Notes: generated by a model not told the origin, from the sequence alone. 59,424 bases of DNA from Candidatus Hydrogenedentota bacterium (GCA_034408725.1 JAWXCN010000124.1:1-59424); one strand, 5' to 3'; counted from the stretch's first letter, positions 1 to 59,424 are shown. Translations and numbers: made by a program.

Positions 1-2
1 AC

Positions 3-248
3 ATCTACATCTACGGCTTCAATACGCGGTCCTGGCGCATTTTCGAGTTGACCGGCGCGAAACAGGAGCTGGTGCTTCGAGAGCACGTCGCGCGCGACGG
101 CCAGCTTTACGAAATGTACGGGTACGGTCTCATCCGGCCCGAGTTTGACAAGTTCCGCGAATTCTTTCTAAAGCGCTTCAAGGGCATCGATCTTCAGACC
201 ATGATTCGCGATCTCAACGAAGATGCCGCGACCGGGTCCTCGACGTAA
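3..248 (+). CDS. RimJ/RimL-type GNAT acetyltransferase, C-terminal part (5' end outside window)
   Basis: The frame is open from position 3: IYIYGFNTRSWRIFELTGAKQELVLREHVARDGQLYEMYGYGLIRPEF. This matches the RimJ/RimL/SpeG tail (N-x-x-S...G...E..LR.H...DG...D...YGLL..E). The TAA stop overlaps the next ATG. Confidence 0.75.
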   Translation: MYIYGFNTRSWRIFELTGAKQELVLREHVARDGQLYEMYGYGLIRPEFDKFREFFLKRFKGIDLQTMIRDLNEDAATGSST

Positions 249-982
249 TGGCCGGGTACATCCTTTGGGCATTGCTCGCCGTACACGTCGTGTATTCATT
301 GCTCTCAAACCGATGGATGCCAGGGGAACAGCCGCAGGGTAAGGTCCACATGATCCATGTCCTCCTTCAAGCGCCATTGCTGTGGGTCGCGGTCTATATC
401 GGCTATCACAGCGACGTGTTTTCGCGTGACCTGATTTCTCCGGTCTACATCTGCATCGGCCTCATCGCCGGACACCTGATCTTTGGCTTCTCCATTCTCG
501 CCACACACCTCTCCTGGCGTGATGCCTGGGCGCATTTTTTTGATTTTGGGCCGCTCTGGAATTTCGCGATGGACAGCCCGGTAGTGTTGACGCGCTTTCT
601 GGGTGTTGCGTTTGCCGAGGAACTGATCTGGCGCGTGGCCGGCCAGGCGCTGGCCATCGAATATTTTGCGCAGTACACAAGCGGCCCCGCGGCGGTTGCG
701 CTGGGCATCGCGGTGATTGCCGCTGGGTTTGTCGTCGTACACAAACACTATTTCGAAAACACCTGGTATATCTCCGCCGAGTTTACTGGCTTTGCGCTCT
801 TGATCGGCGCGCTGTACTTCGCGACCGGCAGCTTTATTCTGGTGATGATCATTCACGCGCTACGCGACATCGAAATCGCGTATCTGGAATATCTGGGCAA
901 AGTTGAAGAACTCGGCGACGAAACGCAGGCCGCGCGCGCGATCGAGCAATCATACCGCCCGCGTCGATTGGAGAACATATGA
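248..982 (+). CDS. CPBP/Abi (CAAX-type) intramembrane glutamic endopeptidase
   Basis: Multi-TM protein with CPBP motifs EExxxR (AEELIWR), FxxxH (FVVVH) and HxxxD (HALRD). Confidence 0.85.
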   Translation: MAGYILWALLAVHVVYSLLSNRWMPGEQPQGKVHMIHVLLQAPLLWVAVYIGYHSDVFSRDLISPVYICIGLIAGHLIFGFSILATHLSWRDAWAHFFDFGPLWNFAMDSPVVLTRFLGVAFAEELIWRVAGQALAIEYFAQYTSGPAAVALGIAVIAAGFVVVHKHYFENTWYISAEFTGFALLIGALYFATGSFILVMIIHALRDIEIAYLEYLGKVEELGDETQAARAIEQSYRPRRLENI

Positions 983-2019
983 GCGCCGCGGCCGCCGTCG
1001 AGTTGTGCGACGTCGACAAGATTTTTCACACGCACCATTTTTTCAAAAAGCACGAGGAAACCGGGAAACGCCGGGTGTACTACCGCAAGACGGTGCACGC
1101 GGTGGACCACGTATCGCTTGAGATCCGGCCTGGAGAAATCCTGGGGTTGCTTGGACGAAACGGCGCTGGCAAAACCACGACGGTGAAAATGATTTCCGGT
1201 TTGGTGAAACCAAATTCGGGGACTGTGCTTGTCGATGGCATGGATGTCGAAAAGAAGCGGTTGAAGGTGTTGCGCAAGATCGGCGTCGTGCTTGAAGGTA
1301 CGCGCACGTGCATCTGGCCGCTGACTCCGCTCGAAAATCTTTCGTATTTCGGAAACCTGCGCGACGTGAAAGGTTCGATGCTCAAGGAACGCAGCCAGGA
1401 ATTGCTCGACTTCATCGGTTTGAAAGATAAAATGAACGTCGAGGTGCGCAAACTTTCGAGGGGTCAAAAGCAGCGTCTGGCAATTTGTATCGCGCTGATA
1501 ACCGACCCGCCGGTGTTGCTGCTGGATGAGCCGACGACCGGTCTCGACGTGCAAAGCAGCCGCGCGATCAAGGATAAGTTGATCGAGATGACGCGCCAGC
1601 GGGGCAAATGCGTGCTCGTGACAACGCACGACATGAACACCGCGCAGGAAGTTTGCGACCGCATCGCCATCGTCCATGACGGAAAACTCGCTACCTGTAA
1701 ATCGACCCGCGACTTGCTGGGCCTGTTTTCGGATCATACCTATCATCTCCACGTTGACAGGGCGCCGGACCTCGCGCCAATACGGGCGTTGCCGGGAGTT
1801 ATCGCATCGGACACGCTTGAGGACGAGGGAACTGGCCCGCGCGTGTCCGTGCGGTTTGAAATTGACGACCGCGCGCGTTCCGCCGCGTTATACGCGGTGA
1901 TGGATCGGCTTCAGCGCGATGGTGTTGTCCTGCGTTCGATTACACATGCGCAACAGAATCTCGAGGACGTGTTCCTGCGCATTACGGAAAAAAGCTTGAA
2001 CATCGGGGGAAAGTCGTAG
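979..2019 (+). CDS. ABC exporter ATP-binding subunit (DrrA/NatA-like)
   Basis: Walker A GRNGAGKTT, signature LSRGQKQR, Walker B LLLDEPT, H-loop TTHD and C-terminal LEDVFL. ATGA overlap with the upstream gene. Confidence 0.95.
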   Translation: MSAAAAVELCDVDKIFHTHHFFKKHEETGKRRVYYRKTVHAVDHVSLEIRPGEILGLLGRNGAGKTTTVKMISGLVKPNSGTVLVDGMDVEKKRLKVLRKIGVVLEGTRTCIWPLTPLENLSYFGNLRDVKGSMLKERSQELLDFIGLKDKMNVEVRKLSRGQKQRLAICIALITDPPVLLLDEPTTGLDVQSSRAIKDKLIEMTRQRGKCVLVTTHDMNTAQEVCDRIAIVHDGKLATCKSTRDLLGLFSDHTYHLHVDRAPDLAPIRALPGVIASDTLEDEGTGPRVSVRFEIDDRARSAALYAVMDRLQRDGVVLRSITHAQQNLEDVFLRITEKSLNIGGKS

Positions 2020-2021
2020 CA

Positions 2022-2948
2022 ATGGGTTTTTTTCTCGTGCTCAAGGCGGAAGTTGTCCGATCCATGATCGTGACGCGGCGCTACTGGTTTGCAACGATGA
2101 CAGCGCTCCTCGTTGCCTGTGTCATGTTCTATGGCTTCATCAACATATTCCTGTCTGGCCTCGGGCTTGGGGCAAGCATGGCGGGCGTCGCGGTCGACCG
2201 CGCGCTCGGACTCGTAATCGGGATATTCGCGTTCAGCATCGTGGGCATGTTCAGCAGCGGCCTGGCTGGCATGGCGCGTAGCGGCGAGCTGGAACAGGTC
2301 TACATGAGTCCACATGGTCTCATCACCAATTTCATGGCGCGATCCGCCGTCGCCACCGTGCTCAGTATCATTACGTGGACCATCCTGCTCATGTTTATCT
2401 CCGCGGCGTTTTCGGAAAAGGGCGATGGCGCGCCCGCGCCAACGCAAACCGCGCATGCCGAAGGCGTGCCGACTGCGACGCCAACGAAGGGGCCCGTCGC
2501 CGACGTCGAGGGCAAGCCCGGCGTGAAGTCGGCGCCTGACGGCAAAATTCACGCAAACCCGGCCGCGGTCTCCGTGCTGTTCTTGCTCACGTATTTCAGC
2601 ATGACGGGATTCGGGTTCATGGTCGGAGGTCTCGTGCTGGTGTTCAAGCAGATTGGCCAGGTCGCCGTAATCTTGCGCATGGCGATGATGGCCGTGGCAT
2701 GGAAGGCCAGCGATGGGCTATATGACCTTCCGCTGGTGCTTCGATCTATCGCGCACGCCGTACCCGTGACGGACGCGGCGATTTGCCTCAAGCTTGTTCT
2801 CCTGCAAAACTACGGCATGCACATTTTCATACACCCGTCGTTCATGTTTCTCCTGTTGAATGTCGCCGTGTGGACGCCCATCGGCCTCGTGTGTTTCAAA
2901 GCCATGGAAAACTGGGCGCGCAGCCGCGGCACGCTGGGTGCATTCTGA
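2022..2948 (+). CDS. ABC-2 type exporter permease
   Basis: About 6 TM helices with GxLE motif (RSGELEQVYMSP) and terminal ARxRGTLG-F. Directly follows the ABC ATPase. Confidence 0.85.
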   Translation: MGFFLVLKAEVVRSMIVTRRYWFATMTALLVACVMFYGFINIFLSGLGLGASMAGVAVDRALGLVIGIFAFSIVGMFSSGLAGMARSGELEQVYMSPHGLITNFMARSAVATVLSIITWTILLMFISAAFSEKGDGAPAPTQTAHAEGVPTATPTKGPVADVEGKPGVKSAPDGKIHANPAAVSVLFLLTYFSMTGFGFMVGGLVLVFKQIGQVAVILRMAMMAVAWKASDGLYDLPLVLRSIAHAVPVTDAAICLKLVLLQNYGMHIFIHPSFMFLLLNVAVWTPIGLVCFKAMENWARSRGTLGAF

Positions 2949-4870
2949 TGGCCCGCGACGCGCTACATCGCTTTGTGGAAAGTGATCGCCGGTTTGCCGT
3001 TGATCCGGAAACGTGTTTCTGTTTTGAATGCGACGAGATTTCCTGGGACGTCCTCGAATATTACCCGCACGCTTCCGTGAACCGAATCTACCATTTGCTT
3101 GGCGAGCGTTACAGCGTCAAGGAACTCGAAGAAGTCATCGGCGAACTGGAATGGTTGCGTTCGACACGCGCAATCCTGCCCGCGCCCAAAAAAGACGACG
3201 TTCAAAAAGAAATCCAGTTCGAGCGCGGACTCAAGCGGGTTTCGATATGCCTGCCGCGCGACGGCACGGAAGCCGCCGTGAAAAAGAAGGGGTGGTTCAG
3301 CCAGGGCGCGACGGTTATGTCGAGTTCGGCGCGCGACATCGGTCACGACGCAATCGCGCTTTTGCTCGGGCGTGCGGGCGAACAGAAAGAATTGCTGATC
3401 GAGTTTGTCGAAGAAGGCCACGTCCACAACCCTGAGCTGGTGGCCGATCTCTGCGCGCACGCGATGAAATGCGGAAAACTCGCGGGCAAAAAACTTACGG
3501 CGTCCGTCCTCGTTCAGAACATAGAAGTCGCAAAACCGCCCGCATCCCTCGAAGGCCATACCATCAGCGCGTCACTCGAATTTACTGAATCCGCGGACAT
3601 ACTCACCCACCTGCGTCCGTTTGCAAAGACGACAGGTGAAGCATTTGCCCGGCTGGTGAAAATCGTTCAGCCGGATGCCCCCGGTGTGCATGGCCGGATT
3701 ACTGTGCGCCCCAATCATCCGAATTTTTCCGGTGTGGTTGAAGAATTGGAAAAGACGGGATTCACGACTATCGATCTCGATGTTGACGGCGCGTACATCG
3801 CCAACCCTACATTGAATCCCGCGGAAATGTTGGATGCGCTGCGCCAGTCGGCCATGTACTACGCGAAGCGACTTCTGCAACACAAGTATTATCGCGTCGA
3901 TCCCATTGCTCCGCTGTTTTATCGCATCTACGACGGTTCGCCCACGCGCCGCACGGACCCCGCCGGCACCAACGAACTCGCCGTCGATGCGGACGGCGGC
4001 GTTTATCCCTCGCGCCGCCTGATGGGTGTCGAAGCCTATAAGCTTGGCACAGTCATGGGCGGCGAAATCGATGAGCACATTCGCGCGCGCTTTGACGAGG
4101 TGGGCGCTTCGACAACAGGAGTGTGCCGGCGCTGCTGGGCGCGCAACCTCTGCGGCGGAGGCAACACCGCCGTGCACCACGCGCTAACAGGATCGCATCG
4201 CACACCGCATGAAGGGTGGTGTGACGCGCAACGCGCATGGATGTCTTCAGCCGTCAGCGCGTTCAATCTGCTGTCATCCGAGGGCGTGAATTTTACGCGG
4301 GTGTACCGCACGCTGACGCGCTCGGCCCGGCCCTCGTTCTTCACGCTGGTGCGCGCGATGTTCCGGATGACCATTGGCATGCGCCCGTGCGAAGAAGCCG
4401 ACGCGCAGATGCTGTCGGACTGGGAGAACTGGAACCCGGCATCGTACTTCCTGTTCACGGAAGGCGGCATTATGCTCACCACGAAATACGATCGTGAAAT
4501 GGACGCATTGCACCCTTCGCCCGGGGAGCAGGAAATGATCCTGATCAAAAAAGACGGCTCGGCCATTGGACTCATAAAGCTCCGGCCCGACCGCTTGCCG
4601 GGCGCCGCACAGGGCTGGCTGTATTTGCATAATGAGGTGGATTACGCCGCGGATGATGTGCGGAAAGGGTTTCGCGCGTTGCTGAAAGAAGCGGGCGGGC
4701 AGCAGGCGATCCGCCGCTTGACGATTCCCGCCGCCGCGTATGAAACGGGCTTGCAAACGTTTTTGGAAGCAATCGGGTTCGCGCGCGAGGGGACGTTGCG
4801 CGAGACTTTATTCGTGCATGATAAATATCACGACGTGCATCTATATGGGATAGCAACCGATCGGTTATAG
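2948..4870 (+). CDS. RRE-like + degenerate radical SAM + SPASM + GNAT fusion protein (640 aa; probable pseudoenzyme)
   Basis: ATG at 2948 overlaps the permease TGA. N-terminus resembles CteB/ScfB RRE domains. SPASM signature AGTNELAVDADGGVYP...LG...CRRCWARNLCGGG...GWC. RimJ/L GNAT tail GFAREGTLRETLFVHDKYHDVHLYGI. No CxxxCxxC motif. Confidence 0.85.
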   Translation: MARDALHRFVESDRRFAVDPETCFCFECDEISWDVLEYYPHASVNRIYHLLGERYSVKELEEVIGELEWLRSTRAILPAPKKDDVQKEIQFERGLKRVSICLPRDGTEAAVKKKGWFSQGATVMSSSARDIGHDAIALLLGRAGEQKELLIEFVEEGHVHNPELVADLCAHAMKCGKLAGKKLTASVLVQNIEVAKPPASLEGHTISASLEFTESADILTHLRPFAKTTGEAFARLVKIVQPDAPGVHGRITVRPNHPNFSGVVEELEKTGFTTIDLDVDGAYIANPTLNPAEMLDALRQSAMYYAKRLLQHKYYRVDPIAPLFYRIYDGSPTRRTDPAGTNELAVDADGGVYPSRRLMGVEAYKLGTVMGGEIDEHIRARFDEVGASTTGVCRRCWARNLCGGGNTAVHHALTGSHRTPHEGWCDAQRAWMSSAVSAFNLLSSEGVNFTRVYRTLTRSARPSFFTLVRAMFRMTIGMRPCEEADAQMLSDWENWNPASYFLFTEGGIMLTTKYDREMDALHPSPGEQEMILIKKDGSAIGLIKLRPDRLPGAAQGWLYLHNEVDYAADDVRKGFRALLKEAGGQQAIRRLTIPAAAYETGLQTFLEAIGFAREGTLRETLFVHDKYHDVHLYGIATDRL

Positions 4871-4885
4871 CGCGTCGCGAACGTA

Positions 4886-5186
4886 CGGGGCTGATGCAGA
4901 CACCCCTTTGGCTGTTTATGGGAGAGGACTTTGTGCGCGCAGGGGTACGGGTAGCGCAGACACCGCTTTGGCTGTTTATGGGCGATGACTTCGTGTATGC
5001 ACGGGTTAAGGGGTAGTCCATCTGCGTTAAACAGCCAAAGCGGCGCCTTGGGGACCGCCGCAGTCCAAATAGGCTTCTTGTTAGAACGTGGTTTTCGGTG
5101 GAGGACTATTTGGACTGCGGTGGCGAAGAGGGTAGGGTTCCGGTTTTGCCGGGAGTGAAAGCGGTAGCGGCTGCTACCTCAGTCCA
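4886..5186. repeat. BIME-like array of REP elements (A/B/C variants)
   Basis: Contains gcagacaccgctttggctgttta (two copies), taaacagccaaagcggcgccttggggaccgccgcagtccaaatagg and ggactatttggactgcggtggcgaag. These units recur at six other intergenic sites. Confidence 0.9.
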
Positions 5187-5204
5187 TATTGGGCATGCCT
5201 CTGC

Positions 5205-5498
5205 CTATTCGAGGTATTTGCTGACCCGGGAGGCGACGAGTTCTACGACAGACTGCAACCGGTGCGCGCCTTGCTCGATACTTTTGCGCGCCTGTTCGAG
5301 GCGCGCCTGGCGTCCTTCATCAACGGCAGATGCCGCTAGGCGCTTGAGTTCGGCGGCGCCTTGGGCTTCACTGCTAAATACAGCGTGATCGCCGTCTCCG
5401 GATATGCCGCGGACCTCGCTACGTTTTGCGGGGCGATCGGGAGTGGGGCTGGCGCCTATTGGGGTGATTAGTCCCGCGATTCCCTGTATGCCTGCCAT
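5205..5498 (-). CDS. flgM: FlgM-like anti-sigma-28 factor
   Basis: 97 aa with D-x-x-x-F-S-S-E-A and RQARLEQARKSIEQGAHRL, resembling FlgM (R..RV..LK..I..G.Y). GGGAGA RBS and an upstream sigma-28 promoter. Confidence 0.7.
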   Translation of the reverse strand: MAGIQGIAGLITPIGASPTPDRPAKRSEVRGISGDGDHAVFSSEAQGAAELKRLAASAVDEGRQARLEQARKSIEQGAHRLQSVVELVASRVSKYLE

Positions 5499-5545
5499 GG
5501 ATAGTTCTCCCTAACGTGCTGCGCGGCATCCTTGCCTGTGAAATA

Positions 5546-5573
5546 CTATCGGCAATCATCACCTTCAACTTTA
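5546..5573 (-). promoter_or_regulatory. Sigma-28 (FliA/SigD) promoter
   Basis: The minus strand reads TAAA-N16-GCCGATAG, about 48 nt upstream of the flgM-like start. Confidence 0.75.
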
Positions 5574-5663
5574 CTGCTTGCAAAAGGTTGTTCGCCTTGT
5601 GGACTGGATGGGCAATAATGGTACATAATTCATAACTTCTTCGCGGGTAAAGGGGTTAGGTGG

Positions 5664-5843
5664 ATGATCACAAGCACGTTCGCACTAATTTATTGCGTGG
5701 TGTATATCGCATCTGTGATTTGGGCGTTTGTGGACGCGCAGAACCGCGGCAAATCGGGTTGCCTGGTGGCGCTTTTGGTGTTGATCCTGGTCTGGCCGGT
5801 CGGCCTTGTCATATGGCTGCTCATTCGTCCCGAACGGGCGTGA
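5664..5843 (+). CDS. Small two-TM membrane protein (PLDc_N-like), 59 aa
   Basis: Hand translation: MITSTFALIYCVVYIASVIWAFVDAQNRGKSGCLVALLVLILVWPVGLVIWLLIRPERA. Shows the W..DA..RG...P.G..W...RP pattern. Below the ORF-track size cutoff. Confidence 0.75.
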   Translation: MITSTFALIYCVVYIASVIWAFVDAQNRGKSGCLVALLVLILVWPVGLVIWLLIRPERA

Positions 5844-5882
5844 TCGGCTTTTGCCCGTGGTGCAATCTACGCGCGTGAGGAA

Positions 5883-7559
5883 TTGAACGGGGGTTGTGTG
5901 AGCAGTGGTGCCGAGCGGCGCAGGCCGGTTCTAATAGTTTTCATCGCCTTGTGTCTTGGCGTCGCCGTGTTCGCCATTACGGAGATCGCGTACAACATTG
6001 TCGCGGAGCGCGCGCTTCCCGGCTATGAAGCAGTTGGCGCCGTTTCGCTCGCGATGGACATCAACAGCTATTATTCATTTATCCATCAGGCTGCGGAAGG
6101 TCATTTCTTTTTCCGCAACAACATGACCCATGAACCCTGCGACGCGGCATTCATCAACGTGCAATGGTGGGCCGTTGGAAAAGGCATGGCATGGTTCGAC
6201 TGGACACCCCGGCGCGCGTTTGTCGTGTGGCGATTCATCGGCTCGTTGGCGCTGATGCTCGGGTTCGCATTTCTCGCGCTCGTGACGTTGCCGCGCACGT
6301 ACCAGCAGCTCGTAGCACTGGTGATGTGCGCATTTGGCGGCGGATTCGGCTGGGTGCTCGCGTTGTTGGGTTCCTTCCACCTCGTGGATACGACCAACAC
6401 ATTCGGCCTACGCAATCCCGCCATGGACCTCATAACGGCCATTCACCCTTTTGGCCAGATTATGAAGAATCCGCATTACAGCCTGCCGCACGGTACGTTT
6501 CTGGCTCTCCTGGCTTTTTTTATAGTTGGTGAACGAACCGGGAGGACCCGCTGGTATGTCGCGTCCGCGGGGGTAGCCATTATCCAGGGGTTGTTCCGGC
6601 CGTATGACACGATCACTATTTGCGCAATGGTTCCTGCGTTTATCGCCGTGGAATACGCGATCACGCGAAAGTTTCAGCTCCGGCAAATAGTGCTGCGCGC
6701 GTTGCCGATGCTTGTCAGCGTGCCGTTGCTAATCTATTACTTCTACATTTTTTCGCTGCATCCCGTCTTTCGGTTTTGGGCCGAGCAGGGGAAACAGCCG
6801 CCTGCGTCATTTTTCTGGCACACAAGTGGCCTTGGACTTGCCGGAGTATTTTTCATCTATCGTATCGCGCGCAGGAAACGGTACCCCTTCACGGCATCAT
6901 GGGAACGAATGTTGGTCGTGCTGACGGCAACCATACTGTTGTTGTACCACGGAAACCATCTGACGCGGGTCCTTTCGTTCTCACCCCAGATCGGAATTCC
7001 GCTGATCCCACCCATGATTATTATCGCGCTAGGCATGCTGCCGCCGCTGGCCGAGCGGTGGCGCAACTCGCGTATCCCAACTCACGTGGGCGCGGTTGCG
7101 GGCTTTCTCATCGTAAATGCGCTAAGCACTCCCCTGTTCCTGACGTGGAACGCGAATATTGGCTCTGTCGAGGCGCGGAACTATATACGCACGACAGACC
7201 TTGATGCTATCGCATGGCTGGCCAAGAATACCGGCCCGGATGATATAGTGCTTTCCAGCGAGTTCATGGGAAGCCGCATCGCGTATTACACGCCGGTTCG
7301 CGTGGCTATGGGCCATTGGGCGCTGACACCAAACGTTCGGCAACTTCGAAAAAAGTTTGAGCGGTTCAAGGAAGGCGAATTACCACGAGACAAGGCCGCC
7401 GAGTTTATCGAAGAAATCCGGCCGCGGTATATCTATGTGTCGAATCCAGACTACGCCGCAAAGCCCTCGTATTTCCGGCGAACCACCGGCGCGGAGCGTG
7501 TGTTCGAGAATAAAGATGTCGCCATTTATGAGGTCGCCCGAGACACGAGCGCGGGGTAA
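5883..7559 (+). CDS. Polytopic membrane protein, GT-C-like glycosyltransferase candidate
   Basis: Many TM segments, early acidic loop (MDINSYYSFIHQA) and a C-terminal soluble domain (DAIAWL...VLS...RYIYV...VFENKDVAIYEV). The start could be GTG 5898. Confidence 0.6.
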   Translation: MNGGCVSSGAERRRPVLIVFIALCLGVAVFAITEIAYNIVAERALPGYEAVGAVSLAMDINSYYSFIHQAAEGHFFFRNNMTHEPCDAAFINVQWWAVGKGMAWFDWTPRRAFVVWRFIGSLALMLGFAFLALVTLPRTYQQLVALVMCAFGGGFGWVLALLGSFHLVDTTNTFGLRNPAMDLITAIHPFGQIMKNPHYSLPHGTFLALLAFFIVGERTGRTRWYVASAGVAIIQGLFRPYDTITICAMVPAFIAVEYAITRKFQLRQIVLRALPMLVSVPLLIYYFYIFSLHPVFRFWAEQGKQPPASFFWHTSGLGLAGVFFIYRIARRKRYPFTASWERMLVVLTATILLLYHGNHLTRVLSFSPQIGIPLIPPMIIIALGMLPPLAERWRNSRIPTHVGAVAGFLIVNALSTPLFLTWNANIGSVEARNYIRTTDLDAIAWLAKNTGPDDIVLSSEFMGSRIAYYTPVRVAMGHWALTPNVRQLRKKFERFKEGELPRDKAAEFIEEIRPRYIYVSNPDYAAKPSYFRRTTGAERVFENKDVAIYEVARDTSAG

Positions 7560-7611
7560 TTTCGCAAATTAACGGTGCGAGGGTGCGAATTTGGTGTGCT
7601 GGCACACACGT

Positions 7612-7640
7612 TTGACTGTGCTGGCATTGCTTCGTATACT
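7612..7640 (+). promoter_or_regulatory. Sigma-70 promoter for the HNH gene
   Basis: TTGACT-N17-TATACT. Confidence 0.7.
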
Positions 7641-7744
7641 GTTTGAGCCTTTTCGCATTGCATCCGCGCCGATGGCTACCGGGCCTGTATGCATGGGACC
7701 GTGTAGCAATCGGCGCATAGTGTATATGCGACGGAGTGACGCGC

Positions 7745-8350
7745 ATGTTAGAAGGAAACGTATTAGTCCTGAACAAGTCGTGGGCCGCGGTGCACATCGC
7801 GTCGGCCCGGCGCGCGTTCACGCTCCTCTACATCGGCGCGGCGCGCGCCGTCCATCCCCAGACGTATTCCCTGCACGACTTTGGCGAATGGGTCGAGTTG
7901 TCGCAAAACGGCTTGGGCGGGCGCTACATCCACACGACGAACCTGCGCATCCGTGTGCCGGAAGTCATTCTGCTATCGCTCTTCAATGGATTCATCCACC
8001 ATGAAGTGCGGTTCTCGCGCCAGAGCATCTTCGAGCGCGACAAAAGCACTTGCCAGTATTGCGGTAAACATTTTTCGCGGGGCCAACTCACCATCGATCA
8101 CGTCATGCCCCAATCGCGCGGCGGCGGTGATTCGTGGGAGAACCTTGTCCTTGCCTGCTTGCATTGCAACGTCAAGAAAGGCAATCGCACGCCGGACGAA
8201 GCGAACATGCCGTTGCTCAAACGGCCCTACAAGCCGGCGTGGATGCCGCATTTCGGCGCGCGCGTCCCGCAGGACCAGCTTGCGGTCTGGAAGAAATTTG
8301 TCGACACCGCCCACTGGGGCCTTCCCGCGCGGGAATCCGCCGCTTCGTAG
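7745..8350 (+). CDS. HNH endonuclease (McrA-like, stand-alone)
   Basis: VLVLN N-terminus, RVPEVI, FSRQSIFERD..CQYCG, LTIDHVMPQSRGG..SWENLVLACLHCNVKKGNRTP. Confidence 0.95.
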   Translation: MLEGNVLVLNKSWAAVHIASARRAFTLLYIGAARAVHPQTYSLHDFGEWVELSQNGLGGRYIHTTNLRIRVPEVILLSLFNGFIHHEVRFSRQSIFERDKSTCQYCGKHFSRGQLTIDHVMPQSRGGGDSWENLVLACLHCNVKKGNRTPDEANMPLLKRPYKPAWMPHFGARVPQDQLAVWKKFVDTAHWGLPARESAAS

Positions 8351-8474
8351 TCTTTCCGCCGCACAACTCGACCGGGTGCATCCGTCCGCCTTATTCGCCA
8401 CCGAGCATTTAAACGGGCCGCGGATCCGACTACGATTGATCGCGTCTTCCTGAAGCAACAACAAAGGGTAAGCC

Positions 8475-9308
8475 ATGCCGGGAAATATACGGGCGATTGA
8501 CGTTTGGGCACAGCCCGCGCGGGCGGATGCGTTCAAGCTGCTGCCGGAGGTCGGACGTCTCTTCCAACAGTCCGGAAATGCGTGGGTGCTTGAAAAAGGA
8601 ATGAGCACGGAAGAAATCGTCGCAATGATGGATCGTGGCGGCGTCGAAAAGATGTTCATCTGCGCATGGTGCCGGCCCGGAAACTGGATCTATACCAACG
8701 ACGAAGTCGCGGAGATGGTCCGCGCGTTTCCGGACCGCTTCGTGGGAGTGGCGACTGTTGACCTCGAGAAACCGGTGCACGCTGTGCGGGAACTGGATCG
8801 CGCGGTCAACGAGCTGGGTTTCAAAGCGCTGCGCGTGGTTCCGTGGCTCTGGAACCGCCCGCCGAATGACAAGCTGTATTATCCCTTGTACGTGAAATGC
8901 ATTGAACTGAATATCCCCTTCTGTACGCAGGTCGGACATACCGGTCCGTTGATGCCGTCTGAAGTTGGACGGCCAGTGCCCTACCTTGATGAAGTCGCGC
9001 TGACGTTTCCCGACCTGCGCATCGTTGCGGGCCACATTGGTTATCCTTGGACTGACGAAATGATCGGGCTCGCCTGGAAACACAAGAATGTCTATATCGA
9101 CACGTCGGCGTGGCTGCCGCGATATTATCCGTTTCAATTGCAGCAATACATGCAAACGTATGGGAAGCATAAGGTGCTGTTTGGAAGCAATTTTCCACAG
9201 CTTTTGGCGGACAAGTGCGCGCAGGACGCGCGGCAACTCGGTTTGCCCGAGGATGTCGAGCGAATGTTTCTGCGAGACAATGCAATAACTGTTTTTGGGT
9301 TGGAATGA
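8475..9308 (+). CDS. Amidohydrolase_2 family protein
   Basis: FPDRFVG, CTQVGHTGP, IVAGHIGYPW, NVYIDTSA, KVLFGSNFP. Confidence 0.9.
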   Translation: MPGNIRAIDVWAQPARADAFKLLPEVGRLFQQSGNAWVLEKGMSTEEIVAMMDRGGVEKMFICAWCRPGNWIYTNDEVAEMVRAFPDRFVGVATVDLEKPVHAVRELDRAVNELGFKALRVVPWLWNRPPNDKLYYPLYVKCIELNIPFCTQVGHTGPLMPSEVGRPVPYLDEVALTFPDLRIVAGHIGYPWTDEMIGLAWKHKNVYIDTSAWLPRYYPFQLQQYMQTYGKHKVLFGSNFPQLLADKCAQDARQLGLPEDVERMFLRDNAITVFGLE

Positions 9309-11830
9309 CAAACCGGATTGGAACGGATTCGGAAACGGAAAATCAAGCGTCCTGGTCGCCCAGTGCGACGGAGGGTACGACGCGCGCATTCGCGCAGGTA
9401 GTCCTGCCTATAGCCTTGGATCAGGCTTTTACCTATTCCGTACCGGCGTCTCTGCGGCACCGGGTTGCCATGGGCATGCGCGTTGTCGTGCCGTTTCAGA
9501 AGCGGGTCGAAACCGGCGCCGTGGTCGGGCTTTCGGATTCTTCCAGCGTGGAAGGCATACGCGCGATCATCGATCTGCCAGATGATGGCCCAATCTTTTC
9601 CGCCGAGCTGTTGGACTTGTGCAAATGGATGTCCGAGTATTACTGCTGCGCTTGGGGCGAAGCGCTTGCCTCCGCCGTGCCCGCCGGCATCGCGATCCGG
9701 TCCAAGAAACGCTATGCGCTGAACCTGGCCGAACTTGGCCCCGGTCGATATACCGAACGGCAGCGAAAAGTCATCGCGGAATTGCACGGCCGCGGACCGC
9801 TTTCGGAAAAACAATTGGCGAAAACGGTCGGCGCGACTGCCCTCAGCAATACGCTGCGCACACTCGAAGCGCGCGGCATCATTCGCGCGGAATCCGTCGC
9901 TATCGACGCGGGCGTTTCCATTGCGACCGAAACCTGGGTGCGGTTGAACGAACTTGCGATCCCCTCGCCGGAAGAACTGGAGCGCATGCAGCGCCGTGCC
10001 CCGCGCCAGGCCGCTGTGCTGCTCGATTTGGTGAACAACGAACCGGAACGCATGGCGTCATCTTTGTACGAACGGCACGGCGTGGATTCTTCGGTGCTGC
10101 GGTTGCTGGAACAGCGCGGCGCCATCGAGCGATATGAACGTGAATTCTATCGTGCGCCGAACCTTTCCTCGGATGGACGTTCGAACCTCAAGCATGATCT
10201 CAATGGCGATCAGCGCGCGGCGTTTGACGCGATCACTGCCGCGATGGACGTATCGCAGTTTCAGCCGTTTCTCTTGCAGGGCATCACCGGCAGCGGCAAA
10301 ACCGAGGTCTATCTACAAGCCATCGAGCATGCGCTGAAACTGGAGCGGACCGCGATCATTCTCGTGCCGGAAATTTCGCTGACGCCGCAGACCGTCGGGC
10401 GGTTCAAATCGCGCTTCGATGCGGACATCGCAGTGTTGCACAGTGGCCTCGGCGCGGGCGAACGTTACGACGAGTGGCGTCGCGCGCAACGCGGCGAAGT
10501 GCGCATCGTCGTCGGCGCGCGCTCGGCTATCTTCGCGCCGCTGCCGCGCCTCGGTGTCATTGTCGTTGACGAAGAACACGACAACTCGTACAAGCAAAGC
10601 GAAACGCCACGTTACCACGCGCGGGACGTCGCGATCATGCGCGCGAAACTGAACAACGCGGTCTGCGTGCTCGGTTCCGCGACGCCCTCCATCGAGTCGT
10701 ATCACAACAGCGAATCGGGCAAGTCTGTCCGCATCGAACTGCACCGCCGCGCGACCAATGCCCTGCTGCCGGAAGTCGAACTCGTCGACATGCGCACCGA
10801 GAACCGCGAAGCCGGCATGGAGATCATGGTGTCGCGCAAGCTGGAAACGGAAATTGGCGAGCGACTTCGCACGGGCGATCAGGTGTTGTTGTTGCTGAAC
10901 CGCCGCGGTTTCGCGCCGTTCGTGTTGTGCCCGAAATGTGGCTGGTGTGCGCAGTGCCCGGATTGCAATGTGACGTTGACGTATCACGCGAAGGGCGCGT
11001 TCCTGAGCTGCCACTATTGCAACGGACGCCGCGGCGTCCCACTCGTGTGCGACGAATGCCACTTCAATCCGCTGCTGTACCTCGGCATGGGCACGCAAAA
11101 AGTCGAGGACTACTTGCAACAGGCGTTTCCCGATGCGCGTATCGAGCGCATGGACGCGGACACGACCTCCGGCAAGGGCGGGCACGCAAAAATTCTCGGA
11201 CGCCTGGCTTCGGGCGAGATCGACGTGCTCGTCGGGACGCAGATGATCGCGAAAGGACACGACTACCCGGGCGTGACGCTGGTCGGCGTGATCAACGCGG
11301 ACTCCGGCCTGCGCATGCCGGACTTCCGCGCAGCCGAAACGACGTTTCAACTGCTCACCCAAGTCGCGGGCCGCGCCGGCCGCGGCGATAAACCGGGCCA
11401 CGTCATCATCCAAACGTTCAGACCCAACCACTACGCCGTCGTCGCTGCCGCAAAACACGATTACGCAGCGTTCTTCGCGCGCGAAATCGCCGAACGCAAC
11501 AATGCGCAGTATCCTCCGTTCCGGCGCATGGCAAACCTTATGATCGAATGCGAAGACCCCGAACGCGCCGAACGTTGCGCCGCAATCCTCCACCGCGTCG
11601 CCCGCGAACAAATCGCCGCACTAAACTTCGACGGTCTCGAAACCCTCGGCCCGTCCCCCGCAACCATCCGGCGCATCAAAAAACTCTACCGCTGGAACCT
11701 TGGAATGTTGTCGAAAAGCGCAAAGAGGTTGAATACTCTCAGCCGCGCCATTCGCGATGCATACGCGAAAGACGAGCGAACGGGGAGAACGAAGTTGAAA
11801 ATTGATTTGGACCCGTATGGGATGTATTGA
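9305..11830 (+). CDS. priA: Primosomal protein N' (replication restart helicase)
   Basis: GITGSGKTEVY, LVPEISLTPQ, DEEHD, LGSATPS, NRRGF, four CxxC pairs, GTQMIAKGHD, QVAGRAGR, terminal IDLDPY. ATGA overlap at 9305. Confidence 0.97.
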   Translation: MTNRIGTDSETENQASWSPSATEGTTRAFAQVVLPIALDQAFTYSVPASLRHRVAMGMRVVVPFQKRVETGAVVGLSDSSSVEGIRAIIDLPDDGPIFSAELLDLCKWMSEYYCCAWGEALASAVPAGIAIRSKKRYALNLAELGPGRYTERQRKVIAELHGRGPLSEKQLAKTVGATALSNTLRTLEARGIIRAESVAIDAGVSIATETWVRLNELAIPSPEELERMQRRAPRQAAVLLDLVNNEPERMASSLYERHGVDSSVLRLLEQRGAIERYEREFYRAPNLSSDGRSNLKHDLNGDQRAAFDAITAAMDVSQFQPFLLQGITGSGKTEVYLQAIEHALKLERTAIILVPEISLTPQTVGRFKSRFDADIAVLHSGLGAGERYDEWRRAQRGEVRIVVGARSAIFAPLPRLGVIVVDEEHDNSYKQSETPRYHARDVAIMRAKLNNAVCVLGSATPSIESYHNSESGKSVRIELHRRATNALLPEVELVDMRTENREAGMEIMVSRKLETEIGERLRTGDQVLLLLNRRGFAPFVLCPKCGWCAQCPDCNVTLTYHAKGAFLSCHYCNGRRGVPLVCDECHFNPLLYLGMGTQKVEDYLQQAFPDARIERMDADTTSGKGGHAKILGRLASGEIDVLVGTQMIAKGHDYPGVTLVGVINADSGLRMPDFRAAETTFQLLTQVAGRAGRGDKPGHVIIQTFRPNHYAVVAAAKHDYAAFFAREIAERNNAQYPPFRRMANLMIECEDPERAERCAAILHRVAREQIAALNFDGLETLGPSPATIRRIKKLYRWNLGMLSKSAKRLNTLSRAIRDAYAKDERTGRTKLKIDLDPYGMY

Positions 11831-12023
11831 AAAAGACTCGCAACCGGCGGTTCAATCCCAAATGGGGTCCACGGCATTTTTATTAAAGTCTCTTAGTTTT
11901 AGAAATGTCCACGACTTCGCCGGACGCGGCGAAAAATGCATCCTGCGTATCCGGTTGCTACTATGGTATTCGCATTATCGGCGAGTCAGAAAAAATTGGT
12001 CATGGCGTTCGGGGGACACTTCT

Positions 12024-14432
12024 ATGCGCGGGTTTGCAATGGTCGTAATGTGCTCACTATCTGCGCCGGTTGCATTGGCACAGGCCCTATACACGGTGCA
12101 GGGTGTCGAGCCGCAGCCAGTGATTGCTCAGGCGTTGCGCTTGAGCGATGCATTGACTTTTCTTGGTCACGGTCTCAGCTCCGAGGATATCAGCCGGCTC
12201 AAGACGCTTGCGGACGCGGCTCTTACCGAAGAGACGCCGGCTTCCGTGCAGGCGATACTCGATCCCTATTGCATTGCGCTGGTGCATATTAACCCGGAAA
12301 TGCGCGTCAGGGTGTTGCAGGGCCCGGCGAGGTCTATCCTCATGCAAAACGGCTGGACCAGTTTTCTTGTAAAAGTCCACAATGAAGCCAGGACACGCGC
12401 CGAACTCATACCCGCAAGTCCAAACGCCGATCCACTGTTGCACCGTTCGACCAGCGCGCCGGAACCCAAGCCGGAGAACTTGATATCGCCGGGGCAGGTG
12501 GCGCAACGGTTTCTCGAATTGAAAATGTACCATCGCCGGCCTATGAACGCCTTGCTGTCCGGGTTCCCGCTCGAGTACGCGATCGTGCAGGTATACACGA
12601 AAGACGCGGGTGCGCGGGAGGCCAAACTCGGCTTCAACATTGGCCAGGGAACGCAGGACCTTGGTTTCCGCGATCACCTCGATATCCTGTTTGACTGCAA
12701 ACCCGCGGTGAAAGTAGTGCTGCGCGTGAAAGACGACGGCGGCAAACCCACGATGGCATCTTTCGTGTTCTCGGACAATGTCGAGCGCACGGAGCAGGAA
12801 CAGGATTACGCGGGCAGTATCAAGCCCGATTACAGGCTGCAAATGGCGCAGAATGTACCCCCTGGCGCCTTGCTCACGAAATCCCAGCGGTTCACGGGGA
12901 TTTACCCCTTGCCTGCGCGCCGCCTTGCTGAGGAAGACGAATTCCCCGATTTTTTTTTCCAGCCACAGATTTATCGCGCAGACGGGGAACACGTCATGTT
13001 GCCCCCCGGTGAGTACCGCGTTGAATACACCCGCGGGCCCGAATACATCCCGAAAGAAACGACGATAGTCGTGCCGGAAGGCGTGATGGAGCACGAAGAA
13101 TCGTTCAAGCTCGAGCGCTGGATTCACCTCGCCAAACTCGGATGGTACAGCGCCGATCATCACGTACATGGCGGCGGGTGCTCGCACTACGAAAGCCCGC
13201 AGGCCGGCGTAACACCGGAATCAATGATGCGGCAGGCGCTCGGCGAAGACTTGAATGTTACCTGCGTGTTGAGTTGGGGTCCGTGCTGGTACCACCAGAA
13301 ATCGTATTTCAAAGGTTCAAACGATCCCCTGTCTACGCCAAACAACATTATGCGCTACGACGTCGAAGTCTCAGGCTTTCCTTCGAGTCACGCCGGGCAT
13401 CTCTGCCTGTTGCGGCTAAAGGAAGACGACTACACCAACACCACGAAGATCGAAGAATGGCCAAGTTGGACCATGCCCGTCCTGCAATGGGGCCAACAAC
13501 AGGATGCAATCGTTGGGTATTCGCATTCGGGCTGGGGGCTGGAGCCGCTCGAGCCGACAACCGAGCTGCCGAATTACGTTATGGCAAAGTTCGACGGCAT
13601 CGGCGCCAACGAATACATCGTGACGGGTCCGTTAGGCGCCTGCGATTTCATCAGCGCGGGCGATACGCCGTATCTCTGGGAATTGAACATCTGGTACCAC
13701 ACGCTGAACACCGGCGTCACCACTCGCATCAGCGGCGAGACTGATTTCCCCTGCATCTACGACGAGCGCGTCGGCATCGCGCGCAGCTACGCGCCCATGA
13801 AAGGCGCGCTGGATTTCGACGCCTATGTCGGCAAACTGAAGACTGGCGAAAATTACGTATGCGACGGTAAATCCCATATCCTCGATTTCCGTGCTGATGG
13901 ACTCGTCATGGGTCACGATGACAGCACGCTAAAACTGGATGCTCCGCGGACCGTGCAGGTTAGCGCGCGAGTCGCTGCCTATCTGCCGGAGCAGCAGGAC
14001 GCCACCGGCGAGGCCCTTGCCAAGCAACAGCCGAACGGGGCGCCCTATTGGCACATCGAAAAGTCGCGCATTGGCACGACGCGCACCGTGCCGGTTGAAC
14101 TGTTGGTAAACGGCAAACCCGTTGCGCGCGACGTCATCGAAGCCGACGGCAAATTGCGCAAAGTGAAATTTGATTGTTCGATAGACCAATCAAGCTGGAT
14201 CGCATTGCGCATTCTGCCCAGCAGCCATACAAACCCGATTTTTGTGACAGTGGCCGGCAAACCCATTCGTGCATCGAAGAAAAGCGCCGAATGGTGCCGC
14301 GCCGCGGTAGACCGCTGCTGGCAAATGAAAGAACCCCAAATCCGTGAAGCGGAACGCCCCGCGGCGAAAACCGCCTATGACGCCGCCCGCGCCTATTATG
14401 ACTCGGCCATCGCTGAGGCTACCGGGGAATAG
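12024..14432 (+). CDS. Secreted CehA/McbA-family (PHP-like) metallohydrolase
   Basis: Signal peptide MRGFAMVV...ALAQ, then RGPEY, GWYSADHHVH, GYSHSGWG, SGETDFPC, SWIALR...HTNPIFV. Confidence 0.8.
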   Translation: MRGFAMVVMCSLSAPVALAQALYTVQGVEPQPVIAQALRLSDALTFLGHGLSSEDISRLKTLADAALTEETPASVQAILDPYCIALVHINPEMRVRVLQGPARSILMQNGWTSFLVKVHNEARTRAELIPASPNADPLLHRSTSAPEPKPENLISPGQVAQRFLELKMYHRRPMNALLSGFPLEYAIVQVYTKDAGAREAKLGFNIGQGTQDLGFRDHLDILFDCKPAVKVVLRVKDDGGKPTMASFVFSDNVERTEQEQDYAGSIKPDYRLQMAQNVPPGALLTKSQRFTGIYPLPARRLAEEDEFPDFFFQPQIYRADGEHVMLPPGEYRVEYTRGPEYIPKETTIVVPEGVMEHEESFKLERWIHLAKLGWYSADHHVHGGGCSHYESPQAGVTPESMMRQALGEDLNVTCVLSWGPCWYHQKSYFKGSNDPLSTPNNIMRYDVEVSGFPSSHAGHLCLLRLKEDDYTNTTKIEEWPSWTMPVLQWGQQQDAIVGYSHSGWGLEPLEPTTELPNYVMAKFDGIGANEYIVTGPLGACDFISAGDTPYLWELNIWYHTLNTGVTTRISGETDFPCIYDERVGIARSYAPMKGALDFDAYVGKLKTGENYVCDGKSHILDFRADGLVMGHDDSTLKLDAPRTVQVSARVAAYLPEQQDATGEALAKQQPNGAPYWHIEKSRIGTTRTVPVELLVNGKPVARDVIEADGKLRKVKFDCSIDQSSWIALRILPSSHTNPIFVTVAGKPIRASKKSAEWCRAAVDRCWQMKEPQIREAERPAAKTAYDAARAYYDSAIAEATGE

Positions 14433-14480
14433 CGTCGTATGTTTGAGCCCTGTTCGCATACTTTACTCTTTTGGCATCCC

Positions 14481-14507
14481 GTGTTACGATTTTGAGATTC
14501 GTAATAC
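14481..14507. promoter_or_regulatory. NikR-type operator
   Basis: GTGTTAC-N13-GTAATAC inverted repeat 12 nt before the transporter operon start. Matches the GTGTTAC-N13/14-GTAACAC NikR signal known from deltaproteobacteria with 1 mismatch. Confidence 0.7.
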
Positions 14508-14519
14508 CGGAGCCGTCCC

Positions 14520-15284
14520 ATGCGCATTTTCCTCACAGCAATTTTATATTTACTTTCGCCTCATTTCGCACTTGCGCATTTTCAAGTCTTGATTCCATCG
14601 GCCGATTTTGTCTCGAATCCGGCGAACGCTGAGGTCGTGCTTACCATTCAGTTCACCCATCCGATGGAAGGCGGACCCATCATGGCGATGGATGCGCCAA
14701 AACAGTTTGGCGTGCTCGCGGACGGCAAAAAACACGATCTGCTAACTTCGTTGAAACCCGTCACGATTTCCGGAAAAACTGCGTTCACGGCCGCATACGA
14801 TGTGAAGCAACCGGGTGGCCATACTTTTTATATCGAACCCGCGCCGTATTGGGAACCGGATGAGAATACCTACATAAAACATTACACCAAAGTGCTGGTC
14901 GGCGCGTTTGGCTCGTGGTCGGGTTGGAAAGAGCCGGTAGGATTTCCGGTCGAGATTCAACCGCTTACTCGGCCCCTGGGTTTGTGGACCGGCAACGTAT
15001 TCCGCGGCGTTGTCATTGCAAAGGGCAAGCCCGTGCCCGGCGCCACGGTCGAGGTCGAGTACTTCAACGAATCCAAACAAGTGACCCCACCAAACGATGC
15101 TTTCATTACGCAGACCATCGAGACCGACGCAAACGGTGTATTCACCTATGGCCTGCCGCGCGCGGGGTGGTGGGGATTCGCGGCGTTGATTGACGGCGTC
15201 GAGACAATGCCGGGGCCGGACGGAAAACCTGCCGGCGTGGAATCTGGCGCGCTCATTTGGGTGGGCGCGGTGGACATGAAGTGA
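14520..15284 (+). CDS. DUF4198 periplasmic component of Ni/Co ECF transporter
   Basis: Signal peptide then AHFQVLIPS, FTHPMEG, PYWEP.E..YI.HYTK, EIQPLTRP.GLWTGNVF.G, GWWGFAAL. Confidence 0.9.
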   Translation: MRIFLTAILYLLSPHFALAHFQVLIPSADFVSNPANAEVVLTIQFTHPMEGGPIMAMDAPKQFGVLADGKKHDLLTSLKPVTISGKTAFTAAYDVKQPGGHTFYIEPAPYWEPDENTYIKHYTKVLVGAFGSWSGWKEPVGFPVEIQPLTRPLGLWTGNVFRGVVIAKGKPVPGATVEVEYFNESKQVTPPNDAFITQTIETDANGVFTYGLPRAGWWGFAALIDGVETMPGPDGKPAGVESGALIWVGAVDMK

Positions 15285-15290
15285 CGGCGC

Positions 15291-15935
15291 ATGCACATCG
15301 CTGAAGGCATACTTCCCGGTTCGACGCTCGTAGCAGGTGCGCTGCTCGCCGCGGCGGGCACCGTTATCGGCTTGCGCAAGATGGATGACGAACGGACCAT
15401 CCACGTCGCTGTGTTGTCGTCGGCCCTGTTCGTGGCGTCGTTGATACATGTTCCCGTCGGTCCCGCGCCCGTGCATCTTGTGTTGAACGGCCTTGCCGGC
15501 TTATTGCTGGGTTGGGCGATCTTCCCCGCGTATCTTACGGCGCTTGTGTTGCAGTCAGTCTTTTTTGGATATGGCGGGATCACGAGTCTAGGGGTGAATA
15601 CCATTGTCATGGCGACGCCTGGCCTTCTGTGTTACATGTTATTCGGACGCGCACTATCGGGCGCCACGCCGCGCGGGGCATTCGCAATCGGCGCGCTTTC
15701 CGGCGCGATTGCAATACTCTGCGGGTGCGCGCTGTTGTGCGGCGCATTGCTGACGAGTGGCCAGTCGTTCTCGGTGGCCGCGGCGGTGGTATTCGCGGGC
15801 CACATACCAGTAGCCGTGATCGAAGCAGTGGTGACGGGCAGCGTTCTGTCCTTTCTGTTGCGCGTGCGTCCCGAGACGTTCCAGCGAACGCACGCGACGG
15901 CTTTTGCAGCGGATCGCCTGCCGGAATCCGCATGA
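15291..15935 (+). CDS. cbiM: Ni/Co ECF transporter substrate-capture subunit (CbiM/NikM)
   Basis: N-terminal MHIAEG, HLVLNGL, LQSVFFGYGGITSLGVN. Confidence 0.93.
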   Translation: MHIAEGILPGSTLVAGALLAAAGTVIGLRKMDDERTIHVAVLSSALFVASLIHVPVGPAPVHLVLNGLAGLLLGWAIFPAYLTALVLQSVFFGYGGITSLGVNTIVMATPGLLCYMLFGRALSGATPRGAFAIGALSGAIAILCGCALLCGALLTSGQSFSVAAAVVFAGHIPVAVIEAVVTGSVLSFLLRVRPETFQRTHATAFAADRLPESA

Positions 15936-16450
15936 AGCGCGGGCTCATGATCCTCATCGCATGTGCGGCGGCGTGCTCCGCGCAAGCGCACAAGCTCAAC
16001 CTCTTCGCGACGGCGACGCAGGCCGGCATCGAAGGCAAAGTGTATTTTCCCACGGGGCCCGCGGCAGGAATTGCTGTTGAACTGCGCGACACGGCGGGGA
16101 GCGTTGTTGCGACAGTGCAAAGCGCGGAAGACGGATCGTTCCTATTCGGAGGTCCGCACCAACCGCCCATTACGCTTGTTTCGCAGTCGGCTGATGGCCA
16201 TCGCGCGGAATTCCGGATTGACGCGGACGGCGCCACCGGGCAGATCGTGCCGGAGGATGCGCCCCATTTAGACATCGAAGAAAAGGCCCTACGCGCGATT
16301 GTTCAACAAGAGCTTCAACCGCTTCGCGAACAGCTCGATGAACAGGCCAATCGAATGCGCACGCGCGATGTTCTCGCGGGCATCGGATACATTCTCGGTA
16401 TATTTGGCGTAATCGCGTTGTTGAAACGGCGTCCTGGCGCGCCGTCGTAG
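15932..16450 (+). CDS. NikL/CbiL-like auxiliary subunit of Ni/Co transporter
   Basis: Signal peptide, AHKLNLFA, DGHRAEF, C-terminal RDVLAGIGYILGIFG. ATGA overlap at 15932. Confidence 0.8.
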   Translation: MKRGLMILIACAAACSAQAHKLNLFATATQAGIEGKVYFPTGPAAGIAVELRDTAGSVVATVQSAEDGSFLFGGPHQPPITLVSQSADGHRAEFRIDADGATGQIVPEDAPHLDIEEKALRAIVQQELQPLREQLDEQANRMRTRDVLAGIGYILGIFGVIALLKRRPGAPS

Positions 16451-16452
16451 CC

Positions 16453-17202
16453 GTGTTTGCCGAAGCGTTCACATCGCGCGATTCGCCGGTACACCGGTGC
16501 GACGCGCGCGTGCGCATTGCCGCGGCGCTGGCGCTATCGATTGCCATTGCCCTCGCGCACACGATTCCGGCCCATGCATTCGGCGCGGCCGTTGCGCTGG
16601 CACTTGCCGCGTGCGCGCAACTTCCCCTGCGCGACACGCTGCTCCGCCTCGCTCCCTTGAACTGTTTCTTGCTGCTGCTATGGATTCTTGTTCCGCTCAC
16701 ACCGTCAGAAGGCCCAATGGTAATGGTTGGCCCATATTCGATTTCCGAAGACGGCGTTTGGCGCGTTTTGGGTATTACCTTGCGCGCCAACGCGATTGTG
16801 CTCGCGGTGACGGCGCTGGTGGCGACGCTCGAGGTTGTCGAGTTTGGGCGCGCGTTGCACTCGCTTGGCGCGCCGCCGAAGCTGGTCACGCTGTTATTGT
16901 TTACGGTGCGATACACTGCGGTTCTGCGCGTAGAATACGGAGAACTGCGCCGCGCGATGCGCGTTAGATGTTTCAAGCCGCGCACCAACGCGCACACGCT
17001 ACGTTCACTTGGCAATCTTGTGGGCATGCTGCTCGTGCGGGGATTCGAACGCTCCGAGCGCGTGCTGATGGCCATGAAATGCCGCGGATACACCGGACGC
17101 GTGCCGCTGAAACCGTCCCGGCCCATGCACCTCCGTGATGCCGCACTCAGTGTTGCGACCGTACTTTGCGTAGGCGCGGTACTCTGGATTGAACGCCGAT
17201 GA
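16453..17202 (+). CDS. cbiQ: ECF transporter T component (CbiQ/NikQ)
   Basis: SPVHRCDARVR, FTVRY, AMRVRCF, RSERVLMAMKCRGY. Confidence 0.92.
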   Translation: MFAEAFTSRDSPVHRCDARVRIAAALALSIAIALAHTIPAHAFGAAVALALAACAQLPLRDTLLRLAPLNCFLLLLWILVPLTPSEGPMVMVGPYSISEDGVWRVLGITLRANAIVLAVTALVATLEVVEFGRALHSLGAPPKLVTLLLFTVRYTAVLRVEYGELRRAMRVRCFKPRTNAHTLRSLGNLVGMLLVRGFERSERVLMAMKCRGYTGRVPLKPSRPMHLRDAALSVATVLCVGAVLWIERR

Positions 17203-17849
17203 GCGCGCCGATTGTGGAACTCCGCGGCATCATGTTTGCCTATGACACAGAGCGCGTCGTGTTGAATAATTTGAGCCTCGCAATTTCGCCTGGCGAACGT
17301 ATCGGCATGCGCGGCGCCAATGGTTCGGGAAAAACAACGCTCCTGCATCTGATGGTTGGGCTGGTTACGCCAACTGCGGGCGAGATTCTCTGTTTCGATG
17401 CGCCGCGCCGGTCCGAGGCCGATTTTTTGGACGTGCGCCGGCGCGTGGGATTGCTGTTTCAGGATTCGGATGATCAGTTGTTTTGCCCAACCGTTGGAGA
17501 GGACGTGGCATTTGGCCCGTTGAACCTCGGCGTCACGCGGGACGAAGCCAGGCGGCGGACGCTTGCCGCGCTTGAGGCGGTTGGCTTGCGCGGATACGAA
17601 GACCGCATTACGTACAAACTCAGCGGCGGCGAGAAACGTCTTGCGGCATTGGCGACAGTGCTAGCGATGGAACCGGACGTGCTTCTACTGGACGAACCGC
17701 TCACCGGCCTTGACGAAGAACATGAACAGCGCGTCGTCGCAATTCTCGATTCGCTGCCGCAGGCGATGCTGATCGTGTCGCACGACAAAACTTTTCTGTC
17801 CCGCATCGCTTCCCGCCAGGTTGAACTCAAGCAAGGGTGTATTCGATAG
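17199..17849 (+). CDS. cbiO: ECF transporter ATPase (CbiO/NikO)
   Basis: GANGSGKTT, FQDSDDQLFCPTV.EDVAFGP, LSGGEKR, LLLDEP. Confidence 0.93.
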   Translation: MSAPIVELRGIMFAYDTERVVLNNLSLAISPGERIGMRGANGSGKTTLLHLMVGLVTPTAGEILCFDAPRRSEADFLDVRRRVGLLFQDSDDQLFCPTVGEDVAFGPLNLGVTRDEARRRTLAALEAVGLRGYEDRITYKLSGGEKRLAALATVLAMEPDVLLLDEPLTGLDEEHEQRVVAILDSLPQAMLIVSHDKTFLSRIASRQVELKQGCIR

Positions 17850-17859
17850 CAAGGTCTGG

Positions 17860-18162
17860 CCTTGGAGTGCGGTAGCGGTAGCTGCCGCTTTCTATTCGGA
17901 GGCTTTCAGCACTTCGTAACGCGCGGACAGGGCAAGGCTCACTGCTCTCCCAAAGCGGTAGCTTCGCCACCGCAGTCCAAATAGTCCTCCACGCAAAACG
18001 ACGTTTCGGGAAGAAGCCTATTTGGACTGCGGCGGCCCCCAAGGCGCCGCTTAGGCTGTTTATCACAGATGGTCTACCCGTGCCGTGCGCGCACATCGTC
18101 GTCGTCCCTAAACAGCCAAAGCGGTGTCTGCGCTACCCGCTTCGCCACCGCAGTCCAAATAG
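17860..18162. repeat. BIME-like REP array
   Basis: C variant ttggagtgcggtagcggtagctgccgcttt, followed by A and B units separated by the conserved spacer cagatggtctaccc..gtgcgcgcac. Confidence 0.9.
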
Positions 18163-18343
18163 CGCTTGGTGAAGACGAAGTTTTGGAGTTGCGATTACAT
18201 GACGCTTGAGTTGGAGTATGAGAAGCCGTTGGACTGGCCATTTTTTCTGCGGTATCTGGGCGCGCGGCGAACGTTGACATTGTCGCAAGCAGCAATCGGC
18301 CTGTTTTAGTACTAAAATTACTAAACGTCAAGTTTCGCCGTTA

Positions 18344-18372
18344 TTGCACTTTTATAATTTATGCCATATAAT
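18344..18372 (+). promoter_or_regulatory. Sigma-70 promoter
   Basis: TTGCAC-N17-TATAAT upstream of the GT39-like gene. Confidence 0.6.
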
Positions 18373-18418
18373 TCACTCGGGCTCGGGGTTTGAGACGTCT
18401 CTATGAGGGTGAGGGGTT

Positions 18419-20146
18419 GTGCGGCACGCAATAACGTTGTATTTGCGTTCCGGGTGGCCGGTTTTTGTTTTGGCGGGATTGACCGTTTTTGTAGTTAGCC
18501 CTTACGGCGAGTTCCCCCTGAACGACGACTGGGTCTACTGGAAAATGGTGAACGGGTTGGTCAACGAGGGTCAACTCGCGGTTCATCCTTATAGCAGCGC
18601 CTACGCGGCCACGCAATCGTTGATCGTTGCTCCGCTCGCCTTGTTGTTCGGGTTGTCGTTTACGCTCCTTCGGGTGACTACACTGGTAGCGGCGTTGGGT
18701 GTATTGCTCGCGACGATTTGGTGTGGGCGGTTGGTGGGGTTGAGTCGGAACCGGGCCACACTGGCCGCGCTTATCGTTCTAATCAATCCGATCTTCATCA
18801 ACATGTCCTACTCGTTTATGACGGAAATACCCTTTCTTGCCTTGTCGATGCTATCCATGGCGTTCTATCTCAAGGCCATCCGCAAACCTGGGCCAGGGCT
18901 GATTGCGTTGGGCACTGCGTTCGCCGTGCTTGCGTTCTTGAATCGCCAGTATGGACTACTGATTACGCTCGCCTTTTTCATCACCATCGTCGTCTACAAA
19001 CGCACGGCTAACCCGCACGCCGGGCTGCGCAATGCGTTCGCCGTCGCGCATCCCTGGATCATCTGCGTACCGTGCGCATACTACCTTGCGATGACTTCCC
19101 AGACCGACCTAATCTACTACGCCGTCGCAAAGGGAGACTGGAGCGTATACCTGCTTCCGCATCGTGTCGCAACGGTAATCGCAAAATCCATTCTGTACTG
19201 CGGGCTGTTCCTGCTTCCCGTGACCCTGCCCTTGCTCGCATCAATGCTAACGGGCCGTCTGCGGTGGGCGCGCGCGCAGTGGGGCGTTTTCGCGATTGTT
19301 GGGGGCGCGCTGCTGATTTATACACTAACGAGCGGCGGGCGCCTGCCAAACCTTCACAATATCATCCGGGATTGCGGGCTCGGCCCCTTGCTGCTGCACC
19401 CGGAAAACGATGCCCCCAACTGGACTCCCGTCGAGTTGGGCGGCATCGTATGGTGGCCGGTCACGCTATTGTCCGTTCTCTCATCGGCGGTTTTGGGCGG
19501 ACTCGCCGTGGGGTTTCCACAAAAAGCGAGATCATTCGCAAGCGGTCCCTTGCGGGTCCGCTATTGCCAACGTCTTTTCCTGTTCTGCGCGGGTGCGCTC
19601 ATGATCCTCGTCCCGGCAAACGGAATCCAGCCGGTGTACCATGACCGTTACATTTTGCCGGCGATTCCCATGCTTGCCATCCTGGCGGTTGGCGCGTTGC
19701 CGTTTCGCAGCGCCGGTTGGCTTGGAACCGCCGCGGGCGCGGCCCCCGCGCTGGCGTTGTACGTCTTCAGTATCTTCGGCCAGCAGGATTATATGGCGTG
19801 GAACGATGCACGGTGGCGCGCAATTGATTTGTTGCGCACGAAACACGCGATGGCAAATGAATTTATCGATGGCGGATATGAATTTCACGGGTTGCACTCG
19901 CGCAAATGGGCACTAACGGCAAACCAGGCGACAAACCGTGAAACAAAGGAAGATCGCCGCTTCGTGGCCCGTGAACGGGTTTGCCTCGTTGCCATGCGGT
20001 CGCGGAAAAGTTTTCAGCCGGTGTTAACGGTCCCCTATTTTTCGTGGTTAGGCTTCAAGACGCGTGACATAGTGGTATTGCGCCCCGGCGCTGTGAGTCC
20101 ACCCGAATCAAGATTCCACCTCGAAAGCATTCGGGACAACGAGTAG
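18419..20146 (+). CDS. ArnT/PMT-like (GT39/GT83, GT-C fold) glycosyltransferase
   Basis: PLNDDWVY, NPIF...SFMTEIPF, LNRQYG, DRYILP, IDGGYEF; polytopic. Confidence 0.8.
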   Translation: MRHAITLYLRSGWPVFVLAGLTVFVVSPYGEFPLNDDWVYWKMVNGLVNEGQLAVHPYSSAYAATQSLIVAPLALLFGLSFTLLRVTTLVAALGVLLATIWCGRLVGLSRNRATLAALIVLINPIFINMSYSFMTEIPFLALSMLSMAFYLKAIRKPGPGLIALGTAFAVLAFLNRQYGLLITLAFFITIVVYKRTANPHAGLRNAFAVAHPWIICVPCAYYLAMTSQTDLIYYAVAKGDWSVYLLPHRVATVIAKSILYCGLFLLPVTLPLLASMLTGRLRWARAQWGVFAIVGGALLIYTLTSGGRLPNLHNIIRDCGLGPLLLHPENDAPNWTPVELGGIVWWPVTLLSVLSSAVLGGLAVGFPQKARSFASGPLRVRYCQRLFLFCAGALMILVPANGIQPVYHDRYILPAIPMLAILAVGALPFRSAGWLGTAAGAAPALALYVFSIFGQQDYMAWNDARWRAIDLLRTKHAMANEFIDGGYEFHGLHSRKWALTANQATNRETKEDRRFVARERVCLVAMRSRKSFQPVLTVPYFSWLGFKTRDIVVLRPGAVSPPESRFHLESIRDNE

Positions 20147-20213
20147 GGCTTCGGCGCATTCGCTGGGATTATTGTGCATGATGTGGCGTGAAGTAATTCC
20201 ATAGTGCCGGTGA

Positions 20214-20618
20214 TAAACAGCCAAAGCGGTGTCTGCGCTACCCGCTTCGTCACCGCAGTCCTAAAAAGTCCACTACCCAAAACCACGTTCTAACACGAAG
20301 CCCATTTGGACTGCGGCGGCCCCCCAAGGCACCGCTTTGGCTGTTTATCACAGATGGTCTACCCTTGCTGTGCGCGCACGATGTCGTCGCCCATAAACAG
20401 CCAAAGCGGTGTCTACGCTACCCGCTTCGCCACCGCAGTCCAAATAGTCCTTCTCCCAGAACGACGTTTTAGGAAGAGGCCTATTGGGACTGCGGCGGCC
20501 CCCAAGGCGCCGCTTTGGCTGTTGAGGTGGACTGCCCCCTTGCTGTGCGTGCATGAAGCCGCGCCCTTAAACAGCCAAAGGGTGTCTGCGCTACCCGCTT
20601 CGCCACCGCAGTCCAAAT
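20214..20618. repeat. BIME-like REP array, A-B-A-B-A, period about 175-180 nt
   Basis: taaacagccaaag starts at 20214, 20394 and 20568, with inverted B units between. Lies between convergent genes. Confidence 0.92.
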
Positions 20619-20650
20619 GGATGGTTGACGTGAAGGGGACAGTCCCGTGG

Positions 20651-21940
20651 TTAGAGTGCCAGCGCGCGATACCGTTTTCGCGAGGCTTGCGGCCCTTCGA
20701 CGTTTAGTTCCTGGATGTTTTTGACGACCTTCGCCACGGCAGTGGCGATGTGGTCCATGTCCTTGGTTGCTCCGAGAAGGACGTGGTGATGTACCGCTAG
20801 ACCATTCTTGCGGTGAGCGGCTTCGGCTACGGGTAGTTTGAACCGGGTGGGATCGATTTTCTTCCAGTACTCCGCATTGAGGTGGTGGCGTTTTTTGGTG
20901 TGCGGTTTGTAGAGGCCGCAGGCGTTGAGCGGTTCGTAGGGCGGTTCGAAACCGGTATTGAGTTCCGCGTGCAACGCTGCGCCAAAGTGGCTGTTGTTGA
21001 TGCCGGGTTTTGCGGTCAAGATGTCCCAGTCGAGGCGGAAGGTGAAGTTGAAGTAGCTCGCCTGGGTAATATCTTTGCGGCGGCGCATGGGAAGAACGCC
21101 GGGTATTTGCGCGAGGAGCGCGTTGAGGTATTGCGCGTTTACGTCGCGGCGTTTGACCTGTTCGTCGAGTCGTGTCAGCCCGCCGAGGAGGATACCTGCC
21201 TGCCATTCGGTGATGCGGAAGTTGCCGGACTGTATCGCGTTGGTCATGTCATCTTTATAACCACGCCCGCAATTGCGAAGCGAGTACAGGCGCTCGAACA
21301 GTTTGCGGTCCTGGCACATGTTGAACCCGCCCTCGCCGGAGGACAGCACCTTGCTTTCCTGAAAGCTGAAGCTGGCGATATCACCGAGCGTGCCGACGCC
21401 ACGGCCTTTCCAGAACGCGCCGTGCTGGTGGGCGCAGTCTTCGATCAGGTAGAGGCCCTTGTCGCGGCAAAGTTTTGCGAGTTTGGTCATGTCGGTCATG
21501 CAGCCGTAGAGATGGACGACGATGATCGCGCGGGTTTTCGCGGTTATTGCCGCTTCGACTTTTGCGAGATCGAGACACCAGGTTTCGGGTTCGACGTCCA
21601 CCAGGACGGGGATGGCGTTTACGTCAAGGACCGCGGCGGCGGTAGCCTGCCAGGTCATGCCGGGGACGATAACTTCATCGAACGCGCCGATATCGAGCGC
21701 TTCCATGGCAATCTGGAGGCCTACGGTGCCGTTCGCACAGCAGATGCCGAACTTTGATTTGTGGTATGCGGCGAATTCTTTTGCGAACTGCCATTCGTAG
21801 GGTCCGTCGAACGACCATCGGTTGGAATTGGTGATCGCGCTGAGGAGAGCGACATCGCCGGAGTCGTGAACGGGCCACTGCGGCCATTTCGCCTTCGGTC
21901 CGCGGACCGGTTTCCCCCCAGTGAGTGCGAGCTTGCCCAT
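20651..21940 (-). CDS. DegT/DnrJ/EryC1/StrS PLP-dependent aminotransferase (AHBA-synthase-like clade)
   Basis: LALTGGKPVR, NGTVGL, VHLYG, IEDCAHQHG, SFSFQESKVLSSGEGG (PLP lysine), GNFRITEWQA. Confidence 0.93.
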   Translation of the reverse strand: MGKLALTGGKPVRGPKAKWPQWPVHDSGDVALLSAITNSNRWSFDGPYEWQFAKEFAAYHKSKFGICCANGTVGLQIAMEALDIGAFDEVIVPGMTWQATAAAVLDVNAIPVLVDVEPETWCLDLAKVEAAITAKTRAIIVVHLYGCMTDMTKLAKLCRDKGLYLIEDCAHQHGAFWKGRGVGTLGDIASFSFQESKVLSSGEGGFNMCQDRKLFERLYSLRNCGRGYKDDMTNAIQSGNFRITEWQAGILLGGLTRLDEQVKRRDVNAQYLNALLAQIPGVLPMRRRKDITQASYFNFTFRLDWDILTAKPGINNSHFGAALHAELNTGFEPPYEPLNACGLYKPHTKKRHHLNAEYWKKIDPTRFKLPVAEAAHRKNGLAVHHHVLLGATKDMDHIATAVAKVVKNIQELNVEGPQASRKRYRALAL

Positions 21941-22225
21941 GGTCCGTCTCCCTTTCCGCGTATTGATGTAGCATGCAGGTGGTTTGCCCGCAGATCGGGA
22001 AATACTATCACGCGCAGGGGTTGGGCATAAAGAGAGGCTCGAAACGGTGAAAGAGGCGGGGTTGGGCTCGCGTAACAGGCGGGAGGGCGGTTGTCCTCAA
22101 CCGCCGGGGGCAGGTTTTGCCGCGCTTTTAAGCGGTACCCAACCGCTCCGCACTCCAAAATGGTTTCACCGGCGAATGTATTCTATGATAGCGAACATTC
22201 CGTTTGAACGCGTGAGGGAAAATCT

Positions 22226-23263
22226 GTGATCGCGGGTTCGCCGCGAATATTAATAATACGGTTGAGCGCCATCGGCGACGTGGTGCGCACGGTGCCTGCG
22301 ATGCAGGTGCTGCGCGATGCGTTTCCGCAGGCGCACATCGACTGGATTGTCGAGCGCAAGTCGGCGGACATCGTCGAGGGGCATCCCGCGCTCGATGGGC
22401 TGATCGTGTTCGAGCGGCCGGAAGGCGCGTGGGAAAGCTCACGCCAGTTTGCGCGGCTGTGCCGCGACATCCGCAACAAGCGATATGATATCGCGGTTGA
22501 TTTTCATGGCATCTTGAAGAGCGGAGTCATTGCCGCGGCGACGCGCGCGAAAAAGCGCTACGGGTTTGCGCGGCCCCGCAGCCAGGAGGGTAGCGCGCTT
22601 GCCTATACCGAGCGCGTGGCAGTGCCGGCGAACAAACTTAACCGGGCTGAAGAGAACCTGCGGTTGTGCCAGGCAATCGATCCAAACGCGCGGTGGCAGG
22701 CGCCTCTGGTTTATGTGCCAGTCGAAGTACAGGATACGGTGGACGAGTTTTTCGAGGAGGCGTTTGACAGCGACAAGATCGTTGTAGCGCTTCACGCGCC
22801 GGTGGACCGTCCCGAAAAGCAATGGCCGCTGGCGCATTTTGCTGCGCTCGCGGATATGCTGCTGGCCGACGGCAGGTTTGAAGTGATGCTGACCTGGGGG
22901 CCGGGCCAGTTTTCAGTGGTGGAGGAAGTGCTCGCGCTGACGCGGCGCAATCCAACCGTGGCGCCGGAGACGCCAGATTTGAAACATTACGCAGGGCTTG
23001 CCGCCAGTTGCGGATTGTACGTCGGGTGTGACACAGGGCCAATGCATATCGCCTCGGCGATGGGCCGGCCGGTAGTCGCTATATTTGGCGGCACCAATCC
23101 CGCGCAGCACGCGCCGTATCAACTGCCACATTCTGTTCTTTACGCCGGCGCGCCAGGCAACGCAACACCCGGCATTGCGGGCGTCCAGGCCCGTCTGGCA
23201 TCCATCTCACCCGACGACGCCTACGAAGCCTGCATCCAACTCCTCTTCAATCCCAAAAACTAA
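22226..23263 (+). CDS. GT9 LPS heptosyltransferase-like glycosyltransferase
   Basis: RILIIRLSAIGDVV, YDIAVDFHGILKS, KQWP, CDTGPMHIASA, IFGGTNP. Confidence 0.92.
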   Translation: MIAGSPRILIIRLSAIGDVVRTVPAMQVLRDAFPQAHIDWIVERKSADIVEGHPALDGLIVFERPEGAWESSRQFARLCRDIRNKRYDIAVDFHGILKSGVIAAATRAKKRYGFARPRSQEGSALAYTERVAVPANKLNRAEENLRLCQAIDPNARWQAPLVYVPVEVQDTVDEFFEEAFDSDKIVVALHAPVDRPEKQWPLAHFAALADMLLADGRFEVMLTWGPGQFSVVEEVLALTRRNPTVAPETPDLKHYAGLAASCGLYVGCDTGPMHIASAMGRPVVAIFGGTNPAQHAPYQLPHSVLYAGAPGNATPGIAGVQARLASISPDDAYEACIQLLFNPKN

Positions 23264-23274
23264 CGGCGAGTAGT

Positions 23275-23380
23275 TGGCTGTTTATGGGCGATGATGTCGT
23301 GCGCGCAGGGTGAGGGTAGGTTGACTGTGATAAACAGCCAAAGCGGCGCCTTGGGGGCCGCCGCAGTCCAAATAGGCTTT
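23275..23380. repeat. REP array fragment (A tail + spacer + B unit)
   Basis: ttggctgtttatgggcgatgatgtcgtgcgcgca...taaacagccaaagcggcgccttgggggccgccgcagtccaaatagg. Confidence 0.85.
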
Positions 23381-23488
23381 TTCTTGAACGTGGCCTTGGG
23401 AGACGGACTGCCTTCCCATCCTCCTCACTTCCCAACCATTTCTTGCAACATTTTGTCCGCGAATGCTACAGTGTCCGATGCACTCGAC

Positions 23489-23582
23489 GGAGAGATGACC
23501 GAGTGGCTGAAGGTGGCGGCCTGCTAAGCCGTTGTATGAGGTTCTCCTTGTACCCCGGGTTCGAATCCCGGTCTCTCCGCCA
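23489..23582 (+). tRNA. tRNA-Ser (anticodon GCT)
   Basis: Acceptor GGAGAGA/TCTCTCC, D-loop GAGTGGCTGAAG, anticodon arm GCGGC-CTGCTAA-GCCGT, long variable arm, GGTTCGAATCC, encoded G-CCA end. Confidence 0.97.
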
Positions 23583-23603
23583 TTTTTCCCCTTCTTCAAC
23601 TTT

Positions 23604-24884
23604 CTAAAGCACCCACGGTTTCCGATACTCGCGCGTGAGCAGTTTTTGCGCTTCCGGGTCGCCCGGAACCGTCTCGTCCGCGCCGTTCCAATGCATGGTG
23701 CGTCCCGTGCGGTACGCAATGTTGGCGAGGTGACTGTAGATGGTCGAACGGTGCCCCGTCTCCGCGTCGCAGCGTGGCTGTTCGCGAGAGCGCGCGCACG
23801 CGAAGAAGTTGCGCAGGTGACCGTCATAATCGTTGCCTTCGGCGTGCTCTTTGTAGAATGGTTGGCGAGAGTCACGATCCTCCTCGCGAAAGATTTGAAA
23901 TCCGCCGCGGTTGATTTGCAGCGTCGCCGTGTCCCCGAAGAATTCTATGCCGTGGTCCATGTCGCCGAATGGACGCCACCCGCTCGCGTGGCGCATGGAG
24001 TACGTCAAGGTGTACTTGGGACATTTGAAAATAGCTTCCAGCGTGTCGGGTGTCTCGCGCGAATCGTCGAGTACAAATTTTCCTCCGGACGCGGACACGG
24101 AGCCAATATCGTGTCCCATTGCCCACTGCACGATATCGAAGAGGTGTACGCCCCAGCCGGACACCATGCCGCCCGAGTAGTCCCAGAAGTAGCACCAGTA
24201 CAGATGAAACCTGGCAGGATTAAATGTACGCGCCGGCGCCGGACCGAGCCAGAGATCGTAGTCCACGCCCACTGGCGGTTCGGCGTCAGGCGGATGCCCA
24301 AAGCCGCCTCGCATCTCGTCGGCTTTCCACGCGTTCCAGGCATGAACCATCGACACGACGCCGATCTCTCCGTTGCGGATGCGCTCGACAGCGTGTTGCC
24401 AGTGCGGTCCGGAGCGTTGCTGGAGCCCTACCTGGCAAACGCGTTTGTGTGCGCGCGCTGCATCGGCAACCATTCGGCCTTCGCGGATATTATGCCCAAG
24501 GGGTTTCTCGGTGTAGACGTCGATGCCTGCGTCGAACGCGCGCACCGCAATGAGTGGGTGCCAATGGTCTGGCGTGGCAATAACGACGACGTCCACATCG
24601 TTCCGGTCGAGCACCGCGCGGAAATCCGTGTAGGTGCGTGGCCGGCCCCCGGCTATCTCGGCGGCGCGGCGCTGATGCGCTTCGTCCACATCGCAAACCG
24701 CGACAATGTTTATGTCATCCATTCGCGCGCACGCGCCCACATGACCGAGGCCCATGCTGCCCGTGCCGATGAAGGCCACGTTTAGCCGATTGTTCGCGCC
24801 GTGAACGCGGGGTGGAAAAAGGCTCGTGGCAGTTGCCGCCGCCGCGGCTTTGAGCATGGTCCGGCGCGCGATTTCTTTTGGCAT
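23604..24884 (-). CDS. Tat-exported Gfo/Idh/MocA oxidoreductase
   Basis: ARRTMLK Tat signal, IGTGSMG, ATPDHWH, YTEKP, QVGLQQRS, YDLWLGPAP, GWGVHLFD. Confidence 0.93.
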   Translation of the reverse strand: MPKEIARRTMLKAAAAATATSLFPPRVHGANNRLNVAFIGTGSMGLGHVGACARMDDINIVAVCDVDEAHQRRAAEIAGGRPRTYTDFRAVLDRNDVDVVVIATPDHWHPLIAVRAFDAGIDVYTEKPLGHNIREGRMVADAARAHKRVCQVGLQQRSGPHWQHAVERIRNGEIGVVSMVHAWNAWKADEMRGGFGHPPDAEPPVGVDYDLWLGPAPARTFNPARFHLYWCYFWDYSGGMVSGWGVHLFDIVQWAMGHDIGSVSASGGKFVLDDSRETPDTLEAIFKCPKYTLTYSMRHASGWRPFGDMDHGIEFFGDTATLQINRGGFQIFREEDRDSRQPFYKEHAEGNDYDGHLRNFFACARSREQPRCDAETGHRSTIYSHLANIAYRTGRTMHWNGADETVPGDPEAQKLLTREYRKPWVL

Positions 24885-24997
24885 GTTTCCCCCCGGCGGA
24901 TGGCACGTTTCGCATCATCCTATACGATCTTGCCTCGGCTGGGGAGCAGTTCCTATACTGCGCGACGGTTGCTAGCCATTACACCGGAGCGATATAC

Positions 24998-26803
24998 ATG
25001 CCTACGACGAAACGGGTTCCTTTACGTAGTGAAGTCAAGAAGCAAGACACTTGGGACCTTGAAATCCTGTGCAAGAGCGACGCGGCATGGCTTGCGTCGT
25101 TCAAGAAGTTGGAAAAGATGATCGCGGGTTTCGAGAAGTTTCGCGGCAAACTTGGTAACTCTGCGAAGGTGTTGCGGGCTTGCTATGACTTCGAGACCGA
25201 GTTTGAAGAATTGTCGGAGCGCATTGGCACATACGCGCACCTGAAATCTTCCGAGGACGTGGGAAACAGCACGTACCAGGGCATGGTCGCGCAATATACA
25301 TGGCTGGCGACGCGCGCCGGCGAGGCCGCGAGTTTCATCGCGCCGGAGATTCAGGCGATTCCCGAGAAAAAGATCAAGGCCTATCTTAAAGACCCCGCGC
25401 TGAAAGATTTCCGGTTTTCGCTCGAGAAGCTGTTGCGGTATCGTCCACATATTTTGTCGGAAAAGGAAGAGCGGTTGCTCGCGATGCAGGGGGAAGTCGC
25501 GGGCACGGCCAGCAAGGTGTTCGGCCAGCTCAATGACGCCGATATGAAATTTGGGACGATCAAGGACGAGCGCGGACGTAGTGTCGAACTGACGCATGGG
25601 TCGCTCCGTAGCCTGCTCGAATCACCGAAGCGGTCGGTTCGCAAAGAGGCATTTCATCAGTTCTATAAAAGTTACGCGGACCATGCGAACACCATTGCGG
25701 CTACGCTGAGCAGTTCGGTGTTGCAGGACGTCTATTACGGACGTGTGCGAAATTATCCCTCCGCGCGCGAGGGTTCGTTGTTTCACGACAACGTGCCGGT
25801 GACGATGTACGACAGTTTGATTAAGGCCGTGCATGCGAATTTGAAAACCGTGTACCGGTATCTCGACGTGCGCAAGAAAGCGCTCAAGCTCAAGGAAGTG
25901 CGTGTCTACGACACCTATGTGCCGATTGTCGATCAAGGACGAGTCAACATTCCGTGGCCAAAGGCGGTGAAGACGATCTGTGACGCGCTCGAGCCGCTGG
26001 GCGGCGAGTATGTGCGGACTTTGGAAGCGGGGTTGAACGGCGGGCGTTGGGCGGACCGGTACGAGAACAAGGGCAAACGCAGCGGGGCGTTCTCGTCGGG
26101 CGGATATTTCGGGCCGCCGTACATGCTCATGAACTACCGGAGCGATGTCATCGACAGCATGTTCACGCTTGCGCACGAAGCGGGCCACTCGATGCACACG
26201 TATTTCAGCGCGAAACATCAGCCATTTCAATATTACGGCTACACGATATTCGTCGCGGAAGTCGCATCGACGTTTAACGAACAATTGTTGAACCGGCACT
26301 TGCTCGACAATGCGAAAGACGAAAAGACGCGCGCGTTTTTGATTAACAAAGAGATCGACGAGATTCGCGGCACGTTGGTGCGGCAGACGATGTTCGCGGA
26401 ATACGAAAAGGTGTTGCATGCCATTGCGGAGGCAGGCGAACCACTTACGCTGGAACGCATTCGCGAAGAGTATCAGAAGCTGCTCGATCTGTATTTTGGT
26501 CCGCGGTTTGCCATGGACGGCGAACTCTCGCTTGAAGGTTTGCGCATTCCGCATTTCTACCATGCGTTCTATGTGTACAAGTACGCGACGGGCATCTCCG
26601 CGGCGATTGCGTTGTCGCAGCGGGTGCTCAATGGCGGCGCGAAAGAACGCGACCAGTATCTGAATTTTCTACGGAGCGGTGGATCGAAGTTCCCGCTGGA
26701 CCTCTTGCGCGACGCCGGCGTCGACATGGAGCGACCGGAACCCGTAGCCACCGCAATGAAACGGTTCGGCACACTGGTCGATGAACTTGAAGAGCTTGTA
26801 TAA
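24998..26803 (+). CDS. pepF: Oligoendopeptidase F (M3B)
   Basis: TWDL, GKRSGAFS, TLAHEAGHSMH (HExxH), IFVAEVASTFNE, IPHFY..FYVYKYATG. Confidence 0.96.
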   Translation: MPTTKRVPLRSEVKKQDTWDLEILCKSDAAWLASFKKLEKMIAGFEKFRGKLGNSAKVLRACYDFETEFEELSERIGTYAHLKSSEDVGNSTYQGMVAQYTWLATRAGEAASFIAPEIQAIPEKKIKAYLKDPALKDFRFSLEKLLRYRPHILSEKEERLLAMQGEVAGTASKVFGQLNDADMKFGTIKDERGRSVELTHGSLRSLLESPKRSVRKEAFHQFYKSYADHANTIAATLSSSVLQDVYYGRVRNYPSAREGSLFHDNVPVTMYDSLIKAVHANLKTVYRYLDVRKKALKLKEVRVYDTYVPIVDQGRVNIPWPKAVKTICDALEPLGGEYVRTLEAGLNGGRWADRYENKGKRSGAFSSGGYFGPPYMLMNYRSDVIDSMFTLAHEAGHSMHTYFSAKHQPFQYYGYTIFVAEVASTFNEQLLNRHLLDNAKDEKTRAFLINKEIDEIRGTLVRQTMFAEYEKVLHAIAEAGEPLTLERIREEYQKLLDLYFGPRFAMDGELSLEGLRIPHFYHAFYVYKYATGISAAIALSQRVLNGGAKERDQYLNFLRSGGSKFPLDLLRDAGVDMERPEPVATAMKRFGTLVDELEELV

Positions 26804-26806
26804 CAC

Positions 26807-27874
26807 GTGATCTTCGATGCGCACCTCGACCTGAGCATGAACGCGCTCGAGTGGAACCGCGATTACCGGCGGTCCATTGAAGAAATCCGTGCGCGCGAGG
26901 CTGGGCTTACCGACAAGAAAGACCGCGGCAATGGCGTTGTCTGCTTTGATGAAATGCGGCGCGGCGGTGTCCGGCTTTGCGCGGCGACGCTGATCGCGCG
27001 ATACGTGAAGCCATCGAATCCGCGGCCGGGATGGAACAGCCCCGAACAGGCATGGGCGCAAACGCAGGGACAACTTGCATGGTATCGCGCGATGGAGGAA
27101 GCGGGCGAACTTGCGCCGCTCACCACGCGCGCTGAACTTGATGCGCACCTCGCGCGCGTCGAAACGAATGATCCCGGATATAACGCGATCGGATACGTGC
27201 TCACGTTGGAAGGCGCGGACTCGATTCTCTCTCCAGCCCATCTCGAACGCGCATACACGCAGGGCTTGCGCGCGCTCGGTCCCGCGCATTACGGCCCCGG
27301 TACGTACGCACAAGGCACGGAAGCGGAGGGCGGCCTCGGCGTGCGCGGCCCCGAACTGCTCGCGGAGATGGAGCGTCTCGGCATGATTCTCGATGTGACG
27401 CATCTCAACGACGAATGTTTCTGGCAGGCACTCGATTGCTTCCACGGGCGCGTGTGGGCCAGCCACTCGAATTGCCGCGCGTTGGTGGCGCATCAACGGC
27501 AATTGAGCGATGAACAGATAAAGATATTGATCGAGCGCGGCGCGGTGATTGGCGCTGCGTTCGACGCGTGGATGCTTGTGCCCAACTGGATAAAGGGTAA
27601 GACGCAGCCCCGGGATGCGGGCGTGAACCTGTCGCACGTCGCTGATCATATCGATCATATCTGCCAACTCGCCGGTAACGCGCGGCATGGGGGAATCGGC
27701 TCCGATCTCGATGGCGCGTTTGGCCGGGAACAAGGGCCGATCGATGTAGAGACGATTGCGGACCTCGCGAAACTCGAACAAATTCTCGCGGGCCGTCGTT
27801 ATGATGCGGAATCCATCCGCGCAATCATGTACGGTAACTTTCTGCGCTTTATACACGCCGCGTTACCAGCATAG
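26807..27874 (+). CDS. Membrane dipeptidase (M19)
   Basis: IFDAHLD, LEGAD, ILDVTHL, ASHSNCR, GIGSDLDG, GNFLR. Confidence 0.93.
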   Translation: MIFDAHLDLSMNALEWNRDYRRSIEEIRAREAGLTDKKDRGNGVVCFDEMRRGGVRLCAATLIARYVKPSNPRPGWNSPEQAWAQTQGQLAWYRAMEEAGELAPLTTRAELDAHLARVETNDPGYNAIGYVLTLEGADSILSPAHLERAYTQGLRALGPAHYGPGTYAQGTEAEGGLGVRGPELLAEMERLGMILDVTHLNDECFWQALDCFHGRVWASHSNCRALVAHQRQLSDEQIKILIERGAVIGAAFDAWMLVPNWIKGKTQPRDAGVNLSHVADHIDHICQLAGNARHGGIGSDLDGAFGREQGPIDVETIADLAKLEQILAGRRYDAESIRAIMYGNFLRFIHAALPA

Positions 27875-27913
27875 CGATGCGCTCGTGCGCGTGAAAAGGA
27901 GGCTAAACCTGTT

Positions 27914-28432
27914 TTGGAATTGCGCGGAATAAAATGCACGTTGCGTCCTTGGCGCTTGACCGATCAGGCGTCGCTCATTCGCCACGCCGATAACCGGAAC
28001 GTCTGGCGCAATCTGCAGGACGGGTTTCCGCATCCGTATACAGAAAAGGCGGCGGGGGAATGGCTTGATCGTTGCGCCGCGGCTGCTCCGCCGCAAACCG
28101 CGTTTGCGATTGAGGTTTTTGGAGAGGCCGTCGGCGGCATTGGCGTCGAAATCCAGCCTTCCATCTATCGCGTTACCGCGCTCGCCGGCTATTGGCTGGG
28201 CGAACCGTTCTGGGGCCGCGGCATTGCCTCGGAAGCCTGCGCGTTGTTGCGCGACTACGTCTTCGAGACGTTCCCCGACATTCACCGGATCGAAGCCGTA
28301 GTGTATGAATGGAACCCCGCGTCGATGCGGGTGCTCGAAAAATGCGGCTTCACCCAGGAAGCGAGAAAACGCAAGGCGGCGATCAAAGACGGCGAAATTA
28401 TCGACGTGATGCTCTACGCGATCACGCGCTGA
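27914..28432 (+). CDS. RimJ/RimL-family GNAT acetyltransferase
   Basis: FPHPYT, GYWLGEPFWGRGIA (intact acetyl-CoA loop), NPASMRVLEKCGF. Confidence 0.93.
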   Translation: MELRGIKCTLRPWRLTDQASLIRHADNRNVWRNLQDGFPHPYTEKAAGEWLDRCAAAAPPQTAFAIEVFGEAVGGIGVEIQPSIYRVTALAGYWLGEPFWGRGIASEACALLRDYVFETFPDIHRIEAVVYEWNPASMRVLEKCGFTQEARKRKAAIKDGEIIDVMLYAITR

Positions 28433-28434
28433 CG

Positions 28435-28508
28435 CGGAGGGCGGGCTTTCCAGCCCGCAATTCGTTTTGATTCTTTAATCAATCGCGGGTTGGAAAACCC
28501 GCGCTCCG
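28435..28508. repeat. REP doublet, second family (GGAG-footed)
   Basis: cggagggcgggctttccagcccgc ... gcgggttggaaaacccgcgctccg, an inverted pair right after a stop codon. Confidence 0.65.
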
Positions 28509-28516
28509 GAGATAGC

Positions 28517-29182
28517 ATGCAACAAATCATCGACGCAAACCCCGCCGAGAAGCTTGCGGAGGATTTAGTCGCTCTGCTGGCAGATCGAGAGTGCGTACAC
28601 ATCGCCGTGTCCGGCGGCTCGACGCCGCGCCAACTGTTTCGTACTCTCGCTGAGCGGTATCGCGACACGGCGCCGTGGGGCTGCGTGACACTATGGCAGG
28701 TGGATGAACGTTGCGTGCCGCCTGACGACGCGCAGTCGAATTGGCGCATGCTTCAGGAGGAATTGCTCTCGAAGATTCCGGCCATTCGCGCCCATCGAAT
28801 GAAAGCGGAGACGTTGGGTGGGGCGGAAGACTACGAATCATTGGTTCGCGTCCATGTTGCAAGTGAGTCCACGGGCGGCGTGCCCCGGTTGGACATTGTG
28901 TTGCTGGGCATGGGTAACGATGGACACACGGCGTCGCTGTTTCCTGGCACGGATGCGCTTGACGAACGCAAAAGACTTGTCGTGCGTAATGAGGTTCCGC
29001 AACTTGGCGCGCCGCGCGTGACGATGACGTTTCCGTTAATCAACGCCGCAGCGGAGCGATGGTTCCTTGTGGCAGGCGTGGACAAGGCAGAGGCGTACGC
29101 GCGGGTTATGCTTGGAGAATTGCCGGCGAGCCGGATCGTTGAGCCGCGGTGGTATATCGATCCCGTCGTGTTGGGTCCGTGA
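28517..29182 (+). CDS. pgl: 6-phosphogluconolactonase
   Basis: SGGSTP, VDERCVP..D..SN, LLGMGNDGHTASLFPG, RVTMTFPLIN. Confidence 0.93.
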   Translation: MQQIIDANPAEKLAEDLVALLADRECVHIAVSGGSTPRQLFRTLAERYRDTAPWGCVTLWQVDERCVPPDDAQSNWRMLQEELLSKIPAIRAHRMKAETLGGAEDYESLVRVHVASESTGGVPRLDIVLLGMGNDGHTASLFPGTDALDERKRLVVRNEVPQLGAPRVTMTFPLINAAAERWFLVAGVDKAEAYARVMLGELPASRIVEPRWYIDPVVLGP

Positions 29183-29202
29183 CGAGCCGCCGCGCCGTAG
29201 TT

Positions 29203-30159
29203 CTATCCTGTCTCGTGTTTTGGAGGAAAGGCGACCGAAAGCACCATGGTGCTCGCGAGAACAACGACCGTGGCGATTAGAGACCACGACACCGGGATGT
29301 GATAGATGTCCATCAACAACATCTTTGCCCCGATTAAGATGAGCACGATCGAAAGGCCGTAGGAGAGCAGATGAAAGGTATCGTGCATGCCCGTCAAAAG
29401 GAAATACATTGCGCGAAGGCCGAGCATTGCAAATACGTTTGACGTTAGCACGATGAATGGGTCCGTGGTGATCGCGAAAATGGCGGGTATCGAGTCCACC
29501 GCGAAAATAATATCGACGATGCCGATCAGCATGATCACGACCAGGAGCGGCGTGGCCATCTTGACGCCGTCTACGAATGTGAAAAACTTCTCGCCATCGT
29601 AATGAGGAGAAATCTTAATATGCTTGCGAATCCAACGCAAAGCGAGATTGGTTTCGAGGTCCGCTTCATGACCGGTGGCCCACCACATTTTGATGCCGGT
29701 GAAAACCAGGAACGCTCCGAAGATATAGAGAATCCAGTGGAACTTGCTGATTATCCACGCGCCGAAAACAATCAAGATGCCGCGCAACACCAGCGCTCCG
29801 ATGATGCCGATTAACAGCGTCCGGTTCTGATGCTCCGGCTTAACCGCGAAGTAACCGAACAGAAGCAAAAAGACAAAGATGTTGTCTACCGCTAGGGCTT
29901 TTTCAATGAGGAAACCAGTTATGAACTCAGCAGCCTTGACGTTAGCCTGCTTGTCTCCGCTGACTCCTCCGAGATACCACCACATCCAGCCTACAAATAC
30001 AAAGGCGACCAAAACCCAGATTACCGACCAGAAAATCGCGTCCTTGATCGAGACCTTCTTGGCGCCTCGTGATTGCATCGAGATGTAATCAATAAACAGG
30101 GCCGCCAGGACGAACGCCGCGAAAAACGTCCACATCAGGGGGGTGCCGATGGTACTCAT
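29203..30159 (-). CDS. alx: TerC/Alx-family Mn-homeostasis membrane protein
   Basis: IEKALAVDNIFVF, GALVLR, DIIFAVDSIPAIFAITTDPFIVLTSNVFAMLGLRAMYF. The start at MSTIGTPLMW lies downstream of the riboswitch. Confidence 0.9.
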   Translation of the reverse strand: MSTIGTPLMWTFFAAFVLAALFIDYISMQSRGAKKVSIKDAIFWSVIWVLVAFVFVGWMWWYLGGVSGDKQANVKAAEFITGFLIEKALAVDNIFVFLLLFGYFAVKPEHQNRTLLIGIIGALVLRGILIVFGAWIISKFHWILYIFGAFLVFTGIKMWWATGHEADLETNLALRWIRKHIKISPHYDGEKFFTFVDGVKMATPLLVVIMLIGIVDIIFAVDSIPAIFAITTDPFIVLTSNVFAMLGLRAMYFLLTGMHDTFHLLSYGLSIVLILIGAKMLLMDIYHIPVSWSLIATVVVLASTMVLSVAFPPKHETG

Positions 30160-30216
30160 TGGGTGGGCCTCATGCGTTGTGTGGCGCGGCATACGCCAGC
30201 AAAATAATGCCTTGCG

Positions 30217-30360
30217 GCCTTGCTGGTCTCGCTGGCACGCATTCGCGTGGCTTGCGGCGCCGGGCCAGCGCATCCTTCGCCGAAGCGCGCTGGGTCCGTG
30301 TTGACGGCGCCGTAACTGCGTGGACGCCTAGGCGTCCCGGGAGCTACTCCCCATCAGGGC
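30217..30360 (-). ncRNA. yybP-ykoY (Mn2+) riboswitch
   Basis: Minus strand: GCCCUGAUGGGGAGUAGC...GGCGCCGUCAACACGG...CCGGCGCC...GCGAGACCAGCAAGGC. The hallmark GGGGAGUAG, UCAAYAC-like and GCGAGACC elements lie upstream of terC/alx. Confidence 0.88.
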
Positions 30361-30366
30361 GCGGTC

Positions 30367-30396
30367 ACTCTATCGGTACGAAGACAGCGGTGTCAA
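30367..30396 (-). promoter_or_regulatory. Sigma-70 promoter driving riboswitch-terC
   Basis: Minus strand TTGACA-N18-TAGAGT, ending about 6 nt before the riboswitch. Confidence 0.7.
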
Positions 30397-30472
30397 TTTC
30401 GCTGTGCCTGTTGCATACGGGCGCGAGGAGGACTAGGCTTGCAGGCTGGGAAAAACGGGCGGGAGAACGCGT

Positions 30473-32206
30473 ATGAACCGGCGGGATTTTATCAAACAGA
30501 CCGTGGCGGGCGCCGCGCTCGCATCGTGGGGAGGCAGCATGGCAATTGCGCAAAACCAGGAACGGGTTCGCCCGTTCTTTGACAAGGATCGCGTAGCGGC
30601 GCGAAATACGAACCGGTCCACAGTCGTGTGCCGTCACGGCATGGTGTGCGCAAGCCAACCGCTAGCGGCTATGGCAGGGATTGATGCGCTGAAAGCCGGC
30701 GGCACCTGCATCGACGCGGCAATCACGTGCAACTCCTCGCTTGGCGTGGTCGAACCCGCAAGCAACGGCATTGGCGGCGACTTGTTCGCGATTGTCTGGA
30801 TCGAGAAAGATCAAAAGCTTTATGCAATCAACGCGAGCGGACGCGCGCCGTATGGATGGAACCTGGACGAAGCGAAGAAACTCGGCATCGACTCGATCCC
30901 CCGCCAAAGCCCGTTGTCGTGGAATGTGCCGGGGTGCGTGAGCGGGTGGAACATGCTGAGCGAACGCTGGAGCAAACTTGGTCTCGCGAAATGCCTTGAA
31001 CCGGCAATAGGTTTCGCGCGCGACGGGTTTCCGTTGTCGCCGCTGATCTCGACGCACTTCAATTGGCCCAGTCAAATGGCTCCGCAGATGGCGAAGGTGT
31101 ATCACCCTGACGAGAAGATTCTGGGGTATGGCGACATTTTTCAAAACCCGTTGCTCGCCAACAATCTTGAGTTGATTGCGAAGAACGGCGCGGCGGCGTT
31201 CTACGAAGGCGAAATCGCCGAAGCGATCGTGAAAAAATCGGAAGAACTCGGCGGCAAGATGAGCATGCGCGACCTGAAGGACCACACCGCGACTTGGGTT
31301 GATCCCGTCAGCACGAATTATCGCGGATGGGACGTCTGGGAAATTCCGCCAAACGGTCAGGGCATTTCGGTGCTGCAGATTCTTAATATGCTCGAGCTGT
31401 TTGATATCGGCGGCATGCAACCAAATTCCCCGGAGCATCTGCACCTGTTCATCGAGGCAAAGAAATTGGCGTATGAAGACCGCGCGGTGTATTACGCGGA
31501 CCCCGAGTTCGCCGACGTGCCGACTGCGCAGCTCATTTCGAAGGACTATGCGAAGGCGCGCGCGAAGCTGATCAATCCCGAGCGCGCGGCCACAGACGTT
31601 ACTTACGGCGATCCAAAACTCGACAGCGATACGATCTATATGTGCGCCGCGGACGGCGAGGGCAATATGATCTCGCTCATCCAGAGTAACTACGCGGGGT
31701 TTGGCTCGACGATTTGCCCCGATGGTTGCGGGTTTGTGATTCAGAACCGGGGAGAAGGGTTCTCGCTTGATCCGAACCATCGGTGCAAACTCGAACCACA
31801 TAAACGGCCTTTCCACACCATCATTCCCGCGTTCATGACGAAAGACAGCAAACCGTGCATGGCGTTTGGCGTGATGGGCGGCGACTTCCAGCCGCAGGGT
31901 CACAGCCAGGTCGTCATGAATATGATCGATTTCGGAATGACGCCGCAGGAAGCCGGGGACCAGCCGCGCATCAACCACGATGGGAGTTCGTCGGTGCGGG
32001 GCGGGCGCATGGAGCATGGCGGGAAGATCGGGTTTGAACATGGCATCGACGATTCGGTGAAACTGCGGCTCGCGGAAATGGGCCACACCCTTGATGAAGG
32101 CGTCGATGCGCACGGGGGATACCAGGCGATTTGGCGCGAGGACGATCCATTGCGGTATTTCGGTGGGACGGATGCGCGGTTGGATGGTGCCTCGTTGGGG
32201 TATTGA
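30473..32206 (+). CDS. ggt: Tat-exported gamma-glutamyltransferase family protein
   Basis: MNRRDFIK Tat signal, GIGGDLF, NVPG, PPNGQG, autoprocessing SDTIY (Thr nucleophile), KRPFHTIIP, GVMGG. Confidence 0.93.
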   Translation: MNRRDFIKQTVAGAALASWGGSMAIAQNQERVRPFFDKDRVAARNTNRSTVVCRHGMVCASQPLAAMAGIDALKAGGTCIDAAITCNSSLGVVEPASNGIGGDLFAIVWIEKDQKLYAINASGRAPYGWNLDEAKKLGIDSIPRQSPLSWNVPGCVSGWNMLSERWSKLGLAKCLEPAIGFARDGFPLSPLISTHFNWPSQMAPQMAKVYHPDEKILGYGDIFQNPLLANNLELIAKNGAAAFYEGEIAEAIVKKSEELGGKMSMRDLKDHTATWVDPVSTNYRGWDVWEIPPNGQGISVLQILNMLELFDIGGMQPNSPEHLHLFIEAKKLAYEDRAVYYADPEFADVPTAQLISKDYAKARAKLINPERAATDVTYGDPKLDSDTIYMCAADGEGNMISLIQSNYAGFGSTICPDGCGFVIQNRGEGFSLDPNHRCKLEPHKRPFHTIIPAFMTKDSKPCMAFGVMGGDFQPQGHSQVVMNMIDFGMTPQEAGDQPRINHDGSSSVRGGRMEHGGKIGFEHGIDDSVKLRLAEMGHTLDEGVDAHGGYQAIWREDDPLRYFGGTDARLDGASLGY

Positions 32207-32335
32207 TGCGGTCTTTTAGATTTTTTGATTTTGGATTGGAAGAGCAGCCGGCGCGGATGCGAGGCATCGGAGTTAAGGGGACGGCCACCGGCATCCAAAC
32301 GCGATACCGGTGACAGTCCCCGGGTTTTAGCGGAA

Positions 32336-32364
32336 GGCGGGTAAGCCAACCCGCCATTTTTTTT
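32336..32364 (+). terminator. Rho-independent terminator candidate after ggt
   Basis: GGCGGGT-aagcca-ACCCGCC stem-loop followed by A-T8. Confidence 0.65.
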
Positions 32365-32387
32365 GCATTCACTTTTGGAGTTCCGAA

Positions 32388-33125
32388 GTGGTTTGGCACT
32401 TTATCGCGGGCGAGGAAGGGTGTTCATTTGCAGTGCGGCACGGTTGCGTGGCGATCGTGGTCGATGCGATGCGGGCGAGCGCTACGGCGGCATACATGCT
32501 CCATGCGGGCGCGGCCGAGATTCTCGCTGTGCGCGAGATTGAAGAAGCGCGCGCATTGAAGGCGCGATATCCCGATGCCGTACTCGCGGGCGAACGCGGC
32601 GGAGTTCCGCCGGAGGGATTCGCGCTCGGGAACAGTCCGCGCGAGGTGTCGATGGTCCAGGGGATGCGCGTGGTATTCACTACGACGACGGGCGCGGGCC
32701 GGTTGGTGGAATGTTGGGGCGCGCACGCGATCTACATGGGATCGCCTGTCAACGCGTCCGCGGTTGCGCGCGCGGCCTTTACGCATGGTCGTGACGTTGT
32801 AATGATTCCCGCCGGACTGATGTCTGATGCATCGTTTAACGCTCAGGAAGATTGGGTGGGAGCCGTAGTTGTTGCGATGGCGGCGGAGCATTTGTTCGGG
32901 CCATTGACGTTGGGCGAAGGCGGGCATCGCTACACCTATTGGAATGATCGCATTTTGTGCGATGGCGTGGAGAAGTTGTTTCAGACGGCGCCGCACGCGG
33001 AAAAACTTCGCGAGGTGGGGCTGGCGGATGATATTGCGTTTTGCGCCCGGATCGATACGGTTACGACAATACCGGTGGTGGTGGGCCGTGAAGACGGCGC
33101 GGTGCGGATGGTTGGGCGCGTGTGA
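32388..33125 (+). CDS. comB: 2-phosphosulfolactate phosphatase family protein
   Basis: IVVDAMRASAT, LAGERGG.PPEGF.LGNSP, FTTTTG, EDWVGA, DDIAFCA. Confidence 0.88.
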   Translation: MVWHFIAGEEGCSFAVRHGCVAIVVDAMRASATAAYMLHAGAAEILAVREIEEARALKARYPDAVLAGERGGVPPEGFALGNSPREVSMVQGMRVVFTTTTGAGRLVECWGAHAIYMGSPVNASAVARAAFTHGRDVVMIPAGLMSDASFNAQEDWVGAVVVAMAAEHLFGPLTLGEGGHRYTYWNDRILCDGVEKLFQTAPHAEKLREVGLADDIAFCARIDTVTTIPVVVGREDGAVRMVGRV

Positions 33126-33250
33126 TTTACCGGAGGGCGGTTGTACGTGCGTGTGTCACGGGAGGGCGATTGTACTTCAACCGCTGCTTCGATAAAAACC
33201 GCGTGGCGCGGGTAGATGGGTGATTCCGCAGTTTGTAAGACTATCGAAGG

Positions 33251-33287
33251 GAAAACGGTAGCTACCGCTACCGCACTCCAAGGCGCG
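33251..33287. repeat. REP C variant overlapping the rhaI stop codon
   Basis: Reverse complement cgcgccttggagtgcggtagcggtagctaccgttttc matches the copies at 17860 and 35624. Confidence 0.8.
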
Positions 33288-34467
33288 TTTTTCTTATGGT
33301 ATCAAGGTAGCCGCTGGCGCGGAACGCCGCAATCGGATCGGGATCGATGCCCAACTCGATCCTCACCTGCGCGAGCAGGGGCCGCACATCGGTTTGATAC
33401 GCATCCTGCAACATCTCTTCCGCGGCGACAATGTCCCCTTCCTGTTGTGCGCTCCGGAGCGCGCTTCGGTTAACGAGCAGCGCGTGCGCATATGCCGCCT
33501 GGCAGTTTGTCACCGACTGGATCATTTCTTCGATCTTGGGTTTAAGGTTGTGGCTTTGATCGATCATGTACGCGATGTTGGCGTGGACGCGTGAATCATC
33601 TTCCGCGGCGACAAGCTCGTTATAAATCAAAAACAGTTCGTATGGATTGATGCTGCCCACGCTGACGTCGTCGTCGGCGTATTTTTTATTGTTGAAGTGG
33701 AAGCCGCCGAGTTTTCCTTCATCGAGCAGAAACGCGACGATATGCTCGATGTTGGTGCCGGGCGCGTGATGTCCGAGATCGATCAGCACTTGCGCTTGAT
33801 CTCCGAGTTTATTGCAAAATGCGTAAGACATGCCCCAGTCCGCGATATCGGTATGGTAAAACGCGGGTTCAAAAAACTTGTATTCGAGCAGCATGCGCAT
33901 GCCCTCGGGCATCGCGCTGTAACACGCGCGCAAGCCTTCCTGCATCCATTGCTTTCGGCGGCGAAAATCACCCTGGCCGGGATAGTTGGTGCCGTCGGCG
34001 AACCAGAGACTCAGAATATCCGACTGCACCGTCTTGGCAATATCGATGCATTCGATCAGATGATCGAGCGCCTTCACGCGCACAGCCGCGTTCTCGTGAG
34101 TCAGACTGCCAAGTTTGTAGTCATGCTCCTGAAACAGGTTCGGATTAATCGCGCCAATGCGCATGCCGAGACTTTCCGCATGCGCGCGAAGCGCGGCAAA
34201 GTCGTCGACTTTGTCCCACGGAATATGAATGGCAACCGACGGCGCGGCGCCCGTGTACCGGTGTACGGCCGCGGCGTCCTCGATTTTCTCGAAGGCGTTG
34301 CGCGGCACGCCCTCCTGCGGGAACACTTTGAACCGCGTGCCGGAGTTCCCATAGGCCCAAGACGGCGTTTCGATATGGTGGTGTTTGATGCGTTCCTTCA
34401 CCGCCGCAAGATCGCCGAACCGGTCTTCGAGAAGCGACACAGCGGTTGCGATATTGACGTGTTTCAT
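33268..34467 (-). CDS. rhaI: L-rhamnose isomerase (RhaI type)
   Basis: [72 protein letters not shown]. Confidence 0.93.
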
Positions 34468-34495
34468 CGAGCGGTATCCTGCTCGCAATTTTGCG

Positions 34496-35575
34496 TCATG
34501 TGGGTGTCCGCCAGAATAACACCAGCCCGATCACGAAGAAGATCGCATTCGCCGACCATGCGGCCACGGGCGGCGACAAACGTTCCGCGTAACCCAGGCC
34601 CACAAAAATCGAGTACAACAACATATAAGTGATCGCCACAATCACACTCGTGGCAAATCCGATAGCCATACCGCCACGGCGAAGGCGAATTGCGAAGGGT
34701 ATGGCAAGCCAGACGATGACGAAACTGAGTATGGGTTGGGAGAACTTCGCGTAATAATCGACGTGCAGGCGCGCGGCCGGCACGTTGCGCTGTTCCGCGC
34801 TGGCGATGTCTTGTTTGAGTTCTTGCGAAGTCTTGGTCGAAGCGGGATTCTCGAGCGCAAAGAGCGCTTCGGGTGATTCCGTAAACGGGGCGGGTTCCTG
34901 GCGGATTTTTTTCCCGCTGACAGCCGTCCATGCCGGATCGGACCAATACCATCGCCCGTCTTCGAGTATCCATTGCTTGCGCGATTCATCCCAATAAATG
35001 CGGTGCGCTTCTACCTGTTGAACCTTATCCGGTTCGCGGGAGTACATGAGGACTTCCTGCCCGGTGAGCGCGATGCGGTTGAATTTTCCGATATGGCAGG
35101 TCCAATTTCCGGAGAGATTCGTCCAACTGATTCCCTTGCGCTCGGTGGGATCGGTGGTAGCGAAATACGCTCGCTCAATACGCTCGGCTTCCATTGCGGC
35201 AGTTGCGCCGAAGGTTTCGTTCATTCCGAAAAGAGCGGCGGCAAGCAACGCGGCGAGCACTATGGGCATGCGGACGAACCGGCGCAGGCTGATGCCGCCC
35301 GCCGTCACGGCGGTGATTTCGTTGTGCTGCGCCGCGTCGCCGAGAACAAGCAGCGCGGACACGAGCAGCGCGAATGGAGCGATACGCTGGATGACATCGG
35401 GAAGAAAATTGAGGTAATACTGCGCGACAACAGGCGCGGCCACGTCGAACCTGCGGATATCCACCATGCGGTGACTGAGCAGATCAATGAGCACATACAC
35501 CAACGACAGCGCTACCAGCGCGCGAATAAGCGCGCCGCCCATGCGGAACAGGAGATATCGGTCGAGAGTTTTCAT
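34496..35575 (-). CDS. LPS export permease LptF/LptG family
   Basis: [22 protein letters not shown], periplasmic beta domain, [14 protein letters not shown]. Confidence 0.9.
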
Positions 35576-35623
35576 GGAGGTGAAAAAGTTTGGCGGGTAT
35601 GGTAGCAAATTGGGGAGAGCGGC

Positions 35624-35779
35624 GCGCCTTGGAGCGCGGTAGCGGCAGCTACCGCTTTGGGACAGCAGCGTGCCTTGCCTTGTCCATGCGATAGAAGGTG
35701 CTGAAAACGGTAGGCCATCTGTGATAAACCGCCAAAGCGGCGCCTTGGGGGCCGCCGCAGTCCAAATAGGCTTCTTCCC
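35624..35779. repeat. REP array (C + spacer + B)
   Basis: gcgccttggagcgcggtagcggcagctaccgctttgg and taaaccgccaaagcggcgccttgggggccgccgcagtccaaataggcttc. Confidence 0.85.
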
Positions 35780-35804
35780 GGAAGGTAGCGTTTCAGCGAC
35801 GGTT

Positions 35805-36761
35805 TCAGGAAATCGCCGCGGAGTTGGCTTCCTGCGGGGTATACCACTCGATTGTGCGGGCGAGGCCTTCGCGCAAATCTATAACGGGTTCATAAGCAAA
35901 TGCCGCGCGGGCTTTCTCGATATTTGCGAGCGACCACGGAATTTCTCCACGCCGCGCGGGTTCAAATTCTGGTTCGAGCGTTGTTGACAACAAATCATTG
36001 ATCGTTTGGATGAGATTGACGACCGACGTGCTGTTACCGCATGCGATATTATAAAGCCCGGCGACGGGGTTCGGCGCCTCCATCGCGGCGATGTTTGCCG
36101 CGACGACGTTATCAACGTGGGTGAAATCGCGCGAGTGCGAACCATCGCCGAATACGCGCGGGGATTGGCCGGCTTTCATCGCGCCGATAAAGAGCGGAAT
36201 CGCCGCGGCATACGCCGAGAGTGGGTCCTGCTTTGGACCGAACACGTTGAAATATCGCAGTCCGACGATGTCCATCGCATAGAGGTCGGAAAAAACGCGG
36301 GCGTACTGTTCAACCGTTTGTTTGGAAACGCCGTAGGGCGAGACGGGCGTGGTGGGCAGCGTTTCGTCGAGCGCAACATTCTTCGTCACGCCGTAGACCG
36401 AGGATGACTATGCGTAAATGACGCGCTTCACGCCCGCGTCGCGGCAAGCGAGGAACACGTTCAAGCTGCCGTTCACATTTACGGCGTTGGTGGTTTCCGG
36501 GTCTTCGACAGAGCGTTGCACGGAGGGCAGCGCGGCTTCGTGGAAGCAGTAATCGATTTGTTCGGCCGCATCGAACACGAATGTGCGGTCCGTTATTGAC
36601 CCTTCCATAAGGTGTATGGCATCGAGCACGCCGTAGAGGTTCGAGAGGCGGCCAGTAGAAAAATCGTCCAGCACGCGGACTTCGTGCCCGCGCGCAATGA
36701 GCGCGTGAACAAGATGACTGCCGATAAATCCGGCGCCGCCGGTGATCAGAATTCGCGCCAC
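35805..36761 (-). pseudogene. NAD-dependent nucleotide-sugar epimerase (WbpP/GalE-like) interrupted by one in-frame TAG
   Basis: [12 protein letters not shown]...[11 protein letters not shown]...VIYA*SSSVYG...SPYGVSK...LRYFNVFGP. Both ORFs share a frame; the TAG is at 36408-36410. Confidence 0.85.
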
Positions 36762-36816
36762 GTGTCATTCTCCCGCCAAAATTATACCCATTGAATCGGG
36801 AGGAATCACGCAGGAG

Positions 36817-39084
36817 CTACTTGGCGCGAACCAGCGCGGCAGACCACCCTTCCGGGAGACGAAGTTCGGTGTACGCTTTTCCATCTGCTTCGATCCGGGG
36901 CGCTTTGAAGTTTTCGACCTCAACGCCGGTGTGATCGAAGACATGCACATCGCAAGCGGAAACATCGCCCCAACCATAAATGCCGCTGCGGTTCGTAAGG
37001 ATGCGCTCCCGCGCGATGATAAAACCTTCATGCAATTCAATCGGGGTGAACGGATACATGTATCGCGTAATCGTGTGGTGCGTGGGCACGACGGTGACAT
37101 CGTTGTACCAGTGGTAGACGCAGCCGTAGTCGAGCGCGGCGATCATGGTGCCATAGGCATCCTGCTCGCTGTACTCGGTGAGGTGGTCGCCGAGCGCTAT
37201 CGGCGAATGGAGGTGCGCCTGCGCGCTGTTCGTAATGCTGCCCGTCTCGACGAAACAGGGAAACTTGAGGGCCGCGCGCGCACGAGTCACCGGCGGCCCA
37301 TTTCCAATCAGCGGGCCGCGTGAGAGAACGCGCTTTGCCAGCGCGAGCCGCCACGATTCGGTGAGCAAGGTGACGGAGGATTTCTGGCGCGTCACCTCGT
37401 GCGTGGCAGAGTCGATGTCGCCGGTAACGCCGTCCCAAGGCTCCCCATAGTGGTATTGGTGCCGGCTGTATTCGTGTTCGTCCCAGTACACGCCGTCCGC
37501 CCCAATTTTATCGAGGATGATATCGACGTTTTTCCCTATTTCCTTGCCGAATGCGTTTGATTCGGTTGGGAAGAAAATGCGATCGTAGTCTTCGCCGTAG
37601 ACCGCGTGGGAGCCGTCCGGCATGAGCAATCGCGAATCAGCAAATTTTTCGGGCGCGTATCCGGCGACGTCGATGAAGCAATGGAAATAGACCAGATACT
37701 TCGTATCCGGCGCGAGCCGTTGCCGTTGTTCGCGGGCAGCAATGTACGTGGCGTGATCGACGTGTTGAAACGCCGTACCGTGCGCGTAGTGGCCTTCGTA
37801 GCGCGGGTAATCGTTCGACGCGCAGGTATAGAGCACGTCCTTTAACTGGATGAATTCCGCGATTTGTTGATCGGTCCATTCCATCACCGGAGGGCCGCCG
37901 CGCAGAAATACGAACCCGCCGTCGATCGTGAAATTTGCATCAAGCAGTCTGCGCGCGGCGTTGAGAAAGGTCCAGTAATCCGGCGCGTCGCCCGGCACAA
38001 TGGCCAACTCCGCGGTATGCGTCGCGCCCGGTGCGATGACGAGGTAGTTGTCTGTGAGCGCAATCGTGCCGCTGTCAACGCTTGTGGCGCTGTGAATGCG
38101 GAACGCATCGCTCAGTGGCATTAGACCGATACCCGTTGTTTCTGTCGCGGCAAACGCGGTGGGATTCGCGGGTTGCGATAGCGTCCCTGCTTTATCCAAT
38201 TGCTCCAGTCCGGCGAGCCATACGCGCTTCAAAGAATCGCCGAGCGCAACGGAGTGGCGTTGCATGATACCGAGCGGTTTGCCGGTCTTGTTGGTAAAAG
38301 TGTCGCGCACGAGAATCATTTCGTCTTCCACGTCGACTTCGCGGGCATAGTCGAAGAACTCGTTCGAGACGACAGTCCATCCGCCCCCGGGCACGGAGAA
38401 CGTGCTATCGACGCGATAGCTTTCGCCGCGCACTTGCACTTCAATAACGCCCGGCGATGGTTGCGAGGATTCGAATGCAGTCGCGTGTTTGGTCCGCGGC
38501 TCGTAGCGTGCCAGCGCGCCCGTCGGCGCGGGCTTCCGCGCAGGCTTTGCATCCTGCGCGTCACGCAAAACAATCTTGGCATCAGCCACAACAAGCGCAT
38601 TGGTAATGCCACCTGCCTGGTTCTCAATCGTCAACGCGTTTTCACCTTCAACAACGAAGTCCGTGATATCCAATTCGAACAGGCAAGGTCGAATGGGATC
38701 AACAAGGCCGTAATGCGGATCGGTATCGGGGCTGGTGAAATCGGGACTGTAATACACCGAAAGCCATTCCCCCGCGGCCATCGAGTACACATCGCCGGAG
38801 CGCGCTTTCGCGCGCACGGGCCGGTTGATGAAGTTCGCGGAGGTGATCGCATGTTCATTCACGGTAATGCGCATCGCGCCGTTGTACCCCGCCACTTTGT
38901 CGAATTCGAGCCGCGCAAGAAGCGTGAGCACGGAGCGCTTCCCTTCAGGAACGGGCGGCACGTTAATCGTGAATGGTTTCGATACGCCACGGGCGAGGGT
39001 GAGTTCGTCGACGACGGAAATATCTTCCTGCGCAAAACCGATCGCGACGCCAAGCAGCGCGACGAATAAAGCTGACAGTCGCAT
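36817..39084 (-). CDS. Secreted hypothetical protein, possible glycoside-hydrolase-like barrel
   Basis: Signal peptide MRLSALFVALLGVAIGFAQ, a long uninterrupted ORF and a GADGVYWDE motif. Confidence 0.65.
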   Translation of the reverse strand: MRLSALFVALLGVAIGFAQEDISVVDELTLARGVSKPFTINVPPVPEGKRSVLTLLARLEFDKVAGYNGAMRITVNEHAITSANFINRPVRAKARSGDVYSMAAGEWLSVYYSPDFTSPDTDPHYGLVDPIRPCLFELDITDFVVEGENALTIENQAGGITNALVVADAKIVLRDAQDAKPARKPAPTGALARYEPRTKHATAFESSQPSPGVIEVQVRGESYRVDSTFSVPGGGWTVVSNEFFDYAREVDVEDEMILVRDTFTNKTGKPLGIMQRHSVALGDSLKRVWLAGLEQLDKAGTLSQPANPTAFAATETTGIGLMPLSDAFRIHSATSVDSGTIALTDNYLVIAPGATHTAELAIVPGDAPDYWTFLNAARRLLDANFTIDGGFVFLRGGPPVMEWTDQQIAEFIQLKDVLYTCASNDYPRYEGHYAHGTAFQHVDHATYIAAREQRQRLAPDTKYLVYFHCFIDVAGYAPEKFADSRLLMPDGSHAVYGEDYDRIFFPTESNAFGKEIGKNVDIILDKIGADGVYWDEHEYSRHQYHYGEPWDGVTGDIDSATHEVTRQKSSVTLLTESWRLALAKRVLSRGPLIGNGPPVTRARAALKFPCFVETGSITNSAQAHLHSPIALGDHLTEYSEQDAYGTMIAALDYGCVYHWYNDVTVVPTHHTITRYMYPFTPIELHEGFIIARERILTNRSGIYGWGDVSACDVHVFDHTGVEVENFKAPRIEADGKAYTELRLPEGWSAALVRAK

Positions 39085-39088
39085 GTGT

Positions 39089-40510
39089 CTATCCAAATAT
39101 CGGGGGTTGTTTGGTGATCCAGGGTCGCGCAGTTTCGAGTTGCGCGGCGAGACGGAACAGCGTCGCTTCATCTCCGAACCGGGCAACAAAATGCGAGCCG
39201 ATCGGAAGCCCTTCGGCATTCCAGTGTAACGGCACGTTCATTGCCGGTTGCCCCGTAAAATTGCACAGCGGCGTGAACGGCGCGAACATCCCGGCAACCA
39301 TGAATCCGTGCATCGGGTCATCGGGCGAATCGTATGAACCGATGGGAAGCGGCGGCTGCGCTACAGTCGGCGTTAGCAACAGGTCGTAGTCCTTCATGAA
39401 GTGCGCGATCTGGCGCGCGACTTGTTGAAGGTAGGTGATCGACAAGAGGTATTGCGTGCAACTCACCTGCTGCATTTGTTCGTACATCGCCCAGGAAAGC
39501 GGTTCGACTTTGTCCTGGGACGGCGTGACCCCCGCGGCCAATGCCATGCCGTCAATGGCCCAACCGGGGCCGGCCGAAAATACCGTCACGAAAGGATGGA
39601 ATAGGCCGGGGCCATCGAGCGATGGAAACACTTCTTCAACATGGTGGCCGAGTGATTCGCAGAGTTTTGCGGCGTTGTGTACGGCGGCAATGCAGTCGTC
39701 GTGTACCGGCACCCCGGTAGGTGCAATGGTGGAGAATGCGATGCGCAGCTTCCCGGGATCGCGCTTGAGTTCTTCCGTGTAGGGGCGTTCTTGCGGCGGC
39801 GCGTAATACGGATCGCCAATGTCTGGTCCCGCCGTTGCGTCGAGCAACGCGGCGCTGTCGCGAACCGTGCGCGTCAATGCGTGCTCGCTTACAAGCCCGT
39901 TCTGCACGTCGCCGACGTCCGGTCCGAGCGGGTTGCGCCCGCGCGTGGGCTTCAACCCGAACAATCCGCAGCATGACGCGGGAATGCGAATTGACCCGCC
40001 GCCGTCGTTGCCGTGCGCCGCGGGCACCATGCCGCACGCGACCGCCGCGGCAGACCCGCCACTCGATCCGCCGACGCTGTGGTCCGTGTTCCACGGGTTT
40101 CGACACGGACCAAACCGGTGCGGCTCGGTGGTAGGCAATATTCCGAATTCTGGCGTACTGGTCTTGCCCATGATCACGAGCCCCGCGCGTTTCAGTCGCG
40201 CGACCAACTCGGAATCGTGCGGCGAGATAAAGTTTTCGCAAAGATTCGAGCCAAAAGTCATGCGCGTGCCCGCGTATGCCGCGAACAAATCCTTCAACAT
40301 GTAAGGCACACCGGTAAACGGCCCATCCGGCAACCCCGCCTTGATCGCCGCGCGCGCCTCGTCGTACAGCGAAGTGACCACGCAATTGATTGCGGGATTG
40401 AGCCGCTCAACGCGCTCAATCGACGCATCCAGCAATTCCTCCGGCGACACTTCCTTTTTTCGTACCAGCTCCGCCTGCGCGGTTGCATCGAGTGTTGTTA
40501 TTTCCGGCAC
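39089..40510 (-). CDS. Amidase signature family protein
   Basis: [53 protein letters not shown]. Confidence 0.95.
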
Positions 40511-40561
40511 GTTTTATTCTCCTCGCGCTTCCGTGTTTACGGCCATTAACTATACAGCTAG

Positions 40562-40825
40562 TCACGTTTTAATACGGAGTAAACTTGCTACCACTTCCAC
40601 AATTTCTTGTGCTCGTTGCACTGCGGATTCTGCCTCGGCTTGATTCACGTGTAGCCTGCCGCCGTAATCGCCTGTGTTGCGTAGCGCAAGCCAGGCTGCT
40701 ACCGCGTAGAATGCTGCATAGTGTGAGCGCGAGGCGGATGCATCGGGATCAGATTTCACAATGGTCTTTGCAGTATCCAAAGCGCGCAATGCTCTCGTCC
40801 AGAAGTCGCCTGCTTCCTCCGTCAC
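40562..40825 (-). pseudogene. HEPN-domain protein (COG1895-like) with in-frame internal deletion
   Basis: ASRSHYAAFYAV joins directly to LRNTGDYG. The usual KxHxxV...F middle segment is absent; only 87 aa. GTGA overlap with the MNT gene. Confidence 0.65.
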
Positions 40826-41136
40826 AAAACGACTCCATCCCTCTTCGCACTGCGATACAATCCGAATTCACCCGCATCGTAATCCGTTTCATCAACGGGG
40901 ATAGCGTGAATTGGCGCGTCGATCTGAAGTTGAATCGGATAAAGTGTCCGAATAATCGTATCAAGGTCCTCCCCCAACTGAATGGGCCCCTGAAGCACAA
41001 CGAGGAAATCCACGTCGCTGTGTACTTGAGCGTCGCCACGGCATGTCGAACCGTAATGGATAACATGCCTAAGCCGGGGGCCGAACGTTTTGGCCAACGC
41101 TTCCTTCGCGTCGTTCAATATCTCCACAACATCCAA
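40822..41136 (-). CDS. Minimal nucleotidyltransferase (MNT) antitoxin
   Basis: GS-X10-DXD motif (GSTCRGDAQVHSDVD), terminal RDGVVL, AAGGAG RBS before a TTG start. Confidence 0.9.
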   Translation of the reverse strand: MDVVEILNDAKEALAKTFGPRLRHVIHYGSTCRGDAQVHSDVDFLVVLQGPIQLGEDLDTIIRTLYPIQLQIDAPIHAIPVDETDYDAGEFGLYRSAKRDGVVL

Positions 41137-41259
41137 TGAAGTCTCCTTGAAATTGACAGTGTTATTTTATCATGTCATTGGTTTCTAAAAAGTCTGAACG
41201 CGGAAATTATCGAAAGGCACACCGAGCGACTAAGGATCCGTGGAATCTTCGCTAAATGA

Positions 41260-42873
41260 CTACGCGCCGCGGATCCGGGTGTCGTAGCCCTTCCATTCTT
41301 TTTCGCGGAGGACAAATTTCTGGATTTTACCGGTGCTGGTTTTTGGTAGTGCGATGAACTCAATGGCGGTCGGGCATTTGTAGTGGGCGATTTCGGCGCG
41401 GCAGAACGCGATGAGCTCTTCGTGCGTGGCGGTTGCGCCTTCTTTTAGCGTGATGAATGCTTTGGGTGTTTCGCCCCATTTCTCGTGGGGCACGCCGATG
41501 ACGGCGCATTCAAGCACGCAGGCGTGGCGATAGAGCGCCTGCTCGACTTCGATGGACGAAATGTTTTCGCCGCCGCTGATGATGATGTCCTTGCTGCGGT
41601 CGCGGAGTTCGATGTAGCCGTCGGGATGCAGCACGGCGACGTCGCCGCTATGGAACCAGCCGCCGCGAAACGCTTTTTCGGTGGCTTCGCGATCGTTGTA
41701 ATACCCCTTCATAACGAGGTTGCCGCGCATGACGACTTCGCCCATCGACTGACCATCCGCGGGCACGTCGTTCATTTCTTCATCGACCACGCGCAGGCCA
41801 TCGGCCATGACAAAGCGCACGCCCTGCCGCGCCATGAGTTTCGCGCGCGCATCCAGCGGCAACGTGCTCCATTCCGTCTGTGGCGCGCAGACCGTGTAGG
41901 GGCCATAGGTTTCGGTGAGTCCGTAAATGTGGACAAGTTTCGCGCCGAGCTCTTCCATGTTGCCAATCAGCGTGGGCGATGGCGGCGCACCGCCGGTGGT
42001 GATGGTGATAGGTTTGTCGACCCGCTTCGGTCGAGACGGAGAATTGATAAGCGCGATAAGCACAACCGGCGCGCCGTTGAAATGCGTGGCGCCCTCGGAC
42101 TTCACGAGTTTCCATGTTTGCTCCGGTTCGAATTTGCGCATGCACACATGCGTGCCACCCAGCGCGATCACACCCCAGGTGAAGCACCAGCCGTTGCAAT
42201 GGAACATGGGCAAGGTCCAGAGATACACACTCTCGTGGCGCAACCCCGATTCGAGGCCAACGCCAATCGAGTTCAGATACCCGCCGCGATGCGAGAACAC
42301 AACGCCCTTGGGCATGCCGGTTGTACCGCTGGTGTAGTTGATCGAGATAGTGTCCATTTCATCTTCGAGCACCCAGGGCTGGGGTTCAGGATTTCCCTTC
42401 GCGATGAAGTCTTCGTATTCGGGGCCATCAAGCCGCGCGCATTCGGGCAGGTCGGCGCAATTGATGATATGACGAACGGTTTCGAGGCCGCCGAGAATGG
42501 GTTTGATGTGCTCGGTGAATTCAGTGTCGATAAACAGGAACGATGATCCGGAATGATTGAGAATATATTTGATTTCGTTGGGGGCGAGGCGTGTATTGAT
42601 GCACACCAGTACGCCGCCGGCCAGAGGGACCGCGAAATGCGCCTCGAGCATCGGCGGCGTGTTTGCGCAGAGGAACGCGACACGGTCGCCCTTGTTCAAT
42701 CCAGCCGCGCGCAATGCGGATGCGAGCCGGCTGACGCGGGCCGCAAATTCGGCATGCGTGTAGCGGCGTTCGCCATGGACCACAGCTACCTTGTTGGGGT
42801 AGACCTGCCGTCCCCGTTCGATGAACGTGAGTGGGGTCAAGTGGCTGCGGCAGACGTGTTCAAAACCGGTCAT
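41260..42873 (-). CDS. Acyl-CoA synthetase / AMP-dependent ligase
   Basis: LTPLTFIER, YTSGTTGMPKG, LPMFHCNGW, YGLTETYGP, WFHSGD, SGGENISSIEVE, LPKTSTGKIQK. Confidence 0.95.
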   Translation of the reverse strand: MTGFEHVCRSHLTPLTFIERGRQVYPNKVAVVHGERRYTHAEFAARVSRLASALRAAGLNKGDRVAFLCANTPPMLEAHFAVPLAGGVLVCINTRLAPNEIKYILNHSGSSFLFIDTEFTEHIKPILGGLETVRHIINCADLPECARLDGPEYEDFIAKGNPEPQPWVLEDEMDTISINYTSGTTGMPKGVVFSHRGGYLNSIGVGLESGLRHESVYLWTLPMFHCNGWCFTWGVIALGGTHVCMRKFEPEQTWKLVKSEGATHFNGAPVVLIALINSPSRPKRVDKPITITTGGAPPSPTLIGNMEELGAKLVHIYGLTETYGPYTVCAPQTEWSTLPLDARAKLMARQGVRFVMADGLRVVDEEMNDVPADGQSMGEVVMRGNLVMKGYYNDREATEKAFRGGWFHSGDVAVLHPDGYIELRDRSKDIIISGGENISSIEVEQALYRHACVLECAVIGVPHEKWGETPKAFITLKEGATATHEELIAFCRAEIAHYKCPTAIEFIALPKTSTGKIQKFVLREKEWKGYDTRIRGA

Positions 42874-43047
42874 GAAAGTCCTCCCTCGATTCGCGCAGTC
42901 AGAGCATCACTATAAAGACGGCGAGCGCATGTGGCAATTGCAAAGTAGGCGGGTGAGAAAAAAGGAAGCGGGCGGGAAACAAAGGTGGCGGGCGGGGACA
43001 CCCGCCCTCCCTAGACTTCGTACTACCGCATCGGCTAGCGTTCTGGC

Positions 43048-43527
43048 ATGGTGCGCGTTGAACTTCGAGTGGCTGACCCTGCGAACCGGATGACGCTGCA
43101 AATGATGTTGCAGGCGTCTGGCCACGAGATCGTGAGCAAAGGTCCGGAAGTGATCGTCTTCGAGGACATTGCCGCGAGTGCCGCGGCGGCGGGTGATGCT
43201 CCCGTCCTGGTGCTTGCAGGCGCGACACAGATTCGCCAAGCGGTCAGCGCGATGCAAAAGGGCGTGTACGGCTATATTTATTTGCCCTTGCAACCCGGCG
43301 AAGCGGATATCATGGTCCGGCGAGCCTCGGGCGGGACAATCTCGCCGGATGTTACGGACACTCGCGGACTTGAAGCAATTGAGACAGAACATATTCTGGC
43401 GGTGTTGCGCCAGTGCAAAGGCAATCGGTCGAAGGCGGCGCGCAAGCTCGGCGTAGGGAGAAATACCCTGTGGCGCAAGCTTAAGAAGGCAGGAAGCGAG
43501 GGAGTGAGTGAGGAAGGCAGGAAGTGA
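43048..43527 (+). CDS. Degenerate receiver domain + Fis-type HTH regulator
   Basis: AVSAMQKGVYGYIYLP (receiver C-terminal half) and LEAIETEHILAVLRQCKGNRSKAARKLGVGRNTLWRKLK (HTH_8). No AAA+ domain. Confidence 0.8.
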   Translation: MVRVELRVADPANRMTLQMMLQASGHEIVSKGPEVIVFEDIAASAAAAGDAPVLVLAGATQIRQAVSAMQKGVYGYIYLPLQPGEADIMVRRASGGTISPDVTDTRGLEAIETEHILAVLRQCKGNRSKAARKLGVGRNTLWRKLKKAGSEGVSEEGRK

Positions 43528-43673
43528 GGAAGCGGGGAAGTGAGTAAGATGGGACTGGATGCTTCGAGTTGCGTGCTCCAACGCTGCTGTTCGTCGTTTT
43601 TTCCCATCTTGCTTCTTCTCTTCGTCCTCCTGCCTTCCTGTCTTCCTGTCTTCCTGCCTTCTTCACTTCCTGA
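43483..43673. repeat. Octamer tandem repeats (AGGAAGNN)n with inverted (NNCTTCCT)n arm
   Basis: aggaaggc aggaagtg aggaagcg gggaagtg agtaagat ... cttcctgt cttcctgt cttcctgc cttcttca cttcctga. Confidence 0.75.
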
Positions 43674-43682
43674 CTAAATCCC

Positions 43683-44561
43683 ATGCCAATTTACGAACAA
43701 ACCTATAAACGCTGGGAGCCGCGGTATCGCGCGCGGAAGCGCTGGATCGAAGTTGCCGCGCAAGAGTTGCGCGTTGCGAAGAGCGCGCCAATCTACCGGC
43801 GGCTGCTGTTGCTGTCATTGCTGCCGTTTTTGATTTGCCTGTTCATCCTCGTGGTGACGGACCTGATGACCACGAATCCAAGCGCGCTAATGCGCAACAT
43901 TATCAAGCAGGTGCAGTTCGCAAACATCGATGCGCGGTTTTTCAAAATTTATCTCGGTATGACGACGCCATTCGTCTATGTGTTTTGTCTGCTGATCGGT
44001 GGTGGTTCTATTTGCAACGATTACCGGAACAATCTGCTTGAGGTGTATTTCGCAAAACCATTGACGCGGTTTGAATACTTCATCGGGAAAGTCGCTGCCG
44101 TATGTTACGTGCCCTTGGGGTTGACCGTTGGGGGTTCAGTAACGCTGTTCCTGTTACACGTGTTGCTCGCGCCCACGTCGGCGGGAGAGTTCTTGTCAAC
44201 GAACGCCTGGATTCTGCCAATGTGCGTAGCGTACTCGCTTCTGTTTGTCGTGCCGGCGGCGTTGCTGGTGATGGCGTGTTCGGCTTTGAGCAAGAGCACG
44301 GGATGGGCCTCGGTGATTGTGTGCGCGCTGATTTTCATGAACAGCGCGGCCGCGGCGGTGCTGGCGCTTGTGTTGCGGGAGCGCAACCTGATTTGCCTCA
44401 GTTTTGTGCGCAGCATGACGCATATGGCCGACCTGATGTTTGGCGGCCGCACGCGGATTACCGTGCCGTGGACTTATATTCTCGTTGGGTACGTCGCGCT
44501 GTCGCTGGTGTGCGCCATACTCATTTTCCGGCGCATTCGCGCCGTGGAAATATCCGCGTGA
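43683..44561 (+). CDS. ABC transporter permease
   Basis: MPIYEQTYKRW, NDYRNNLLEVYFAKPLTRFEYFIGK, about 6 TM helices. Confidence 0.85.
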   Translation: MPIYEQTYKRWEPRYRARKRWIEVAAQELRVAKSAPIYRRLLLLSLLPFLICLFILVVTDLMTTNPSALMRNIIKQVQFANIDARFFKIYLGMTTPFVYVFCLLIGGGSICNDYRNNLLEVYFAKPLTRFEYFIGKVAAVCYVPLGLTVGGSVTLFLLHVLLAPTSAGEFLSTNAWILPMCVAYSLLFVVPAALLVMACSALSKSTGWASVIVCALIFMNSAAAAVLALVLRERNLICLSFVRSMTHMADLMFGGRTRITVPWTYILVGYVALSLVCAILIFRRIRAVEISA

Positions 44562-45475
44562 ACGCCGTCTCGTTTCACAACGTATCGAAGTGGTACGGGG
44601 AAGTCGTCGCGTTGAACAACGTCAACTTCGACATCGGCCCCGGCGTAACCGGTTTGCTCGGTCCGAACGGCGCCGGCAAATCCACCATCATGAACCTCTG
44701 TACGGGACAGGCGCGTCCGAGCAAGGGCGAAGCGACAGTGTTGGGCGAATCAACCTGGTGCAACTATCCGTTGCTGCGGCGGATCGGATTGTGCCCGGAG
44801 CGCGAGAACTATTACGACGACATGACGGGCTACGAGTTTGTCTATTGGCTTACCCGCTGCACCGGGATGTCGCCGCGGGCTGCGCGCAAGGCGGCGCTCG
44901 AGTGCATTGAGCGCGTGGGTATGACCTCGCGCATGCACGACCCGATTGCGGCCTATAGCCGCGGCATGCGGCAGCGCGTGAAGCTGGCGCAAAGCTTTGC
45001 GCATTCGCCAGACATTCTGTTTCTGGATGAACCGATGACGGGCCTTGACCCGCTGGGGCGCGCGGCGGTGTTCGAGTTGATACGTGGCCTTGGACGTGAA
45101 GGCAAGACGGTGATTGTGTCGAGTCACGTTTTGTACGAGATTGAAAGCGTGACGCAGACGATTGTATTGATTAACCGGGGCAGCGTGTTGGCGCATGGCG
45201 AAGTGCGCGAGGTGCGCGCGTTGATCGACGCGCATCCGCATTCGGTGACAGTCCGTTGCGAGCATCCGCGACGGCTTGCCGGGGAACTGATGAACGAGGC
45301 GCACATTGTGGACGTGAAATTTGGGGACGATGGTGCGGTGACGTTCTTTACGCGCGATGCGAACACATTTTATGATGAAATAAATGCATTATTGGCGGAG
45401 CCTAAGATGGGTGTAAGGAGCGTGCATTCGCCGGATGATAATTTGCAGGCTGTATTTGAGTACCTCGTGCGGTAA
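44558..45475 (+). CDS. ABC transporter ATP-binding protein
   Basis: GTG start overlapping the permease stop, [27 protein letters not shown]. Confidence 0.93.
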
Positions 45476-45562
45476 TGAGTCGGCTTTATAGACGCCATAC
45501 GTTATGCGGTTGTTGTGTTAAGTGGCGCCGCGCTTGGCAATGGAGCCGCTACTTGATCGCGG

Positions 45563-47038
45563 TTACGCGAGCAGCTTATGCACCACATTCCCGGCGACAT
45601 CCGTAAGGCGGAAATCGCGGCCCTTGAACCGATACGTCAATCGCGTGTGTTCAATGCCGAGAAGATGCAAAAGCGTCGCGTGTAGATCGTGGACGTGGAC
45701 GCGGTCTTCGACGGGCGAGAATCCGAGTTCGTCGGTAGCGCCGATGGTGAAGCCCGCTTTCACGCCTCCGCCGGCCATCCACATTGTGGTGCATTCGATG
45801 TGATGGTTACGGCCCACGGTGTCGCGAATTTCGCCCATGGGCGTGCGGCCAAATTCGCCGCACCATATCACCAGCGTGTCATTCAGCAATCCGCGCTGCT
45901 TGAGGTCTTTCACCAGCGCGGCGGACGCCTGATCGACGTCCATGCAGACTTCATCAAGACAGTTCGTAAGATTCTCTGTATTACCGCCGTGGTGGTCCCA
46001 GCTTGTGTGGTAACACTGCACGAACCGGACACCACGCTCGATCATGCGGCGCGCGAGAATGCAGTTGTAGGCGTAGGACGGCTTGCCTGGCTCAACACCA
46101 TACATCGCTAAAGTTTCCGGCGATTCGCCGGAGAGGTCCATGAGCTCTGGCGCGCTGGATTGCATTTTGTACGCCATCTCGTACGAGGCGATGCGCGCCG
46201 CGATTTCCGGGTCGCCGACTACATCGAGGTGATCGCGGTTGATTGCGTTTACGGTGTCGATCACCGTGCGTTGGCGTTCAGCGGTATAACCTTCGGGCGT
46301 GCTCAAATTCAGGATAGGATCGCCGCTGTTGCGAAACGAAACCCCCTGATGCGCGGACGGTAAAAATCCGTTCGACCAATTCGCCGCGCCGCCGCGGATG
46401 CCGCGTTCGCCGGATTGCAACACGACAAACCCAGGCAGGTCCTGCGATTCGCTGCCGATGCCGTAGGTGACCCAAGCGCCCATGGACGGACTGCCAAACT
46501 GTGCGCTGCCGGTGTTCATGAATATTTTAGCTGGCGCATGGTTTGGCTGATCGGTGGCGAGGGTTTTAATAAACGAAATATCATCCACGATTGTGCTGGT
46601 GTGCGGCAGACATTCGGACACCCATGCGCCGCATGCGCCGTGCTGCGCGAATTTCCGTCGCGTCCCCAGCAATTTTGGCGGTTCCTGCAAAAACGTGTCC
46701 ATGAATGCGAAGCGCTTGCCTTCCATGAACGATTGCGGCACGACGTCACCGTTGAGTTCCTGGAGTTTTGGTTTGTAGTCGAACAACTCAAGCTGGCTCG
46801 GCCCGCCAGCCATGAACAACAGGATGACGTTTTTCGCGCGCGCGGGAAAGTGACCTGCCTTGGGGGCTAGCGGGTTCACGGGTGCCAGCGGTGACTCAGC
46901 GTGTGCCTCGCTGCCGAGCATGCCGGCCAAGGCGTATGCGCCAAGCCCAACGCCGCATTTTTGAAAAAAATGCCGGCGCGTAACTTGTCGTAGCGCGTCC
47001 TGTTCCGTGCGCAGATGCTGGCAACGTTCGTTCATCAT
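45563..47038 (-). CDS. DUF1501 family Tat protein
   Basis: TRRHFF, AKNVILLFMAGGPSQLELFDYKP, ARRMIERGVRFVQ, WDHH, GEFGRTP, VHDLHATLLHLLG, RLTDV. Confidence 0.93.
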   Translation of the reverse strand: MMNERCQHLRTEQDALRQVTRRHFFQKCGVGLGAYALAGMLGSEAHAESPLAPVNPLAPKAGHFPARAKNVILLFMAGGPSQLELFDYKPKLQELNGDVVPQSFMEGKRFAFMDTFLQEPPKLLGTRRKFAQHGACGAWVSECLPHTSTIVDDISFIKTLATDQPNHAPAKIFMNTGSAQFGSPSMGAWVTYGIGSESQDLPGFVVLQSGERGIRGGAANWSNGFLPSAHQGVSFRNSGDPILNLSTPEGYTAERQRTVIDTVNAINRDHLDVVGDPEIAARIASYEMAYKMQSSAPELMDLSGESPETLAMYGVEPGKPSYAYNCILARRMIERGVRFVQCYHTSWDHHGGNTENLTNCLDEVCMDVDQASAALVKDLKQRGLLNDTLVIWCGEFGRTPMGEIRDTVGRNHHIECTTMWMAGGGVKAGFTIGATDELGFSPVEDRVHVHDLHATLLHLLGIEHTRLTYRFKGRDFRLTDVAGNVVHKLLA

Positions 47039-47043
47039 GTGCC

Positions 47044-49512
47044 TTACTCCCGGGTAACAAACTCGTCGAGGTTCAACATCACGCGGCCCAGCGAAATCCA
47101 GGGGTCCAATTCATTCGTTGCGACGGCGCGTTCCTGTTCGAGCATTGCGAGCAATGTATTCATTTCCGATTCGCGCGGAGTCCGCGCAAGACACAACTCG
47201 AATGCGCGCGCGATACGCGCGGAATCGGCCGCGGGTTCACTCATCAGGCGCGCGGCGAGTTCTTTTGCCTGTTCGACGCAGGATTGTTCGTTCAACAGCG
47301 TCAATGCCTGCAACGGAGTATTTGACCGATTGCGGCGCGTGCATGCCTGGATGGCGTCGGGCGCATCAAACAAGATCAAGGACGGATGCGGCGAGGCCCG
47401 CCAGAAGAACGTGTACATTCCGCGGCGGTACCGGTCCGGTCCTTCGCTGGCGGCCCAAGCACGCGCGACTTTTTGCTGCGACATGATTCCATCCGGTTGA
47501 GGCGGATACACGCTCGGGCCACCGACGGCCGGGTTTAGAAGGCCGGACGCGGTGAGTCCGCTGTCGCGCAGAATTTCGGCATCCAACCGCAGGCGCGGCT
47601 GACGCGCAAGCATTTTGTTCAAGGGATCAATCTCGTCGAGGTCGGGCCGCATGGCCGATGTTTGGCGATAGGTCGCGGACGTAAGTATGAGGCGGACCAT
47701 TGCTTTCATGCTCCAACCTTGCGCAACGAATTCCGTGGCGAGCCAATCCAGCAATTCCGAGTGCGTCGGCAACATGCCCTGCGTGCCGAAGTCATTTTCC
47801 GTTTCAACGATGCCGCGTCCGAACAGGTGTTGCCAAAAGCGGTTCACCGTTACGCGCGCCGTCAGGGGATTATCGGGATGGACGACCCACTGCGCGAGAT
47901 CAAGGCGAGTCGGCGCTGGACCGTTCGCTGGCAGCGCATGGAGCACCGCGGGCGTCGCGGGGGCTACTTTATCACCGTGACGCGTGAAATCACCGGCGAG
48001 GTGGATGTGCGTCTCGCGCGGCTCGGCGCGCTTGCGCAGCACCATGGAAGAGGGCACGCCGGGCACTTTGCGTTGAGCTTCGTTCACGTCCGCGGTGCGC
48101 CAGGTGTACTCGGGATCGTCCTTGAAAAAGATTGCGCGAATTGCCCTCGTTTGATCGGGATGCCGTTCGGCGCGCGGAAGGGTGAGTCCCTGTTGTACGC
48201 TTGCGACAAAACTTGCGCGCGTATCCGCAGGCAATGCTTTTTCCCAATCTGTAAGCAAGTAGTCTTCAACGGCGTTGATGTAAGTATCGAGCGCGCGTTG
48301 CGCTGTATCGACCAGCACGCGCGCGGCGTGGAGTTGCTCTTCCTGATCCGGTGTGGGCAGGTCTATGTTGATTTCGTCGTCGTTGTTGAAGAACGCATAG
48401 AACTGGTAATACTCCGCGTGTGATATCGGATCGTACTTGTGCGTGTGGCACTGCGCGCAACCCACGGTGAGGCCGAGAAATACCGTGCCCGTGGTGTTCA
48501 CGCGATCGATGATCGAGACGATGCGAAACTCTTCGGGGTCGACGCCGCCTTCCATGTTGATCATGGTGTTGCGGTGGAATCCCGTCGCGACCTGATCGCT
48601 GAGTGTCGCCTCCGGTAACTGATCGCCGGCAAGCTGTTTCGTCGCGAACTCGTCGAAGGGCATGTCGGCGTTGAATGCGTCAATTACCCAGTCGCGGTAT
48701 TTATAAATCGGCCGCGCCGCGTCGATGCCGTATCCGTCCGAATCGGCGTAACGCGCCACGTCAAGCCAGTGTCTGCCCCAGCGTTCACCGAAATGCGGCG
48801 AAGCGAGCAGGCTGTCGATAAGCTTTTCATAGGCGTTTGAATCCGCATCGTTGACGAAGGTCTCGACAGCTTCTGGAGCAGGTGGCAAGCCGATGAGATC
48901 GAGATGAACCCGGCGGGCGAGCGTGCGGCGATCCGCTTCCGGCGATGGCGAAATGCCGTTTGATTCGAGGCGCGCAAGGATAAAATTGTCGATGGGGTTG
49001 CGCGGCCAATCGGCAAGTTTTATAGCGGGCACTTCGGGGCGTTCGGGTTTCACAAACGACCAGTGTGGTTCGTATTGCGCGCCTTCGGCGATCCAGGCGT
49101 TGAGGGTCGCGATCTGTTGCGCGCTCAGCGCCGTTTGGACGGCCGCGGGAGGCATGCGGTCGTCGAGATCGTGGGTAGTAATACGTTTGATGACTTCGCT
49201 TGCGTCCGGTTTTCCCGGGGACAATGCCTCGCGCGCCGCGTCAGCGTTATCCAACCGCAAGTCGCCCTTGCGCTGTTTCTCGTCCGGTCCGTGGCATTTG
49301 AAGCAATGTTCCGCGAGGATGGGCCGGATATCGCGGTTGAAACGGACCGTCCGGGGTGTAGACGACGAGATCGCAGCTTCGATCCGGTCCAGCCGCCGAA
49401 GCAGTTGATCGCCCGCGCTTGGGTTTGCGTCTTCGGCCACGGCGGCGAAGCCGACGAACATGTTTAGCGCCACGACTGCGGGGAGGGCGCGAATCATTAA
49501 TACGACGTTCAT
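47044..49512 (-). CDS. Planctomycete-type cytochrome c + DUF1549/DUF1553 protein
   Basis: FNRDIRPILAEHCFKCHGPD, HWSF, GERWGRHWLDVARYADS, CAQCHTHKYDP, NPLTARVTVNR, NTPLQALTLLN. Confidence 0.93.
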   Translation of the reverse strand: MNVVLMIRALPAVVALNMFVGFAAVAEDANPSAGDQLLRRLDRIEAAISSSTPRTVRFNRDIRPILAEHCFKCHGPDEKQRKGDLRLDNADAAREALSPGKPDASEVIKRITTHDLDDRMPPAAVQTALSAQQIATLNAWIAEGAQYEPHWSFVKPERPEVPAIKLADWPRNPIDNFILARLESNGISPSPEADRRTLARRVHLDLIGLPPAPEAVETFVNDADSNAYEKLIDSLLASPHFGERWGRHWLDVARYADSDGYGIDAARPIYKYRDWVIDAFNADMPFDEFATKQLAGDQLPEATLSDQVATGFHRNTMINMEGGVDPEEFRIVSIIDRVNTTGTVFLGLTVGCAQCHTHKYDPISHAEYYQFYAFFNNDDEINIDLPTPDQEEQLHAARVLVDTAQRALDTYINAVEDYLLTDWEKALPADTRASFVASVQQGLTLPRAERHPDQTRAIRAIFFKDDPEYTWRTADVNEAQRKVPGVPSSMVLRKRAEPRETHIHLAGDFTRHGDKVAPATPAVLHALPANGPAPTRLDLAQWVVHPDNPLTARVTVNRFWQHLFGRGIVETENDFGTQGMLPTHSELLDWLATEFVAQGWSMKAMVRLILTSATYRQTSAMRPDLDEIDPLNKMLARQPRLRLDAEILRDSGLTASGLLNPAVGGPSVYPPQPDGIMSQQKVARAWAASEGPDRYRRGMYTFFWRASPHPSLILFDAPDAIQACTRRNRSNTPLQALTLLNEQSCVEQAKELAARLMSEPAADSARIARAFELCLARTPRESEMNTLLAMLEQERAVATNELDPWISLGRVMLNLDEFVTRE

Positions 49513-49753
49513 GGCTCCATGTTACTTGCGTTGGCAGTAGGGGTCAATCGCCTCTCTGGAGTGATGGGCCGGCATCTGACATCTCACCCAAGTTGTCTAC
49601 TGATTTGCCCACGGCGATGCAGTGCGGTGGGCCGGGGCATGATTTCCGAATCGGAGCAGAGCGGTTTTGGGAGACGAGGGGTTAATTATTTACTAATTAC
49701 TCTGTAACGTGCGCCAATTCATTAATTTATAGCTATTCACTAAATACTTTGTA

Positions 49754-49781
49754 ATACATTGTAGTATGTGATACAGTGTAT
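49754..49781. promoter_or_regulatory. Palindromic operator candidate for PadR autoregulation
   Basis: ATACATTGTA-N8-TACAGTGTAT (one mismatch), 6 nt before the padR ATG. Confidence 0.55.
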
Positions 49782-49787
49782 AGACTC

Positions 49788-50153
49788 ATGAATGACACTG
49801 CGAACGACGACATCGATAACTGGACCACCCAGCTACGAAAGGGTTTGCTGGAGCTGTGCATCGTGAACGTACTCGCCAAGGGCGACGTGTATGGCTACGA
49901 CCTGGTGAAGCAATTGTCGGAAGTAAAGGGCTTGGTCGTCACGGAAGGGACTATCTACCCGCTCCTATCGCGGCTGAAGCGTCTCGGGCTTGTCACGACG
50001 CGGCTTGCGGAATCGACCAGTGGGCCCGCGAGGAAGTATTACACGCTCTCGCCCGCGGGGCATCGCATGCGGGCAACGATGAACACGTATTGGAACGAAC
50101 TGGCGGGCGGCGTGGTCCGCTTCCAGCATGAAAGCGAGGTACCCCATGGCTGA
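49788..50153 (+). CDS. PadR family transcriptional regulator
   Basis: TQLRKGLLELCI, YGYDL, EGTIYPLLSRL, GPARKYYTLS. Confidence 0.95.
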   Translation: MNDTANDDIDNWTTQLRKGLLELCIVNVLAKGDVYGYDLVKQLSEVKGLVVTEGTIYPLLSRLKRLGLVTTRLAESTSGPARKYYTLSPAGHRMRATMNTYWNELAGGVVRFQHESEVPHG

Positions 50154-50970
50154 GTGGACGCCGGAAGCAACCGAATTTCTCGATGGGTATTTGAAGCAAG
50201 TGCGCGCGCTGGCAAAGTCGTCTGGAGAAGACGCGGAAGAAATTGTGTCTGGTTTGCGCGATCACATTGCGACAAAAGTCGAGCAGGAATCCGGTTCGCT
50301 GATAACGTTGAACATACTTCGGCAGACCTTGGCGGCGGTGGGCTCACCGGAAAGCATTGTCGAAGACTCGTCGATGTTGAGCAGCCAAAACAAGGAGAGC
50401 GGGAAGCCGGCGCCGAGGAAGGGCGACGAACAAGTCACGCCAAGCGTTCCCCCGCCGCATTTTGTGGAACGCGTCGTTGTACACGAAGCGGGAGGAAGGT
50501 CACGAAACGTACTCCGGTGGGTGATTATCGCCGCGTTACTCGTGGTGATCACGCCGTTCGTGTTGGCAATGCTGGGAATCGTCGCGGCGATCGTGCTTCC
50601 CGCGTTTGCACGTTCTCGGGAAGCGGCGCAACGCGCATCATGCCAAAACAATTTGAAGCAAATTGCGATCGCGATCGAGAATTACACAAATGAACACAGC
50701 GACACCCGCCCATCGAAAATGAGCGATCTATATCCGAAGTATCTTAATGACGCGAATGTTTTCGCTTGCCCATCTGGCCGAAACACGCATCGCACGCTCG
50801 ATGACATGGACATGTGGAGCGCATACGAATTCGTCGCGAACGGGAATGACGGCTCCATCGTTCGCGAAAAGGTCGATCAGGCCCACATGCCCCCGGGACG
50901 AAACGTGCTATACAAAGACGGCCATGTCGCCTTTGTCCGCTCTGAGGATGTGCCGGAATGGATCGAATAG
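50146..50970 (+). CDS. HAAS-like domain + TM + DUF1559 / H-X9-DG-type domain protein
   Basis: YLKQVR...EEIV..LRDHI...VGSPESI (HAAS-like), a TM segment, AAIVLPAFARSREAAQRASCQNNLKQI, FACPS, H...GRNVLYKDGHV. Confidence 0.8.
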   Translation: MAEWTPEATEFLDGYLKQVRALAKSSGEDAEEIVSGLRDHIATKVEQESGSLITLNILRQTLAAVGSPESIVEDSSMLSSQNKESGKPAPRKGDEQVTPSVPPPHFVERVVVHEAGGRSRNVLRWVIIAALLVVITPFVLAMLGIVAAIVLPAFARSREAAQRASCQNNLKQIAIAIENYTNEHSDTRPSKMSDLYPKYLNDANVFACPSGRNTHRTLDDMDMWSAYEFVANGNDGSIVREKVDQAHMPPGRNVLYKDGHVAFVRSEDVPEWIE

Positions 50971-51014
50971 ATTCTAAATGTCGCCGCGCGGACACGGAGT
51001 GGAAAAGCATTTGC

Positions 51015-51220
51015 ATGATATGCATTGAAGCGTCAGACCGGCCGGAGAAGGTGTCAGTGAATTGCGGCCCATGTTTGGGAGCGGGTACCGGGTTTATTTT
51101 GGTACGCTCGGAGATGAAATAATTATTCTGCTATGCGGAGGCGATAAGGGATCGCAACGGCGAGACATTGAGACTGCCAAATCTTATTGGCTGGATTACA
51201 AAAGGAAAAACCATGGGTAA
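51015..51220 (+). pseudogene. RelE/ParE-type addiction-module killer (COG3657-like) remnant
   Basis: Hand translation from 51044: GEGVSELRPMFGSGYRVYFGTLGDEIIILLCGGDKGSQRRDIETAKSYWLDY. In-frame TGA at 51026; the N-terminal half is missing. Confidence 0.85.
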
Positions 51221-51539
51221 ATCAAGCAAACCCTATAACGAAGGGCTTTTTGAATGGCTGAAGAGCACCGAGAATCAGTTGGCGTATTTGAAAGCTTCTG
51301 TGGAGGAGAATTCAGATATGCCTGAGGCGCTGCTTATGGCGATTCGGGACATCGCCGAGGTTCGCGGATATGAAGCGCTTGCCAGAGAGGCCGGGCTTAG
51401 CCAGAAAGCGCTCTACAAGATTCTTTCGGATGAGAAGGAAGCCAAGCCCCGCCTTGAGACAGTATCTCAAATTCTCAATGCGCTTGGACTTCGACTGACG
51501 GTTGAACCCTTGAAACGTAAACGGCTCCGCGCGAATTAA
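51213..51539 (+). CDS. Addiction-module antidote (COG3636-like HTH antitoxin)
   Basis: AYLKA..E...LLMAIRDIAEVRG..ALAREAGLSQKALYKILS...KPRLETV..ILNALGLRL. Confidence 0.92.
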   Translation: MGKSSKPYNEGLFEWLKSTENQLAYLKASVEENSDMPEALLMAIRDIAEVRGYEALAREAGLSQKALYKILSDEKEAKPRLETVSQILNALGLRLTVEPLKRKRLRAN

Positions 51540-51690
51540 GTTTATACCTCCTCGGACGAAGGCTTTTTACCACGAAGAGTGCGAAGGAATAGTAGAGCGT
51601 CTAACATGCCATTCAGTATTCGACCGTTGGGGAACACGATGTTAATCCAGAGGAGTGGGAACTTATAGTACAAAACGGAGAAACTCGGAT

Positions 51691-52488
51691 TTATGGTTCT
51701 TCCACATCGCTGTCCAATTGGGAAACGGATTCGATTGGTATGCCCGCTCGTGTCGAAACGAACGACGCTATTTCCTTGAGTATCTTGTCGCTTGCGAATG
51801 AGACATTGTTTTCGCTATTCCATCGGGCATTATTGTGAAATTGAATTTCGTAGCGCAGCAAATTTTCGTTACTTGTAGCCGGGCGGATCGGCGTCAACAG
51901 GATACGCTTTACCTCGCTGAATTCATATTCCTCAGGGACAAATTTGGCGAACCGGTCAATGACAATTTGATTCGGACCGATAAGGGTATAGGTATCGATC
52001 AATGCATAGGTGGCGATAAACGGTAAAATACACAATGGACCCAGAACGTAGATAACTTTGAGTCTTGCGATTCGTCCGTACTTCATTTCCTGGAAGATTC
52101 TATATTCCAATTTCCGATCGCCGAGATATAGCGAGAAAAGATACTCAATCAGGATAAAGCCCAACAAGAACCCGAACGCGAGAGTTGGAAACATTAGCCA
52201 AACTCCGTGAACAACCAGTTTATACGGTGCATCCCCCAAAGAATTTGCATGAATTTTGGCAATACCCAACAACGCAAGATGGGAAGCCACCCAGCAAAAA
52301 ATAAGCGATGCAGCGGCGCCCAATCCACTCGCGCTTTCCAAGTCCTTGTACTTTCCGGATAGCGTTTCGATAGTTTCGTCGGGCGAAAGGTTGTAATCTT
52401 GCATCCGGGGTGGAAAGAGTTTGTAGAAGCACGACATTACCAAACTTGTCATCGCTTTGCTGAACGCTGTTGAGCTTTGAACGCGCAT
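51691..52488 (-). CDS. Hypothetical membrane protein (visibly lower GC)
   Basis: Open frame with 3-4 hydrophobic segments; start uncertain (52488, 52452 or 52437). Confidence 0.6.
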   Translation of the reverse strand: MRVQSSTAFSKAMTSLVMSCFYKLFPPRMQDYNLSPDETIETLSGKYKDLESASGLGAAASLIFCWVASHLALLGIAKIHANSLGDAPYKLVVHGVWLMFPTLAFGFLLGFILIEYLFSLYLGDRKLEYRIFQEMKYGRIARLKVIYVLGPLCILPFIATYALIDTYTLIGPNQIVIDRFAKFVPEEYEFSEVKRILLTPIRPATSNENLLRYEIQFHNNARWNSENNVSFASDKILKEIASFVSTRAGIPIESVSQLDSDVEEP

Positions 52489-52496
52489 AGTACTTC

Positions 52497-55106
52497 TCAA
52501 TCGTGGGTTACCCATTGCAGCGCGGAAATTGAATGCTTCGGCAATTCGATTTCCAACGGCGATGCTGCTGTCAATGTATCGGTGAGCATGCGCACGTTTT
52601 CCGTGTCTTCGTTGTCGTCGTGGAGGGAATCGGGGGCTAGCTGATGGCGGGTGATTTCGCCGTTGGCTTCGATCGCGATATTAACAGGGGTGGATTCGCG
52701 AAGGTTGAGATTGAATAGAATGAGACTGCGCGTGTTCCCCTTCTTGTACGCGAATGCGTGGACGTAGGGAACAGGGATTTCCTCTTCGACGCTGTTCATG
52801 GGTTTTTGGGTCCATGTTTCGCGCGCGCCTTCGATGTCTACCGCGACCATGTCGCCCTGCATGACGCGATTCACGAGTTCGAGGCCAAGCCAGGTCGGGC
52901 GTTTGCGCGCGGTGGCGGCGATATCGCGGAGCAGTCCCCACACGCGCACATAGCGGTTGTCGCTGATGCCGAACGAAAATTGCAGCGCGGTGAAGGCGCA
53001 TTGGTTTTTCGCGCCGATGTCGCGCTGATAAACAAGCATGTACAGCGGCATGGCAAGCGCGCCCCCAGCGCCGGTGACGAAATCGTTGGTGATGTCGATG
53101 GGCGAATCGCCGCCAGTGGTGTGGAAGTTCAGTTCATAGATCGCGAGGCCGGTGTTTTTGCCGGACTTGTCGAGTTCTGATTGTGAAGCCTTTACGCGAC
53201 CGGTCGTGACATCCTGAAATGGCCGGGCGAACAGCGGGTAGAACAGTTCGTCATCGTTGGCGTGTTGTTTGTCATCGCCGAAATATGGAGCAAGCGCGAT
53301 CTCGTTGTGATTGTTTCCCGTGCGATCGATTTCACTTTGCCGGCCGGGATAATACGCTTGTCCGCCGATAATGAAGTTGAACGCATCGGGATTGTAAAAG
53401 CTGCTTTCGCGCAACAGCGCGAACCTTTCATTCGCGATTGTGCCGAGACGATCGCCGCCGAGAGCGGACGCTCCGAAGAAGGGATCGTTTGCGGATGCTT
53501 CGCCCCACATTTCATTTCCGAATTCGAGATGGATGCGGGAGAATACTTCCGTCCACGGGGCCTGTTGGCCGAGGTTTGCGCGCCGTTGCGCGAACGGATG
53601 AGCGCTGTTCGCGGGCGCCGCAAGATATTCCATGAGCTGGCGCACTTCGGTGGCGCTCCACATGGGCGGCATGACGTACCAGGGTTCCGCGCCGGTGACC
53701 TGGCAAAGCTGTAAAAACTCGTGTAGCGAAAAGCCCCATTCGCCGGCGGCGCGTTGTCTTGGGTTGTAGCCGTTGGTCTTGCGCGCGAACGGCTCCGACA
53801 CCTGATTCTCGAGGGTATCGCCGTGCTGCGAACTCCAGTTGCGAAGCACGCCGGGTTGCAGTTCTTTCAATCGGTTTACGAACGTATCCGTGAATGGCGT
53901 TGGGTTAGTATGGCCGTCCGGCTCAATGGTGGCATCATCGATGAGGATTTCTCCACCGGGATTCTCGACGCTGATTCCAATGGTCAATAGAGGATGATAG
54001 GCGTCTGCTGCGTATGGGCCGGCTTTGTCGGCGTCGTCCGCGACGGCAAACGTGCGCTCGATTTTTTGCCAATCGCTGGTGAGGGGGACCATTTCGTCGA
54101 AAAACGCGCCTTCGCCTTCGCGTCCGAAAAACACACGGATGCGTCCCGCGTTGGTAAGGCTTTTCGCCCAGAATTCGATCTTCCAATCGCCGCGAACGCG
54201 CAACAGTTTGCCGGCGCTTTTGTCGCCATCACGCCACAGGCTGTCGAGATACATGATGAACCGGCCCTGGTCGCCGGGCGTGATGCGAAGCGATTGCGTA
54301 CCGGGACTTCCGGGCGGCACATCGCCCATGACGACGCTTGCAGTGTCCATGCGCGGCCCGGACGCAATGCCGGGCAATTCGCGGCGCACGACCAATACGT
54401 CCCATTCGGACGGGGCGGGCCCGCCGCCATCGAGATAAAAAATATTCTCGTGGTTTTCCAGCGCGAACCGGGTGATGCGGCCAGAACGGCCTTTCGCCGC
54501 GCCGTAGAGAAATTCATATTCGCCGCCGTCCCAAAATCCTTTTGGCTGTCCGATGCCGTAGTCGTCGCGTGTCCAGTCGGTGTCCCAGAACGCTTGCGGG
54601 ACGCGCGAGGCCGTGGCTCCTTTGGCCGAGTGAATCATGCTCGCGAACACGCCGGACTCGAAGCCGGGGTTGGGCACAATGTTTTTGAGGTGCTGCGCCG
54701 CGCCGTAGGTTGTGCGCGCGCCGATGTTCAGGCCGAAGCGCGTGACGTTTTTAAGAATGATGTTGTCGCTGGGCCGAATCGTTAATGGTCCCGTCGAATT
54801 ATCCGGTTTGTCTGGGGCGGGTGTAGCGGCCGCGACAGTGAGTACGAAGTCCGTGGACGCGTCCGGGATGTGCGCGGGTGACGACTCGGGTTGCGCGGCT
54901 TCAGGCGGTGCTACGGTGGCCAATATAGGTTGCGGCGTTGTCTCGATGGCGGTGGCCGCGTTGGGTTCGCGAAAGAATATGCCGGCAACGACGACGAGCA
55001 CAGTAGCGAGCAGAGAAACGGCGAGCGCAACTTTGACGGCAAAGCGGTCCGTGCTCGTCCATTTTGCGGGCTGGTCGATTGGTCTGGGTGTGACGCGGCG
55101 TCGCAT
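52497..55106 (-). CDS. Membrane-anchored clan GH-A-like glycoside hydrolase candidate
   Basis: N-terminal TM, Pro/Ala/Thr linker, NPGFE, LQPGVLR, EFLQLC...GAEPW, HLEFGNEMW (acid/base NE), IYELNFH (nucleophile candidate), C-terminal beta sandwich. Confidence 0.7.
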   Translation of the reverse strand: MRRRVTPRPIDQPAKWTSTDRFAVKVALAVSLLATVLVVVAGIFFREPNAATAIETTPQPILATVAPPEAAQPESSPAHIPDASTDFVLTVAAATPAPDKPDNSTGPLTIRPSDNIILKNVTRFGLNIGARTTYGAAQHLKNIVPNPGFESGVFASMIHSAKGATASRVPQAFWDTDWTRDDYGIGQPKGFWDGGEYEFLYGAAKGRSGRITRFALENHENIFYLDGGGPAPSEWDVLVVRRELPGIASGPRMDTASVVMGDVPPGSPGTQSLRITPGDQGRFIMYLDSLWRDGDKSAGKLLRVRGDWKIEFWAKSLTNAGRIRVFFGREGEGAFFDEMVPLTSDWQKIERTFAVADDADKAGPYAADAYHPLLTIGISVENPGGEILIDDATIEPDGHTNPTPFTDTFVNRLKELQPGVLRNWSSQHGDTLENQVSEPFARKTNGYNPRQRAAGEWGFSLHEFLQLCQVTGAEPWYVMPPMWSATEVRQLMEYLAAPANSAHPFAQRRANLGQQAPWTEVFSRIHLEFGNEMWGEASANDPFFGASALGGDRLGTIANERFALLRESSFYNPDAFNFIIGGQAYYPGRQSEIDRTGNNHNEIALAPYFGDDKQHANDDELFYPLFARPFQDVTTGRVKASQSELDKSGKNTGLAIYELNFHTTGGDSPIDITNDFVTGAGGALAMPLYMLVYQRDIGAKNQCAFTALQFSFGISDNRYVRVWGLLRDIAATARKRPTWLGLELVNRVMQGDMVAVDIEGARETWTQKPMNSVEEEIPVPYVHAFAYKKGNTRSLILFNLNLRESTPVNIAIEANGEITRHQLAPDSLHDDNEDTENVRMLTDTLTAASPLEIELPKHSISALQWVTHD

Positions 55107-55241
55107 GACGGCGAGAATACTCCTTCGTGGCGCGGCTGCGCCAGTGGCGAGTAGTGATTAGTGATTAGAGAGGAAGACAGGAAGAGAGGAAGAGTGATTT
55201 GGCGTGGACTCGATGGGGGATGATGGCTATGCTTGTTGGCA

Positions 55242-55487
55242 ATGAAACTTTCGGTTGTTATTCCGGCGTTTAACGAGGCGCAGACGATTGCTCGGGTGAT
55301 CGAGCGCGTGCGGGCCGTGCCGTATGTGACAGAGATTATTGTTGTTGACGACGCTTCGACGGACGGGACTTGGGCACAGGTCGAGACGGTATCGGTTGGC
55401 AATGGAATTGTTGCGTTGCGGCATGAGCAGAACCGGGGCAAGGGCGCGGCGTTGCGGACGGGATTTTCGCGGGTAACGGGCGACTAT
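55242..55487 (+). pseudogene. Truncated duplicate of the GT2 gene 5' end
   Basis: About 82 codons nearly identical to 58605-58850, then unrelated sequence after RVTGDY. Confidence 0.9.
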
Positions 55488-55642
55488 AGATTGACGAATC
55501 CCTTTTTCCTCCTTTGCGAATCTCCCGCAATTCAATGGCGGGTTGTAAACCGATTACGCGTCAATTCAAAAAAACGTATGCGCATTCGGTGTGGACGTCA
55601 GATAAAGTGCGGACAGGGGAGGCGAGTGGTCGCGGATCGAGA

Positions 55643-58093
55643 CTAAAGCTTGACGGTCCGCGCGCGGCGAGACGCCCAGGCAAACATGATCGCAGCAGCG
55701 ACATAACACAGGATTCCGATGATATAAGTGTCGGAAATCCCATACGCAATCGCGACTGCGATCGCGAGCACAGACCCGCAAACGGACGCGGCTCCATTGA
55801 TGCCCCAGAACCACGCGGTCATGGTGGGGTACGCAAGGCTTGCGAAGCGCATGCCGATGGGGAAGGCCATGCCCATCACGAGACCCATGGGAATCAGGAC
55901 CAGGACGGCAACGCCGATTCGAACCGGATTGGATTCGCTGCGAAACATTTCGGTGAGCGGGGTGGTGATAAAACCAAACACAATCAGCAACACGACAAGC
56001 ATCGCCAATCGAATCTGTGCGGAGCGGCTGCCCGATTCCGGCGAAATCCCCGAGGTCATCATGCTTCCGATGCCACTCGAGATCAGGAGACTAAAGAGAA
56101 CCACGGCAAGCCCGTAAACCGGATGGCCGAGGAAAATGCTGAACCGCTGCATCTGCGCAATTTCGATCAGCATGAATCCAAGACCGATCGCCGTGAAGAA
56201 TCCCAGAAAGGGAAGCGGTCGTCCCGGGGCCGGTAGTTCCTTCTTAAGCAATAACGGACCCAGTATGCAGATCGCAGTAAGCAGCGTTACGCCGAACAAC
56301 AGAAACGCCAAGATGCGAATGGCACGATAGTTCACTGAAAGCACGCCCTGTTCGTTCAGGGCCGGATCGAAAATACCAGTCAGCCGAAGGGTGTGAAAGA
56401 AGAACGGACTGTCATCCGTTGGCGCCGAAACGTTTACGGCATATTTCGAAAGAAGCTCCGCGGGCTCGCGTCCGCTCGCGATGTCGGCGAAGTTCGAGTC
56501 TGCAGAGGTGCGCGGACTCTGCAGCACCTGGAACGACATCTTTGTACAGAGCGAATCCAGCGCATCGAGATCTTCCTCGGAAAAAGGGTCGCGCGACACG
56601 AGTATCGTCGCGATGTCATCGTGCCCCTTGCCGATTCCGGACTGATGGCCTTCCTCCTTGCGCACCAGCACGATATGCCGCTCTGGGTTTTCTACGCCTA
56701 TCTCCTGCAGCGAGGCCACCGCAAGGGCGAGCATGCGATAAACCTGGACCGGCAACTCGCGGAGATAAAAATGCGATACGGTCAAAATGCCGTTGGGTTT
56801 GAGATGGTCGAGGTAGCTCGTCCACGCCTCGATGGTATAAAGCCCATTCTCGGTGAGCACAAACGCGCCTGCGGCGCTCGCCGCAAACGTGTCCACGTAA
56901 GTGAACTGAATCATGTCATAACTGTTGGGATCGCGCGCGATTGCGCTGCGACCTTCGTCGTTCACGAGAGTGACGCGCGGGTCCTTCAAGTGAGGCGACA
57001 TTTCGGAGAATCGATTGGTAATTGCGTCAAGAATCGAACTATTGATTTCGACGCCCTTGACGGACTTCTGATCGAGCACCAGCGCCGACAGAATATCCAC
57101 GCCGCCGCCGACGCCCACGACAAGGACATCCGCATCGGGTCGGATGTGATGGGTGATATTCGGAATGACCCACTTCAGAAAATCGAGCTCCTCGCTACGA
57201 GCAGGATCGTTCCAGGTGACCATCGTCGCGCCGATCACGTCGATGCACAGCATCAATTGACGAACCCGCGGCGTGCCCGGATAAACATTGCTCAGGCCCA
57301 TGTTCACGGGCCGGCTATACTCTTCCGGCGTTCCCCGCGCGATGACGCGGGAATGCACGTTCCATCGCTCGTACAGCGACGGCGTATCGATCGCCCCCAT
57401 GACCCACAGGAGCCGTATCATCGGCGATCCGAGATGGTAAGAAGCCCCCTGCGCCAGCGCGATCACGCCCAGTGCGAGTGTCGCGCGTGTGGCCCAGCGC
57501 CGCACCGTCGCATTCGACTGGTCACGCGCAAAGCAAACTGCCCCGAGGCCCGCAAGCGTCGCAACGACGAACACCGCAGTCGTGGCATCGGCTACCGAAA
57601 GCACCAGCAGAATGGCGATACACCCGCCCGCCGCCCCTACAAGATCGGCTGCATAAAGGGAGCCGACATTCAGGGGAAAACGTGTAAGCACGAGGCAAAT
57701 ACAGATTCCGCTGGCAATAAACGGTATGGAGATTGCCAGGTAATTCAAGCCAATCGCGTAATAGCTGATAACAGAAGCCGAAGGGTCGGTCACGAAAGGG
57801 ACGCTCTGTTGCGTCAAAAAACCAAGGACTACGGTTACCGAGAAGGCGACCCCAAAAAAGGCCAGATGTTGCTTCGTAAATTCAGTGCGGAAGAACGCGG
57901 GAAATCGGTAAACCAGCATCGCGCCAAAAGTCAGCCCAAACATTGCGACCGAGACTGCGACAAACGCGAAGTGGTACCACATTGTCACGCTGAAAATCCG
58001 CGTGAGCAGAATTTCAAACATCAGGGTCGAAAGCGCGACGAAGAAGATGCCCGCGTATGTCCATCTGGACGGTATTGCCGCGTCGCCAAGCAA
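55643..58093 (-). CDS. Polytopic membrane protein with spermidine-synthase-like SAM-dependent domain
   Basis: FEILLTRIFSV..WYHFAF, LYAADLVGAAGGC, VLVVGVGGGVD, VEIN, DEGRS, ENGLYTIEA, TDDSPFFF, GMAFPIGM, AWFWGING. Probable TTG start at 58093 after AGGGGAG. Confidence 0.8.
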   Translation of the reverse strand: MLGDAAIPSRWTYAGIFFVALSTLMFEILLTRIFSVTMWYHFAFVAVSVAMFGLTFGAMLVYRFPAFFRTEFTKQHLAFFGVAFSVTVVLGFLTQQSVPFVTDPSASVISYYAIGLNYLAISIPFIASGICICLVLTRFPLNVGSLYAADLVGAAGGCIAILLVLSVADATTAVFVVATLAGLGAVCFARDQSNATVRRWATRATLALGVIALAQGASYHLGSPMIRLLWVMGAIDTPSLYERWNVHSRVIARGTPEEYSRPVNMGLSNVYPGTPRVRQLMLCIDVIGATMVTWNDPARSEELDFLKWVIPNITHHIRPDADVLVVGVGGGVDILSALVLDQKSVKGVEINSSILDAITNRFSEMSPHLKDPRVTLVNDEGRSAIARDPNSYDMIQFTYVDTFAASAAGAFVLTENGLYTIEAWTSYLDHLKPNGILTVSHFYLRELPVQVYRMLALAVASLQEIGVENPERHIVLVRKEEGHQSGIGKGHDDIATILVSRDPFSEEDLDALDSLCTKMSFQVLQSPRTSADSNFADIASGREPAELLSKYAVNVSAPTDDSPFFFHTLRLTGIFDPALNEQGVLSVNYRAIRILAFLLFGVTLLTAICILGPLLLKKELPAPGRPLPFLGFFTAIGLGFMLIEIAQMQRFSIFLGHPVYGLAVVLFSLLISSGIGSMMTSGISPESGSRSAQIRLAMLVVLLIVFGFITTPLTEMFRSESNPVRIGVAVLVLIPMGLVMGMAFPIGMRFASLAYPTMTAWFWGINGAASVCGSVLAIAVAIAYGISDTYIIGILCYVAAAIMFAWASRRARTVKL

Positions 58094-58293
58094 ACCCAGT
58101 TGTCTCCCCTGATTGAAAACCGCGTGGAAGGTACCCGTGAAGATAATTCGTGGGGGAGTATATTGCCCCGCATGGAGGCAATCAAGGAAACATTGACGAG
58201 CCAACCGGTACGGACGCTGTCGCGCCCGTTTGCTGTGTTGCGACGCTTGCGATACCGTAGGCGTGGGGAGACCTTGAAAGGGCAAACGCCGTT

Positions 58294-58500
58294 GTGCAAC
58301 GGGCAATTCTCACGTTCGGAATCATTGTCAGCGTAGGGTTGGGCGTACTACTCGGTGTCGGCGGATATACGTTCGTCTACGCCAAAGGTACCTCGTATCT
58401 CACCAACGATCCCCGCGCATGCGCCAACTGCCATGTCATGAACGAACAGTATGACGGGTGGATGAAGGCCAGCCATATGTCCCACCGTTTACGATTTTAG
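58294..58500 (+). pseudogene. nrfH: Cytochrome c nitrite reductase small subunit NrfH, N-terminal fragment
   Basis: GGYTFVYAKGTSYLTNDPRACANCHVM...YDGWMKASH, then an abrupt end; only 1 of the 4 heme motifs. Confidence 0.88.
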
Positions 58501-58604
58501 ACGAGCAACGCTCCGCGAGCTCGTCCATTTTGCGGGCTGGCAGGAAGAGAGGAAGAGTGATTTGGCGTGGACTCGATGGGGGATGATGGCTATGCTTGTT
58601 GGCA

Positions 58605-59288
58605 ATGAAACTTTCGGTGGTTATTCCGGCGTTTAACGAGGCGCAGACGATTGCTCAGGTGATCGAGCGCGTGCGGGCGGCGCCGTATGAGACGGAGATC
58701 ATTATTGTTGATGACGCTTCAACGGATGGGACTTGGGCACAGGTTGAGACGGTATCGGTTGGCAATGGAATTGTTGCGTTGCGGCATGAGCAGAACCGGG
58801 GCAAGGGCGCGGCGTTGCGGACGGGTTTTTCGCGGGTAACGGGCGACTACGTGATCATCCAGGATGCGGACCTGGAATATGACCCGCGCGATTATGCGAT
58901 TTTGTTGGAACCGCTGCTGGACGGGCGCGCGGACGTGGTATATGGATCGCGATTTTTGGGCGGCACGCATCGGGTGCTGTTGTTTTGGCATTCGGTGGGA
59001 AACAAATTTTTGACGCTGTTGTCGAATGCGCTGACCAATATCAACCTGACGGACATGGAGACGTGCTACAAGGCGTTTCGCGCGGAGATTCTGAGGGACT
59101 TGGAATTCCGGTCGGAACGGTTTGGTTTCGAGCCGGAGTTTACCGCGAAGGTCGCGAAACGTGGGTATCGGATTTACGAGGTGCCGATTTCGTATAGCGG
59201 ACGCGGGTATGCGGAGGGGAAGAAAATTACGTGGCGCGACGGGGTGGCGGCGCTGTTTACGATTATATGGTTTCGGGTGTTTGATTGA
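58605..59288 (+). CDS. GT2 glycosyltransferase (polyprenol-phosphate glycosyltransferase / DPM1-like)
   Basis: [65 protein letters not shown]. Confidence 0.95.
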
Positions 59289-59322
59289 ATTCCTGTGCTT
59301 CGGATTCGCGGCGATTGGGATC

Positions 59323-59424
59323 GGACTATTTGGACTGCGGTGGCGAAGCGGGTAGCGCAGACACCGCTTTGGCTGTTTAGGGGCGACGGCTTTGTGTGCG
59401 CACACGGTAAGGGTAGACCATCTG
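59323..59424. repeat. REP array start (A unit + spacer), runs off the window
   Basis: ggactatttggactgcggtggcgaagcgggtagcgcagacaccgctttggctgttta...gggtagaccatctg. Confidence 0.9.

Follow-up and report, generated by a model that had tools for sequence, protein, structure and literature searches.

A catalytically stripped radical-SAM/SPASM homologue fused to a GNAT fold as a probable leader-docking scaffold in a peptide operon of Hydrogenedentota

The window, which is the whole stretch of 59,424 nucleotides that was analysed, belongs to a Candidatus Hydrogenedentota bacterium (GCA_034408725.1, JAWXCN010000124.1), and all features placed on it here lie on the plus strand. The target gene (2948..4870) codes for a pseudo-radical-SAM (rSAM)/SPASM protein fused to a GNAT fold, and its frame was translated free of stops into 640 aa plus the stop codon. 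The 3' end of a GNAT gene of the Acetyltransf_3 type (GNAT-B, 3..248), a CPBP/CAAX-type intramembrane protease gene (Rce1-like, 248..982), an ABC transporter ATPase gene (DrrA-like, 979..2019) and an ABC-2 type permease gene (2022..2948) were located upstream. The ATG of the target and the TGA of the permease gene overlapped by one base (TGATG, 2946-2950); an earlier, sequence-only reading of this DNA had called the ORF translationally coupled. The CPBP gene was assigned by Pfam PF02517 (E 6e-8; 33.3 bits, above the cut-off of 22.4), and its product contained EELIWR, FVVVH and HALRD, which we take to be CPBP-type motifs. The ATPase gene was syntenic and matched Pfam ABC_tran (E 3e-32), with 239.7 bits against NCBIfam TIGR01188, under the cut-off of 312; the permease matched Pfam ABC2_membrane_3 with 32.2 bits, above the cut-off of 31.6. 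The 5' part of GNAT-B was found at the end of contig C7. The start of the window and the end of this contig (G000:C7, L079) shared an exact overlap of 99 nt through which the reading frame was continuous. The operon of this genome begins on another contig (C7/C124 junction), a point missed by the earlier reading.

The order of GNAT-B, CPBP, ABC ATPase, ABC-2 permease and target was conserved in 36/54 family loci; 16/54 were interrupted by contig ends and 2/54 deviated. Parts of the operon were absent from L014 and L046 despite the presence of upstream DNA. Homologues of GNAT-B were found upstream in 36/54 loci, the CPBP gene was syntenic in 36/54, and the ABC-2 permease adjoined the target in every family locus having upstream DNA. 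The operon order comprised one to five small precursor genes, two to three stand-alone GNATs, the CPBP protease, the ABC-2 exporter and finally the target; hence, the acyltransferase partners supposed by the sequence-only reading are present within the operon. Four GNAT-fold units occurred per operon in the own genome, and a full-length GNAT-B homologue matched Pfam Acetyltransf_3 with 46.9 bits. The CPBP protease is the candidate for the peptidase that acts on leader or tail.

The best solved relative of the target by sequence was CteB (5wgg_A; phmmer E 1.9e-17, query residues 5-429 against chain residues 6-439), and the likeness spanned residues 5-443. The AF2 model of the target had a mean pLDDT of 80.5, with values above 90 over roughly residues 130-330. 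The best three Foldseek matches of the model were all CteB (E 1e-15), and the Z value given by VIA was 24.7 for CteB (rmsd 5.0, 365 residues aligned, model residues 20-443), 19.1 for anSME and 19.3 for ChlB. The resemblance to CteB is far beyond chance. TIGR03974 was the best full-length NCBIfam match (residues 7-436), and its score of 73.8 bits was below the equivalog cut-off of 425 bits. Among the 10 nearest active relatives, 8 likewise scored best against this family, and all scores were again under its cut-off.

Residues 91-330 (3218..3937) formed a degenerate radical-SAM partial TIM barrel in the predicted fold, in which strands and helices alternated (VIA Z 19-25 to CteB, anSME and ChlB). 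A barrel at about residues 90-330 had been anticipated from the sequence. Residues 97-108 (RVSICLPRDGTE, 3236-3271) were placed opposite the CxxxCxxC motif of CteB in the phmmer alignment, and residues 152-157 (EFVEEG, 3401-3418) opposite GGEP. Aligning the target with two genuine ScfB enzymes gave the same motif correspondences; FFGGEP, TTNG and SLDG/SIDG of active ScfB were replaced by EFVEEG, LVQN and SLEF, respectively. None of the GGE, TNG and SxDG equivalents was invariant across the target family. Moreover, C-x3-C-x2-C was found within the first 220 residues in 0/150 full-length family members, and the target had no match to Pfam Radical_SAM (PF04055) at E <= 0.1.

The SPASM domain (residues 331-457, 3938..4318) was recognized by NCBIfam TIGR04085 with 36.1 bits over residues 339-421, above the cut-off of 27, and with 40.5 bits in the genome-wide profile search. 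The seven-Cys SPASM motif is outlined in PMC6231123 as CX9-15GX4C-gap-CX2CX5CX3C-gap-C. The target read D337-X12-G350-X4-S355 ... C393-X2-C396-X5-C402-X3-N406 ... C425 on this motif, so that the glycine (G350) and four of the seven cysteines (C393, C396, C402 and C425) were kept and the complete seven-Cys motif was not. According to the phmmer alignment, RTDPAG (residues 335-340) stood opposite the first SPASM Cys of CteB, VYPS (352-355) opposite YPC, CRRCWARNLCGGGN (393-406) opposite CxxCx5Cx3C, and GWC (423-425) opposite the last Cys. The motifs quoted in the sequence-only reading were all found in their places. The substituted AuxI positions were D337 (3956-3958), S355 (4010-4012) and N406 (4163-4165), all aligned to CteB. 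Position 337 was D in 146/150 members, C in 3 and E in 1; position 355 was S in 101/150 and C in 26; and position 406 was C in 18/150. The AuxII ligand cysteines C393, C396, C402 and C425 matched cysteines of CteB, occupied exactly the claimed span (4124..4222), and were kept in 150, 150, 150 and 149 of 150 members. All seven SPASM cysteines were retained in 3/150 members, all deep-branching. Hence, the claim that only AuxII is kept held for the main clade and failed for these three members. Taken together, these replacements show that the protein has lost the [4Fe-4S] site that cleaves SAM, the motifs that bind SAM, and the substrate-binding AuxI site; radical chemistry has very probably ceased. 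The remaining AuxII site is most likely a structural [4Fe-4S] cluster, and possibly a redox-sensing one.

AuxII is thought to be an electron conduit in SPASM enzymes. The sequence-only reading had raised an electron relay, in which the target would pass the precursor as an adaptor to an active rSAM maturase encoded elsewhere, and other SPASM proteins were indeed present in the genome. However, these genes were unlinked and lay on contigs C235 and C191, an rSAM gene was found in the conserved operon in 0/36 complete loci, and querying the own genome with the target protein (E <= 0.001) returned only the gene itself. This relay was therefore not upheld and is regarded as very improbable.

The gene was present in 123/135 Hydrogenedentota genomes (83/86 of the high-quality ones), with identities to the target that varied between 26% and 89% within the phylum. 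Among the matches listed, an internal stop occurred in only two (G051 and G053). In four same-genus pairs, pN of the whole gene was 0.07-0.18 and pS was 0.63-0.72; dN/dS was <=0.18 in each domain and 0.05-0.08 in the GNAT domain. All domains are under purifying selection, and the dead rSAM is almost certainly retained by selection. The earlier proposal of selection rather than decay was borne out by the wide distribution, by the dN/dS values and by the homologues, 0/150 of which had CxxxCxxC. Recent decay of an active maturase into a pseudogene was also considered. Nothing beyond the missing motifs favored it, and it was rejected with negligible residual probability in view of the intact frame of 640 codons, the phylum-wide conservation, the uniform absence of CxxxCxxC, and pN far below pS.

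The N-terminal residues 1-90 (2948..3217) were assigned to an RRE-like, putatively leader-binding domain (RRE, RiPP recognition element) from the alignment with the CteB N-terminus and the complex model. This domain contained HRF (residues 7-9) and the acidic helix ELEEVIGELEWL (residues 59-70), and H7, R8, F9, D29, E59, E62, E66, W69, L70 and R71 were invariant in 32/32 sequences. The small peptides of the operon, the genes of which were overlooked by the earlier reading, were 39-70 aa long and began with M-[KR]-H-[ILV]-[KR]-x-[ILV]-[ST]. In the zone lying 3.9-5.6 kb upstream, ORFs starting with [ATG/GTG/TTG]-[K/R]-H reached a density of 1.46 per kb, compared with 0.085 per kb elsewhere on the same strand and 0.070 on the opposite strand. 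At least one such ORF was found in 28/33 loci with enough flank, and 4 of the 5 genomes of the remaining loci encoded type-A peptides elsewhere. M, K/R and H were the search criterion, and their invariance holds by construction. The positions that were not used to select ORFs were I/L/V at position 4 in 51/57 peptides, I/V/L/M at position 7 in 57/57, and S/T at position 8 in 55/57. Only 2/23 outgroup loci had an M-[K/R]-H ORF, and these were the true SCIFF loci, both of which exceeded the TIGR03974 and TIGR03973 cut-offs (456.9 and 547 bits against TIGR03974 for the true ScfB of L071 and L075). Read from their sequences, the M-[KR]-H-[ILV]-[KR] start is common to the operon peptides and true SCIFF precursors. 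The two groups were alike only in the first eight or so leader residues, and TIGR03973 (SCIFF precursor, six-Cys core) had no match at E <= 10 in 10 operon peptides. Counting type-A peptide hits at E <= 1e-6, peptide and target were both present in 108 genomes, target only in 15 (of 123 gene-bearing genomes), peptide only in 1, and neither in 11. Lys was found within the last 16 residues of 54/57 peptides and was more frequent in tails (0.091) than in cores (0.017); Cys was present in 14/57 peptides.

The complex model of the peptide with the target scored 0.86 (runs 0.86, 0.85 and 0.87), whereas the best of three controls scored 0.01; this mark was reached by 58/80 solved complexes and 2/110 mismatched pairs, and the pass may reflect memory of the solved CteB–CteA complex (5WGG). 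The runs agreed in at least 55% of contacts, and the pLDDT of the peptide was at least 53 (about 54). Peptide residues 1-10 faced target residues 16, 23-29, 31-32 and 59-75, and the rest of the peptide was unplaced. On this modelling, the target probably binds the M-K-H leaders, and the leader-binding role put forward by the sequence-only reading gained support in silico from the RRE-like domain, the SCIFF-type leaders in the operon and the model scores. Cassettes that combine CPBP and ABC-2 genes are typically linked to the immunity against bacteriocins and their export. The presence of such a cassette, together with the SpeG polyamine acetyltransferases among the best GNAT fold matches, would fit a pathway outside RiPP biosynthesis, in which the peptides are membrane-active or bacteriocin-like, their N-terminus is a mere export signal, and the fusion acetylates another amine (cell-envelope, polyamine). 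However, the leader start is that of true SCIFF precursors, and the maturase of these precursors is the nearest relative that is active; the leader-contacting RRE residues are invariant; and peptide and enzyme co-occur, which makes a non-RiPP pathway quite improbable.

The strand that paired with the leader in the complex model carried a Cys triad, C23-x-C25-x2-C28 (CFCFEC, 3014..3031), which was overlooked by the earlier reading. Each triad Cys was found in 145/150 members. The region had pLDDT <50 when modelled as a monomer and, in the complex, contacted peptide residues 3-8. Absence of the triad coincided exactly with the three members that keep AuxI. Because a deep-branching relative has AuxI and AuxII yet no triad, a stepwise loss of clusters is suggested. 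A pure scaffold does not account for the triad. Its cysteines, perhaps together with D337, could form a new site-differentiated Fe-S cluster that replaces AuxI or the SAM cluster, which would make the target a cryptic radical or redox enzyme. A cluster with one open iron calls for three Cys, which the invariant triad offers; the absence of the triad coincides exactly with the AuxI keepers; D337 is nearly invariant; and residues 327-330 beside it contact the same peptide stretch in the complex model. A precedent for an Asp as ligand of a SPASM cluster is PqqE, as mentioned in PMC6231123. However, the SAM-binding motifs are gone, the triad lies on a β-strand with side chains on alternating faces, its anti-correlation with AuxI is probably one evolutionary event, and few of the peptides contain Cys. 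Such cryptic chemistry is considered highly unlikely.

The C-terminal residues 474-640 (GNAT-C, 4367..4867) were assigned to the GNAT fold. VIA gave Z 16.7 (rmsd 2.6-2.7) to RimL-like 1z9u and SpeG over the whole domain, and Z 15-16.7 (rmsd 2.6-3.2, about 160 residues) to RimL-type, SpeG and AAC(6') structures; the Foldseek E value to solved GNATs was about 1e-9. The target missed the cut-off of Pfam Acetyltransf_4 (PF13420; 24.3), scoring 16.4 bits over its full length and 20.6 when the domain was searched by itself, and a precomputed PF13420 match was present in 25/120 homologues, among the matches listed. Hence, the GNAT assignment rests mainly on the predicted fold. The motifs, the phmmer alignments and the predicted fold agree, and confirm that the target descends from a ScfB/CteB-type rSAM-SPASM enzyme that was catalytically stripped, kept its AuxII ligands and was fused to a GNAT fold, as the earlier reading had claimed. 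The pyrophosphate loop for acyl-CoA (motif A) of GNATs is R/Q-x-x-G-x-G/A. The β4-α3 loop of GNAT-C was the non-canonical DYAADDVRKGF (4640-4672; family consensus D-Y-A-S-x-x-V-R-K-G-F), and low-scoring phmmer alignments placed the glycines of 1nsl and 8q6u opposite Y566, A567, D569-570 and V571. The odd loop was common to GNAT-C and the GNAT-A of the operon, which matched each other by BLASTP (E 5e-5). Acyl-CoA binding may be absent from GNAT-C to judge by this loop, and it is rather doubtful that the fused GNAT itself is an active transferase. Such a loop and the sub-threshold Pfam score would suit a fully non-catalytic chaperone, immunity protein or sensor with an inert barrel and GNAT, in which the stand-alone GNATs do all the chemistry. 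The M-K-H peptides would then be bound or sequestered, for instance so that the producer is shielded, export is timed, or release is tied to the iron or redox state via AuxII and the triad. GNAT-B and GNAT-B' are canonical Acetyltransf_3 members (41.6-46.9 bits), and the modelled RRE binding and the position of the triad on the binding strand agree with this reading. However, the GNAT domain is selected as strongly as the rest, and its invariant polar residues (E483, D485, E493, Y514, R516, E517, H522, Y566 and R618) are more typical of an active or ligand site than of a spacer. A wholly non-catalytic role is thus judged unlikely.

A leader-docking scaffold that presents the peptides for acylation, cleavage and export is the best reading of the target, with a probability of roughly 60%. 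What it has probably retained is the N-terminal RRE, a folded body in the form of the barrel, and an AuxII site with all of its Cys ligands. In this scaffold, the RRE would capture the leader as an added β-strand that lies along both the CFCFECD strand and the acidic helix, as in the complex model. The tethered core may then be shown to the fused GNAT fold and/or the stand-alone GNATs for N-acylation, for which the near-universal Lys at 5-7 residues before the peptide C-terminus would be the best candidate site. The gene content suggests that the CPBP protease would trim the peptide and the ABC-2 transporter would export it. Acyl transfer to the peptides as the chemistry of the operon is conceivable, with the odds leaning slightly against it.

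Among known systems, CteB/ScfB (PDB 5WGG/5WHY; TIGR03974), the rSAM-SPASM maturase that forms thioethers in SCIFF peptides (ranthipeptides), shares with the target the RRE, partial TIM barrel and SPASM layout, the AuxII ligands and a precursor leader of the form M-[KR]-H-I-[KR]. The CteA leader is bound as a strand next to β3 and α3 (PMC8326336, PMC6231123), and the modelled leader mode of the target is the same. The target differs in lacking CxxxCxxC, GGE and the AuxI ligands, in its extra GNAT fold and the Cys triad on β3, in the mostly missing Cys-rich precursor core, and in an operon with GNATs, a CPBP protease and an ABC exporter. TIGR04150 ('pseudo_rSAM_GG') likewise covers an rSAM homologue without cluster cysteines in a peptide-modification context, presumably tied to the GG-Bacteroidales peptide system. 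The target differs from it in lineage, domain set and taxon. This family (cut-off 250 bits) was not among the NCBIfam matches of the target at E <= 0.1, and its search of the own genome gave nothing at the target and, on a different contig, a weak match of 20 bits; the target is thus no member. As this curated family exists, the general idea of dead rSAM homologues in peptide systems has some precedent.

Selidamide maturases are described in PMC8784127 as GNATs that N-acylate Lys/Orn side chains of ribosomal peptides. The likeness of the target to RiPP GNATs lies in the fold match of GNAT-C to 9iy3 (lasso-peptide iterative acetyltransferase; VIA Z 15.9) and in the conserved near-C-terminal Lys of the operon peptides. 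Those RiPP GNATs, however, are stand-alone and act on NHLP/Nif11 or lasso substrates, and none of them is known to be joined to a dead rSAM that bears an RRE; the fused domain of the target has a non-canonical motif A, and acylation here is putative. PqqD-like RRE adaptors, stand-alone or fused, present leaders to partner enzymes. They resemble the target as leader-binding modules that recruit substrate without chemistry of their own, whereas the target adds a 370-residue body of degenerate barrel and SPASM with an Fe-S site. Elp3 is an active rSAM plus GNAT/KAT whose substrate is tRNA, and it lacks both RRE and SPASM; that an rSAM-type barrel precedes a GNAT fold within a single chain is a likeness at the superfamily level only. 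A further lead, from the Atlas (score 0.85), was a Bacillota cluster of 465 aa in which Radical_SAM and Acetyltransf_1 occur together. Against these systems, the target stands as a pseudo-rSAM/GNAT protein in a peptide-processing operon that is near-universal in one little-known phylum, Hydrogenedentota.

The open frame at 2948-4870 on the forward strand encoded a product of 640 aa, and its ATG start and the TGA stop of the ABC-2 permease gene before it had one base in common (TGATG, 2946-2950). This radical SAM-SPASM/GNAT fusion protein was aligned by phmmer with CteB, the SCIFF (ranthipeptide) maturase (5wgg_A; E 1.9e-17; query 5-429 on chain 6-439). The motif strings quoted in a sequence-only reading were all found at the residues given there, and they lay opposite the functional motifs of CteB, as they did in a MAFFT alignment with two bona fide ScfB sequences. 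In the alignments to CteB and ScfB, the place of CxxxCxxC was occupied by RVSICLPRDGTE and that of GGEP by EFVEEG. The seven-cysteine SPASM motif is given as CX9-15GX4C-gap-CX2CX5CX3C-gap-C in the accessible part of PMC6231123. On this motif, the protein read D337-X12-G350-X4-S355 ... C393-X2-C396-X5-C402-X3-N406 ... C425; hence, the three positions of the AuxI iron-sulfur site were replaced and the four positions of the AuxII site were retained. The sequence-only reading had proposed this pattern, with exact coordinates for the AuxII ligands (4124-4222), and the CteB and ScfB alignments confirmed it.

The protein passed the SPASM model TIGR04085 (36.1 bits, cut-off 27), and its best full-length family was the SCIFF maturase TIGR03974, at 73.8 bits against a cut-off of 425. 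The Pfam scan of the protein returned no Radical_SAM domain, and Acetyltransf_4 appeared only below threshold. An AF2 model was built from a 32-sequence alignment, which was chosen across the identity range from 120 listed homologues. The mean pLDDT was 80.5, with values above 90 over roughly residues 130-330 and poor values at 19-28, in the linker 458-471 and at 106-124; the last of these stretches, the former cluster loop, was also indel-rich across the family. The three best Foldseek matches of the model in the PDB were CteB (E about 1e-15), followed by GNATs (E about 1e-9). According to VIA-align, model residues 20-443 matched CteB with a Z of 24.7 and an rmsd of 5.0 over 365 aligned residues, and the Z values were 19.3 for ChlB and about 19 for anSME. 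A partial TIM barrel, expected by the sequence-only reading at about residues 90-330, was seen in the predicted model. Residues 474-640, the fused C-terminal GNAT fold (GNAT-C), matched RimL-type, SpeG and AAC(6') enzymes (Z 15-16.7) and the lasso-peptide acetyltransferase 9iy3 (Z 15.9). The canonical motif-A glycines were absent from GNAT-C in low-scoring alignments to solved GNATs, and its sequence scored below the Pfam cut-off; GNAT-C itself may be inert.

A word-indexed search yielded 309 relatives of the fusion protein. The best 120 of the 309 were almost all 634-674 aa long with 49-85% identity, and nearly all named ones among these 120 were labelled Hydrogenedentes/Hydrogenedentota. Matches at E <= 1e-30 occurred in 123 of the 135 species genomes of the phylum and in 83 of the 86 high-quality ones; the genomes without the gene lay mostly in one family (f7), where it was absent from 9 of 14. 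Residue conservation was counted over 150 full-length members, that is, the 590-700-aa proteins among the first 164 protein ids (14 were excluded for length). An intact CxxxCxxC, which in close homologues would have pointed to recent decay according to the sequence-only reading, was found in none of the 150 (C-x3-C-x2-C in the first 220 residues). C393, C396 and C402 were each present in 150/150 members and C425 in 149/150. Position 337 was D in 146 members, C in 3 and E in 1; position 355 was S in 101, C in 26 and another residue in 23; and position 406 was C in 18 and otherwise T, S, N, A and others. Among four same-genus orthologues (73-89% identity), the whole-gene pN was 0.07-0.18 against a pS of 0.63-0.72. 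The dN/dS values for the RRE, barrel, SPASM and GNAT domains were 0.02-0.18, which are rough upper-range estimates because synonymous sites were near saturation (pS 0.54-0.82), and one domain comparison had an undefined dS. All domains of the protein are under purifying selection, including the dead barrel. Recent decay of the gene was ruled out by its distribution in the phylum, by the lack of CxxxCxxC in all 150 members and by a pN far below pS; the earlier view that the cysteine loss reflected selection was borne out by the phylum-wide conservation and the same pN deficit.

One in-frame TAG was observed inside the match in two genomes of genus g53 (G051:C80:1801-2982 and G053:C3:61542-62723), and it may reflect a sequencing error, pseudogene formation or recoding. 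Several contigs carrying such a gene with its operon were labelled "uncultured Nitrospiraceae/Nitrospirales" or "Bathyarchaeia" (e.g., loci L001, L012, L019, L030, L047, L049 and L051, and protein P0058). These labels are probably placeholders or binning errors and not true occurrences outside the phylum.

All seven SPASM cysteines were retained in 3 of the 150 members (P0156, P0158 and P0164), which were GNAT-fused, lacked CxxxCxxC and were 24-29% identical in the alignment that included the two ScfB sequences. P0156 was encoded inside the same operon in G001, the sole genome of family f14. The claim that only AuxII was kept therefore held for the main body of the family, but not for these three members. 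The SAM cluster was likely lost and the GNAT fusion gained first, with the loss of AuxI later, an order inferred from sequence comparison. A C23-x-C25-x2-C28 triad (CFCFECD), overlooked by the sequence-only reading, was found in the RRE, the putative N-terminal leader-binding domain (residues 1-90). Each cysteine of the triad was present in 145 of the 150 members; the triad was cut to C25/C28 in two divergent members and was absent, reading FVFE, in exactly the three that retained AuxI. This exclusivity probably represents a single evolutionary event and is therefore without statistical weight. The roles of the two SPASM auxiliary clusters have long been debated. Under strong selection, this lineage appears to have shed its clusters singly, the SAM cluster before AuxI, with AuxII kept throughout, and such a stepwise loss bears directly on the roles of AuxI and AuxII. 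That AuxII is retained even where radical chemistry has gone points to a structural function or an independent redox function.

Operon synteny was evaluated via tblastn searches of 54 family loci with the window proteins. In 36 of these loci, the order was the 3' end of a GNAT gene, the CPBP protease, the ABC ATPase, the ABC-2 permease and the fusion gene; 16 of the 54 were interrupted by contig ends. Upstream DNA was present at L014, where the CPBP and GNAT-B genes were not detected by tblastn, and at L046, where the ATPase, CPBP and GNAT-B genes were not detected, indicating that the operon composition was not absolutely fixed. Further upstream lay the stand-alone GNAT-A (about 190 aa, Acetyltransf_4) and GNAT-B (about 210 aa, Acetyltransf_3), with a third GNAT gene, GNAT-B', in some lineages, including the present genome. 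The window started within GNAT-B, and the remaining operon was located in the terminal part of C7, another contig of this genome. Window positions 1-99 matched the final 99 bases of that contig exactly (G000:C7, L079:2968-3066), and the GNAT-B frame was unbroken across the join; thus, the two contigs are neighbours. The first half of the operon, on C7, contained two precursor genes, GNAT-A and GNAT-B'. The CPBP protein of the window carried EExxxR, FxxxH and HxxxD-type motifs, which we take to be those of CPBP proteases. GNAT-C and GNAT-A were distant relatives (BLASTP E 5e-5, 23% identity), and the comparison of GNAT-C with GNAT-B gave no match. A partner radical SAM enzyme, envisaged by the sequence-only reading, was ruled out as an operon product, since none was present among the loci read and the SPASM genes found elsewhere in the genome were unlinked to the operon.

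For the ten downstream ORFs of the window that were searched, tblastn gave no match at any family locus (54 loci); hence, the fusion gene was the last of the operon, and the downstream genes were ruled out as members of the system. A terminator and promoter scan of 4700-6000 gave nothing exceeding the shuffle expectation, and the sole terminator-like site lay inside the ORF. The gene or part of it was listed in 9 DNA runs labelled as microbial-mat metagenome, two of which were possibly the source of this DNA, and in no RNA dataset. Elsewhere in the window, five long ORFs of 558-876 aa (5883-7559, 11802-14432 and 18419-20146 on the forward strand; 36817-39219 and 52497-55106 on the reverse strand) were without a Pfam assignment at the thresholds applied. 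Ordinary genes encoded a PriA helicase (9215-11830, +), an M3 oligopeptidase F (24878-26803, +), a gamma-glutamyltranspeptidase (30473-32206, +), an AMP-binding acyl-CoA ligase (41260-42873, -), which was 36 kb from the fusion gene, and a planctomycete-type cytochrome protein, PSCyt1/PSCyt2/PSD1 (DUF1549/DUF1553; 47044-49512, -).

GNAT-A was preceded on its strand by one to five ORFs of 39-70 aa, each starting with M-[KR]-H. All [ATG/GTG/TTG]-[K/R]-H ORFs in 36 loci were counted as a control. The zone 3.9-5.6 kb upstream of the fusion gene held 83 such ORFs in 57,035 nt (1.46 per kb), compared with 22 in 258,105 nt elsewhere on the same strand (0.085 per kb) and 22 in 315,140 nt on the opposite strand (0.070 per kb). 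At least one was present in 28 of the 33 loci having enough flank, and for four of the other five, type-A peptides were encoded elsewhere in the genome. At one of these other places, L089 (G136:C49:23728-26838), an unlinked array of five precursor genes at about 680-1760 encoded a type B, a type C, an M-H-H variant and two type-A peptides, and the enzyme operon of that genome had no adjacent peptides; the precursor cassette can thus move independently of the enzymes. In the peptide set (57 of 61, with four near-duplicates excluded), the positions outside the selection criterion were also conserved: position 4 was I/L/V in 51, position 7 was I/V/L/M in all 57 and position 8 was S/T in 55. The type-A peptide, found in nearly every locus, had a WRAW core and a KKNE tail (26-peptide alignment); type B had a hydrophobic helix and an AKE end, and type C had two cysteines. 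A lysine was located within the last 16 residues in 54 of the 57 peptides, mostly 5-7 residues from the end, and the lysine frequency was 0.091 in the tails versus 0.017 in the cores.

The type-A peptide occurred in 109 of the 135 phylum genomes at E <= 1e-6. It was found together with the fusion protein in 108 genomes, the fusion protein alone in 15, neither in 11 and the peptide alone in one genome that was 88% complete; these counts came from related genomes. The near-universal presence of the system in the phylum and the better conservation of the type-A peptide than of the enzyme suggest that this peptide is a core physiological product, such as a signal, an envelope component or a cofactor-like molecule, and not a sporadic antibiotic. 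A similar argument for SCIFF in Clostridia is made in the accessible part of PMC8326336.

A complex of residues 1-460 of the fusion protein (32-row alignment) with the type-A peptide of the same genome (26-row alignment) was modelled. The score was 0.86 (runs of 0.86, 0.85 and 0.87), and the best of three controls reached 0.01; 58 of 80 solved complexes attained this mark, as against 2 of 110 mismatched pairs. At least 55% of the contacts were common to the runs, with a partner pLDDT of at least 53. Only peptide residues 1-10 were placed, against residues 16, 23-29, 31-32, 59-75, 327-330 and 436-450. In the model, D29, E62 and E66, invariant in the 32-sequence alignment, were opposite the basic K2, H3 and R5 of the leader. 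The leader is therefore modelled as docking on the RRE. The complex of CteB with its peptide CteA has already been solved, so the high score may reflect likeness to it and is not proof of binding here. The modelled docking corresponded to the strand-addition mode of CteA on CteB, next to beta3 and alpha3, as described in the accessible parts of PMC8326336 and PMC6231123. The leader-binding scaffold of the sequence-only reading was thus favoured by the model, but the partner radical SAM enzyme that it was to serve was missing from the operon.

Ancestry, loss pattern, selection, operon and a peptide family with a SCIFF-like leader being established, a mechanism may be proposed. The docked peptide would be acylated by the fused GNAT, the stand-alone GNATs or both, and the conserved near-C-terminal lysine would be the best candidate site. 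The CPBP protease would then trim the acylated peptide before its export through the ABC-2 transporter; AuxII would be a structural or redox cluster. The cysteine triad is the main feature that this model does not explain. A more inclusive reading, to which we assign a probability of roughly 0.15, is a phylum-wide SCIFF-derived pathway in which acyl transfer replaced radical chemistry. The dead radical SAM-SPASM protein would serve as the platform on which the leader docks, and up to four GNAT-fold units working with it would acylate the near-C-terminal lysine in several amphipathic peptide families. The CxCxxC triad, gained at the loss of AuxI, would form with AuxII a new metal, Fe-S or redox switch, making peptide capture and release dependent on the iron or redox state.

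Radical SAM-SPASM maturases are workhorses of RiPP discovery, and genome mining treats every homologue as an enzyme. The present protein indicates that an RRE-bearing maturase can be reused as a pseudoenzyme scaffold fused to a GNAT fold. Hydrogenedentota is a candidate phylum of which very few members have been cultured. The precursor peptides, the GNATs and the scaffold protein are all small and readily expressed. Text searches, with most subscription journals outside their scope, turned up no account of such an architecture or system. Within the searched scope, no literature was found for "pseudo-rSAM" or for Hydrogenedentes with radical SAM and RiPP, and nothing on catalytically inactive radical SAM scaffolds was judged relevant from title or abstract. 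A curated pseudo-radical-SAM family, TIGR04150, exists, and score tests did not place the protein in it. Elp3 is a radical SAM-GNAT fusion in a different context. A Bacillota cluster of 465 aa, with Radical_SAM in 100% of members, Fer4_12 in 86% and Acetyltransf_1 in 71% (feature score 0.85), is possibly an Elp3-like active fusion. The selidamides are a known case of ribosomal peptides acylated by GNATs, according to the accessible part of PMC8784127.

The fusion protein descended from ScfB/CteB and fell short of the ScfB equivalog cut-off; it differed from the radical SAM superfamily in lacking the defining cluster and SAM motifs, and from a full SPASM domain in having only four of the seven cysteines. 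Among 23 outgroup loci (active radical SAM-SPASM relatives in other phyla), a small M-[KR]-H ORF within 1.2 kb upstream occurred in only two, and both were true SCIFF systems, with maturases at 456.9 and 547 bits (cut-off 425) and peptides at 69.9 and 58.8 bits (cut-off 50). In a representative library, TIGR03974 was the best-scoring family for 8 of the 10 nearest active relatives, all below the cut-off. An NCBIfam scan of 10 operon peptides gave no peptide-family match, with two chance-level hits (E 0.15-0.17); unlike true SCIFF precursors, none of the 10 matched the SCIFF model. The 57-peptide profile, searched against PDB chains for the CteA fragment, gave one chance-level match (E 1.1). 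In its mode of working, the protein may be likened to an RRE adaptor. From the shared leader start and the TIGR03974 kinship, together with the mismatch to the SCIFF model, the system looks like a SCIFF type in which the leader/RRE pair survived and the core peptide and chemistry were altered.
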